Source: Spirochaetota bacterium (GTDB lineage Bacteria > Spirochaetota > UBA4802 > JAFGDQ01). From it: DNA of 37,919 bases. The stretch is taken from positions 1 to 37,919 of the forward strand of contig JAXHTB010000002.1 of assembly GCA_034190185.1 (NCBI GenBank), in the 5' to 3' direction. The position numbers and the translations under genes were made by a program. Under the pieces are notes generated by a model. It did not search any database. It worked only from the letters and a program-made list of their open reading frames with translations, and was not told where the DNA came from. This document shows positions 1-37,919 of the stretch, one piece after another; the first letter of the stretch is position 1; each line of letters opens with the position of its first letter.

Positions 1-240
1 CAGCAATGCTCTTCATAGCCTGAACTGTTTCAGCAACAGATTTTCCACCATCCTCTGCATCTACTGCAGCCTTTTCAGATATTGAGGCTGTTTCTTTGGC
101 ATTATCAGCGTTCTGAATAACTGAGCTGTTCATCTCTTCCATAGAGCTTGAGACCTGTTCAACGCTTGCGGACTGTTCGCTTGCGCTTTGCGCCATCTCC
201 TGTGCTCCTGAACTCATCTGCTCACTGCCAGAGGCTACTT
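1..240 (-). repeat. Paralogous block, roughly 90% nucleotide identity to 2900-3139 (signalling-domain N-terminal arm of the neighbouring MCP gene)
   Basis: Hand alignment of 1-240 against 2900-3139 shows about 4-7 mismatches per 60 nt and no indels. Confidence 0.85.
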
Positions 241-1783
241 GCCCGGATGCAGTTTGTGCATTTATAGCAAAATTTGTAAGATTTTCTATCATCATGTTGA
301 GATTATTCTTTATCTCGTTAAAATCACCATTATAGTTATCAGTGATCTTTTCTGGCAGGTCACCCTTGGATATACGATCCACATACTCAGCAGCAACGTT
401 CAAGGGGCCGATCACCGCGTCGAGCGTGTCATTCACGCCCTTAACGATAGCGGCGTAGTCGCCCTGATGCTTGCCCGCATCCGCGCGTGTGTCAAGCTTA
501 CCCTGTACCGCTGCATTAGATAGGATGTTAGCGTCAGCCACAAGCTCGCTTATTGCATCGATGCATTGATTCAGATTATTTTTAATCTCATTAAAGTCAC
601 CTTTGTAATCGTCAGTGATCTTTTCTGGCAAATCGCCCTTTGATATGCGATCCACATACTCAGCCGTTACGTTAAGCGGACCCATAAAAGCGTCAATAAG
701 TTCATTTGTCTGATCAATAATTCCCTTAAAATCAACACCCACACTTTCAGAATCTCCTCTGGAGTCGAGCTTGCCTTCTAAAACATTTTTAATTAGTTGA
801 TTAAATTGAATTAATATTTTTTGTATTCCCCCTGAAATGGTGCGGTTAATCAAAAATCCAATAGAAAAAGAGATCCCCAAAATAATTACTAAAAATATTA
901 TAAGAGTAGTTCTGGTAGAGTTGGTGTTGCTCTCCAGTTTCTTTTTAGCTATACTTCTCCCCTTTTCTGTAATATTCATAAATTCTCTTGCGCTAGCGAT
1001 CATAGACTCTTCTTTCTTTTTCTTTATAGAATTAAAATCATAATTTTTTGCAAAATTTTTCTCATACGCTTCAACAGCATTCCTCATTCGAGTCATTTGG
1101 TTTATATTTATCTTCCTCTTCATTTTGGCTTTTGTTGTTTCGATCTGTTTATATACACTATTTAGTATTTTTTTTAATTCTTCAGCATATTTTTCTTCAT
1201 GACGCATGATGAAGTTTTTTTCAGCTACCCGAATTTCCACAACATATTTTATAAGTCTGTTCGCATCGTCAGCCTTGTTTACCCGTTCTCTTGAAAAGTC
1301 CTTTAGCATCTGTTTTTTCTGATCTTCTCTTAAATCTAAAGACTGCTTTTCCATTTCCCTGGCTGCCTTTACTATCGCTTCTCGTGTTTCAATTATTCCT
1401 CTTTGAGCAGAGGAATATTCTTTAAAATAATTTAAATATTCATCACTAATTTTTGCGATCTGATCAACCAGATCTATATCCTCCTTTACTTTTAATAACG
1501 ATTTTGTTGATGAAATATTTTTATCAATCTTTAATTTCACCTCTTCCATCTGTTTTACATATTTTTCTTCCCCCCTGGCGATATAATTTTTTTCAATAAT
1601 TCTCAAATCTTTTCCTAGTTTTGCAAATCTGTTAAAATCATCACCAACTGTTACATATCTAATAATTGTTCCAATACTACTAATATTGAATATCCCTGAT
1701 ATAAACATCAATAGAACTATCGAACTTATTCCCAATACAAACTTTGTTACTAATTTCATCTCATTTAACTTATTTTTAATCAT
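1..1783 (-). CDS. Methyl-accepting chemotaxis protein, transmembrane; the C-terminal (3') part runs off the window start
   Basis: Absent from the ORF track because it is open at the edge. My reverse-strand translation from the ATG (rc of 1781-1783, AAGGAG 6 nt upstream) gives MIKNKLNEMKLVTKFVLGISSIVLLMFISG (TM1). This is followed by a ~260-aa helical sensor domain with duplicated EKN[YF]I.R.EEKY halves, then TM2 (TTLIIFLVIILGISFSIGFLI). Two HAMP-type repeat units follow ([34 protein letters not shown], about nt 269-778), then the start of the MCP signalling domain ([33 protein letters not shown]). Confidence 0.9.
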   Translation of the reverse strand, partial: MIKNKLNEMKLVTKFVLGISSIVLLMFISGIFNISSIGTIIRYVTVGDDFNRFAKLGKDLRIIEKNYIARGEEKYVKQMEEVKLKIDKNISSTKSLLKVKEDIDLVDQIAKISDEYLNYFKEYSSAQRGIIETREAIVKAAREMEKQSLDLREDQKKQMLKDFSRERVNKADDANRLIKYVVEIRVAEKNFIMRHEEKYAEELKKILNSVYKQIETTKAKMKRKININQMTRMRNAVEAYEKNFAKNYDFNSIKKKKEESMIASAREFMNITEKGRSIAKKKLESNTNSTRTTLIIFLVIILGISFSIGFLINRTISGGIQKILIQFNQLIKNVLEGKLDSRGDSESVGVDFKGIIDQTNELIDAFMGPLNVTAEYVDRISKGDLPEKITDDYKGDFNEIKNNLNQCIDAISELVADANILSNAAVQGKLDTRADAGKHQGDYAAIVKGVNDTLDAVIGPLNVAAEYVDRISKGDLPEKITDNYNGDFNEIKNNLNMMIENLTNFAINAQTASGQVASGSEQMSSGAQEMAQSASEQSASVEQVSSSMEEMNSSVIQNADNAKETASISEKAAVDAEDGGKSVAETVQAMKSIA

Positions 1784-2243
1784 TTTTAGCTCCTTAATGT
1801 TAAATTTTGAATTTATGACATTTATACTTTTACAATGTCAAGATAATTTTTTAGCACTGGCACGTAGTATAAATATTTTTGACGAGCCAATTAGTAACAT
1901 TACTAAATAATTCTGTTTGCAACATTGGATATAACGCTTTAGTGAGAAATGATTATTATAATTAATTTGCATATACGATTTGATTGTTAAATGATTTCGA
2001 TAATACACCTCCATTTTTTAAATTTTTTTTGAACAAAACAGCCTCCGCAAAGAAATGAGAAATTTTTACAGCAGAGGGAGAAGATCGCTAAGATGAATTA
2101 TGGTCTATCTATCATTGATAATACAGCAGATAGGAATTAGATAACCTTGTATAATTACGACTTTTATTTGCTACAATGTCAACAGACGCAAATAGTTTTT
2201 TCTTTGCGATCTCTATGCCTCTACGGTGAACTATTAATTATTA

Positions 2244-5200
2244 TTAATACCGCTCAAACTCGCTGTCTTCGATTGTGTTCATATCAATCGAGACGCCGGT
2301 TTTCTCTCTCGAAGCTAATCCTATGCCAATTTTCGAGTGTGCATCAACGGTATCATTTTTTTTATTTGACGCTGACGATTCTTGAAAGGTTTTCGATAAA
2401 GATTTGTTGCGTAACTGAACATGCTCTGCCTGCCCTGTATGAATATTAGTATTATCCACCTTGAAAAACCCTGCCACCTCCTGAAGCTGCACAGCTTGGC
2501 TTGACAGCTCCTCGCTTGTTGACGCCATCTCTTCTGTAGATGAGGCATTTTGTTGAATTGCTTTATTTAACTGTTCAATAGCCTCTGTAACCTGCTGAAT
2601 GCCGTTTGCCTGCTCAGAGCTTGAGGCATTTATCTCTTGCACTAGCTCCGCGGTCTTTTGTATCTGGGGCACTATGTTCTCTATTAGTTTACCCGCCTTT
2701 TCAGCGATCTCCACGCTGCTGCTTGAGAGGTCGCTTATCTCCTTGGCAGCAGTTGAACTTCTTTCAGCAAGATTACGTACCTCAGAAGCCACTACTGCAA
2801 AACCCTTGCCATGCTCCCCAGCCCGGGCCGCCTCTATTGCAGCGTTAAGCGCAAGCATATTGGTCTGGGATGCTATGCCTTCGATCACGCTGATCTTCTC
2901 AGCAATACTCTTCATGGCCTGGACTGTTTCAGCAACAGATTTTCCGCCATCCTCTGCATCTACTGCAGCCTTTTCAGATATTGAAGCCGTCTCTCTAGCA
3001 TTATCAGCATTCTGGATAACAGAGCTGTTCATCTCCTCCATAGAACTTGAGACCTGCTCTACGCTTGCTGACTGTTCGCTTGCGCTCTGCGCCATCTCCT
3101 GTGCTCCTGAACTCATCTGCTCACTTCCAGATGCAACCTGAGTAGATGCATTTAGCACATCAGCAGCTATCCTGGTAAGGTCCTCAACCATTTTGTCTAG
3201 AGCAATCATTAACTCATCCTGAGAAGAACGCCTTTCAATATTTACAAGAAGATTGCCTGTAGCAATTTCTTGAGCAATATCTACCACTTTATTCATTGCA
3301 TCAATAAGCTGATTTAGGTTGTTCTTGATCTCATTAAAATCTCCCTTGTATTCGTCCGTTATCTTTTCAGGCATATCCCCTTTTGATATCCTATCAATAT
3401 ATTCAGCAGCAACGTTCAAAGGAGCTATAACATTATCAAGTGTATCATTAACTCCTTGAACAATTGTTCGATAATTTCCTTCAAATAGGTTCACATCTGC
3501 TCTGATGTCAAGTGTGCCTTCTTTAGCTGCATTAACAAGATTCATTACTCCATCAGTGACCTCCATCTCTTTGCTTATATCCAAAGCATACTCCAATGCG
3601 CCGATTATGTTGCCATCATTATCTTTTAAAGGCGCTCCAGAATATCGGATCGGCAGGTTGCCAGTTGGAAGCTTTGCTATAGTATCGCTTGTAAAGACAT
3701 CGTTCTGCTGCATTGCCTTTGCTACCTGACAGTCCTGAGTGTTACAATGATCTGTATTAAAAAGTCTGTAACACTTCTCACCAATACAACCTTCAGGCAT
3801 TTTACCCACAGCATTTGCCCCTGCTGGATTCATGAACTGGATATTGAAATCTCTATCCACAACCATAACAGGTGTTGGTATTTTATTCAGGAATTCAACC
3901 TTTGCATTTGCATCATCCATTGCGTTCATCACTTCTGTCTGATCCATGACGATCTCAAGAGCTCCAATTATTTTGCTGTTTTGATCTCTTACAGGAACAC
4001 CTGTGTATGATATAAAAAGATTATTGCCACCAGGATGAGCATCTGTCTCACTTGTCTCTAAATGCCCGCTCTTCATAGCCATGGCGCAAGCACATCTATC
4101 TGTACGGCAGTCAGATGTCTTAAAATGATCATAGCATTTCTCACCGATTAGCTGATCTTGAGACAATCCGATTACGCCTGCACCTGCTTTGCTTATAAAA
4201 CGAATATCAAAGTCTTTATCAATGATCATCGTTGGCGTTGGTATTGCATCAATGTGACCCACAATAGTATCAATGGTATGGTTTATACCATCGATAATAT
4301 TTGCAAATTCGCCCTGGTGCTTCCCTGCATCTGCGCGTGTGTTGAGCCTGCCCTCAATAGCAGAATTAGCCAGCATACCGGCATCATCAACCAGTGCGTT
4401 TATAGCATCCATGCACATATTCAAATTATTCTTAATCTCATTAAAGTCACCCTTATAATCGTCTACGATCCTTTCTGGAATGTCTCCCTTTGATATGCGG
4501 TCAATATACTCAGCAGCAACGTTTAAGGGGCTGATAACTGCATCGAGGGTATTATTCACACCCTTAACAATAGCGGCGTAGTCACCCTGGTGCTTGCTTG
4601 CATCTGCGCGTGTGTCAAGTTTGCCCTCTACCGCTGCCTTCGTCAGCATACCTGCGTCAGACACAAGCTCGCTTATTGCATCGATGCACATGTTTAGATT
4701 GTTTTTTATCTCGTTAAAATCGCCATTATACTCATCTGTGATTTTTTCAGGCAAGTCTCCCTTTGATATTCTGTCAATATACTCAGCTGCAACATTTAAC
4801 GGGGCTATTATGGCATCTAATGCATCATTTATGCCCTGCACTATACGTTGATAATTGCCTTCAAACCTGCCTGCATCAGCACGCGCATCCAGCTTGCCTT
4901 CCAGAGCCGAATTCACAAGATTTAGTACACTCTCCGTAACCTCCATCTCTTTGGTAATATCCAGAACAAACTCTATAGCGCCGGTGATGTTGCCCTCTGC
5001 ATCTTTTATAGGCGTTGCTGTGTATCGAATTGGAACATTACCTGATGACAGTCTTGCTGTTGTATCGCTTGTAAACACACCATCCAGTTGCATTGCCTTT
5101 GCCACCTGACAGTTTTGAGTGTTGCAATGCTCAGTATTAAATAGACTGAAACACTTCTGTCCGATGCATGCATCCTGTGACCTGCCCACTGCCTGAGCGC

Positions 5201-5375
5201 CGACTTTATTAATATAAGTAACATTAAACTCTCTATCGACACCCATGATTGTTGTTGGAACAATGTCGAGCATTGCTGCTTTTGCCTCGCATTGTTCAAG
5301 GGCTGACTTTAACTCTATCCTACTTCCGTTAGATCCCTCTAAATTATCACTTTTCTTTTTTGATTTCCATCTCAT
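2244..5375 (-). CDS. Soluble (no TM segment seen) methyl-accepting chemotaxis protein with three Cys-rich PAS modules and tandem HAMP-type repeats
   Basis: 1043-aa ORF with GGAGG 7 nt upstream of the ATG. It has the canonical MCP hairpin core [42 protein letters not shown]. Three PAS-like modules lie at aa ~35-150, ~376-483 and ~496-612. HAMP-like units have the form EG.LD.RAD....G.Y..IV.G.N..LD....[32 protein letters not shown]. Confidence 0.93.
2900..3139 (-). repeat. Counterpart of the 1-240 paralogous block
   Basis: See feature 1-240. Confidence 0.85.
4251..4904 (-). repeat. In-frame tandem repeat inside the MCP gene, period 273 nt (91 aa): two full units plus a partial third; a fourth dispersed copy lies at about 3276-3524
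   Basis: Protein units aa 158-248 and 249-339 are near-identical in pattern (EGKLD.RADA....[54 protein letters not shown]...A.). Unit three (aa 340-375) breaks off into PAS2. Confidence 0.85.
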
Positions 5376-5411
5376 AATAAACCTCCAATTTTAAATATAA
5401 AATTTAATTCA

Positions 5412-5714
5412 TCATATATTTGATAATATTTCTGCGCATACGGCCATTACGCTCAATGGGCCAAGACCTTTATCCAGCATCTCATTTAAATACTGAAGAT
5501 GTTTTATGTTTTCACCGCATATGCCGTTTAAATCGATCCGCACATCAAGACGACCGGCCCTTATCGCTTCTAAAAGATTTTCAACTTCCCTAAGCATGCG
5601 CCTATTCGCTGATGAGATAACCTCATAATGCTTCTCTAACAATGGATTAATTGCTGTCTCATCTTCCTTATTTTCTAAACTTTTAAAAACAATATTCTCT
5701 GCAATGTTACTCAT
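5412..5714 (-). CDS. Small hypothetical protein resembling a stand-alone copy of the first half of the MCP repeat unit
   Basis: 100-aa ORF with GAGGGT upstream of the ATG. AIRAGRLDVRIDLNGICGENIKHLQYLNEMLDKGLGPLSVMA parallels A.EGKLD.RADA....G.Y..IV.G.N..LD....PLNVAA of the flanking MCPs. It lies between the MBL and MCP genes on the same strand. Confidence 0.5.
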   Translation of the reverse strand: MSNIAENIVFKSLENKEDETAINPLLEKHYEVISSANRRMLREVENLLEAIRAGRLDVRIDLNGICGENIKHLQYLNEMLDKGLGPLSVMAVCAEILSNI

Positions 5715-5748
5715 TTATTTACCCTCATATTCACCGGCTCGAAATCGG

Positions 5749-6357
5749 TTATAAAAATCGATAATCCAATATCTTCCTAATATTTTTTAAGCCTTCTTGT
5801 ATTTGCAAATTACACGTCATTAACATTGGCGCTCCATGTCCAAAATAGATCGAGCTTATATCCCTGTGGCAAAGCTTTTCTAGAACCATAACAAAGGCAT
5901 CCTCATGCAATCCGTTAGTTGATCGTATTATTACAGGCGTATCTCCAGCAAATAGAACACCATCCTCCTCACAGTATAGACAGATTGAATCACTGCTGTG
6001 TCCCGGAGAGTGTATTGCTTCAAATGATCTGTCACCTAATTTCAAGATGTCTCCATCTTTGATAGAGCAGTCAACACCTTTCAATGATCTTGAAAATGCA
6101 CGCACCACAGGTTTGAAAATTCTTTTGATTTGAGGGAGCATACTCGCATGATCATAATGGTTGTGAGTAAGGATCACCTGCTCCACTCTCTGTTTACCAA
6201 CACCTGTTGAAGAGTTGTTTATCTTATCTATCACATCCGGGTCTCTCCCCACATCTATTAGAGTATTTACATCAGATATGGCATTCCATGTTCCAGTAAT
6301 AAGATAGACATTTGATGTGTATATTGTGCTGTTCTCTGTTAGATTTTGAATTTTCAT
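5749..6357 (-). CDS. MBL-fold metallo-hydrolase
   Basis: HxHxDH motif (LTHNHYDHASM), followed by SPGHSSDS, FAGDTP and FGHG. The size of 202 aa is typical. GGTGGG lies upstream of the ATG. Confidence 0.85.
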   Translation of the reverse strand: MKIQNLTENSTIYTSNVYLITGTWNAISDVNTLIDVGRDPDVIDKINNSSTGVGKQRVEQVILTHNHYDHASMLPQIKRIFKPVVRAFSRSLKGVDCSIKDGDILKLGDRSFEAIHSPGHSSDSICLYCEEDGVLFAGDTPVIIRSTNGLHEDAFVMVLEKLCHRDISSIYFGHGAPMLMTCNLQIQEGLKNIRKILDYRFL

Positions 6358-6381
6358 AATAAACCCACCATCGATGTTATG

Positions 6382-6409
6382 GTAGAGGCGAACGGTCGTT
6401 CGCCTCTAC
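6382..6409 (-). other. GC-rich perfect palindrome/hairpin between the cheR-like and MBL genes
   Basis: gtagaggcgaacg gt cgttcgcctctac gives 11-13 bp of perfect pairing. It stands out in otherwise AT-rich DNA. No clear U-run follows on the coding (minus) strand, so it looks more like an intercistronic processing or stability element than a classic terminator. Confidence 0.5.
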
Positions 6410-6441
6410 AGGTTGATTTTGCCTTTCACATCCCTACAGAC

Positions 6442-7047
6442 TTATCCCACCTTTCTGAACAGTTGAGCATTAGAAACAGCAGGTTCGAACATATCCTGTA
6501 CACAATCCGGCATCTTTTGAGTCTGTTCAGTCACAAAGAAACCACCTTCCATTAATGCACTGTGAAACATTTTTATTACTGTAATTCTTTCCTCTAGTTT
6601 AAAATGAAGAAGCACATTTTTGCAGACTATCAGGCTTAAATCTTTGCGTATCGGCTCTAATGACAGAAGGTCGTGCTTTTTGTAATTAACTGCCTTTCTA
6701 ATCTCTTCGGATACCTGAAAATTATTCGGAGTATCCGCATTTGAAAAATATCTTCTAAAGATATCCTTTGGTATCCTCTTGACCTGTTCGTCGGGATATA
6801 TTCCGTGTTTAATTATTTTTTCAAAGAGATTGCTGCTGTCGATATCGGTTGCATAAATCCTGACATTGCGAAAGATCATCTTGCCCATATTTTCACGGAA
6901 CATAATGGCAAGAGAGTATGGCTCTGGTCCCATTGCGCAACCTGCATCCCATATGTTTATGTACCTGCGCGTTCTTAATGAAGGTATCACATAATCACGG
7001 ATTATTTCCAGTGTCTGCATGTCCCTGAAGAAATAGGTAAAGGCCAT
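6442..7047 (-). CDS. CheR-type SAM-dependent protein-glutamate methyltransferase, catalytic domain only
   Basis: The ORF starts directly at the conserved T.FFRD motif (MAFTYFFRD). It then has IWDAGCAMGPEPYSLAI, IYATDID and LIVCKNVLLHF. At 201 aa there is no room for the usual N-terminal helical domain. Confidence 0.85.
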   Translation of the reverse strand: MAFTYFFRDMQTLEIIRDYVIPSLRTRRYINIWDAGCAMGPEPYSLAIMFRENMGKMIFRNVRIYATDIDSSNLFEKIIKHGIYPDEQVKRIPKDIFRRYFSNADTPNNFQVSEEIRKAVNYKKHDLLSLEPIRKDLSLIVCKNVLLHFKLEERITVIKMFHSALMEGGFFVTEQTQKMPDCVQDMFEPAVSNAQLFRKVG

Positions 7048-7343
7048 CTATATTCCTGCGATTTTAGAAACTCTTGGTAAATGCATATTATCAATATGAT
7101 TTTATTTAAATACCCTTTAATAATCAATAACTGAAAAATATGATTTACTTATGACAGAATCTGTTATATAATATAAACGAATTTGTTACTTGAATAATAA
7201 TAAGCATGTACTTCCCTGATTATTCAGGTATTATCTGTTTCTGTAATTCATTGTTAAAAACATTGAACAGATATTGGTATAAGAGTAGTTTCAAGGATAA
7301 AATATAAATTGGATAAAAATAATATTTATTTTTAAAAACTAAC

Positions 7344-8012
7344 ATGAGTGCAAAGAATAATATAAAAAAAATACTCATAGTAGATGATTTCCCAATAATC
7401 AGATTTGGTCTTAAGAAGTTAATAGAAAAAGAAAAGGATATAAAAATTTGCGGAGATACCGCAAGCGTGAACGAAGCTGTAAATCTTATAACAAATCTTG
7501 AACCTGATTTGATAATTTTGGACATGCTTCTTGAAGGGAGTGTAAGTGGAATAAATCTGCTAAGAGCGATCAAAAATAGATTCCCTTTTTTGTTTTCCCT
7601 TGTATTCTCAGTATATGACGAACCGATATATGCGGAGCATGCTATAAAGGCCGGAGCCAAAGGATATATAACTAAGAAAGAATCAGACATGGTAGTAATT
7701 GAAGCAATACGCAAGGTAATGAATGGAGAATTATATTTAAGCAACAATATATCTTTAAAGATCGTTGGAAAGTTGCTGGGCTGCACAGACGGAAATAGCA
7801 TAACCCTTGAAAATAGATTAAGCGAGCGGGAATTTGAAATATTTCATATTATAGGAAGCGGATTAGGAACCAAGGAAATCGCTAGAAAACTGAACCTAAG
7901 CGTCAATACAATCGAATCTCATAAAAGGCATATTAAACAAAAATTGAATATTAAAGATTCAAATAATCTGATGAAACATGCGGTTCAGTGGATGCATACT
8001 CAAAATAAATAA
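7344..8012 (+). CDS. NarL/LuxR-family response regulator (REC plus LuxR-type HTH)
   Basis: The receiver domain shows ILIVDDFP, the phospho-acceptor context DLIILDM, and KGYITK. The C-terminal part is LSEREFEIFHIIGSGLGTKEIARKLNLSVNTIESHKRHIKQKL. No kinase gene is adjacent. Confidence 0.92.
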   Translation: MSAKNNIKKILIVDDFPIIRFGLKKLIEKEKDIKICGDTASVNEAVNLITNLEPDLIILDMLLEGSVSGINLLRAIKNRFPFLFSLVFSVYDEPIYAEHAIKAGAKGYITKKESDMVVIEAIRKVMNGELYLSNNISLKIVGKLLGCTDGNSITLENRLSEREFEIFHIIGSGLGTKEIARKLNLSVNTIESHKRHIKQKLNIKDSNNLMKHAVQWMHTQNK

Positions 8013-8253
8013 TCTATAAAGCAGGATGTATATTCTATTTTGAAGTACCATTCTAACCATCCCTTCTTAATAATGGTAAATTATATAAAAAATTGTATGC
8101 TTGATCAGCCTCCTCACAAAAAATTCGATTAAGACTTCAAAATTGTATTCTCTTTTTATCATTTCTTCAAATAACTTTAGTCGCAAAGGCACGGATTTTG
8201 TATAATCCATACCATCCCATACCATGAATTATTTAAAGATATAAAAGAGAGAC

Positions 8254-8282
8254 TTGACATAATAACAGTATTATTTTATACA
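8254..8282 (+). promoter_or_regulatory. Candidate sigma70-type promoter (TTGACA-N17-TATACA)
   Basis: Perfect -35 hexamer at 8254-8259, a 17-nt spacer and TATACA at 8277-8282, about 290 nt upstream of the first cluster gene. AT-rich DNA produces such matches by chance. Confidence 0.3.
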
Positions 8283-8358
8283 AAAACAGCATGTAATTAC
8301 AATACTGTATGATAGGAGATAGTAGCAATGAATGAACTGTTGCTATTATATTTTCTGT

Positions 8359-8380
8359 TAACTAGTTATTTTACTAGTAA
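8359..8380. promoter_or_regulatory. Two adjacent 10-bp perfect palindromes sharing an ACTAGT core (TAACTAGTTA, TTACTAGTAA)
   Basis: The palindromes are at 8359-8368 and 8371-8380, with centres 12 bp apart. They lie in the 555-nt gap between the LuxR-type regulator and the phosphonate cluster. Confidence 0.35.
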
Positions 8381-8567
8381 TGATTATAAAATTATTAAGT
8401 TTTATCATTATGGCACTATAACAATACCTAATTAAGACTATATTTTACATTTCTTTTTTGGTAATAATTCCCTTTAAATGGTTTAAAACTGTATCGATAT
8501 ATCGAATGTCGATTTTTTTAAGAACGCTATTTCTTGGTCATATTTTTTAGTTATAAGGTGATTCTTT

Positions 8568-9821
8568 ATGTTAGCATGGATAGACTGTACAGCGCTTAAC
8601 AACAAACACAAAATTTGGGGCATGACCATATTAGAAAGGATTATAAGGATACTTGCCTCTTCAAATATAACAAAGGTTTTTCTACCATTAGGTAAAAATG
8701 AAGAAAGCTTATGGTTTAGAAAAGATTTTAAAAGAAGTTTCCAAATAGATATTGAATTTACAGGCAATGAAAAAAGTATGTACGATTCTCTTAAGACTAT
8801 ATTCAAGGAAAATCCTAATGAACTTGTTATGCTGATTCAAGGAGAAGTTCTTTACGATCATAGAATAATTGAAAAACTTAAAAATCATACAAATCCGCTT
8901 GGAATTTATGACTCTGAAAGTGATATCTTTTCTGGCGCATTAGTGATAGACAAAACTGTTTTTGAAGAACTTCACATAAATCAGACTGATAACATTGAAA
9001 CAATCTATAAGAAATCTATATCCTTACAAATTATAGAATGGAATAATACAGAGTCTATGGATAAATATATTCTAAAACTAAGAGCCACACTTAAGCCATA
9101 TATGATCAGGTTGAAGAGTGAAAAAGATATAGATAAAGCAGAAAAATACCTTTATAATTCCGTATATAAGGGTGTTACAGATATAATGGTCAAGTATGTG
9201 TATAAATTTCCTGCGCGGATTATAACTTCAATGCTTTCAAAGACAACAATTACACCTAATAATGTAACATTTCTTAGCTCTTTATTTGCATTTATATCTA
9301 TACCATTATATGCTACAGGCTATATGGGATTTGGACTTCTTGTTTGCTATATTCATAGCTTGCTAGATGTTGTTGATGGGAAATTAGCTCGGCTTACCTA
9401 CAGGATAAGCAATACGGGAAATATTTTGGATCATGGTTCTGATTGGATTAGTCTTCCATTATGGGTTTCCGCAATAGGATGGCACCTATCAGATTCCTTA
9501 TTTTCCGGGGAGTTTTTTATTTATTCAATTTTATTTATCATTGCATATATTGTAAACAGGCTTGTCTTTTGGTTATTTTTAAGAGTACAAAAAAAACCCC
9601 TAGGTGATTTCAGGAAATTAGACCGTTATATCAGACTTTTCCCTGGCGCTAGAAAACAGGCCAGCCTTGTCATTCTTCTGATAGGCTATTTTCTTAATAT
9701 GAATGAACTGTTCTTCAAAATATTAGTTATTTTTACGATATTAAGCAGTATTTTTTATATTATTAGATTCCTTCAGTTTATGCCTCTGGCTCTTGAAAAT
9801 AGAAAACGGGAATTGATATAA
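8568..9821 (+). CDS. Membrane fusion protein: degenerate nucleotidyltransferase-like N-domain plus CDP-alcohol phosphotransferase domain (paralog 1)
   Basis: Complete D(x)2DG(x)2AR(x)8G(x)3D(x)3D motif: DVVDGKLARLTYRISNTGNILDHGSD (nt 9366-9443). There are multiple C-terminal TM helices. The N-terminal ~180 aa look like an NTP-transferase fold (IWGMTILERIIRIL..., IQGEVLYDHRII) but lack the GxGxR loop. AAGGTGA is the RBS. Confidence 0.85.
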   Translation: MLAWIDCTALNNKHKIWGMTILERIIRILASSNITKVFLPLGKNEESLWFRKDFKRSFQIDIEFTGNEKSMYDSLKTIFKENPNELVMLIQGEVLYDHRIIEKLKNHTNPLGIYDSESDIFSGALVIDKTVFEELHINQTDNIETIYKKSISLQIIEWNNTESMDKYILKLRATLKPYMIRLKSEKDIDKAEKYLYNSVYKGVTDIMVKYVYKFPARIITSMLSKTTITPNNVTFLSSLFAFISIPLYATGYMGFGLLVCYIHSLLDVVDGKLARLTYRISNTGNILDHGSDWISLPLWVSAIGWHLSDSLFSGEFFIYSILFIIAYIVNRLVFWLFLRVQKKPLGDFRKLDRYIRLFPGARKQASLVILLIGYFLNMNELFFKILVIFTILSSIFYIIRFLQFMPLALENRKRELI

Positions 9822-9830
9822 ATAATTAAG

Positions 9831-10898
9831 ATGACAATTAATACATTTATCAACAAACCGGATTCAGAGCCCTCATTTCTGCTTAATAAATTGATAGATA
9901 TGATTGAAGATATTCCGAAAGGAGAAACCCTTCATATTGCATTTTATTATCTAAGAAATATAAGGATGTGCAATGCACTTATTCAGGCTAAAGATAGAGG
10001 CGTTAAGATAAAAATTTTAATGTCTGGGAATACATATTACAAAACAGGGAATGTAGATTCAATAAAATTCTTGCGTAATAACGGATTTAATGAAAATGTA
10101 TTCAGGTTGCGGCATACTCCGAATATAATGAAAAGAAGAATGCATCTTAAACTGTTTTTGGCTTCGAAGTGCGGTAGTAGAAAATATATAAGCCTTTTCG
10201 GAACCTATAATCCTTCAGGAAATGATGAAAACGAAAAGGATGTATTTGATGTCATAGGCGATCAGGATAATGGTTATAATGTAATGATGGAAATAGAGGA
10301 AGATAAAGCAATTTATGATTATCTATTGAAATACTTTATTACACTTTTTGAAAAACCAGAAGGAAGATTTATGTATCCTTCAAAATCTTTCAGAGATATC
10401 TCTTTTTATCCAAGTCCATCCAAAAATAACAGATTCCTATCCTATATTAAGGATCTTGAACAAAATGTTGAAAATATTAAAAACCTTAGAATAAGAATAG
10501 CTGTATCGCATATCTCAGAGCGTGTAACAGTGAAAACGCTCTGTAAACTCGCAGTGATGGGTCACGATATTGAAATCATTGGTCATGACACAGAAAGAAG
10601 ATTTCCTAAAAAAGTGGAAAAGAGACTAAAAAAACATAGGGTCATGGTGATAAGATACATTCACCCTGAAGGATTCCCAATGCATTGTAAATTTATTTTA
10701 TCTGAGTATAATGATATAAATGGGAAAAGCTATTACGACTTATTTCTTGGGAGCATGAATCTTACTAATAAATCTTATTATCGAAACGATGAACTCCTTG
10801 CACTTTTTTCTAATCATACAATTTTTGAGGATTTCAGTAAATTGTATGAAGAATTGAGAGCTAACACATTAAAATATTTAGATAAAACTACTGTATAA
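9831..10898 (+). CDS. Phospholipase D superfamily protein with two HKD-like motifs
   Basis: LHIAFYYLRNIRMCNALIQAKDRGVKIKIL is a PLD-type N-terminal strand/helix. The first motif is MHLKLFLAS...GTYNPS. The second is MHCKFILSE...GSMNLTNKS. The Asp of HxK(x)4D is Ser in the first motif and Glu in the second. The gene starts 9 nt after paralog 1. Confidence 0.6.
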   Translation: MTINTFINKPDSEPSFLLNKLIDMIEDIPKGETLHIAFYYLRNIRMCNALIQAKDRGVKIKILMSGNTYYKTGNVDSIKFLRNNGFNENVFRLRHTPNIMKRRMHLKLFLASKCGSRKYISLFGTYNPSGNDENEKDVFDVIGDQDNGYNVMMEIEEDKAIYDYLLKYFITLFEKPEGRFMYPSKSFRDISFYPSPSKNNRFLSYIKDLEQNVENIKNLRIRIAVSHISERVTVKTLCKLAVMGHDIEIIGHDTERRFPKKVEKRLKKHRVMVIRYIHPEGFPMHCKFILSEYNDINGKSYYDLFLGSMNLTNKSYYRNDELLALFSNHTIFEDFSKLYEELRANTLKYLDKTTV

Positions 10899-10980
10899 TT
10901 CTTTTATTCATATCGCATAACATAATGGTAAGTTCAAATGAATTTATTTAACTAAATAATTTAGACATTATTTGTTATCT

Positions 10981-12258
10981 TTAACTTGTTAATGTATAAT
11001 CAAGATATTCTTTCTTTGAGAGAGGTAAGTAAATAAATCGGAAAAGATGGAAAAAAAATGTTATTATCTGCCAAAAAACAAAAATAAAAAAACCATAATC
11101 TGGACGGGAAAACACTAAACCGATAATCATAGTCATTAAAAAGGCATTCCTGCGCGCAATAAAGATTCTGACATAATAATCAAGTTTGGTATAATCATTT
11201 ATACTAGCATTATATAACTTTCTGAATAATTTGATCATTATACGATCAATAATATAGATTACAACCAGTAACCACGTAGATATAACAAAATAAGAATTAA
11301 AATTCAACATATTACCTTCTGCTAAACTCCAGCCAACACCAAGATACCATATTGGAAGATAAACTCTATCTGAGATATGATCCAGCCGACGTCCGGAGGT
11401 TGTTGTTCTCATTGTTAATCGAGCTAGTTTTCCATCAACTGAATCCAAAAAGCTCATAACTACTCCCATACAAATTGCGAGCCAATACCATCCAAGGAAA
11501 TAAAAAGGAATGGAGCCAAAAGCCAAAGAAATACTAAAAAGAGTGATTTGATTTGGAGTTAAGTAAGTTGGGCTTATTAAACCTACAAATATTCGAACAG
11601 GAATGGGATAAATATATTTTGTTACAAAATCAACTGCTCCCTTATATACAGAATTGAAGGAAATTAGTTTGGCTTTTTTTAATGACTGTTTATCCCTTAC
11701 TTCTAATAAATAGGGAACTAAATGCTTGCGTAGCTTTACAATATAACAGTCCATATCTTTTGTAAGGATTTTATCCAGACTAGGATTTTTGCTAAATAGA
11801 TCTTTTAAATCTTTATAATCCCTGGGATTATCGAAATCATAAACCTTTTTGCAAACACTAAAGATAAAGGGAGAGGATAAATTATCATTTTCTGTAACAT
11901 ATTTAAAATGATTTTTTTCTAACTCTTGTTGTAGATACTGGAGAATGCGGGAATCAAATACTGCATTTCCTTGTATTACTAAAAAATTGCTATCATCGTT
12001 TTTAAGAATAGAAGTTAATGTTTTAATTTCATTACTCTCTATTTGTTGAATTTTTATGTTTATAGTATTCCATTGTTTAAAATCTTTTCTTAAATTCGAT
12101 TTAATAATACTAAAGTCATTAGCTATTAGAATACATTCTTCGATGTTAATAGATGAAAGTTGTCTTAAAATCTTCTCATAAAGCGTCATGCCCCATAAAC
12201 GCAGAAGGGCTTCATCTTTATTAGCAAATATAATGGCTTTGGTTTTTTCTTTATTCAT
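10981..12258 (-). CDS. Membrane fusion protein: degenerate nucleotidyltransferase-like N-domain plus CDP-alcohol phosphotransferase domain (paralog 2)
   Basis: DSVDGKLARLTMRTTTSGRRLDHISD (nt 11368-11445) is a complete motif. The N-domain shows KAIIFANKDEALLRLWGMTLYEKILRQL and IQGNAVFDSRIL. The architecture matches 8568-9821 and 16484-17692. Confidence 0.85.
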   Translation of the reverse strand: MNKEKTKAIIFANKDEALLRLWGMTLYEKILRQLSSINIEECILIANDFSIIKSNLRKDFKQWNTINIKIQQIESNEIKTLTSILKNDDSNFLVIQGNAVFDSRILQYLQQELEKNHFKYVTENDNLSSPFIFSVCKKVYDFDNPRDYKDLKDLFSKNPSLDKILTKDMDCYIVKLRKHLVPYLLEVRDKQSLKKAKLISFNSVYKGAVDFVTKYIYPIPVRIFVGLISPTYLTPNQITLFSISLAFGSIPFYFLGWYWLAICMGVVMSFLDSVDGKLARLTMRTTTSGRRLDHISDRVYLPIWYLGVGWSLAEGNMLNFNSYFVISTWLLVVIYIIDRIMIKLFRKLYNASINDYTKLDYYVRIFIARRNAFLMTMIIGLVFSRPDYGFFIFVFWQIITFFFHLFRFIYLPLSKKEYLDYTLTS

Positions 12259-12533
12259 AATTAATTTATTTTTTTGTTATAATTCTTACTTATTGTAAGA
12301 TTTGTGTGTATTCATGTTAAAGATGCCCATAAAATATTAGTCACAACTGAAGATGTAAATACACTTTTTTTTATTCAAATGTTAGCTATATAAAACATAT
12401 TTCCACAATTGTTGTTGATAAATAGCAATAGTAATAAAAATATGTATTTTATAATACATACTCAGTCAGTATAGAAGAAATTATTTACTTACTGTAAGTA
12501 TAAAATAAATATTTGTAAATTATATAAATAGTC

Positions 12534-12551
12534 AACAATAAATTTATTGTT
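12534..12551. promoter_or_regulatory. Perfect 18-bp palindrome AACAATAAATTTATTGTT in the divergent promoter region of the phosphonate cluster
   Basis: Read directly from the sequence. It extends to a 24-nt near-palindrome (gtcaacaataaatttattgttaac). It lies ~110 nt upstream of the pepM-fusion ATG and ~275 nt upstream of the divergent paralog 2. Confidence 0.35.
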
Positions 12552-12663
12552 AACATTCATTCTCAATTTCAATTATATATATAATGATGGTGTTCCAACA
12601 TGAAATCGATTAAGTACTTAAACGTTTTGTTAATAATGAAGTATTATTAAAGGATGATAAATA

Positions 12664-13953
12664 ATGAAAAAAGTATATATAGCTATGAGTGCTGATTTAA
12701 TACATCCAGGACACCTTAATATAATTAAAGAAGGAAGCAAGTATGGTGAGGTTATTCTCGGATTGTTAACAGACAAGGCAATTGCGAGTTATAAAAGACT
12801 TCCATATATGACTTATGAACAGAGAGAAACTATTGTTGAAAACATAAAGGGTGTTTCAAAAGTTGTTCCTCAAGATTCCCTAGATTATGTCCCAAATCTT
12901 AAGAAAATTAAACCTGACTTTGTAGTACATGGTGATGACTGGAAAACAGGCATACAAAAAGAGACTAGGAGAAGGGTTATTGAAACTTTGAAAGAATGGG
13001 GGGGGAAATTAATTGAACCAAAGTACACTGAGGGAATTTCTTCAACTAAACTTAATGCTGTAATTCAAGAGATTGGAACAACACCAGGTATAAGGTTAAA
13101 AAGACTAAGAAGATTGTTATCTACTAAACAATTCGTCAGGATTTTAGAAGCTCATAATGGATTGACAGGATTAATTGTAGAAAAAACTCAAATTAATAAT
13201 AATCACATCGTAAAGGAATTTGACGGCATGTGGCTTAGCAGTTTAACTGACTCAACTGCCAAAGGGAAACCAGATATTGGATATGTTGATTTTACATCAC
13301 GGATGAATACAATAAATGATATTCTGGAGGTAACAACAAAACCAATTATATTTGATGGAGACTCTGGAGGATTGACTGAACATTTCAAGTTTATGGTAAG
13401 GTCTCTTGAAAGAGAAGGTGTATCTGCTGTAATAATTGAAGACAAAATTGGATTAAAGAAGAATTCACTATTAGGTATTGAAGCAAATCAGACACAGGAT
13501 AGTATAGAAAATTTTTCATTTAAAATTAGCGAGGGTAAAAAGGCTCAAATTACTGATGATTTTATGATTATCGCACGTATTGAGAGTTTAATCCTTAAGG
13601 CCGGTATGGATGATGCCCTAAAAAGAGCCAGAGAGTTCATTTCTGCAGGTGCAGATGGAATAATGATACATAGTTGCGAGAAAAAACCTGATGAAATTCT
13701 TGAATTCTGTGAAGAGTATAGAAAAATTGAAAACAGAATGCCCTTGGTTGTAGTGCCTAGTACATATAATATGATTACTGAAGAAGAGCTGGCTGAAGCA
13801 GGGGTTAGAATTGTTATATATGCCAATCAATTATTAAGAAGCGCTTATCCGGCTATGGTTAAAACAGCCAAGTCGATTTTAGAAAATGAAAGAGCATTAG
13901 AATGTGATGATTTCTGTACGCCTGTTAAGGATATATTAACATTGATTTCATAG
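12664..13953 (+). CDS. pepM: Bifunctional cytidylyltransferase / phosphoenolpyruvate phosphomutase (Fom1-like architecture)
   Basis: The N-terminal ~130 aa carry the HxGH cytidylyltransferase signature ([12 protein letters not shown]) and [10 protein letters not shown] (RTxGISTT-type). The C-terminal domain carries the PepM-diagnostic EDKxxxxxNS motif ([13 protein letters not shown]) and an isocitrate-lyase/PEP-mutase fold ([17 protein letters not shown]). Confidence 0.92.
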
Positions 13954-14051
13954 AGCATTAAATCTGTTACTGTACTCGCTATTGATCATCAAAAAACAAG
14001 AAGTATGACTAAAATTTATTGAATACGCAGAGTAGGGGGTAATCCCAAAGT

Positions 14052-14087
14052 CATTCCGGCAGATGCAGGAATGATAGTATATGATTG
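14052..14087. repeat. REP-like stem-loop element, copy A (ATTCC-N10-GGAAT hairpin plus ATGATAGTATATGATTG tail)
   Basis: cattccggcagatgcaggaatg is followed by atagtatatgattg. A related copy is at 20029-20072. This copy lies in the 226-nt gap between pepM and ppd. Confidence 0.5.
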
Positions 14088-14179
14088 TTGTTTACCCTAC
14101 AATTTAGACTATGCTCAAATTATCTAAGAGAAATATTTCTTAATTTTAAATAACATATAATTTCTTATAAAAGAAAAAA

Positions 14180-15274
14180 ATGAAACCAGATATATTTATT
14201 AACATTTTAAAAGATCACGATTTTGCCCATTTTATGGGGGTTCCATGCTCAGTATTTACAAATCTAATAAATTATCTTGAGGATTGTGAGGATATAAAAA
14301 ATTATACGGCATCCTCTGAGGGTGAAGCTATGGGATTGGCTGCTGGATTCTCATTATGCGGGAAAGTTCCTGTGATTTATATGCAAAATGATGGATATGG
14401 AAATATTATTAATCCATTATCATCCCTGCAACTTTTATATAAATTGCCTGCATTATTGCTGATATCTTGGCGCGGGGAACCAGGTAAAAAGGATGCTCCG
14501 CAACATACTGTAATGGGCAATACAATCTTGCAGCTTCTGGATATATTTAATATCCCAAAAATTATTCTTGATGAAGATCTTGAGAAAGTTAAACTATATA
14601 TAAGTGAAGTAAAACAGCATTTTAAACATAATAGAACTCCTTTTGCCTTTATTATAAAAAAGGGGTATTTTGAAAATTATGAAAAAAAATTATCCCCTTC
14701 ACCTATAAACCAACATTTCAGAATCGAATTTATCGATCTACTTTCAGATTATATTGATGAAAGGGATGTATTGCTTGGAGCTACAGGTTTCTCTGGACGA
14801 GAGCTTTACCAGAGTGTAAATCATAATGGAAAATTCTACATGATGGGTTCTATGGGGTGCTTGGCCAGTATTGGGATGGCAATTGCAGAGGAAAAAAGAG
14901 ATAGAAGAATATTTGTATTTGATGGTGATGGAGCAATTTTAATGAAAATGGGAACACTTGCCACAGTTGGATATTATAAGCCGAATAACCTGATTCATAT
15001 ATGCTTTGATAATGAAACATACGAATCAACTGGTGGTCAGAAAACGACATCTCAAACAGTCGATTACATAAAAGTTTCAAAAGCATGCGGCTACAGATCA
15101 GCAGTATATATTGAACGTATTGAAGAATTTAAAGAACTTTTAATAAATATTAAAGAATATGACAAACCGCTTTTCGTACAGATAAAAGTTAAACCAGGAA
15201 CCGTTGAGAACCTTACAAGACCCGCTGATTCTCCAGAAGATATGAAAAATAAAATTATGGAATTTTTAAAATAA
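14180..15274 (+). CDS. ppd: Phosphonopyruvate decarboxylase (ThDP-dependent)
   Basis: 364-aa single-chain Ppd-type layout. The ThDP motif is FVFDGDGAILMKMGTLATVG...ICFDNETYESTGGQ. The N-terminal PYR-domain shows GVPCS...EGEAMGLAAG. It lies immediately downstream of pepM. Confidence 0.9.
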   Translation: MKPDIFINILKDHDFAHFMGVPCSVFTNLINYLEDCEDIKNYTASSEGEAMGLAAGFSLCGKVPVIYMQNDGYGNIINPLSSLQLLYKLPALLLISWRGEPGKKDAPQHTVMGNTILQLLDIFNIPKIILDEDLEKVKLYISEVKQHFKHNRTPFAFIIKKGYFENYEKKLSPSPINQHFRIEFIDLLSDYIDERDVLLGATGFSGRELYQSVNHNGKFYMMGSMGCLASIGMAIAEEKRDRRIFVFDGDGAILMKMGTLATVGYYKPNNLIHICFDNETYESTGGQKTTSQTVDYIKVSKACGYRSAVYIERIEEFKELLINIKEYDKPLFVQIKVKPGTVENLTRPADSPEDMKNKIMEFLK

Positions 15275-16374
15275 TGTGGAAATATTCTAATCCTGTTAAG
15301 ATTATTTTTTCTGAACGTTTAACAGAAGGAATAATTCCGATTATTAGAGATAAAAATAAAATATTAATTATATGTTCTCAGCGGTTTACAAAAACAGAAG
15401 ATTACAATAATTTGACAAAGGGTCAAGATCGATATACTATTTTTATGGATATTGAAAATAATCCATCCTTTAGCAGTTGCCAAAAGGCAATAAACCATGT
15501 TAAAGACCTTAAACCTGATACAATCATAGCTATTGGCGGAGGATCGGTTTTAGATACTGCAAAAGCAGCAAGAATGGCATATTATAAATCATGCTATGAC
15601 ATTGAGAAATTATTCAATAATGAAAATATTCCTGTTACTAAACCTCTTTTTATTGCCATTCCTACAAATCACGGAACAAGCAGTGAACTTACTATGTGGG
15701 CAACTATATGGGATAAGAAAAATAATAAAAAGTATTCTTTATCTGAATTTGATAATTATCCTGATTACGCAATTTATGATGTTAATTTAATAAATTCTTT
15801 GCCAGTAGTAGAATCTTTAACCTCTGTCCTTGATGCTTTATCTCACTCTTTTGAGTCCTTGTGGAATAAAAATTCGAATCCAATCTCTGATCTTTTTGCA
15901 ATAGAAGCAATAAAATTGATTATTCAAAATATTTCCAAATTAAATAATCAGACGACAATAGATGTTAGGAAAAACCTTTTAACTGCATCGATCTATGCAG
16001 GCTTGGCGTTTTCCAATACTAAAACTGCCGCAGCTCACTCAATTAGTTATCCTTTGTCATTGTATTTCAATATCCCACATGGAATTGCATGTTCAATGCC
16101 TCTTTTCCCTCTGCTTAAAATAAATCAAAACACAATACAATACAAGATAGACAATTTGCTTAATATTTTGCGTCTTAATAATATTGAAGAATTATGGAGG
16201 GATGTTCTTAATTCAGTTATAAGTAAAATTCCTTTTACACTTCAAGAATTTGGAGTAAAAAAGAGCGATATTAACTGGCTCGTTGATATGTCTTTTACTA
16301 AAGATAGAATGGCTAACAATATAGTTAATTTAAATAAAAACGATGTCTATAATATATTAAAAGATATATATTAA
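15274..16374 (+). CDS. Iron-containing (group III) alcohol dehydrogenase, predicted phosphonoacetaldehyde reductase (PhpC/FomC/DhpG class)
   Basis: IIAIGGGSVLDTAKAA is the nucleotide loop. AAHSISYPLSLYFNIPHGIAC carries the metal-binding histidines. The ATG overlaps the ppd stop (TAATG), which implies translational coupling. Confidence 0.8.
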   Translation: MWKYSNPVKIIFSERLTEGIIPIIRDKNKILIICSQRFTKTEDYNNLTKGQDRYTIFMDIENNPSFSSCQKAINHVKDLKPDTIIAIGGGSVLDTAKAARMAYYKSCYDIEKLFNNENIPVTKPLFIAIPTNHGTSSELTMWATIWDKKNNKKYSLSEFDNYPDYAIYDVNLINSLPVVESLTSVLDALSHSFESLWNKNSNPISDLFAIEAIKLIIQNISKLNNQTTIDVRKNLLTASIYAGLAFSNTKTAAAHSISYPLSLYFNIPHGIACSMPLFPLLKINQNTIQYKIDNLLNILRLNNIEELWRDVLNSVISKIPFTLQEFGVKKSDINWLVDMSFTKDRMANNIVNLNKNDVYNILKDIY

Positions 16375-16483
16375 CCTTCACTCATAAGAAAATGCTTGAT
16401 CATTTCCTATTCTCCTGCAGATGATAATCTAATAGATATTTACCTTACATATCTATATAATTCATATAAAAAAAGGGAAGCAA

Positions 16484-17692
16484 ATGAATATTATTATCTT
16501 TGCATTAAATTTAAAGACTGAATTCAAATTATGGAACTTAACAACACTTGAAAGGCTGTTATTCACTTTGAATTCTGAAGAAAAAAGAGACATTACAATC
16601 ATATTAAATTCGTCATTTAATTTACCAAAAATAGTAGAGAAAAATAGGAATACAAAGATTACAATAAAACAAATTAATAGTATAAATGATGAAGAATTTT
16701 CTAAAGTGCTCGATCAAATTGATTCATCTGTGATTTTATTAAATGGAAATTACGTTTATGATCCTAGATGCCTTAGGAAAATTCTAAATTCAAAAACTGA
16801 TGTAATGTTGTACGATCCAAACAATGAAAATGCATTTGGAGTAAAATTATATCCTGATAATTTAAGATTATTGCAAAAGAACAAAATCAATGATTATAAT
16901 GATCTTTATAATTTTATAAAAGATAATACAAAGATAAAGCAATTATCAGTAAATGATATTCCTGCAAGAATCGATAGTATCAAAAAAGATATTGTCCCCT
17001 TTATTATCAGGTTGGAAAATAAACGAAATAATAAAAATGCAGAAAAAATCATATTTAATATGCAGTACAAGGGTGTTATGGATATTATATATATGTATCT
17101 TTACAGACCTGTTGTGGAAATATGCGTCAAATTCTTAAGTAAATTGGGAGTACATCCTAATTCAGTTAGTATAATAAATATATTTATTGGGATATTGGCT
17201 ATCCCCCTTTTCCTTACAGGGCATTTTTTATATGCACTGATCTTAACCCTGATTACAATGATTATGGATGCAATCGACGGACCTCTGGCAAGATTAACCT
17301 TTAAAACCAGCAAATTGGGACATTATCTTGATAAAATAACGCATATGGTACTTCATATTTCATGGCTCTTGTCAATCGGATTTGCATTAAGTCGACTTCA
17401 TGGAAACTATATCCCCATATTCATTTCATTGACAATAATTGCAATGTTTTTTATTTTTCGAGGAATTCGAAGTTCATTTAGACGAAAATTTCACAGAAGT
17501 ATTTATGATTTGTCCCGTTTCGATATTATTTTTAGAAGCATCTCCGGAAATAGATGGAATATAAATATGATTTTTTTATTTAGTGGAATAATAACAGGTG
17601 ATTTTCTTATGTCATTGTATATGATCACTATCTGGAATGGATTTTGTTTATTATTCTATGCAACGAGATTTATTTTTTATAAAGTAGGATAA
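16484..17692 (+). CDS. Membrane fusion protein: degenerate nucleotidyltransferase-like N-domain plus variant CDP-alcohol phosphotransferase domain (paralog 3)
   Basis: In DAIDGPLARLTFKTSKLGHYLDKITH (nt 17267-17344) the last Asp of the family motif is His. The N-domain shows LWNLTTLERLLFTL and LNGNYVYDPRCL. The stop overlaps the flippase ATG (TAATG). Confidence 0.8.
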   Translation: MNIIIFALNLKTEFKLWNLTTLERLLFTLNSEEKRDITIILNSSFNLPKIVEKNRNTKITIKQINSINDEEFSKVLDQIDSSVILLNGNYVYDPRCLRKILNSKTDVMLYDPNNENAFGVKLYPDNLRLLQKNKINDYNDLYNFIKDNTKIKQLSVNDIPARIDSIKKDIVPFIIRLENKRNNKNAEKIIFNMQYKGVMDIIYMYLYRPVVEICVKFLSKLGVHPNSVSIINIFIGILAIPLFLTGHFLYALILTLITMIMDAIDGPLARLTFKTSKLGHYLDKITHMVLHISWLLSIGFALSRLHGNYIPIFISLTIIAMFFIFRGIRSSFRRKFHRSIYDLSRFDIIFRSISGNRWNINMIFLFSGIITGDFLMSLYMITIWNGFCLLFYATRFIFYKVG

Positions 17693-19158
17693 TGGAAGAT
17701 AAGCCACAAACGACAAAAGAAATAAAACGCAAAGCTAAGAAGGGCTTCCTCCAATATGGATCTGCTAAGATTTTTTCAAAAATCTTGAATTCTGTAAGCT
17801 TTGTTATAGCTGCGGCATATATGAATACAGCAGAGATTGGTGTAGCTTCTTTGGTAAAGTCAATAATACTACTGATCCTTGCTCTTATTGAGTCTGGATT
17901 TCCTGATGCGCTTGTTCAATCAATTAGTCTTACTAAAAAACAGTCATCATCTTCTTTCTGGTTCTTAACATTTTGGGCACTATTCCTTTTTTTTATTATA
18001 GCTGTTGTCTCACCTTTAATTGAGCAATTCTTTAAAATGGATGGCCTGGCTGTTTTTATTCTTGGAGCATCTCTTCAACTCATATTTATTTCAATTGCAC
18101 TTGTTCCGGGACGTCATTTGGAGCGCAAATTGGATTTTGGTTATATTGGAATTATAGACACAATTGGCATAATAGGTTCCTCAATTACTAAAATTACACT
18201 GGCAGTACTGGGCGCAGGGGCATGGGCGCTTATTCTTGGCCCGGTGACAAATTCATTTATTAAGTGTATTATGACATTCTGGATAACACGCTATCTTCCA
18301 TCTCTTTATTTTTCATGGACATCTATAAAAGGACTTCTGAATTTTGGGTATAAAAGGGTAGTTTCTAATTTTATATATCGTTTCTATAAAAATGCGGATT
18401 ATTTAATTATTGGCATGTTCTTAGGCGAGACATTCTTAGGTGTTTATCGGGTTGCCTTTGAGTTATCTGTTGCGCCAGCATTGACTGTATCACACTTCTT
18501 TAATAAGGTTTCATTTTCTGCCTTTTCAAGACTTCAAAATTCAAGAGATAAGTTAAAATCATATTTCCTGGACATAAACCGTTCATTAGCAATGATTGTA
18601 GGCCCGATTTCTGTTTTCTTATTTGTAACTGCCGAAGACCTTCTTAGAATGTGTTTTGGTGAGAGGTATATTGACGCTACTATTGCTATAAAACTCCTAT
18701 GTATCATGGGATTTATTCGTTCTTTGAGTCAGCTTATCCCAAAGGTAATAAATGCTATCGGCAGGGCAGATATAACTCTATGGAACTCTATTATTACGCT
18801 GATTATATTAACCAGCGCCATTTTTACCGCTGTTGTAGGATGGAAAGATACCATGGGTATGATCCCAATTTGCCTGGCATGGCTTATAAGTTATCCTATT
18901 CTATGGCTAATTGTACTGATTATTGCTAAAATGCAGATTGATTTATCTTTCAAATCTTACTTTTGGAATTTGACGCCCTCACTTTTGGGATTAATTCTAA
19001 TGGGTTTATCTATGGAAGGCATGAAATATATAGGGAGAACAACAATACCGGCTGTAAATGTTGTTTTACCTACAGTTGTTGGACTAGGATTTTATCTTTT
19101 TTATATTACAAAAATCATGAAAGTTGATTTAATGAAAATTTTCCCAAAAAAAATGTGA
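17692..19158 (+). CDS. MOP-superfamily (Wzx-like) polysaccharide/lipid-linked-intermediate flippase
   Basis: 488 aa with about 12-14 hydrophobic helices. The N-terminal basic segment followed by G.L.YGSAKI.SKILN is typical of Polysacc_synt-type proteins. It is translationally coupled to paralog 3. Confidence 0.75.
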   Translation: MEDKPQTTKEIKRKAKKGFLQYGSAKIFSKILNSVSFVIAAAYMNTAEIGVASLVKSIILLILALIESGFPDALVQSISLTKKQSSSSFWFLTFWALFLFFIIAVVSPLIEQFFKMDGLAVFILGASLQLIFISIALVPGRHLERKLDFGYIGIIDTIGIIGSSITKITLAVLGAGAWALILGPVTNSFIKCIMTFWITRYLPSLYFSWTSIKGLLNFGYKRVVSNFIYRFYKNADYLIIGMFLGETFLGVYRVAFELSVAPALTVSHFFNKVSFSAFSRLQNSRDKLKSYFLDINRSLAMIVGPISVFLFVTAEDLLRMCFGERYIDATIAIKLLCIMGFIRSLSQLIPKVINAIGRADITLWNSIITLIILTSAIFTAVVGWKDTMGMIPICLAWLISYPILWLIVLIIAKMQIDLSFKSYFWNLTPSLLGLILMGLSMEGMKYIGRTTIPAVNVVLPTVVGLGFYLFYITKIMKVDLMKIFPKKM

Positions 19159-19393
19159 GTGCTATCGAAATTTACGAGTGATCAGGAATAAAAACACCCC
19201 CTATGTGGAGTGTGAATTATATGTAAGAATGCTCAAAATCTTATACAATATCTTTATTTTAAGCGACATAATCCGATTAATAATAAAAAAAGTATTGAAA
19301 TACAAATAGTTCTATTTTTCGCAAGGATTATTACGAGATTAAACTAATAAACATTAAGAAAAACAATTCAAAACTTTTGATCCTAATCCTTCA

Positions 19394-19942
19394 ATGAAGG
19401 ATGCTTTATGATTACTTGAAGAAGCAAATATATCAAAATTTTCTTTAATTGGGAAACTGGCTATGTGGGTATACCTGTAAGATGATGACCAACACCAATA
19501 TACTAAAGATGTTGATTTTGCGATATTACTAAATGACTGCGAAAAGCTTGAAAAAATTGTATTAAAAAAAGGTATACCATTTAAATATTTACAAATTGGA
19601 GGCATCGGCATTAGAAAGGAAGGTATAAATATTGATTTTATCGACCGACGCTAACATGGCGTACAGTCTTTATTTCCTGATGCTATTACTAATTTCTATA
19701 CTGAGGTTGAAGTAGACCAATATTCCATTCCAGTAGTATCGTTAGAATATCTGATTGCAATAAAAATTGTATCTGGAGAACCAAAAGATTATGATTTAAA
19801 GATATTACTAGCTTTATGGGATTTTAGCTACGAAAAGGCAAGGAAGATTGTAGAGAAGCATCTTGGAGTAATTACAACTGAACGACTTGATGTTTTTGCA
19901 AGGGATGCAGGATTACTTCCCCAAAGAGGTTCATACATATAA
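19394..19942 (+). pseudogene. Decayed nucleotidyltransferase-fold gene (single frame interrupted by three stop codons)
   Basis: Frame-2 reading gives MKDAL*LLEEANISKFSLIGKLAMWVYL*DDDQHQYTKDVDFAILLNDCEKLEKIVLKKGIPFKYLQIGGIGIRKEGINIDFIDRR*HGVQSLFPDAITNFYTEVEVDQYSIPVVSLEYLIAIKIVSGEPKDYDLKILL... The stops are at ~19409 (TGA), 19478 (TAA) and 19652 (TAA). The T.DVDF and IDFI pattern is typical of minimal nucleotidyltransferases. Confidence 0.45.
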
Positions 19943-20028
19943 ATATAGTGAATAATTTTGAAAAGCAATTCTTATATCATTCGAGAGTGGTCAAAAATTG
20001 CAGGTAGATTCAATAATCAGATTCTCTT

Positions 20029-20072
20029 ATTCCTGCAGAAGCAGGAATTCCCCTATGATAATATATGAGTTG
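20029..20072. repeat. REP-like stem-loop element, copy B (perfect 8-bp stem ATTCCTGC agaa GCAGGAAT plus ATGATAATATATGAGTTG tail)
   Basis: Read directly from the sequence. It is related to 14052-14087. In one frame the hairpin reads IPAEAGI, like widespread IPA.AGI-type REP hairpins. Confidence 0.5.
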
Positions 20073-20197
20073 CCTTTATCTGCCGAAATGACCTAGTGTG
20101 AATGACAACCTGAAATCTGACTTTATGCTATAGAGCTTATATTTACTTATTTTATCTGGAAAAGTCTTGACAAGAAAAGAGTCCTCTATTTCACTTT

Positions 20198-20218
20198 AAA
20201 TGAAAATTATTTCTATTT
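20198..20218. promoter_or_regulatory. Fur-box-like operator upstream of the Fur-family gene
   Basis: In aaaTGAAAATTATTTCTAttt, the core matches TGATAATNATTATCA at 11 of 14 defined positions. It ends 15 nt before the ATG at 20233. Confidence 0.55.
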
Positions 20219-20232
20219 AGTTTATTTTTTTC

Positions 20233-20649
20233 ATGAATAATATATACCTAAATAAATTACGTGAAAGCAACCTAAAGCTCACCCCCAAGCGGATAGCGAT
20301 TATAGATTTCTTTTTAAGTAAAGATCAATACTTGACTCCCATGTCTGTCTGGAAAGGACTAAAAGGAGAGTTTAAGAGCTTAGGGTTGCCAAGTATATAC
20401 AGGAATTTGGAGTTATTTGAAAAGTGCGGCATACTTGCAAAAATCCAAAAACCTGACAGAAAACTCTACTATGGGTTATGTAATTCTAAGAATAAACACC
20501 ATCATCATATAATTTGCATTGAATGTGGTAAAGTTGAAGTATTTTATGATTGTAATTTGTCTATGAAGAAAAATATCAATGGATTTATAATAATAAGCCA
20601 TTCCTTACAGATAGAGGGCGTATGTCCACAGTGCAGGTTGAATAACTAA
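20233..20649 (+). CDS. Fur-family metalloregulator (Fur/Zur/PerR not distinguishable by eye)
   Basis: The winged-helix part is LKLTPKRIAIIDFFL...LPSIYRNLELFEKCGIL. The metal sites are HHHHIICIECGKV and CPQC. Confidence 0.88.
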   Translation: MNNIYLNKLRESNLKLTPKRIAIIDFFLSKDQYLTPMSVWKGLKGEFKSLGLPSIYRNLELFEKCGILAKIQKPDRKLYYGLCNSKNKHHHHIICIECGKVEVFYDCNLSMKKNINGFIIISHSLQIEGVCPQCRLNN

Positions 20650-20665
20650 AATTTTTTTTAATAAT

Positions 20666-20686
20666 AAATAGAAATCATTTTCATTT
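20666..20686. promoter_or_regulatory. Second Fur-box-like operator, an inverted copy of 20198-20218 (20 of 21 nt after reverse complementing)
   Basis: aaatagaaatcattttcattt lies 17 nt after the regulator stop codon and 54 nt upstream of ORF 20740. Confidence 0.55.
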
Positions 20687-20739
20687 ACAAAAAATCAAAA
20701 TAAACTCAAACCTAACAACTCAATTTACATGTTAGTTTA

Positions 20740-21042
20740 ATGAAATCGATTAGAAAAATAAATGAGAATCTATGTATTTCCCTATTTGTATGTGGTGTAG
20801 CATTTTATCTTATATTTGCTGCAGTTCTCCCCTTGCTTCATAATCATCAAATGGACGGTAAACATCATCATAGTTGTTTTTCCTGTAAATTCAAAGTTAC
20901 AGCCTCTTCCATGAAAATTGAAATTGGGACTGACCCTTATATTTTTTTTCATGTTGTTTATAAAATTCTCCCCTATGATGATGAATCCTGCAAGTTACTA
21001 TTTTGTAAAAAATATTCTATACGCGCACCTCCTAATATTTAA
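20740..21042 (+). CDS. Small membrane protein with a His/Cys-rich segment, function unknown
   Basis: 100-aa ORF with one N-terminal TM helix (LCISLFVCGVAFYLIFAAVLPLL) followed by HNHQMDGKHHHSCFSC. No obvious SD sequence. Its position between a Fur box and a TonB-dependent receptor supports it being a real gene. Confidence 0.45.
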   Translation: MKSIRKINENLCISLFVCGVAFYLIFAAVLPLLHNHQMDGKHHHSCFSCKFKVTASSMKIEIGTDPYIFFHVVYKILPYDDESCKLLFCKKYSIRAPPNI

Positions 21043-21375
21043 GTTTAGAACATTTATCTTGCATTGTTTTATATACAAAATAGAATTGGTTATCTGTCTT
21101 GTATATTAAATAATCTTATAGCATTTTTTTAATAGAATGGTATAGATATTATATCTACTTTACTGTATGTGATGGGAAAAGTGTTGGCTGTAAATCCTTG
21201 ATACAACATGTTTACGGTTCCTTTATGCGCTTTAGCTGTAAATACTGGTATCAATTATTTCTAATTGAAAATCAGCAATGATCTGCGCAGGTCTGTGACG
21301 GTATTATTACGTTGTAATAACAAAATAATAACACTTTATAAATAAAATAGATATTTCATTAAGGAGGTTGAATAT

Positions 21376-23454
21376 ATGAAAAAAATATTAATATTACTTT
21401 TAGTATCTATGTTTCTTAAGCAAGGCATATTGATATATGGAGATGAATTCAGTGAAACTGAAATCTATCTGAAGAAAATAGTTGTTAAGGGGATCGATGA
21501 TGAACAGGGTGAAAAGATTGCCATTAATAGTAAGACACTTAAAACACACAAGGTTGTGGATTTAGCAGAGATTCTTTCGGATGAGATGATAACAGCTAAT
21601 ATGGTTAGAAAGGGTGGTTATGGCAATGAGGTCGTGTTAAGGGGATTTGGACAAGCTAATCTCAGGTTTTTAGCAGACAATACTATTATTGATGGCGCTT
21701 GCGGTAGCAGGAAAGATCCTCCTTTATCGCATATAGGTTTATTAACTGTTGATCGAATTGAGTTAAGAGAGGGTCCATTTGATGTAACCAAACCAGGGGC
21801 TCTTGGGGGAAGCATAAATGTAGTTACCAAAAGACCACAACAGGGATTCCATGGTGAGATACTTCCTAAAGTGGGCAGTTTCGGATATTTAAGCGGCGGG
21901 GGTTATCTTACAGGTGGAAATAAATATATCCAGGGATTGGTTGGTTACAACTATGCAGAGTCCGATCAATATAAAGATGGCGAGAGCAACAAACTTTACA
22001 GTTTTGCTCCATCCAGCCGTCCATATAATGCTGATGGAAGGGATATGAAGTCTTTCAAAAAGCATGATCTATGGGGGAAGATACAGTTTACTCCTAAAGA
22101 TCATCATACCTTCCTTTTGTCTCACACATATGGCTATGCTGAGGATATCATGGCGCCAAGGGTTGGTATGGATATGGAATCTGAGGAGACAAACCTGACT
22201 AGAGCGGAATATTTCGTTACTGACATGGGAAGTTTTTCTGATAAGCTAATCCTCTCTCTTTATCGTAATGAAATAGAGCACAACCCTTTTGATAAGTATA
22301 GAGAACTGGTTAGCGACCCCTTATTCCATCGACGCAATGATGTTGATTCAATAATCATCGGGGGAAAAATAGAGAACAAGCAGTTAACTGATACTGCTGC
22401 AATTACCAATGGGGTGGATATCTATTATCGTAATTGGAAGGGAGATATGTATAATGATGATACAGGTGCAATATTTGATGATGAACTTATACCCGATGTA
22501 GATACCTATGATTTTGGAGTATATATAAAGGGGAGTACGAATTTTGAAAAATGGTCATTAGAGGGTGGACTCCGTTATGACTGGTTCCAAACAGAAGCAG
22601 GTGAAGACCTCAAGCAGAGCAACGATCCTATAAGCGGTATTACCACTACCAATAAGAACACAGATAATCTGCTAAGCGGATATTTCTCTGCAAGATATCA
22701 TTTAACAGAGGGATATCATATTTTTGGAGGAGTCGGCCATAGCATTCGCACACCCACCTCTGTTGAGCGCTATCTGCAGTCTCCATCACCTTATTTTCAC
22801 GGGAATCCAGATCTAAATCCAACAAAAAATACTGAGATTGATCTCGGATTTCAGATGATGTCTGAGGGATTCAGCATCACAACAAAAGGATTTTACAGCA
22901 ATTTGCGAGACTATATCTATCAACAGGGCAAAATGACAGCAGATTCTCACGAGACTTGGACAAACATTGACGCTCATATCTATGGTGCTGACGCTACGGT
23001 TGTCGTTGATATTATGTTTAACTTTTCCATAGAAGCTGCAGCCGCTTATCAGCGTGGGAGGAAAGAGACTCAGCCTGATGAGAATAATGACAAGGATCTG
23101 GCCCAGATCCCTCCGCTTAAGACCAGACTTGCTTTGCATTATGATAACTTTAATCTTTTTAGAAAGGATTCCAATCTTTTTGGAACATTAGAATGGATAC
23201 ATTCAGAAGATGCTGAAGATGTAGATACTGACGCTGGAGAAAAAAAGTTGAATGGCTGGGATGTGTTAAATTTTAGGGCAGGGTATAGATATATTAAGTT
23301 TACATTCAATATTGGTGTTGATAATATTTTTGATAAGCATTATGCAGTAGCAAACTCATACGAATGGGATGTGGTAAGCGGAGCAGGGGCAGCGCCAGCC
23401 ATTGTAAATGAACCTGGAAGATTCATTTATGGCAGTGTCTCTTATTCATTTTAA
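21376..23454 (+). CDS. TonB-dependent outer-membrane receptor
   Basis: AAGGAGG is the RBS. It has a signal peptide and a TonB-box-like EIYLKKIVVKG. The plug shows VVLRGFGQANLRFLADNTIIDGACGSRKDPPLSHI. A long beta-barrel ends in the aromatic terminus YGSVSYSF. Confidence 0.92.
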   Translation: MKKILILLLVSMFLKQGILIYGDEFSETEIYLKKIVVKGIDDEQGEKIAINSKTLKTHKVVDLAEILSDEMITANMVRKGGYGNEVVLRGFGQANLRFLADNTIIDGACGSRKDPPLSHIGLLTVDRIELREGPFDVTKPGALGGSINVVTKRPQQGFHGEILPKVGSFGYLSGGGYLTGGNKYIQGLVGYNYAESDQYKDGESNKLYSFAPSSRPYNADGRDMKSFKKHDLWGKIQFTPKDHHTFLLSHTYGYAEDIMAPRVGMDMESEETNLTRAEYFVTDMGSFSDKLILSLYRNEIEHNPFDKYRELVSDPLFHRRNDVDSIIIGGKIENKQLTDTAAITNGVDIYYRNWKGDMYNDDTGAIFDDELIPDVDTYDFGVYIKGSTNFEKWSLEGGLRYDWFQTEAGEDLKQSNDPISGITTTNKNTDNLLSGYFSARYHLTEGYHIFGGVGHSIRTPTSVERYLQSPSPYFHGNPDLNPTKNTEIDLGFQMMSEGFSITTKGFYSNLRDYIYQQGKMTADSHETWTNIDAHIYGADATVVVDIMFNFSIEAAAAYQRGRKETQPDENNDKDLAQIPPLKTRLALHYDNFNLFRKDSNLFGTLEWIHSEDAEDVDTDAGEKKLNGWDVLNFRAGYRYIKFTFNIGVDNIFDKHYAVANSYEWDVVSGAGAAPAIVNEPGRFIYGSVSYSF

Positions 23455-23675
23455 GCTAATACTATCGGTATCTACAGGATAGTGCATTATATTTAAAATT
23501 TGTTTGATTTAAGTAAGTTAAAACTGTTATGGAGAATATGTTTAAACACAGATATTGCAAAGAGACGCAGAATAATATAGAATTTTTTTCTGTTCACTGC
23601 ACTCTTTGCATCAAGAAACAAATATTATGTTTCATTTGTTGCAGTCTCCAAAATCAGTTTGAACTTACTTTACTA

Positions 23676-24857
23676 TCAGTATTTATAGTAATCATCAGGA
23701 TCATTGAAATTCTCAACCTTTATTTTTTTCTCGAGGTTTTGAAGATGTTTTTTGAGTTTATCGTTGTCCGGATCCTGTTCTATCTGTTTTTTTAAAATAG
23801 CTAGTGCAGCTCTATATTCTCCAATCTCGCTGTAACATTGCGACAGCCATAATTGCAGATTTTTATGCTCAGCATTGATCGTTTCTGCCCATAGATACAT
23901 CCTTATCGCATTCTTAAATTCTCCATAGGAATGGTAGATTTTTCCCATCTCAAGAGCTGCTTCGAAAAAATCGTTTTTTAATTTAAGTGATTGATTTAAA
24001 CTATTAATTGCTGAACTGATATTTTTAATATTCAGATAAGATAACCCAATAAAATAATAGGTAGTGTGAGAAACTGTGTTAAATTCAATTGCCTTTTGGT
24101 AATATTGTATTGCATCCCTAAATCTCTTTTTTTGATACATTATGTTTGCAAGTTTATGGAAAGAGCTGCCAAAGTTTGCCTTATATTTTATTGAATTTTT
24201 CAGATATTTAATTGCTTTGTCAAGCTCGCCAATCTTGAAGTAGAGGCTGCCAATATTATATTGAATGAATGGATTATATGGATTTGTTTTCATTGCTAAA
24301 AGAAAATTTTTAAGAGCCTTATCATATTTGTGCATCTTACAATAAAGGCTTCCCAGACTGTTCCTGGCTCTGGAATAAGTAGGAAGGATGTCGATTGCTT
24401 TTTTATAGTTTTCAAGAGCGCTTATATACTTTCCTCTATTTTCATGAATAACTCCCATATAGTAATAGTATTCATTATCTTTTGCCTTTGGATATTTCTC
24501 AATAAAGCTTTGAAGGATTTTTTCAATCTTATTGAATTCGTTATAAAGAAAATGCCTTCTTATCTCATTGTATGTATTGTTCCTTTCATACTCAAAGAAA
24601 TGTTTGTTAATTGTATCTATCGTTAATTCATCATCTGTATTATAATTCTTCTTCTGTTTATCTTCTGTATGTATTTTTTTTGGTTTTTTATCCTGACCCT
24701 TATCTGTGGTCTTTTTAGATGTTACATTACCAGTTGATATCTTTTTCTCTTTATGAGAGCCTTTGTTAGCAGAATTTGCTGGTCGTATACCTCCCAATAT
24801 CATGCAAAGTGATAGAATAAGAAAGATATTTATGTAATAGTAATAATAGTTCATCAT
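23676..24857 (-). CDS. TPR-repeat protein with an N-terminal membrane anchor/signal and a Lys-rich linker
   Basis: At least 6 TPR-like 34-aa units, for example YYYMGVIHENRGKYISALENYKKAIDILPTY, RARNSLGSLYCKMHKYDKALKNFLLAMKTNPYN and IQYNIGSLYFKIGELDKAIKYLKNSI. Confidence 0.85.
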   Translation of the reverse strand: MMNYYYYYINIFLILSLCMILGGIRPANSANKGSHKEKKISTGNVTSKKTTDKGQDKKPKKIHTEDKQKKNYNTDDELTIDTINKHFFEYERNNTYNEIRRHFLYNEFNKIEKILQSFIEKYPKAKDNEYYYYMGVIHENRGKYISALENYKKAIDILPTYSRARNSLGSLYCKMHKYDKALKNFLLAMKTNPYNPFIQYNIGSLYFKIGELDKAIKYLKNSIKYKANFGSSFHKLANIMYQKKRFRDAIQYYQKAIEFNTVSHTTYYFIGLSYLNIKNISSAINSLNQSLKLKNDFFEAALEMGKIYHSYGEFKNAIRMYLWAETINAEHKNLQLWLSQCYSEIGEYRAALAILKKQIEQDPDNDKLKKHLQNLEKKIKVENFNDPDDYYKY

Positions 24858-25107
24858 ATATTGAAAAGGGATATTATTATAAATTCAAAAGGTTAATATG
24901 GCATATACTCGGGTTGTCATTTTCCCCCTTAATTATCTACAATTTGCTGCGATCAATATTAAATATGCAGAAAAAGAATGGACTATCTATAATGATTATA
25001 AGATTTTTTTCTTCTTTATACTTAGTGTTTTATTTGCTCTTTATTTTTTTGTGGTGGATTGTTAATAATATCTACCCTTTATAAACTTGAGTGCTATTAT
25101 ATAATAT

Positions 25108-26379
25108 CTATATAAATATCTGAAACTGTAATATTGCATATTTACTGCCAGAACCCTTATTCTGATCACCTAATGAATGGGCAAATTCAAACTTAATATT
25201 TGCATTGTGACCATGAATGAAGTAATTAATACCGTAAATCATTTCAGAAATCTCTCTATCCTTTATTGCATTATTCTTAATTATTGCTCTTTCCTCGACC
25301 TTCTTGTAATATTTTACAACAGGCTGTACTTTGTTCCATAATAGAACTCCTGTTTGAAGAAGATATGCAGTCTGATTTATAAATCCACGATCATAAATCT
25401 CTTTATCATCTGAAGAAAATAAACGATAATCGCTTTTTGCAGGATTGTTCATAGAATCAACATAGGCTGCTTGAAAGGCAAGGATATAGTTGTTTAAGAA
25501 TCGATAATCAACTGTAAGATCAATGGTCCAAGCGAAATAGTCTTTCAATTTTTCATTATGTCTGCATACATCCTTCTGGAAATCGATGCCATAACCAATG
25601 GATATTATTTTTCTCATACCAAGATAGTTTCCGCTGTAGAAGAATCCTGTTTCCGGGTCTTCAAAATTAAACTGTAATCTGCCTGTATATCTGGGATAAT
25701 CATGTGGGTTTATTCTATATTCTTCAGTTGTACTATCTTCATTTATAACTTCAACATCTTTTCTGGTCTTACCCTGCCATATTCCGATCTTGTAGTCGAT
25801 GAAACCCTTCTTTCCTTGTGGACTATTGAAAAGGAGTCCTCTTATCTCAATTCCTGTATCCCTCCAGGCATTTGAGTATCCGTCAAGGGGAACTACAGCC
25901 GTGTTAATATCAACTCCCAGGGGGCTTGCCACTGACTGTCTGCTCTGATGCATGAATGGAAGGGGTATCATCCCAACATCTATCTGAAGTTCATCTGCAA
26001 TTTTATAGTTGATAAATGCACTCTGAGTAAAGATATGATTATTGGCTGACTCACTGTTCTCATAATATCCGTCACTATTTTTCCCTGCTTTTAGGTCATT
26101 TGTTTCCATGAAAAAACTAACATTCTCTGATACTTTTCCGTTTAAAATTATTCTTGATCTCCTTAGAAAGTAGCTTTTTTCATAAATGTTATCATCTGCT
26201 GATTCAGTTTCACCATTATATACATTGGCAAATTTTCCCTGTACCTGCAAGAGATAGTGCAATGAAATCCATTTATTATCTCCAAAAGTGAATCTTGAGA
26301 AATTGTTATCTTGTGCCATAATTGGCATTGCCAAATGTAATGATAACATTGCGCCAATAATAATGTAAATAATCCTCAT
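25108..26379 (-). CDS. Outer-membrane beta-barrel porin, OprO/P-like (start revised to the second ATG)
   Basis: The ATG at 26379 has AAGGAGG 8 nt upstream and yields a signal peptide MRIIYIIIGAMLSLHLAMPIMAQ. YFLRRSRIILNGK resembles the F.LRRARL.L.G block of phosphate-selective porins. Alternating beta-strand patterns continue to the C-terminus. The family assignment is from memory only. Confidence 0.6.
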   Translation of the reverse strand: MRIIYIIIGAMLSLHLAMPIMAQDNNFSRFTFGDNKWISLHYLLQVQGKFANVYNGETESADDNIYEKSYFLRRSRIILNGKVSENVSFFMETNDLKAGKNSDGYYENSESANNHIFTQSAFINYKIADELQIDVGMIPLPFMHQSRQSVASPLGVDINTAVVPLDGYSNAWRDTGIEIRGLLFNSPQGKKGFIDYKIGIWQGKTRKDVEVINEDSTTEEYRINPHDYPRYTGRLQFNFEDPETGFFYSGNYLGMRKIISIGYGIDFQKDVCRHNEKLKDYFAWTIDLTVDYRFLNNYILAFQAAYVDSMNNPAKSDYRLFSSDDKEIYDRGFINQTAYLLQTGVLLWNKVQPVVKYYKKVEERAIIKNNAIKDREISEMIYGINYFIHGHNANIKFEFAHSLGDQNKGSGSKYAILQFQIFI

Positions 26380-26512
26380 CTGTAAAGCCTCCTTATAATA
26401 TCTGGTTAAGATTATATATTTATTTCCCCACATTATTTGGATTATTCAGTGGAATATGAAAATATCAGGAAAGTAAATTAATAAGATAAAACAATAATAT
26501 TAATACTATTTA

Positions 26513-26527
26513 TGAAAATCATTATAC
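26513..26527. promoter_or_regulatory. Third Fur-box-like site, upstream of the porin gene
   Basis: TGAAAATCATTATAC shares the ATGAAAAT-N-ATT core with the two sites flanking the regulator. It lies ~135 nt upstream of the revised porin start. Confidence 0.45.
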
Positions 26528-26709
26528 CTTTCTCAATTTACATATATCTCTTCATTTCCTGTTATATTTTGCTAGGATAACTGTCAACCTATTTTTAAAT
26601 TCATAATAAGTTGGGGATGGCAATGCAAATGATCTAGATATATATAAGCTGTGAAATCGAAAACAACAGACAAATTTTGGGAATGCTATTAAGAAATTTT
26701 ATTTTTTTA

Positions 26710-27333
26710 TTAATTTATACTTATTGTAATAAATTCATTACTCTTTGGATCATATAATGAACATAATCCGTCTTCAACAGCTCCAACTGTAATTATATAG
26801 ACCCTGTCTTTTTTAAGTGATATCCTTGCGCCTGGTTCTATTAAAAGCTCTTTTTGAGATTCATATTCTATCTCGATCATCGATGTCTTGTGTGAGTGTC
26901 CTCTGAATACTCTCCTGAAAGGCGGGTTTTTTACTGTCATTTTCGGCAGATACTCCGAAATTGGCTTATGTGTTGCAGCAGGCCAATTTAGAGGTAGCGA
27001 ATGCGTAAAACAGATATCTTCAAACTGAATTGTATATGGCAATTCCTTTAGAAAGGATATTGATGTATCTTTAAGACTCCTGGTTTGACTTGAAATTTGG
27101 TCAGTCATAATTATATATTCATTGTTGCCCATAATTGGCTTAACATTATACCTGTTGAGAATATATATAGAATCCTCAAGTGTTTCAGGCTTAAGTGAAT
27201 CACATATGTCGCCAAGATGGATTATATTTTTTGCGCCCATATCATATAGAATTTCTATTGCTTTTCGCATTTCTAAGTTCAGGCTGTGACTGTCTGAAAT
27301 CAGTCCTATTGAGCCGTTTATAATGTTGAGCAT
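26710..27333 (-). CDS. Calcineurin-like metallophosphoesterase
   Basis: IGLISDSH, IHLGDICD, GNNEY and RGHSH appear in the canonical order for the MPP fold. Confidence 0.85.
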   Translation of the reverse strand: MLNIINGSIGLISDSHSLNLEMRKAIEILYDMGAKNIIHLGDICDSLKPETLEDSIYILNRYNVKPIMGNNEYIIMTDQISSQTRSLKDTSISFLKELPYTIQFEDICFTHSLPLNWPAATHKPISEYLPKMTVKNPPFRRVFRGHSHKTSMIEIEYESQKELLIEPGARISLKKDRVYIITVGAVEDGLCSLYDPKSNEFITISIN

Positions 27334-27555
27334 TTAAAAGATCCTAATATCTACATGATTAAAAAGTAATTAAATTAATTATAAGATTATATGGTGATTT
27401 CCATTCTTATAGATAATATGTCAATAATTTTATGATATCTTTGTAGATATTTCTCATTGTGTAAGGATATTGTATTACATACCACAATATTTGTCAGTTC
27501 GTGCTAATAAAATTGGTATGCTCAAACTGTTTTCAGAAATTTAATAGTGTGTTTT

Positions 27556-27672
27556 TTAGCCACGGATTAACACGGATGGGACATTAATTTTTCCTATAGA
27601 ATTATTGTATTATTTATATACAGTCAAGCCGCATGAACAGTCCGTGACAATCTGTGTATATCAATGGCTAAT
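27556..27672. repeat. MITE/REP-like element bounded by imperfect ~24-nt terminal inverted repeats (TTAGCCAYKGATWWACACRGAT)
   Basis: The left arm is ttagccacggattaacacggat (27556-27577). The reverse complement of the right arm (about 27649-27672) reads ttagccattgatatacacagat, giving 17 of 24 matches including 7 of 7 at the tips. It has no coding capacity. Confidence 0.4.
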
Positions 27673-27796
27673 AATTTTAACAATCAAGTTTATACTGCAC
27701 TGACTGATTATCTACCATTATTCCTTCTGATATCAGATTGAACTTACTAAAATTCTATAATTTTACAATTTCAAATCCTATGAAGATAAATCCTTA

Positions 27797-27825
27797 TTGA
27801 CTTGTGATTTTTAATATTATATATA
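27797..27825 (+). promoter_or_regulatory. Candidate sigma70-type promoter (TTGACT-N17-TATATA) about 300 nt upstream of the dapF-like gene
   Basis: Hexamers and spacing were read directly. An AT-rich background makes chance matches likely. Confidence 0.3.
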
Positions 27826-28129
27826 AATTTAGGAATAACAGAAAGCTGCCTACTGTCGCAATTAAATTTGATAATGATTTATTCTCTAATGAATCTGAAC
27901 AACTTGATTTTAAAGGAAGCCAGGAGGCTGGAGTTTGTTAATAGTAAGGTGAAAGATTATTATATTGCTGAATGCAAATAACTATGCTGACCTCTACATT
28001 CTCCAGATAAGCTGGATGGACAGTGTTCCCTAAATCCTTTGTTGTTTAGTTGAAAGATAACATCTTAATAAAAACACAACAAAAAATAAGTTTTCATAGA
28101 GGAATTATAGACGATAACAGAAGGTATCT

Positions 28130-28963
28130 ATGAAATTTTACAAATATCACGCTATTGGCAATGACTATATTATTATTGATCCTAATGATGTTAAACAGTT
28201 AACTCCTGAAAAAATCATACAGATATGCCACCGTAATTATGGCATTGGATCTGATGGGATCTTATTTGGCCCGTTTTATAATCCTGTATCTGACTTCAGT
28301 GTAAAAATATATAATCCCGATGGAAGTGAGGCAGAAAAAAGTGGAAATGGTTTACGTATTTTTTCTAGATATCTCTACGATAGAAATCTTGTAAATAACA
28401 AGCCCTTTACGATTCATACTGAAGGAGGTATTGTAGAATCTAGGATTTTAGATGATGGATACATTGTTACTGTTGACATGGGTATAGTTAGCTTTGAAAG
28501 TACACTTATTCCTGTTATTGGCGCATCACGCGAAGTTATAAATGAAACAATGGAGATTGATGGACAGTTGCTTACATATTGTGCTGCCAGTATTGGAAAT
28601 CCGCATTGTGTAGTCCTTTGTGATGAGGTAAAAGAGGAGGAAGTGCGGAAGCTGGGTCCTATTATTGAGGTTGATGAGCGGTTTCCAAATAGAATAAATG
28701 TTCAGTTTATGAAAATAGTAGATGAGTTCAATATAATAATTAAGATATGGGAACGCGGAGCGGGCTATACATTAGCATCAGGAAGCAGCAGCAGCGCTGC
28801 TGCTGCTGTAGCCTATAAATTGGGATTATGTAGATCTAAGATTGCAGTACATATGCCCGGGGGCACAATAGATATTGAAATATCTGAAGATTTTTCAATT
28901 ATTATGAGCGGACCTGTTACAAAAGTCGCAGAAGGTATGATATCCGAAGATATCTTTAAATAA
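28130..28963 (+). CDS. Diaminopimelate-epimerase-fold protein (DapF-like) lacking both catalytic cysteines
   Basis: Family resemblance is strong throughout (MKFYKYHAIGNDYIIID, GSDGILF, YNPDGSEAEKSGNGLR, SIGNPHCVV, INVQFM, IWERGAGYTLASGSSSSAAA, VHMPGG). The two positions that are Cys in canonical DapF read Ser (codons agt and tca). Confidence 0.85.
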   Translation: MKFYKYHAIGNDYIIIDPNDVKQLTPEKIIQICHRNYGIGSDGILFGPFYNPVSDFSVKIYNPDGSEAEKSGNGLRIFSRYLYDRNLVNNKPFTIHTEGGIVESRILDDGYIVTVDMGIVSFESTLIPVIGASREVINETMEIDGQLLTYCAASIGNPHCVVLCDEVKEEEVRKLGPIIEVDERFPNRINVQFMKIVDEFNIIIKIWERGAGYTLASGSSSSAAAAVAYKLGLCRSKIAVHMPGGTIDIEISEDFSIIMSGPVTKVAEGMISEDIFK

Positions 28964-28984
28964 TATTAAGATTATACCATAGAG

Positions 28985-29014
28985 CTGTTTTGGCGGAAGA
29001 CAAAACAGGTTTTC
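28985..29014 (+). terminator. Probable intrinsic terminator after the dapF-like gene
   Basis: The stem is ctgttttg / caaaacag (8 bp) with loop gcggaaga, followed by gttttc. Confidence 0.5.
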
Positions 29015-29115
29015 ATAGAGAAATTATAAACTAATGATAATTTTTCTATTTTTGCATGTCAATTATTTAACTGTAATAGTTACAATGATGTATTAAAACA
29101 AATAGTGGATATTAT

Positions 29116-32100
29116 ATGAATAATTTTACAGAAGGGAATAAAAGACGATCCCTATGCGGAATATGTTCAGCAGGCTGCTGGGTTGTTGTAAATTATGACA
29201 ATGATGGTAAGATCGGTGAAATTGAGATAGATTCAAGCTCTCCACTTGGAAGGATTTGCAGAATAGGCCAGCTTTCAAAGGAAATTGTTTACTCAAAAGA
29301 CAGGCTTCTTCATCCTATGCGCAGAAAGGGATTAAAAGGGAACTATGAATTTGAACAGATAACTTGGGATGATGCTTATAATATTATTGTTGATAATCTT
29401 AATAAAGTTAAGAGGGAATTTGGCCCAGAGGCTGCTGCCATATATACAGGAAGTGGAAGTTTTGAACTTTCTCTTTGCGACATCTATCAACCTAAGGGTG
29501 TTGCTGTTTCTTCAGCTTCTAGTGTCCTATTCCCTTTTGGTTCTCCAAATACACTTGGAGTAGGTGCGTTATGTTATGTCGCTTTCGCTATGATTGCTCC
29601 TCATGTAACCATGGGCGGAATGTATATAAATATGTTTTCTGACATAGAGAATGCCAGCATGATCCTTATTTGGGGAAAGAATCCAGCAGCGCATTGTCCA
29701 CCAGATGATTTTATAAAGATAGAAGAGGTTCATAAAAGAGGAGCGAAGATTGTTGTAATAGATCCCCGTAGAACTGTTATGGCAAAATATAAGAATGCTG
29801 AGTGGATCCCTATTAGGCCTGGCACTGATGGGGCCTTGGCGTTAGGGATGTGTAATATAATTATTGAAGAAGAGTTGTATGATGATAATTTCGTTAATAA
29901 CTGGACCATAGGTTTTAATGATTTTGCTAGTTATGTCCAGCATTTTAGGGCAGAATATGTTGAGAGCATTACAGGCGTACCTGCTAAGACTATTAGATCA
30001 CTTGCTCGAAGAATAGCGGAAAGTTACGGTGTTGCTCCTGTTATGTACAGTGGACTTGAATACAGCGATGGCGCTGTTCAGGCTATTCGTGCTGTATTTG
30101 TACTTTTAGCCCTTGCTGGACAGCTTGATGTGCCTGGAGGATACTGTTTTAGTATGTCTAAGAATAAGTTCCCAATAAACCGTGAGGGACATATCCCAAA
30201 TCCTGATGTAAAAAAGGCTGCTGGATATAATAATTTTCCTATTTATACTAAATATAGAGGAGAATTTCATGCTAATATTCTTCCCAGAGCTGTTTTGGAA
30301 GGGAAACCATATCCTATACGTCTACTGATAAGCCTTGGCGCTTCTATAATTACATCATGGCCGCAATCAGGAATATGGCGAAAAACTTTGGAAGCTCTAG
30401 ATTTCCTTGTCTGTATCGATCGTCAGCTTATTGCTGATGCCGCTTATGCTGATATTATTTTACCTTCAACAACCTATTATGAGATAGAATCTTATATGGT
30501 GTATGAATCTATCTTCAGGATAAGAGAAAAGGTAATTGAACCTGTTGGGGAGGCTAAAAATGATTTTTTTATTCTCTCTGAACTTGCTAATCGTTTAGGG
30601 TATGGTAATCTATATCCACAAAATGAGGATGAGCTGCTTACTCATGTATTGAAGAATAGCGGTTTTACCCTTGACCAAGTCCGAAAGGCTGGAGGTATAG
30701 CACAGATCCCCACAGTAATGATGCAATATAAGAAATGGGAAAAGGGATTGCTTAGAGAAGATGGAAAACCTGGATTCGACACACCTTCAGGAAAGTTTGA
30801 GATTGCCTCAAGTATTCTTGAAGAGCATGGTTATGATGCATTGCCGATTTATACAGAGCCAGGTGAGGGGCCTCTTTCTCAGCCTGATCTAGCAAAGGAA
30901 TATCCGCTTATTTTTAATTCTGGAGCTCGCTCTAATATCGATCTTCATACACTTCACCATACTATTCCTAAGCTGTCAAAAGAAAAGCCAGTGCCCACAG
31001 TTATGCTTAATACTAAAGATGCAGAAAAACGCGGAATTGAGAACGGCGATTATGTTCATATAAAAACTAAAAGGGGCGCTGTTAGTATGTATGCCTATGT
31101 AACTGATGATATTGTACAAGGGGCGGTTGAAGCAAGCGGGGCAGGTGGAGGCGCACTGGGGCCAAAGTCATGGAGGGAGGCAAATATAAATGAATTGACT
31201 GATCTAAAACGTTATGATCCAATATCTGGATTCCCTGTATATAAAGCTCTGTTGTGTGATGTTGTAAAGATTTCAAAAGGCGATCAAGCAAAGATAACCG
31301 GAACTGGAGAGTATTCTTTGAATGATGCTGTTGATAAGGATACAGATACTTGTGGAATATATCTTGATCATAATGCTACCTCACCTATTGATACTGAAGT
31401 AAAGGAAATAATGATACAATCATTAGAACTTTTCGGAAATCCATCAAGTATCTATTCTAATGGTGTTAAAACTAAGCAAGTTGTTGAAGATGCCAGAAGG
31501 AGTCTTTCTTTACTGATAAACAGCACAGCGCGCCGAATAACTTTCACTAGCGGGGGATCAGAAGCAAACAATACTGCAATTAAAGGTGTTGCTTTTGCAA
31601 ATTTCGGTTTTAAAGATCATATAATAACATCGAATATTGAACACCCGTCTATAATCAATACCTGTAAGTGGTTGGAGAAAAAACGATTTAAAGTAACTTA
31701 TCTTAATGTAGATTCCGATGGAAGAGTAAATCCATCTGAGCTAAGTAATGCAATTACTGATAAAACATGCCTTATTAGTATCATGCTGGCCAATAATGAG
31801 ATTGGCACTATTCAGCCGATTAGAGAGTTAACAGAGATAGCAAGAAACAGTGGGGTTTTATTTCATACTGATGCAGTTCAAGCAGTAGGTAAGATAGAAA
31901 TTGATGTTGAGGACCTTGGAGTGGATTTGTTGACCATGTCTGCTCACAAATTTAATGGGCCTAAGGGTATTGGAGCTCTTTATATCAGAAAAGGTGTTGC
32001 AATTGATCCGCTTATTAATGGAGGTAGCCAGGAAAATGGGATGCGCGCAGGAACTGAAAATGTACCTTGTATTGCTGGAATGGGAAAGGCTGCTGAACAG

Positions 32101-32505
32101 TCCTTATATAATTTACAAAAAGTTGATCAAATCAAAGGAATTCGAGACAGACTGGAACAGGGCATAAAAGATCAGATTCCCAATGCAAAGTTAAATGGAC
32201 ATAGGGATGAAAGGCTGCCTAATACAATTAATATAACATTACCTGGTTTGCGGGGGGAGTCAATGGTTTATGCGCTCGATAGGAAGGGAGTGTCTGTGTC
32301 ATCAGGCTCTGCATGCCGGTCTGGCAAGCCTGAACCTTCCTATACTCTTACAGCTTTAGGATTATCAGAAGAGGATGCTCATTGTTCATTACGTTTTTCC
32401 CTTGGATTTGAGAATACAATAGAAGAAATTGATCGGACTATCTCTATCATTGCAGAGGTTGTTAAAGATCAAAAATCAATGGTTCGTTTTGTGTCTTGTC
32501 GATAG
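29116..32505 (+). CDS. Fusion of a bis-MGD (Mo/W-pterin) oxidoreductase module to a NifS/IscS-type cysteine desulfurase; architecture of the metallopterin-dependent ergothioneine synthase (MES)
   Basis: One uninterrupted 1129-codon ORF. The N-terminal [4Fe-4S] motif is C14-x2-C17-x3-C21...C48. Molybdopterin-enzyme blocks are present (ILIWGKNPAA, KIVVIDPRRT, IRPGTDGALALGM, DFLVCIDRQL..ADIILPSTTYYE, GDYVHIKTKRGAV). A linker of about 30 aa spans nt 31261-31350. The class-V PLP domain shows IYLDHNATSP, FTSGGSEANN, SAHKFNGPKG (Lys945, nt 31948-31950) and SSGSACRSG (Cys1067, nt 32314-32316). Confidence 0.85.
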   Translation: MNNFTEGNKRRSLCGICSAGCWVVVNYDNDGKIGEIEIDSSSPLGRICRIGQLSKEIVYSKDRLLHPMRRKGLKGNYEFEQITWDDAYNIIVDNLNKVKREFGPEAAAIYTGSGSFELSLCDIYQPKGVAVSSASSVLFPFGSPNTLGVGALCYVAFAMIAPHVTMGGMYINMFSDIENASMILIWGKNPAAHCPPDDFIKIEEVHKRGAKIVVIDPRRTVMAKYKNAEWIPIRPGTDGALALGMCNIIIEEELYDDNFVNNWTIGFNDFASYVQHFRAEYVESITGVPAKTIRSLARRIAESYGVAPVMYSGLEYSDGAVQAIRAVFVLLALAGQLDVPGGYCFSMSKNKFPINREGHIPNPDVKKAAGYNNFPIYTKYRGEFHANILPRAVLEGKPYPIRLLISLGASIITSWPQSGIWRKTLEALDFLVCIDRQLIADAAYADIILPSTTYYEIESYMVYESIFRIREKVIEPVGEAKNDFFILSELANRLGYGNLYPQNEDELLTHVLKNSGFTLDQVRKAGGIAQIPTVMMQYKKWEKGLLREDGKPGFDTPSGKFEIASSILEEHGYDALPIYTEPGEGPLSQPDLAKEYPLIFNSGARSNIDLHTLHHTIPKLSKEKPVPTVMLNTKDAEKRGIENGDYVHIKTKRGAVSMYAYVTDDIVQGAVEASGAGGGALGPKSWREANINELTDLKRYDPISGFPVYKALLCDVVKISKGDQAKITGTGEYSLNDAVDKDTDTCGIYLDHNATSPIDTEVKEIMIQSLELFGNPSSIYSNGVKTKQVVEDARRSLSLLINSTARRITFTSGGSEANNTAIKGVAFANFGFKDHIITSNIEHPSIINTCKWLEKKRFKVTYLNVDSDGRVNPSELSNAITDKTCLISIMLANNEIGTIQPIRELTEIARNSGVLFHTDAVQAVGKIEIDVEDLGVDLLTMSAHKFNGPKGIGALYIRKGVAIDPLINGGSQENGMRAGTENVPCIAGMGKAAEQSLYNLQKVDQIKGIRDRLEQGIKDQIPNAKLNGHRDERLPNTINITLPGLRGESMVYALDRKGVSVSSGSACRSGKPEPSYTLTALGLSEEDAHCSLRFSLGFENTIEEIDRTISIIAEVVKDQKSMVRFVSCR

Positions 32506-32618
32506 GATGTGTATTATATAATTTTCAAGATTGCGTTATTATCGAAGCAATAGTATATAGATAATATTAATATAAAGATAATAAATAAAAAGATATATTT
32601 AACACAATAGGATAAATA

Positions 32619-33617
32619 ATGACATTAGATTATAGAGTTTTGCAGAAAACCGATTATCAGCTATCTGATAGTCATCATGATTTTGCTCTGAATGTGCTTT
32701 TAGGACTTTCACAATATCCGAAATCTGTACCTTCAAGATATCTTTATGATGCTGAAGGAGATAAGCTCTTTCAACAGATCATGAATCTCCCAGAGTACTA
32801 TCTGACCCAGTGTGAATTCGAAATATTGCAGAATCATAAAGATCAAATTATTGATCTGGTTTTCGAAGATCAGACAAACTTGATCGAATTAGGAGCAGGT
32901 GATGGGCAGAAAACAGAAATTCTGCTTGAGCACCTTATTAATATCGATCTGAATTTTGAGTACGTTCCTATTGATATATCAGAATCATCGATTAAAGGAC
33001 TTGTTAGCGGACTTAAAAAATCTTATCCAGAAATGAAGATTGAAGGATTAGTTGCTGAATACTTTGAGGGATTGAAATGGCTTTCATGTGATAATCAGGG
33101 ACACAATGTTGTACTTTTTCTTGGCTCAAGTATTGGGAATTTTAGTCATTCTGAGGCTAGAGTCTTTTTGTTTAGTCTATGGAATGCTCTAAATGATGGA
33201 GATATCATTTTAATCGGTTTTGATCTTAAAAAAGATATTCAAACTTTGACAAAAGCTTATAACGATTCTCAGGGAATCACAGCGCGTTTTAACCTGAATT
33301 TGTTGAATAGAATTAATAAAGAGTTAGGTGGCAATTTCGATCCTGATTGCTTCCAATATCATAATACATATAATGTTTTCACAGGTGCAATGGAAAGTTA
33401 TCTTGTAAGTTGCGAAGAGCAGAATGTATATATTAAGGAACTTAATCAGTTCTTCTCATTTGAATCGTGGGAATCTCTGCATACAGAGTATTCTCATAAG
33501 TATCTGTTGTCTGAAATATCTGCATTAGCAGAGGAGACAGGTTTTAATATAATTCATCAATTCTCTGATTCCAGGCAATATTACATAGATTCTCTTTGGC
33601 AGGTTGTAAAAAGATAG
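32619..33617 (+). CDS. egtD: EgtD/EanA-type SAM-dependent histidine N-alpha-methyltransferase (hercynine synthase family)
   Basis: YLYDAEGDKLFQQIMNLPEYYLTQCEFEIL, LIELGAGDGQKT, YVPIDIS, LFLGSSIGNF, GFDLKKD, AYNDSQGITARFNLNLLNRINKELG and HTEYSHKY follow the EgtD family block order. Confidence 0.85.
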   Translation: MTLDYRVLQKTDYQLSDSHHDFALNVLLGLSQYPKSVPSRYLYDAEGDKLFQQIMNLPEYYLTQCEFEILQNHKDQIIDLVFEDQTNLIELGAGDGQKTEILLEHLINIDLNFEYVPIDISESSIKGLVSGLKKSYPEMKIEGLVAEYFEGLKWLSCDNQGHNVVLFLGSSIGNFSHSEARVFLFSLWNALNDGDIILIGFDLKKDIQTLTKAYNDSQGITARFNLNLLNRINKELGGNFDPDCFQYHNTYNVFTGAMESYLVSCEEQNVYIKELNQFFSFESWESLHTEYSHKYLLSEISALAEETGFNIIHQFSDSRQYYIDSLWQVVKR

Positions 33618-33874
33618 GTATATAATTATATGCTCCCTTTTTTATTGGATTATACCCTTTGCCATTTAACCCAGGTTCTCCTCTACTACTTATCAATGTC
33701 CTATCAACATTATTCTAAGTGTTGTCAGATCCAGTTTATTTATATGCTCTACAAGTAGTTCTGAATTTAACTAAAGTAAAACTCTTTAAAACCTCATCCG
33801 TAAAATATTTCAAAAAACCTGTTACCGTATAATGACTTGGAATTGTTTCTCATTGAAAGGAGAAAAAGGGAGGT

Positions 33875-34231
33875 CTACAGTAATTTAACAAGCGCGGCTA
33901 TAAGCGCTGCTTGGGCAATGAGCATACCCGCAACCCAGCGGACAGTATTAGCCTTTGATTCGGCAATATCTTTTTTGAGTTCGATTCGCAGTATTTCAAT
34001 ATCCTTTTTGAGTTCAGTTCGGAGTGACTCGATATCCTTTTTTAGCTCAGAGCGGACTGATTCAATATATTTAGTTAGATTGCTTTCAGTTGCTCTCAAG
34101 TCGTTCTTATTGGCAAGATTTTCTTCAACTGTTTCACGAAAGACCTCAGCAATCTCTTTTGCAGTTTCTTCACTGAGACCAGAGGCTTTAAGGCGACTGT
34201 ATATGTTCAATGTATCGATAGAAACTGGCAT
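33875..34231 (-). CDS. DUF1640-like coiled-coil protein with a C-terminal TM anchor
   Basis: MPVSIDTLNIYSRLKASGLSEETAKEIAEVF...NDLRATESNL is followed by a coiled coil and a C-terminal hydrophobic helix WVAGMLIAQAALIAALVKLL. The overlapping + strand ORF 33837-34238 is its mirror image. Confidence 0.7.
   Translation of the reverse strand: MPVSIDTLNIYSRLKASGLSEETAKEIAEVFRETVEENLANKNDLRATESNLTKYIESVRSELKKDIESLRTELKKDIEILRIELKKDIAESKANTVRWVAGMLIAQAALIAALVKLL
33962..34060 (-). repeat. Three in-frame tandem 33-nt (11-aa) repeats inside the DUF1640-like gene
   Basis: The units are SVRSELKKDIE / SLRTELKKDIE / ILRIELKKDIA. Confidence 0.8.
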
Positions 34232-34754
34232 TGGATGAATCCTTTTGAATTTAATATAGAATTGCTTATCTCCTTCTTTAGTTATTGTGAAGGAGGATAT
34301 GAAAAAATAAATTTAGCGCCCTTCAGGCGGGCTTACAAGAGGTGGAACAAAGATGATAAGGAGATTTATTAAATTAACCATTCATGAATTATTTTGGCGC
34401 TAAATGAATTCGATTTTGAAAAATCACTTCAGTATAATTTTTCAAAATTCTGATGCGCTAAGATAATGAGATAATAATAAATATTTCCATCTTCCTTTCT
34501 CTATTATCCCCCTTCTCTCCTTTTCTTACATATTTTTTATCTTAAAATTGTAGAAAATTGAAATAATGCAAATTCCTATACTATTAAGTTAAAAATTATT
34601 ATGTTTATGTTTATTTGTCAATCATTTTATCAGGGATATAATATTATGAAAAGGGGATAGTAGTAAATTAATTTGGAATATTTAAAAAAAATGATTGCAA
34701 TAAATTCTGCTATTATGGTAACGTCACTGATTTTTATTATTATATGAGGTTCAG

Positions 34755-34925
34755 ATGTTATCGATAGAAAGCTTAGAAAAATCACTTTTAGAAAAAGAGA
34801 TTCAAGCTCAAATTGCCAGTTATAAAGGAGATCATGTTGAGTATCTTTGTCTGGAGAGTGAAATATCAGCTATCAAGAATTTATTAATACAAAAAATTTC
34901 GAAGAACAACAAGGTTGTTAATTAA
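34755..34925 (+). CDS. Possible 56-aa hypothetical protein (below the ORF-track cut-off)
   Basis: GAGG lies 6 nt upstream of the ATG. The product is MLSIESLEKSLLEKEIQAQIASYKGDHVEYLCLESEISAIKNLLIQKISKNNKVVN. No recognisable family. Confidence 0.25.
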   Translation: MLSIESLEKSLLEKEIQAQIASYKGDHVEYLCLESEISAIKNLLIQKISKNNKVVN

Positions 34926-35100
34926 ATGTGTATAAATAAAATATAACTTAATAAAATATTTGTTGTTTTCAATAGTAATTTAACAATAAAGATTATTTGA
35001 TAAAAATTTTCAAAAATGCTAATTATTTTAAAATTTTACTTGACCTATAACAGGCAGTTTATATTATCGGTCAAATTAGTAAGAATTGAGCAGGAGTTTT

Positions 35101-35361
35101 ATGAAGAGATTAGCAAATAATAGCATTATTCAGGTTTTACTCTTTCTTATCGCTGTTCATGTTTCGGATCTATATTCACATACTTCAAAAGAAATCAGTT
35201 TGAAAAATCAAAAAGATGAAATAACAATATATAGTCCAGGAACAGAACTTGAGAGCGATAAAAGTGTATTTGCCAGGTCTTACGATTGTACAGATAATGA
35301 TAATTCTAATTCTCAGTTAAAATTTAGAGCAATAGTTAGAAATGGTAATATATCCTTATAG
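35101..35361 (+). CDS. Small hypothetical secreted protein (start moved to the ATG at 35101)
   Basis: AGGAG lies 5 nt upstream of the ATG at 35101. It has a signal-peptide-like MKRLANNSIIQVLLFLIAVHVSDLYS. The 3' end overlaps the glnA stop convergently by 6 nt. Confidence 0.4.
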   Translation: MKRLANNSIIQVLLFLIAVHVSDLYSHTSKEISLKNQKDEITIYSPGTELESDKSVFARSYDCTDNDNSNSQLKFRAIVRNGNISL

Positions 35362-36684
35362 GATCGGCAGATATTTATCCAGTTCATATTGACTTACTTG
35401 AGTTCTGTAATCATCCCATTCAATTTTTTTATTAGCAATAAATTTTTCAAAGATATGATCACCAAGAGCCTCACGTACTAGAGAGCTTTTTTCTGTTTCT
35501 GCAATCGCTTCACCAAGATTTGCCGGAAGTGACGTGATACCTCGGTTTAAGCGGGTTTCTGGAGTCATTTCAAAGATATTTTCTTCAATAGGATCAGGCA
35601 GCTTGTATTTTTCCTCTATCCCCTTTAGTCCTGCAGCAAGCATAACAGAAAAGGCAAGATATGGATTGCAGGCTGGATCAGGGCAACGAAATTCTATCCT
35701 AGTCGCTATCTCTTTACCAGGTTTATATGTAGGCACCCGCACCAGGGTTGAACGATTTCTTTGCGCCCATGAAATATATACTGGAGCTTCATAACCAGGT
35801 ACAAGTCTCTTGTAGGAATTTACCCATTGTGCTACAATAAGACATATCTCGCGCGCATGTTTCAGTAACCCTGCAATATAAGCCTTCCCAATTTCAGATA
35901 GATGATATTTATCATTCTTATCAAAAAAAGCATTTTCTTCTCCTTTGAAAAGAGACTGATGAGTGTGCATTCCGCAGCCATTCTGGCCGAATAGAGGTTT
36001 TGGCATAAAGGTTGCATAAAGCCCATGTTTTAATGCTATCTCCTTGACAGTTAAACGATAGGTCATTGCAGCATCAGCCATTGAAAGACCATCCATATAT
36101 CTAAGATCAATCTCATGCTGGCTTGGGGCAATCTCATGATGGCTATACTCTACACCTATACCCATGCTCTCAAGTGAGAGTATTGTATCCCTTCTAAGAT
36201 CACTTGCTACATCAAGTGGAGTAAGGTCAAAATAACCCCCATCATCAATTGTTTCTGGATAACCTTTTGAGCTTTTAAAATAGAAAAACTCAAGTTCAGG
36301 ACCAACATAAAAAATATATCCATGATCAGCAGCTTTTTGCAGATTCCTTTTAAGAGCGAAGCGTGGATCGCCATAGTATGGGGTGCCATCCGGATTCATA
36401 ATATTACAAAATAATCTCGCTACATTTATATCATCCTTGTATCGCCAGGGAAGAATGGTAAAGGTATTTATATCTGGCATAGCGATCATATCGCTCTCAT
36501 GTATCCTTGCATACCCCTCAATAGATGAGCCATCAAAACCGATACCATCAATTAGAGCATCTTCTAATTCATCAGATGTAATAGCAAAACTCTTTAAGAA
36601 TCCTAAAACATCTGTAAACCACATACGTATAAATTTTACATTCTGATCTCTTGCTGTTTTAAGAATATATTCAGTATCGATCAT
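35356..36684 (-). CDS. glnA: Glutamine synthetase type I (GSI-alpha-like, no adenylylation motif seen)
   Basis: 442 aa with VKFIRMWFTDVLG, FDGSSIEGY, GPELEFF, HHEIAPSQHEIDL, KPLFGQNGCGMHTHQSL and NRSTLVRVP. The region corresponding to the adenylylation Tyr loop reads ENIFEMTPE. Confidence 0.95.
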   Translation of the reverse strand: MIDTEYILKTARDQNVKFIRMWFTDVLGFLKSFAITSDELEDALIDGIGFDGSSIEGYARIHESDMIAMPDINTFTILPWRYKDDINVARLFCNIMNPDGTPYYGDPRFALKRNLQKAADHGYIFYVGPELEFFYFKSSKGYPETIDDGGYFDLTPLDVASDLRRDTILSLESMGIGVEYSHHEIAPSQHEIDLRYMDGLSMADAAMTYRLTVKEIALKHGLYATFMPKPLFGQNGCGMHTHQSLFKGEENAFFDKNDKYHLSEIGKAYIAGLLKHAREICLIVAQWVNSYKRLVPGYEAPVYISWAQRNRSTLVRVPTYKPGKEIATRIEFRCPDPACNPYLAFSVMLAAGLKGIEEKYKLPDPIEENIFEMTPETRLNRGITSLPANLGEAIAETEKSSLVREALGDHIFEKFIANKKIEWDDYRTQVSQYELDKYLPIL

Positions 36685-36921
36685 ATTTCTTCTCTTTTAA
36701 TAAATTGTTTTCCCTCCTCAGTTTTAATACAGTTAGTAGAAGGGATTAAAAGATATACAAAAATATTTTTTTAAAAATATTATGGCGTACAGCTATTTAC
36801 TATTATATAATAACATTGAAAATATAAAGTTATACCTTGTCAAATCTTATTAAAAAAAACATTTACAATCAATTAGCCTAAAGTATGCTGTATCTCATCA
36901 TATAATTGAGAGAATATTTAT

Positions 36922-37188
36922 ATGGACGAAAATATAATAAAAATTGAGCTGCATGATGAACTTGACCTTCACGCCTTTCATCCTAAGGATGTTAAGGCTG
37001 TTCTTTCTGAATTTATTGTTATGGCTCAAGAAAAAGATATAAAAAGCGTGAGAATCGTTCATGGAAAAGGGAAATCTATAATTAAAAGTATTGTAATAAA
37101 TGAATTAAACAAGCATAAAAATATCTCTTCCTACAGAGATGAGCCAGGGAATTGGGGAGCAACAATAGCTTATATTAAGGAAGATTAA
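36922..37188 (+). CDS. Stand-alone Smr-domain protein
   Basis: ELDLHAFHPKDVKAVLSEFI...VRIVHGKGKSIIKSIV matches the Smr pattern (LDLHG...A...L..F......IIHGKG...L). The Gly after His is replaced by Ala. Confidence 0.75.
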   Translation: MDENIIKIELHDELDLHAFHPKDVKAVLSEFIVMAQEKDIKSVRIVHGKGKSIIKSIVINELNKHKNISSYRDEPGNWGATIAYIKED

Positions 37189-37603
37189 GCTATTAGGAAT
37201 TGCTTCTACTTAAAAAACTTTTGGTATCTCTTCTACTCAATAAATTATCCATAATTAAATATGACATAATCCCTAATTTAGCTAATTAAAAATACAGGAT
37301 TTAATTTCTGTGTTTAGAAATATTCATTCTAACAAATACTTACCATATTGTTTATTAGATGAAATTACTTTTAATTTTGTTGAAGCTAAAAAAACTTCAT
37401 TAAAGAGAAGTCAGATCATTGCGGTATACAGAAATTGGGATTATGGTATAGTTCAAATTACTATGTAAATCCTAAGGTATAATTAGTTCGATATTTTGAT
37501 GTAGAGGAGATTCTTATATCTTCACGAATTATACCACTGATTGTTGAACTTTGCTATAGATTTTGGTCACATTCACATCATATTGTAATTGAAGGTATGA
37601 GTT

Positions 37604-37646
37604 CTTATTCATCATCCAGATAAAATATATCCAAATGATGAATAAG
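37604..37646. repeat. Perfect 12-bp inverted repeat (CTTATTCATCAT - 19 nt - ATGATGAATAAG)
   Basis: Read directly from the sequence. It lies ~73 nt downstream of the stop of the minus-strand binding-protein gene. There is no flanking T-run, so a terminator role is uncertain. Confidence 0.4.
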
Positions 37647-37718
37647 CAAGGTGGATTTATCAGACCGTTAAACAGTAATTTATTATTTGAATTATTTATT
37701 AATTCAAATTAAATTTGT

Positions 37719-37919
37719 TTAAAAGTTATATTTTTTATTATCTGGTTTTCTCCATTTGGTTATAGGAACAAACAATTTTTTATTAGTATCTGCTTTATAA
37801 ATTCTGTAGCTCTCAATGGATTTATGGTCTTTGGCACTAAAATCAATTGTCCCGCAGATACCTTGTGTATCATGATTCTTCAAAGATTCAAGTGCATTAA
37901 GAAAAGATTTAGTTGTAAG
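37719..37919 (-). CDS. C-terminal 66 codons of a periplasmic solute-binding protein (branched-chain amino-acid/urea-type fold); the 5' part lies beyond the window end
   Basis: My reverse translation gives LTTKSFLNALESLKNHDTQGICGTIDFSAKDHKSIESYRIYKADTNKKLFVPITKWRKPDNKKYNF*. The pattern (G..G.I.F....H.......I.K......F.P...W) is typical of type-I binding-protein C-termini. The fragment is short. Confidence 0.45.
   Translation of the reverse strand, partial: LTTKSFLNALESLKNHDTQGICGTIDFSAKDHKSIESYRIYKADTNKKLFVPITKWRKPDNKKYNF

What the first reader, a model, noticed from the sequence alone, without database searches (positions are those of the whole stretch)
8568..19158. Fom1/Fom2/FomC-like 2-hydroxyethylphosphonate module wired to three CDP-alcohol-phosphotransferase fusion paralogs, a PLD-type protein and a Wzx flippase: candidate HEP-phosphonolipid or phosphonoglycan system
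Seen in the sequence. (i) 12664-13953 is an HxGH cytidylyltransferase domain fused to a PEP mutase carrying the diagnostic EDKxxxxxNS motif. (ii) 14180-15274 is a ThDP phosphonopyruvate decarboxylase. (iii) 15274-16374 is an Fe-ADH whose ATG overlaps the ppd stop. (iv) No aminotransferase gene is in the cluster. (v) Three paralogous membrane proteins carry the CDP-alcohol phosphotransferase motif. (vi) There is a two-HKD PLD-family protein and a MOP flippase translationally coupled to paralog 3. Established knowledge. PepM plus Ppd give phosphonoacetaldehyde, and Fe-ADHs of the PhpC/FomC/DhpG class reduce it to 2-hydroxyethylphosphonate (HEP). The cytidylyltransferase domain of Streptomyces Fom1 converts HEP to CMP-HEP. 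Nucleotidyl (CMP) activation is the common route for attaching phosphonates to bacterial glycans and lipids. CMP-aminoethylphosphonate is used by CDP-alcohol-type phosphotransferases to build phosphonolipids in eukaryotes. The PLD and CDP-alcohol families are the two classic phospholipid head-group transferase families. Inference. CMP-HEP mimics a CDP-alcohol and would be the donor for one or more of the three transferases, with diacylglycerol, a polyol or a glycan as acceptor. This would give HEP-bearing lipids or glycoconjugates that the flippase exports. The absence of Fom3/Fom4-type genes argues against fosfomycin-type chemistry. HEP-decorated exopolysaccharide has been reported, but I know of no HEP head-group lipid or triple-transferase arrangement like this. 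An alternative is soluble phosphonodiester solutes, by analogy with the IPCT-DIPPS fusion enzymes.
Basis: partly seen in the sequence, partly recalled or inferred. Interest (0 to 1): 0.85.

Follow-up and report, generated by a model that had tools for sequence, protein, structure and literature searches.

The report
Hydroxyethylphosphonate pathway wired to CpgA-like transferases
This gene cluster very probably makes an activated carbon-phosphorus compound (CMP-2-hydroxyethylphosphonate) and passes it to three membrane transferases related to an enzyme that builds anionic lipid head groups, so it likely puts a phosphonate on a cell-envelope lipid or lipid-linked carrier; no product of this kind has been characterised.

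Summary
Homology strongly supports the front end. PepM and Ppd score above curated equivalog cut-offs. The cytidylyltransferase domain is 64% identical to the solved CyTase domain in PDB 5x3d. The CyTase-PepM/Ppd/Fe-ADH cassette is widespread.

Four points are new:
- **Architecture.** The three paralogs have an IPCT-DIPPS/AF2299-like build, with a degenerate, signature-less nucleotidyltransferase domain fused to the CDP-alcohol phosphotransferase.
- **Family.** They belong to a large family whose proteobacterial members sit in Caulobacter-type sphingolipid loci at the position of CpgA. These members are normally paired with a CpgD-like cytidylyltransferase. The window has none, and the HEP cassette takes its place.
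- **Paralog 3.** It belongs to a small subfamily in which the fourth signature Asp is a conserved His. With the window, three of the four subfamily loci examined lie beside pepM.
- **Other loci.** Independent multi-paralog HEP loci exist (L023, L093, L096).

Lipid versus glycan acceptor remains open, and I lean towards lipid. The PLD-like protein's role is unknown. Verdict: a new variant of known nucleotide-activated phosphonate tailoring. Interest 0.62.

The parts
8568..9821 (+). CAP1: 417-aa membrane protein. It has an N-terminal degenerate nucleotidyltransferase-like cytosolic domain and a C-terminal CDP-alcohol phosphotransferase with the full signature (DVVDGKLAR...G...D...D).
   Evidence: PF01066 scores 40.2 bits against a cut-off of 22. 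Its closest relative in the comparison set is CAP2, at 35%.
9831..10898 (+). Soluble PLD-superfamily protein with two HxK motifs (HLKLFLAS, HCKFILSE), starting 9 bp after CAP1. Its role is unresolved; it may be an accessory phosphodiester transferase or hydrolase.
   Evidence: PF13091 scores 75.2 bits in two stretches; sequence. Full-length homologues at 28-29% lie beside NT+CAP in Myxococcota L027 and inside a sphingolipid-type locus L017. There is no PDB sequence match, and the AF2 model is unusable.
10981..12258 (-). CAP2: 425-aa paralog with the full CDP-alcohol phosphotransferase signature, transcribed divergently from the pepM operon.
   Evidence: PF01066 at 52.1 bits, plus a weak NTP_transf_3 hit. 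AF2 model pLDDT is 90.8. Foldseek top hits are IPCT-DIPPS 4mnd and AF2299 4o6m, and RmlA-type nucleotidyltransferases also match at lower rank (TMq about 0.36). The closest homologues, at 44-52%, lie next to a CpgD-like NT.
12259..12663 (.). A 405-bp AT-rich intergenic region between the divergent CAP2 gene and the pepM operon. That it is a shared promoter region is an inference.
   Evidence: Sequence. The promoter-like scan is not above the shuffled expectation, and there is no Rfam match.
12664..13953 (+). Bifunctional Fom1-type protein: an HxGH cytidylyltransferase domain (residues 1-137) fused to PEP mutase (residues 148-429, [10 protein letters not shown]).
   Evidence: The CyTase domain is 64% identical to PDB 5x3d (E 8e-60). 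More than 8000 homologues exist, the best 120 listed being 73-80% identical.
14180..15274 (+). Phosphonopyruvate decarboxylase (ThDP-dependent).
   Evidence: TIGR03297 scores 383.3 bits against a cut-off of 312.5. It is syntenic with pepM in 36 of 42 related loci of at least 8 kb.
15274..16374 (+). Fe-dependent alcohol dehydrogenase, the predicted phosphonoacetaldehyde reductase that gives 2-hydroxyethylphosphonate.
   Evidence: The best NCBIfam family is TIGR03405 Phn_Fe-ADH at 253.5 bits, below its cut-off of 423.7; the next family scores 168.5. Its position after Ppd is conserved in 36 of 42 loci, with up to 67% identity. TAATG overlap with ppd.
16484..17692 (+). CAP3: 402-aa divergent paralog from a distinct subfamily in which the fourth signature Asp is a conserved His (D..DG.LARLTF.TS.LGH.LDK..H).
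   Evidence: PF01066 at 46.5 bits. The word-based search found only the query itself. Exhaustive HMMER found a subfamily, P0242-P0247, at 27-33% identity; the His is invariant in it. Subfamily members lie directly upstream of pepM in L093 and L096.
17692..19158 (+). MOP/Wzx-family flippase, translationally coupled to CAP3.
   Evidence: PF13440 at 202.6 bits; NF007773 at 196.8 bits, below its cut-off of 273. TAATG overlap. It is 38% identical to the Wzx in the NT-CAP-CAP-GT-Wzx locus L001.

Best explanation
The region 8568-19158 is a phosphonate tailoring system for the cell envelope.

1. PepM, Ppd and the Fe-ADH convert PEP to 2-hydroxyethylphosphonate (HEP). This step rests on strong homology.
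2. The Fom1-type cytidylyltransferase domain fused to PepM converts HEP and CTP to CMP-HEP. This also rests on strong homology.
3. The membrane CDP-alcohol-type phosphotransferases take CMP-HEP as a CDP-alcohol mimic. At the cytoplasmic face of the inner membrane they transfer the hydroxyethylphosphonyl group to a hydroxyl acceptor and release CMP. This is inferred from comparative genomics. The case is strongest for CAP3 and weaker for CAP1 and CAP2.
4. The acceptor is most likely the head group of a membrane lipid or a lipid-linked carrier. The analogy is Caulobacter CpgD/CpgA, in which CDP-glycerate is proposed to be used to add a second phosphoglycerate to ceramide phosphoglycerate.
5. HEP keeps a free hydroxyl, so the paralogs may act one after another on each other's products.
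6. The Wzx-type flippase then moves the product to the outer face.
7. The N-terminal domains of the three paralogs are nucleotidyltransferase folds that have lost the NTP-binding signature. They are not expected to make the donor.
8. The PLD-like protein paired with CAP1 is an accessory of unknown role.
For: **Donor pathway.**
- PepM and Ppd score above the equivalog cut-offs.
- The CyTase domain is 64% identical to the 5x3d CyTase domain.
- The ADH's best family is TIGR03405.
- The CyTase-PepM/Ppd/ADH cassette is conserved in 36 of 42 related loci.
- No AEP transaminase, Fom3/Fom4-like gene, LicD, TagF-like protein, sulfatase-family transferase, glycosyltransferase or second nucleotidyltransferase was found in the window.

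**Transferases.**
- The fold matches IPCT-DIPPS and AF2299.
- The N-domain is homologous to the CpgD-like NT (hhalign 97.7%), but the GxGxR...PK loop is deleted.
- The family has at least 596 genomic relatives. About 50 of the 80 loci fetched hold a CpgD-like NT nearby (my count; scan).
- The proteobacterial neighbourhoods reproduce the Caulobacter CC_1152-CC_1168 sphingolipid locus (PMC11324152; PMC12275187; PMC9393093).
- CC_1159/CpgA is described as PF01066 with an N-terminal cytoplasmic domain.

**Link between the two.**
- CAP3 and wzx are in the pepM operon.
- L023, L093 and L096 each combine PepM, Ppd, a cytidylyltransferase and CAP-family genes; the Fe-ADH is seen in L023 and L093, and the L096 contig ends within Ppd.
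- The His-variant subfamily of CAP3 lies next to pepM in three of the four loci examined, counting the window.
- The short CDP-OH protein after the ADH in the closest cassette relative, L098, also has D...H.

**Lipid leaning.**
- The CAP-PLD pair recurs in a sphingolipid-type locus (L017) and in an NT-CAP-PLD operon (L027).
- The Leptospirales relative L013 sits among acyl-ACP thioesterase and acyl ligase genes.
- The window contains no GT, Wzy or Wzz.
Against: - There is no biochemical evidence for any step here.
- The ADH scores below the curated cut-off of TIGR03405.
- CAP1 and CAP2 belong to the FCB-type clade, not to the pepM-associated clades of L023, L093 and L096. Their donor could be a CDP-alcohol made elsewhere in the genome.
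- CAP3 lacks the Asp usually regarded as the catalytic base, so it could be inactive or have altered chemistry.
- None of 42 loci of at least 8 kb that carry the same Fom1-type cassette has a long CAP. There the cassette pairs with LicD (15), TagF-like (at least 9) or short CDP-OH (7) proteins in glycan-type contexts. This favours glycans as the general destination of CMP-HEP.
- Wzx proteins classically flip undecaprenyl-linked glycans.
- L093 and L096 contain glycosyltransferases.
- That the proteobacterial family members are CpgA orthologues rests on neighbourhood and on the published domain description, not on a direct sequence comparison.
Confidence: 0.5

Rival explanations
1. Phosphonoglycan or teichoic-acid-like decoration. 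The CAPs transfer HEP from CMP-HEP onto an undecaprenyl-linked oligosaccharide or glycopolymer whose backbone genes lie elsewhere. The Wzx flips the HEP-decorated unit for polymerisation or ligation.
For: - A Wzx flippase is coupled to CAP3.
- The usual neighbours of the same cassette are LicD, TagF-like, Wzy, Wzz and GT genes.
- L093 and L096 contain GT1, SIS and NT genes and L093 also PMT_2, all around the CAPs.
- L001 has NT-CAP-CAP-GT4-Wzx.
- HEP-bearing exopolysaccharide is the only structurally known HEP conjugate of this type (PMC8942020).
Against: - The 37.9-kb window has no glycosyltransferase, initiating phosphoglycosyltransferase, Wzy or Wzz.
- The only genetically studied relative (CpgA) acts on a lipid head group.
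- The family's commonest neighbourhood is lipid (sphingolipid) biosynthesis.
Confidence: 0.27
2. The juxtaposition is only partly functional. CAP3 uses CMP-HEP, while CAP1, CAP2 and the PLD-like protein form a separate head-group module that uses a different CDP-alcohol made by a nucleotidyltransferase encoded elsewhere.
For: - CAP1 and CAP2 are each other's closest relatives and belong to the FCB-type clade, whose members always sit beside a CpgD-like NT.
- CAP1-PLD and CAP2 are separate transcription units from the pepM operon.
- Only CAP3's subfamily shows a specific pepM association.
Against: - No other nucleotidyltransferase is present in the window.
- CAP2 shares a divergent intergenic region with pepM.
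- GC is below that of the upstream flank across the whole 8.5-19.2 kb block, though it stays low for about 2 kb downstream.
- The Wzx is related to the one in the FCB-type module L001 yet is coupled to CAP3, so the modules are interleaved.
Confidence: 0.15
3. Soluble phosphonodiester solutes. By analogy with IPCT-DIPPS, the CAPs condense CMP-HEP with a small soluble alcohol, or with HEP itself, to give compatible-solute-like diesters.
For: The architecture and fold are closest to IPCT-DIPPS. DIPPS is membrane-embedded yet makes a soluble product (established knowledge).
Against: - A flippase would have no role.
- The characterised relative (CpgA) and most neighbourhoods point to membrane lipids.
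- The NT domain is degenerate, unlike IPCT.
Confidence: 0.05

Closest known systems
Caulobacter crescentus CpgD/CpgA step of ceramide diphosphoglycerate (CPG2) synthesis (CCNA_01210 / CCNA_01217 = CC_1152 / CC_1159)
   Same: - A dedicated cytidylyltransferase makes a CMP-linked small hydroxy-acid donor (CDP-glycerate).
- A PF01066 membrane protein with an N-terminal cytoplasmic domain is required to add it to the hydroxyl of an existing lipid head group (PMC12275187, PMC9393093).
- The window's CAPs belong to the protein family found at that position in Caulobacter-type loci.
- The donor keeps a free OH, so units can be added in tandem.
   Different: - The donor is a phosphonate (CMP-HEP) made by a Fom1-type HxGH CyTase, not by a COG1213 enzyme.
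- The window has no spt, ceramide synthase, ceramide kinase, CpgC, LptF2/G2 or metallophosphoesterase genes next to the CAPs.
- There are three paralogs instead of one, and one of them has His for the fourth Asp.
- The flippase is Wzx-type rather than ABC-type.
- CpgA's own activity has not been shown in vitro.
Streptomyces Fom1 / Fom2 / FomC (early fosfomycin steps)
   Same: - A bifunctional CyTase-PepM, with the CyTase domain 64% identical to PDB 5x3d.
- Ppd.
- An Fe-ADH that gives HEP.
- Cytidylylation of HEP to CMP-HEP (PMC6697681, citing Cho et al. 2017).
   Different: No Fom3 (radical SAM methyltransferase) or Fom4 (epoxidase) is present. CMP-HEP is here a transfer donor, not a transient intermediate of a diffusible antibiotic.
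Group 1 phosphonolipid / 'Burkholderiales_CDP-OH' pepM neighbourhoods (Yu et al. 2013; Li & Horsman 2022, PMC8942020)
   Same: PepM-Ppd, cytidylyltransferase(s) fused to or next to PepM, and phospholipid-type genes that give the group its 'CDP-OH' name. The predicted product, a phosphonolipid, is uncharacterised.
   Different: Those clusters encode AEP transaminase and an Fe(II)/2-oxoglutarate oxygenase (1-hydroxy-AEP) and use PntC-type (PF12804) enzymes. The window makes HEP, has neither gene, and uses CpgA-like long CAPs in three copies.
Archaeoglobus fulgidus IPCT-DIPPS (PDB 4mnd) and AF2299 (PDB 4o6m)
   Same: The overall architecture is a cytosolic nucleotidyltransferase-fold domain followed by a six-helix CDP-alcohol phosphotransferase domain. 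These are the best Foldseek and sequence matches.
   Different: The NT-fold domain of the CAPs lacks the GxGxR...K nucleotide-binding signature. Sequence identity is only about 15-17%. No inositol-phosphate synthase is present.
LicC/LicD-type and PntC-type phosphonyl tailoring of glycans (Rice et al. 2019, PMC6697681)
   Same: The logic is the same: cytidylyl activation of a phosphonate followed by transfer to a cell-surface molecule.
   Different: The transferase family differs, being CDP-alcohol phosphotransferase instead of LicD. The phosphonate is HEP instead of AEP.

Membership tests
PEP mutase (TIGR02320 / PF13714) | Profile score above the equivalog cut-off, plus the EDKxxxxxNS motif | tested here: met
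   392 bits against 319.55. [10 protein letters not shown] is in the translation.
Fom1-type HEP cytidylyltransferase domain (PF01467) | HxGH motif, N-terminal fusion to PepM, and close similarity to the characterised Fom1 CyTase domain | tested here: met
   HPGH. PF01467 at 58.4 bits. 64% identity over 134 residues to PDB 5x3d. That 5x3d is the Fom1 CyTase domain comes from my memory of Cho et al. 2017; the PDB name given is 'Phosphoenolpyruvate phosphomutase', a 160-aa chain.
Fom1-type HEP cytidylyltransferase domain (PF01467) | Preference for HEP over AEP or other phosph(on)ates | not testable with these tools
   This needs an enzyme assay. Indirect support: there is no AEP transaminase in the window, and an Fe-ADH is present in 36 of 42 related loci.
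Phosphonopyruvate decarboxylase (TIGR03297) | Profile score above the equivalog cut-off | tested here: met
   383.3 bits against 312.5.
Phosphonoacetaldehyde reductase (PhpC/FomC/DhpG class; TIGR03405 Phn_Fe-ADH) | Profile score above the curated cut-off | tested here: not met
   253.5 bits against a cut-off of 423.7. It is nevertheless the best family, with the next at 168.5 bits.
Phosphonoacetaldehyde reductase (PhpC/FomC/DhpG class; TIGR03405 Phn_Fe-ADH) | Conserved position immediately after ppd in pepM clusters that lack a transaminase | tested here: met
   36 of 42 loci of at least 8 kb; L009-L011, L023 and L093. A phylogeny against PhpC/FomC/DhpG was not possible because no reference sequences were at hand.
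CDP-alcohol phosphotransferase (PF01066) | Signature D-x2-D-G-x2-A-R-x8-G-x3-D-x3-D | tested here: met
   CAP1 has DVVDGKLARLTYRISNTGNILDHGSD and CAP2 has DSVDGKLARLTMRTTTSGRRLDHISD.
CDP-alcohol phosphotransferase (PF01066), CAP3 | Fourth Asp of the signature (proposed catalytic base) | tested here: not met
   CAP3 has DAIDGPLARLTFKTSKLGHYLDKITH. The His is invariant in the subfamily P0242-P0247. The Pfam score is still above the gathering threshold, 46.5 against 22.
Bifunctional IPCT-DIPPS | Catalytically competent N-terminal cytidylyltransferase (GxGxR loop and catalytic Lys) | tested here: not met
   The loop is absent from all 28 aligned family members. hhalign against the partner NT family shows a 12-residue deletion exactly over SAGqGsRLlPLT..PK. 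NF041135 scores 37-47 bits against a cut-off of 580.
Bifunctional IPCT-DIPPS | Overall fold: NT-fold domain plus a six-helix transmembrane CDP-AP domain | tested here: met
   AF2 pLDDT 90.8. Foldseek hit 4mnd at E 1.5e-14 and 4o6m at E 5e-11.
CpgA-type lipid head-group phosphotransferase (Caulobacter CC_1159) | Same protein family as the PF01066 gene of CPG2 loci | tested here: inconclusive
   Family members sit in loci with Spt, bCerS-like, CerR-like, ceramide-kinase-like, LptF/G, CpgD-like NT and metallophosphoesterase genes. CC_1159 is described as PF01066 with an N-terminal cytoplasmic domain. The CC_1159 sequence itself was not available for direct comparison.
CpgA-type lipid head-group phosphotransferase (Caulobacter CC_1159) | Adjacent CpgD-like (COG1213) cytidylyltransferase and sphingolipid genes | tested here: not met
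   None is present in the window. The HEP cassette occupies the donor role instead.
PLD superfamily (HKD) | Two HxK(x)4D motifs | tested here: inconclusive
   PF13091 scores 75.2 bits in two stretches. H and K are present twice, but the Asp is replaced by Ser or Glu.
MOP / Wzx flippase | Polysacc_synt_3 profile above the gathering score | tested here: met
   202.6 bits against 23. The NCBIfam MOP flippase model scores 196.8, below its cut-off of 273.
Fosfomycin biosynthetic cluster | Fom3 radical-SAM methyltransferase and Fom4 epoxidase | tested here: not met
   No such domains were found in any window ORF of at least 80 aa.
'Burkholderiales_CDP-OH' Group 1 phosphonolipid cluster | AEP transaminase plus Fe(II)/2-oxoglutarate oxygenase in the seven-gene core | tested here: not met
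   Both are absent. The core is described in PMC8942020.

The most novel reading that the evidence does not exclude
The three paralogs, possibly working as hetero-oligomers of canonical and His-variant subunits, add hydroxyethylphosphonyl units one after another. Each uses the free hydroxyl of the previous HEP as acceptor. The product would be a lipid-anchored oligo- or poly(2-hydroxyethylphosphonate), a C-P-bonded anionic head group or teichoic-acid-like chain. The Wzx flippase would export it. It would resemble CPG2 and poly(glycerol phosphate) but carry C-P bonds that phosphomonoesterases cannot cleave. The conserved Asp-to-His change in the CAP3 subfamily would then mark a transferase adapted to a phosphonate donor, or to an anionic acceptor that needs no general base.
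Probability: 0.15. Interest if true: 0.85.

Novelty: new variant of a known kind. Interest (0 to 1): 0.62.

Why it matters
About half of microbial pepM clusters are thought to decorate cell surfaces, yet almost none of the transferases or products downstream of CMP-phosphonates are known. This locus gives a compact, GT-free test case in which one donor pathway (HEP to CMP-HEP) feeds a defined set of three related membrane transferases and a flippase.

It also connects two fields that have not been joined: phosphonate tailoring (Pnt) and the CpgD/CpgA system, which makes the anionic sphingolipid CPG2 that supports Caulobacter viability without lipid A. CpgA's activity is still unassayed, and the family is very widespread, with at least 596 genomic relatives in the species-representative genomes.

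If confirmed, the locus would define the first HEP-bearing lipid or lipid-linked carrier. It would also identify a pepM-associated CDP-alcohol phosphotransferase subfamily with a non-canonical catalytic signature, and supply a sequence marker (D..DG.LARLTFQTS.LGH.LDK.SH) for mining such systems.

Tried and rejected
- **Word-based homologue search for CAP3.** It found only the query. The exhaustive HMMER search was needed.
- **Metagenome scans for the CAP3 subfamily.** The alignment scan matched 163 pattern stretches, but none was a relative.
- **Structure of the PLD-like protein.** The single-sequence AF2 model had pLDDT 41.7 and was unusable, so no fold search was run. There was no PDB sequence match. 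PADLOC gave only weak DrmC/DpdK-like hits, which I take as generic PLD-nuclease similarity, not evidence for a defence role.
- **Source organism.** It could not be identified. Cluster look-ups return no names, and the best genomic relative of CAP2 is a Leptospirales MAG at 38%.
- **Promoter and terminator scans.** Results were not above the shuffled background. There were no Rfam families or tRNAs. Repeats around the cluster gave no mobile-element boundaries; the 45-nt inverted repeat I1 is simply the CAP1/CAP2 paralogy.
- **Hidden AEP transaminase.** I considered whether the downstream Aminotran_5 domain (29116-32505) was one. It is a NifS-type cysteine desulfurase.
- **Active nucleotidyltransferase in the CAP N-domains.** This is rejected, because the nucleotide-binding loop is deleted.
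- **ADH phylogeny against PhpC/FomC/DhpG.** Not possible, as no reference sequences were available.

Full report
**1. Observation**

- 12664-13953 encodes an HxGH cytidylyltransferase domain fused to a PEP mutase. TIGR02320 scores 392 bits, above its cut-off. HPGH and [10 protein letters not shown] are visible in the translation.
- 14180-15274 is a phosphonopyruvate decarboxylase. TIGR03297 scores 383 bits, above its cut-off.
- 15274-16374 is an Fe-ADH whose ATG overlaps the ppd stop as TAATG.
- 8568-9821, 10981-12258 (minus strand) and 16484-17692 are paralogs, 25-37% identical. Each has a roughly 200-residue N-terminal domain and a C-terminal PF01066 domain.
- 9831-10898 is a soluble protein with two PLDc_2 stretches.
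- 17692-19158 is a MOP/Wzx protein whose ATG overlaps the stop of paralog 3.

Two corrections are needed. Paralog 3 (CAP3) has His where the CDP-alcohol phosphotransferase signature has its fourth Asp. The two 'HKD' motifs of the PLD-like protein keep H and K but not D.

No AEP transaminase exists anywhere in the window. The only Aminotran_5 domain, in 29116-32505, is a NifS/IscS-type cysteine desulfurase.

**2. The donor pathway**

The cytidylyltransferase domain (residues 4-137) is 64% identical, at E 8e-60, to PDB chain 5x3d_A. That chain is a 160-residue fragment deposited as 'phosphoenolpyruvate phosphomutase'. I recall it as the CyTase domain of Streptomyces wedmorensis Fom1, the enzyme shown to convert HEP and CTP to CMP-HEP (Cho et al. 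2017, cited in PMC6697681).

The fusion protein is extremely common and conserved. More than 8000 homologues were found, the best 120 listed at 73-80% identity, from WOR-3, Aminicenantes, Ignavibacteria and other lineages.

Among 80 metagenome loci carrying a 65-77% identical fusion, Ppd and an Fe-ADH follow directly wherever the contig is long enough. In the 42 loci of at least 8 kb, 36 have Ppd and 36 have the ADH.

The ADH's best NCBIfam family is the phosphonate-associated Fe-ADH TIGR03405. It scores 253.5 bits, with the next family at 168.5, but this is below the curated cut-off of 423.7. Its assignment as phosphonoacetaldehyde reductase therefore rests on best-family ranking plus conserved synteny, not on equivalog membership.

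The window has no Fom3/Fom4-type genes, no LicD, TagF-like or sulfatase-family transferase, no glycosyltransferase and no second nucleotidyltransferase.

I consider PEP to HEP to CMP-HEP well supported by homology.

**3. What the three paralogs are**

*Sequence and fold.* Sequence searches against solved structures return AF2299 (4o6m) and IPCT-DIPPS (4mnd). An AlphaFold model of CAP2, built on a 28-sequence alignment, is confident (pLDDT 90.8). Its best Foldseek matches are IPCT-DIPPS and AF2299. RmlA-type nucleotidyltransferases also match at lower rank, covering only part of the model (TMq about 0.36).

*The N-terminal domain.* The glycine-rich GxGxR loop and the catalytic Lys of nucleotidyltransferases are missing in all family members aligned. 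A profile-profile comparison with the nucleotidyltransferase family that is usually encoded next door gives 97.7% probability of homology. It also shows a 12-residue deletion exactly over that loop. So these proteins are IPCT-DIPPS-like in architecture, but the NT-fold domain is degenerate and should not make the donor.

*Size and neighbourhood of the family.* CAP2 has 344 word-based hits. At least 596 relatives occur in the species-representative genome collection. About 50 of the 80 loci fetched hold a roughly 250-aa NTP_transf_3/COG1213-like nucleotidyltransferase nearby (my count; examples).

Clustering the neighbours of 86 loci gave this recurring set:
- LptF/G-like permeases, in 36 loci
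- two nucleotidyltransferases
- a metallophosphoesterase
- a GNAT-like protein
- an MsbA-like ABC protein
- an epimerase-fold reductase
- a class I/II aminotransferase of serine-palmitoyltransferase type
- an acyl ligase
- a DAGK_cat kinase

This is the gene set of the Caulobacter crescentus sphingolipid/CPG2 region CC_1152-CC_1168 (PMC11324152).

*The Caulobacter system.* CpgD (CCNA_01210/CC_1152) has been shown in vitro to make CDP-glycerate. CpgA (CCNA_01217/CC_1159) is genetically required to add the second phosphoglycerate to ceramide phosphoglycerate (PMC12275187; PMC9393093). CpgA is a PF01066 protein with an N-terminal cytoplasmic domain. Its authors note that higher polymers cannot be excluded.

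I could not obtain the CC_1159 sequence. The statement that the proteobacterial family members are CpgA orthologues is therefore an inference from neighbourhood and domain description.

**4. The link between the two halves**

Several independent observations tie the HEP pathway to this transferase family.

- *Operon structure.* CAP3 and wzx are in the pepM operon. CAP2 is transcribed divergently from it across 405 bp.
- *Missing nucleotidyltransferase.* The window lacks the cytidylyltransferase that otherwise accompanies the family. The only nucleotide-activating enzyme present is the Fom1-type domain.
- *Relatives of CAP2 and the flippase.* CAP2's closest relatives (44-52%) sit in NT-CAP or NT-CAP-CAP-GT-Wzx modules. 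The window's Wzx is 38% identical to the one in such a module, L001. The window thus looks like that module with the nucleotidyltransferase exchanged for the HEP cassette.
- *Other loci.* Three further loci combine a PepM pathway with CAP-family genes, using a non-orthologous PntC-type (PF12804) cytidylyltransferase:
  - L023 (Bacteroidota MAG): MT, GT1, PepM::PntC, CAP, Ppd, NT, Fe-ADH.
  - L093: four full-length CAPs and one short CDP-OH protein around PepM::PntC, Ppd, NT, Fe-ADH and Wzx, plus part of a further PF01066 gene cut by the locus end.
  - L096: CAP, CAP, PepM::PntC, Ppd, then the contig ends, so no ADH is seen.
- *The CAP3 subfamily.* CAP3 found nothing but itself in the word-based search. 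Exhaustive HMMER found a small subfamily, P0242-P0247, at 27-33% identity. In it the motif D..DG.LARLTFQTS.LGH.LDK.SH, with His at the fourth-Asp position, is invariant. Of the three members whose context I could fetch, two lie directly upstream of PepM::PntC. The third is on a short contig that ends after an NT::methyltransferase fusion and a cut ORF. With the window, three of four loci are pepM-linked. By comparison, only 1 of 80 loci of the family at large has pepM.
- *A short form with the same variant.* In L098, the closest relative of the window's cassette (ADH 67%), the gene after the ADH is a short 297-aa CDP-OH protein that also has D...H.

**5. Paralog clades**

In the pepM-linked loci the CAPs fall into three groups:
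- a canonical clade: L093_8757, L096_8769, L023_10001
- the His clade, which contains CAP3
- a clade with G2 changed to A and D4 changed to S: L093_4260, L093_19393, L046_9977, L094_1223

CAP1 and CAP2 are canonical. They are each other's closest relatives and belong to the FCB-type clade.

The specific evidence for a phosphonate donor is therefore strongest for CAP3. For CAP1 and CAP2 it rests on adjacency and on the missing nucleotidyltransferase.

What the H and S variants mean is unexplained. They could reflect a different catalytic base, an anionic acceptor that needs no base, or non-catalytic partners in the dimers typical of this family.

**6. Acceptor: lipid or glycan?**

*For a lipid or lipid head group:*
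- The only genetically studied relative acts on a lipid head group.
- The commonest neighbourhood of the family is sphingolipid biosynthesis.
- The CAP-then-PLD gene pair of the window recurs as NT-CAP-PLD in Myxococcota L027 and inside a sphingolipid-type locus, L017.
- The Leptospirales relative L013 lies among acyl-ACP thioesterase and acyl ligase genes.
- A putative Kennedy-type NT plus CDP-OH head-group pathway has been proposed in Bacteroidetes (PMC9246714).
- The window has no glycosyltransferase, Wzy or Wzz.

*For a glycan:*
- The flippase is Wzx-type.
- In the 42 loci of at least 8 kb, the same Fom1-type cassette is wired to LicD (15 loci), TagF-like proteins (at least 9) and short CDP-OH proteins (7), in Wzy/Wzz/GT contexts. 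None has a long CAP.
- L093 and L096 contain GTs and sugar-nucleotide genes.

I lean towards a lipid or lipid-linked carrier, but hold this loosely.

**7. Comparison with what is known, and novelty**

The general logic is established or already predicted: cytidylyl activation of a phosphonate, followed by transfer to a surface molecule. PF01467 is fused to 23.6% of Ppm enzymes (PMC6697681). HEP is inferred in 8.5% of ppm neighbourhoods. A large AEP-based 'Burkholderiales_CDP-OH' group is predicted to make still-uncharacterised phosphonolipids (PMC8942020).

The window is not a member of that group, because it has no AEPT and no oxygenase. It is not a fosfomycin cluster either.

My searches of the held literature found no HEP-bearing lipid and no description of CpgA-like proteins in pepM clusters. 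The library is limited to open-access papers.

I therefore class this as a new variant of a known kind. It is a HEP/CMP-HEP donor module coupled to multiple CpgA/IPCT-DIPPS-like transferases. These include a pepM-associated subfamily with a non-canonical signature.

That recurrence makes the functional link more credible.

**8. Limits**

- Nothing here is biochemical.
- The source organism is unknown. It is a low-GC diderm with chemotaxis genes, TonB-dependent receptor and porin genes.
- The PLD-like protein could not be modelled.
- The ADH is below its family cut-off.
- CpgA orthology is inferred.
- The pepM association of the His subfamily rests on four loci.

Noticed in passing
window 29116-33617 (+): A 1129-aa fusion joins a PhsA/formate-dehydrogenase-like molybdopterin oxidoreductase (residues 8-712) to a NifS/IscS-type cysteine desulfurase (residues 748-1123). 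It is followed directly by an EgtD L-histidine N-alpha-methyltransferase (TIGR03438, 317 bits, above cut-off). This could be an unusual ergothioneine- or selenoneine-type sulfur/selenium transfer route.
   Followed up: partly
window 25108-26433 (-): A 441-aa outer-membrane protein whose best family is the ExtI porin of the selenite/tellurite reduction operon (127 bits, below its cut-off of 150). It lies a few kb upstream of the molybdopterin-NifS/EgtD pair.
   Followed up: no
window 20197-20219 and 20665-20687: A 23-nt inverted repeat, 96% complementary (TAAATGAAAATTATTTCTATTTA), flanks the fur gene (20233-20649). It looks like Fur-box-type operators before fur and before the next gene, which is followed by a TonB-dependent receptor. 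The fur gene lies 1 kb downstream of the cluster. In Caulobacter, loss of fur and the presence of CPG2 together allow life without lipid A (PMC9393093), so the adjacency may be coincidental.
   Followed up: no
window 7344-8012 (+): A NarL/LuxR-type response regulator sits on the same strand 555 bp upstream of CAP1, with CheR and a 1043-aa PAS/HAMP_2-rich MCP further upstream on the other strand. Whether the regulator controls the cluster is unknown. The overlapping ORF 7220-7801 (-) has no family match and is probably spurious.
   Followed up: no
window 13954-14179: A 226-bp gap lies between pepM and ppd and contains a small hairpin (CATTCC GGCAGATGCA GGAATG). In related loci the two genes abut.
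   Followed up: no
window 8000-20000: GC content of the cluster is 26-36%, compared with 38-44% in most of the upstream 2-7 kb and 34-41% from 21 kb onwards. This is compatible with horizontal acquisition or with the low GC typical of surface-structure loci. No mobile-element boundaries were found.
   Followed up: partly
L093 4260-5492 and 19393-20622; L046 9977-11197; L094 1223-2488: This clade of CAP paralogs has a degenerate signature (D..DGKLAR.T.R.S..AD..D..TS: G2 changed to A, D4 changed to S). They are encoded alongside other CAP paralogs of the canonical or His-variant type, which suggests pseudoenzyme partners or altered chemistry.
   Followed up: partly
L098 13736-14629: In the closest relative of the window's HEP cassette, a short 297-aa CDP-OH phosphotransferase lies directly after the ADH. 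It also has His at the fourth-Asp position and is followed by a TagF-like protein. Wzy and Wzz genes lie upstream.
   Followed up: partly
L013 11213-11659; L083 6078-6455; L090 9245-9622: Some CAP-family loci carry a stand-alone TagD-like HxGH cytidylyltransferase (PF01467) next to the CAP gene, instead of the CpgD-like enzyme. The family has therefore been paired with both cytidylyltransferase folds outside phosphonate contexts.
   Followed up: partly
L012 10001-13149: A CyTase-PepM gene 78% identical to the window's has no Ppd or ADH within the 10 kb fetched on either side. It is followed by an LPG_synthase_TM protein and a short 228-aa CDP-OH phosphotransferase. This is a different wiring of the same fusion protein.
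   Followed up: no

Follow-up and report, generated by a model that had tools for sequence, protein, structure and literature searches.

Two adjacent genes in the window, the 37,919-nucleotide stretch of Spirochaetota DNA analysed here, very probably constitute a two-gene, oxygen-independent pathway to the antioxidant ergothioneine that depends on a Mo/W cofactor, as judged from sequence comparison. The first encodes a metallopterin-dependent ergothioneine synthase (MES) and the second a histidine methyltransferase, EgtD; they are described here through the structure of the genes, the domains and conserved residues of their products, orthology and synteny. The point of reference is the experimentally characterised MES of Caldithrix abyssi, CaMES (Beliaeva and Seebeck, 2022; PMC9516567), a study that the earlier sequence-only reading of this DNA had cited and whose content matches the account given there. 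To represent CaMES (UniProt A0A7V4WV16) we used the 1136-aa product of locus L055 in a C. abyssi MAG, after checking that its N- and C-termini match the sequence printed in the supplement of the paper (PMC9516567). The window MES (1129 aa) is an ortholog of CaMES with 63.3% identity end to end, and all nine functional residues are present: C14, C17, C21, C48, and C153 keep their numbering, and K952, C1074, C1097, and C1135 correspond to K945, C1067, C1090, and C1128. Together with an EgtD score above the family cutoff and the synteny described below, this similarity supports the metallopterin-dependent route that had been proposed from the letters alone. The locus is an ordinary and clear member of the MES family, and the route itself was already described in 2022.

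Both genes lie on the forward strand. The MES gene (29116..32505) is the continuous 1129-codon ORF first noted, with an ATG start and neither N bases nor internal stops, and egtD (32619..33617; 332 aa) does begin 113 nt further downstream, after an AT-rich spacer (32506..32618). This spacer contains a 17-nt tandem repeat (32554-32599) and a GGA ribosome-binding-like motif ahead of the egtD ATG. A search of positions 27300-35400 for terminator-like sites found a single hairpin, at 28985..29008, past the stop of dapF (28963) and ahead of where MES starts (29116), as a consensus match only and by a search in which shuffled sequences gave more sites than the real one; it probably marks the upstream limit of a transcription unit made up of MES and egtD. 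The same search found no terminator-like site in the spacer, and MES and egtD are, therefore, probably co-transcribed. GC3 is 0.27 in MES and 0.28 in egtD, matching the 0.27 of dapF and glnA, which makes the pair compositionally native. Chance origin is of no concern for a 1129-codon ORF in DNA of 34% G+C with very low domain E-values. In the 38-kb window, no genes for Moco biosynthesis or for molybdate or tungstate transport and no Moco riboswitch were found.

The N-terminal module of MES (residues 1-716; 29116..31263) is of the bis-MGD (Mo/W) type, with Pfam matches to Molybdopterin (PF00384, residues 63-493, 1.7e-43) and Molydop_binding (PF01568, residues 605-711, 9.5e-18). Among solved structures, its top match is the tungsten enzyme acetylene hydratase (2e7z, 9e-76, residues 10-658), in agreement with the relationship cited earlier for the N-module of CaMES. 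The [4Fe-4S] motif first read as CxxCxxxC...C resolves to C14-x2-C17-x3-C21-x26-C48 (29155-29259), and Cys153 (29572-29574), proposed as a metal ligand within GALCYVA, is found at that position and aligns with the tungsten-ligand Cys of acetylene hydratase. These five cysteines are kept in 81 of 81 aligned sequences. Because the first Cys already stands at residue 14, there is no Tat signal. The term oxidoreductase, used in the sequence-only reading, is no more than a family label; no external redox partner takes part in the Mo(VI)=S / Mo(IV) cycle that has been proposed.

The module at the C-terminus (residues 747-1129; 31354..32502) is a class-V PLP cysteine desulfurase, matching Aminotran_5 (PF00266) at residues 748-1107 (1.7e-77) and desulfurase structures with E-values down to 8e-101. 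It is, as first described, a complete NifS/IscS-type domain, with the PLP Lys945 (31948-31950) in SAHKFNG and the persulfide Cys1067 (32314-32316) in GSACRSG. The residues named in that description are all correct, and its list omitted two: Cys1090 (32383-32385) and the penultimate relay residue Cys1128 (32497-32499), in a protein that ends ...FVSCR. Conservation across the 81 aligned sequences is near complete at K945 (80), C1067 (79), C1090 (78), and C1128 (77), the exceptions being alignment gaps apart from one Ser at 1090. In CaMES, the C153S, K952A, C1074S, and C1135S substitutions each abolish ergothioneine production and C1097S merely halves it; the penultimate Cys is essential for sulfur relay, and the isolated C-module is an active desulfurase (PMC9516567). 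Assignment of MES as a housekeeping NifS or IscS was rejected, as it scores 479.8 against an equivalog cutoff of 530.75 for the former and 386.3 against 643.2 for the latter and is fused rather than a stand-alone protein of ~400 aa. The only NifS/IscS-type model that it passes is the loose subfamily model NF002806 (329 vs 304), which is why the name "IscS subfamily cysteine desulfurase" is given to the entire protein in public annotation; the databases thus mislabel the MES family as plain cysteine desulfurases.

A genome scan identifies up to 523 species-representative genome stretches that encode a relative, all from anaerobe-type lineages, and the best 80 of these relatives are all near full-length. 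The family is no longer as rare as it was in 2022, and its earlier description as rare was overstated. Among the best 80 loci, egtD adjoins MES in 64, and in 44 of these it lies downstream on the same strand, as in the window. In another seven of the 80, egtD is out of reach despite room for it, and in one MAG with two MES paralogues (L001 and L002) only L002 adjoins egtD; the subclade of the window MES includes the egtD-less L001. Such loci lend some substance to the idea that the fusion is another sulfur-handling bis-MGD enzyme, whether similar to polysulfide or thiosulfate reductases or acting on a different heterocycle, in which the desulfurase would only mature or sulfurate the cofactor and egtD would be a coincidental neighbour. 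The N-module also matches models for formate dehydrogenase and for PhsA, a thiosulfate reductase, and the CaMES study offers the speculation that enzymes related to it might act on other heterocycles as sulfur acceptors (PMC9516567). However, the PhsA, formate dehydrogenase, and DMSO-reductase models all score far under their cutoffs (280 vs 694 for PhsA), and the desulfurase of CaMES is required for turnover, not maturation (PMC9516567). With every catalytic residue of a validated enzyme retained and egtD adjacent in most loci, a function of this other kind is quite unlikely.

The downstream gene is assigned as egtD. Its product matches Methyltransf_33 (PF10017, 2.6e-101) and EgtD crystal structures (3e-49) and passes the NCBIfam EgtD equivalog TIGR03438 (317.5 bits vs a cutoff of 290.9). 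Ten of the 12 histidine-binding residues of Mycobacterium smegmatis EgtD are identical: Y39, F47, Y56, G161, N166, Y206, T213, F216, E282, and S284. The two changes relative to the crystallised enzyme are T163S and M252S. As changes at Met252 and Glu282 can reportedly retarget EgtD to tryptophan (Vit et al. 2015), a methyltransferase with Ser252 and Ser163 might conceivably make another betaine, and the final product might then be something other than ergothioneine; use of selenocysteine, leading to selenoneine, would have the same consequence, and selenocysteine lyase models and structures do match the NifS-like module. Several observations make a different product very improbable. The carboxylate ligands Tyr56, Tyr206, and Ser284 are kept, as are Asn166 and Glu282, which have been singled out as important for histidine binding at the EgtD active site (PMC8593015). 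Ser252 is present in 79 of 80 close relatives, and the two substitutions are fixed across a large clade of EgtDs adjoining EgtB genes; members of this clade from a Chlorobiales MAG and from Algoriphagus stand directly beside EgtB-type sulfoxide synthases in canonical ergothioneine clusters. The window, in addition, contains no selenium-metabolism genes that our search could find. The 332-aa protein is an EgtD, predicted to make trimethylhistidine (TMH, hercynine), the substrate of MES. There is a small chance that MES also accepts selenocysteine, which would open an anaerobic route to selenoneine, or that its subclade, with L001, sulfurises a further heterocycle.

The two modules of MES are joined by a weakly conserved linker (residues 717-746; 31264..31353), of the ~30 aa first estimated. 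Across the junction (31261-31350) the in-frame translation is VVKISKGDQAKITGTGEYSLNDAVDKDTDT, with no stops, and the single 1129-aa polypeptide combines a bis-MGD module (PF00384 and PF01568) with a class-V cysteine desulfurase (PF00266). Mean column conservation is 0.34 in the linker vs 0.57-0.88 in the remaining protein, and identity to CaMES is 23% there, as compared with 67% in the N-module and 60% in the C-module. An AF2 model is of too low quality for judging domain geometry. The poor conservation of the linker is what might suggest that a molybdoenzyme gene and a nifS/iscS gene were joined artificially by a sequencing or assembly error, a prospect rendered practically negligible by 77 of the 80 best loci, from independent assemblies, that carry the equivalent fusion as one complete ORF (median 1136 aa), by >100 database proteins of 1096-1198 aa with the same fusion, and by the fused nature of the published enzymes, with intramolecular sulfur transfer obligatory in CaMES (PMC9516567).

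In the ergothioneine pathway favoured here, EgtD would use SAM to trimethylate the alpha-amino group of L-histidine, and MES would then install sulfur at C2 of the TMH imidazole ring. The PLP module, via Lys945, would convert L-cysteine to alanine and load a persulfide onto Cys1067, from which the sulfane sulfur would pass to the penultimate Cys1128 on a flexible C-terminal tail. Cys1128 would in turn deliver it to the bis-MGD cofactor's Mo or W centre, presumably held by Cys153 in the N-module of the same polypeptide. Attack of the TMH imidazole on the M(VI)=S sulfido would allow ergothioneine to leave, and the reduced M(IV) centre would be re-sulfurised. The sulfur relay, intramolecular transfer, and catalytic cycle derive from the study of CaMES, whose authors regard the cycle as tentative; supplying CaMES and an EgtD is enough for E. 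coli to produce ergothioneine (PMC9516567). By analogy, we infer that the window MES follows the same relay and cycle.

The closest known system is CaMES itself, which shares with the window MES the two-module architecture, the cluster cysteines, the Cys153 ligand, the PLP Lys, the persulfide Cys, the Cys1097 equivalent, the penultimate relay Cys, and the co-encoded EgtD homologue. The window protein differs in its divergent linker, which is seven residues shorter, in a host far lower in G+C, and in a partner EgtD of the Ser252 clade, whereas most MES-adjacent EgtDs are of the Met252 type. Acetylene hydratase resembles the N-module in its CxxCxxxC...C cluster motif, its Cys ligand, which falls at the corresponding place in the alignment, and its lack of a Tat signal. 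Its Asp13, which we take to be catalytic, lies beside the second cluster Cys, whereas the aligned residue in the window MES is Ser18, and this position is Pro, Ser, or Ala in the 81 sequences, never Asp; MES is related to acetylene hydratase but outside its family. The hydratase also lacks a desulfurase module and carries out C-O rather than C-S chemistry. The housekeeping NifS/IscS desulfurases (such as 4eb5, 1p3w, and 5wt2) share the class-V PLP fold, PLP Lys, and persulfide-loop Cys with MES, in which, by contrast, the desulfurase sits behind a 716-aa molybdoenzyme and has an extra C-terminal ...CR relay tail.

The O2-dependent sulfoxide synthases EgtB/Egt1 and the rhodanese-like sulfurtransferase EanB likewise take TMH from an EgtD-family enzyme and yield ergothioneine, but they have unrelated folds and chemistry, and MES requires no O2. 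The Ser252-type clade to which the window EgtD belongs is otherwise found beside EgtB-type genes. The systems for Moco sulfuration (the ABA3 Moco sulfurase, XdhC, and, for formate dehydrogenase, IscS/FdhD), discussed in the CaMES paper (PMC9516567), resemble MES in that a molybdenum cofactor receives its sulfur from a cysteine desulfurase. They sulfurate the cofactor once, as a maturation step that precedes its insertion, whereas for MES the proposal is that sulfuration takes place in cis and is repeated with each catalytic cycle.

An open reading frame (ORF) of 1129 aa with an ATG start occupies 29116-32505 on the forward strand, followed after a 113-nt spacer by a 332-aa ORF at 32619-33617 (+), egtD. 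The junction between the two modules of the larger product, 31261-31350, reads in frame as VVKISKGDQAKITGTGEYSLNDAVDKDTDT in the window sequence, without stops or ambiguous bases, and Pfam assigns Molybdopterin (PF00384) to residues 63-493, Molydop_binding (PF01568) to residues 605-711, and Aminotran_5 (PF00266) to residues 748-1107. ORF, junction, and domains thus bear out the continuous fusion and adjoining methyltransferase ORF proposed in the sequence-only reading. The residues singled out there also lie where it placed them: the cysteines of C14-x2-C17-x3-C21-x26-C48, Cys153 in GALCYVA, Lys945 in SAHKFNG, and Cys1067 in GSACRSG. With the first cluster cysteine at residue 14, a Tat signal peptide would not fit, and the protein should be cytoplasmic. 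An AlphaFold2 model of the full-length protein, built on a shallow alignment of 12 sequences, was unusable (mean pLDDT 47.7, pTM 0.39).

The fusion protein is an orthologue of CaMES, Caldithrix abyssi's metallopterin-dependent ergothioneine synthase (MES), and the paper cited for that enzyme in the sequence-only reading exists, with the content given there (Beliaeva & Seebeck 2022, PMC9516567). A C. abyssi MAG in the genome scan (L055) encodes a 1136-aa ORF whose N- and C-termini match the CaMES sequence in the supplement of that paper. Overall identity of the window MES to it is 63.3% (N-module 67%, linker 23%, C-module 60%), and each of the nine residues identified in CaMES has its counterpart, with residue numbers past the linker shifted by 7 throughout. 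In CaMES, Cys14/17/21/48 are the [4Fe-4S] cluster cysteines, Cys153 is the Mo/W ligand, Lys952 is the PLP lysine, Cys1074 is the persulfide site, and Cys1135 is the penultimate residue; C153S, K952A, and the mutants of Cys1074 and Cys1135 are inactive, and mutation of the conserved Cys1097 lowers activity only two-fold (PMC9516567). The window equivalents past the linker are K945, C1067, C1090, and C1128, the protein ending in ...FVSCR. Neither C1090 nor C1128 had been mentioned in the sequence-only reading, and Cys1128, as an essential relay residue, strengthens the MES assignment. When the window protein is aligned with the 80 best genome loci, C14, C17, C21, C48, and C153 are kept in 81/81 sequences, K945 in 80, C1067 in 79, C1090 in 78, and C1128 in 77; the exceptions at the last four positions are alignment gaps, save for one Ser at 1090.

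Among solved structures, the N-module best matches the tungsten enzyme acetylene hydratase (2e7z; 9e-76, residues 10-658), with thiosulfate reductase and formate dehydrogenases ranking behind. Cys153 aligns with a cysteine of 2e7z that, allowing for a chain numbering offset of +3, we take to be the tungsten ligand Cys141. In acetylene hydratase, however, an Asp adjoins the second cluster cysteine, whereas the window MES has Ser18 at this position, which is occupied by Pro, Ser, or Ala in each of the 81 MES sequences and by Asp in none. With this Asp absent, the N-module is kin to acetylene hydratase, not a member of that family, and 63% identity to CaMES, set against an E-value-level match to the hydratase, makes placement within MES unambiguous. 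The C-module aligns with NifS/IscS structures (E-values down to 8e-101) but stays under the equivalog cutoffs of both NifS and IscS; it passes only a loose 'IscS subfamily' model, which explains the label that NCBI and JGI attach to the whole 1129-aa family. In these databases, full-length homologues (P0002-P0120; genome loci L001-L080) are labelled 'IscS subfamily cysteine desulfurase', 'cysteine desulfurase NifS', or 'aminotransferase class V-fold'.

The downstream gene product is a Methyltransf_33 protein (PF10017, 2.6e-101 in Pfam) that scores above the EgtD equivalog cutoff of NCBIfam (317.5 bits versus 290.9) and aligns over its whole length with crystallised EgtD (3e-49). Ten of 12 substrate-pocket positions are the same as in Mycobacterium smegmatis EgtD, including Asn166, Glu282, Tyr56, Tyr206, and Ser284; Thr163 and Met252 are each replaced by Ser. 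The roles of the pocket residues are drawn in part from published work (PMC8593015). Position 252 is said to influence specificity; a literature search for M252V found no text. Ser252 was considered as a sign of altered specificity and rejected, since it is fixed in 79/80 genomes with the closest relatives of the window EgtD (43-65% identity), some of which adjoin EgtB-type synthases. Directly upstream of the Ser252 EgtD, both a Chlorobiales MAG and Algoriphagus antarcticus encode a DinB_2 plus FGE-sulfatase protein, an EgtB-type sulfoxide synthase. As a clade trait found beside EgtB-type neighbours, Ser252 places the window EgtD in a standard ergothioneine-pathway clade.

Across the wider EgtD family, a Met252 type and a Ser252/Asn163 type can be distinguished (loci L161-L239), and Ser-type EgtD partners EgtB-like genes in Bacteroidota and a Chlorobiales MAG (L164, 4665-6942; L190, 4822-6936). 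MES-linked EgtDs are of the Met252 type in 46/56 cases. On a neighbour-joining tree of MES, which carries no support values, Ser-type partners occur in several places, and the subclade of the window MES (L001, L002, L007, and L010) is all Ser-type where a partner is present. The presence of both types shows that MES genes have paired with no fewer than two EgtD lineages, the Ser-type having been recruited several times.

An EgtD homologue adjoins MES in 64 of the 80 loci. In 44 of these the two genes share a strand with egtD downstream, as in the window; in 18 they share a strand with egtD upstream; and in 2 egtD is upstream and on the opposite strand. Of the other 16 loci, 9 end at a contig edge within 1.2 kb, and 7 are truly without a nearby egtD. 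MES copies lacking egtD within about 4-6 kb include L001 (6001-9390), L035, L038, L064, L070, and L076; L001 is a paralogue of the egtD-linked L002 in the same Thermodesulfobacteriota MAG, neighbours a second molybdopterin oxidoreductase ORF, a DUF364 protein, an aldehyde dehydrogenase, and a Zn-ADH, and could have a different substrate. In the window, a terminator-like hairpin lies between dapF and MES (28985-29008; consensus match only). Consensus matching found no such site in the AT-rich MES-egtD spacer, which fits co-transcription of the two genes. The spacer also holds an AT-rich 17-nt tandem repeat (32554-32599; 2.9 copies, consensus TATAAAGATAATATTAA) that may serve as a regulatory site or be no more than low-complexity AT-rich DNA. 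Recent horizontal transfer of the pair is rejected on composition, since GC3 (0.27 for MES, 0.28 for EgtD) matches that of dapF and glnA (0.27) and marks the pair as compositionally native.

The closest relatives of MES (75%) and EgtD (65%) are both Thermodesulfobacteriota MAG proteins; those of GlnA are from Spirochaetes/Leptospirales MAGs (79%), then mixed phyla. The window contains no Moco biosynthesis or Mo/W transport genes, and an Rfam scan of its whole length at the gathering threshold found no riboswitch, hence no Moco or SAM riboswitch, including upstream of MES. Elsewhere, a phosphonate-type biosynthetic cluster (8568-19158) comprises a cytidylyltransferase-PEP phosphomutase fusion (12664-13953), a TPP-dependent phosphonopyruvate-decarboxylase-like gene (14180-15274), and an Fe-alcohol dehydrogenase (15274-16374); three CDP-alcohol phosphatidyltransferase-family genes, a PLD-like gene, and a polysaccharide flippase flank these. 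The cluster's product is probably a phosphonate-decorated lipid or glycan. Two ORFs on opposite strands overlap almost completely at 33837-34238, and the one on the minus strand (33875-34231, 118 aa) is probably the real gene, given its match to a CCDC90/DUF1640-like coiled-coil family and its 33-nt tandem repeat (33964-34049). A 1043-aa methyl-accepting chemotaxis protein (2244-5375, -) has three PAS and four HAMP_2 domains, and a Cys/His-rich motif repeated in its PAS units suggests a metal- or redox-sensing input. Composition steps from about 38-43% G+C at 1-7000 (MCP, MBL-fold, and CheR genes) to mostly 27-36% at 7000-37919; the stretch at ~1000-2000 has 28% G+C and no convincing ORF, and a 441-aa ORF at 25108-26433 (-) has no Pfam match.

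To our knowledge, only two enzyme types are known for O2-free ergothioneine biosynthesis. A search of the literature library used here found no follow-up primary work on MES. The enzyme rests on a single primary study, in which full-length CaMES resisted purification and 55 co-encoding genomes were counted in 2022 (PMC9516567). The family is now larger: 523 species-representative stretches in the genome scan encode a relative, and the databases contain over 100 full-length proteins with 67-76% identity to the window MES. The best 80 loci, all near full-length, come from Thermodesulfobacteriota, Dehalococcoidia, anammox Planctomycetota, Nitrospirota, Zixibacteria, Calditrichota, Ignavibacteria-group MAGs, Spirochaetia, and several archaea. 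Because these proteins are systematically mis- or under-annotated as IscS/NifS cysteine desulfurases, ergothioneine capacity is hidden and under-called in anaerobes such as sulfate reducers, Dehalococcoidia, anammox bacteria, and some archaea. With one primary study, in which the full-length enzyme could not be purified, each well-supported homologue is a structural and mechanistic candidate for the study of a C-S bond-forming molybdo/tungsto-enzyme. The window locus extends the existing picture, alters nothing in it, and would not surprise a specialist; it is of use as a correctly re-annotated example and as a further candidate for the full-length enzyme preparation that is still missing.

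In CaMES, the isolated C-module is an active cysteine desulfurase, turnover requires desulfurase activity, Cys1074, and Cys1135, and sulfur transfer is obligatorily intramolecular (PMC9516567). Sulfurisation of trimethylhistidine (hercynine) at the metallopterin is reversible, CaMES together with an EgtD is enough for ergothioneine production in E. coli, whether the metal is Mo or W, and the authors tentatively propose an M(VI)=S / M(IV) cycle (PMC9516567). The E. coli strain used there was a delta-mtn one; BL21 performs poorly. By analogy, we infer that the window MES acts as CaMES does, in which case its metallopterin cofactor would receive new sulfur in cis in each catalytic round, as is proposed for MES.
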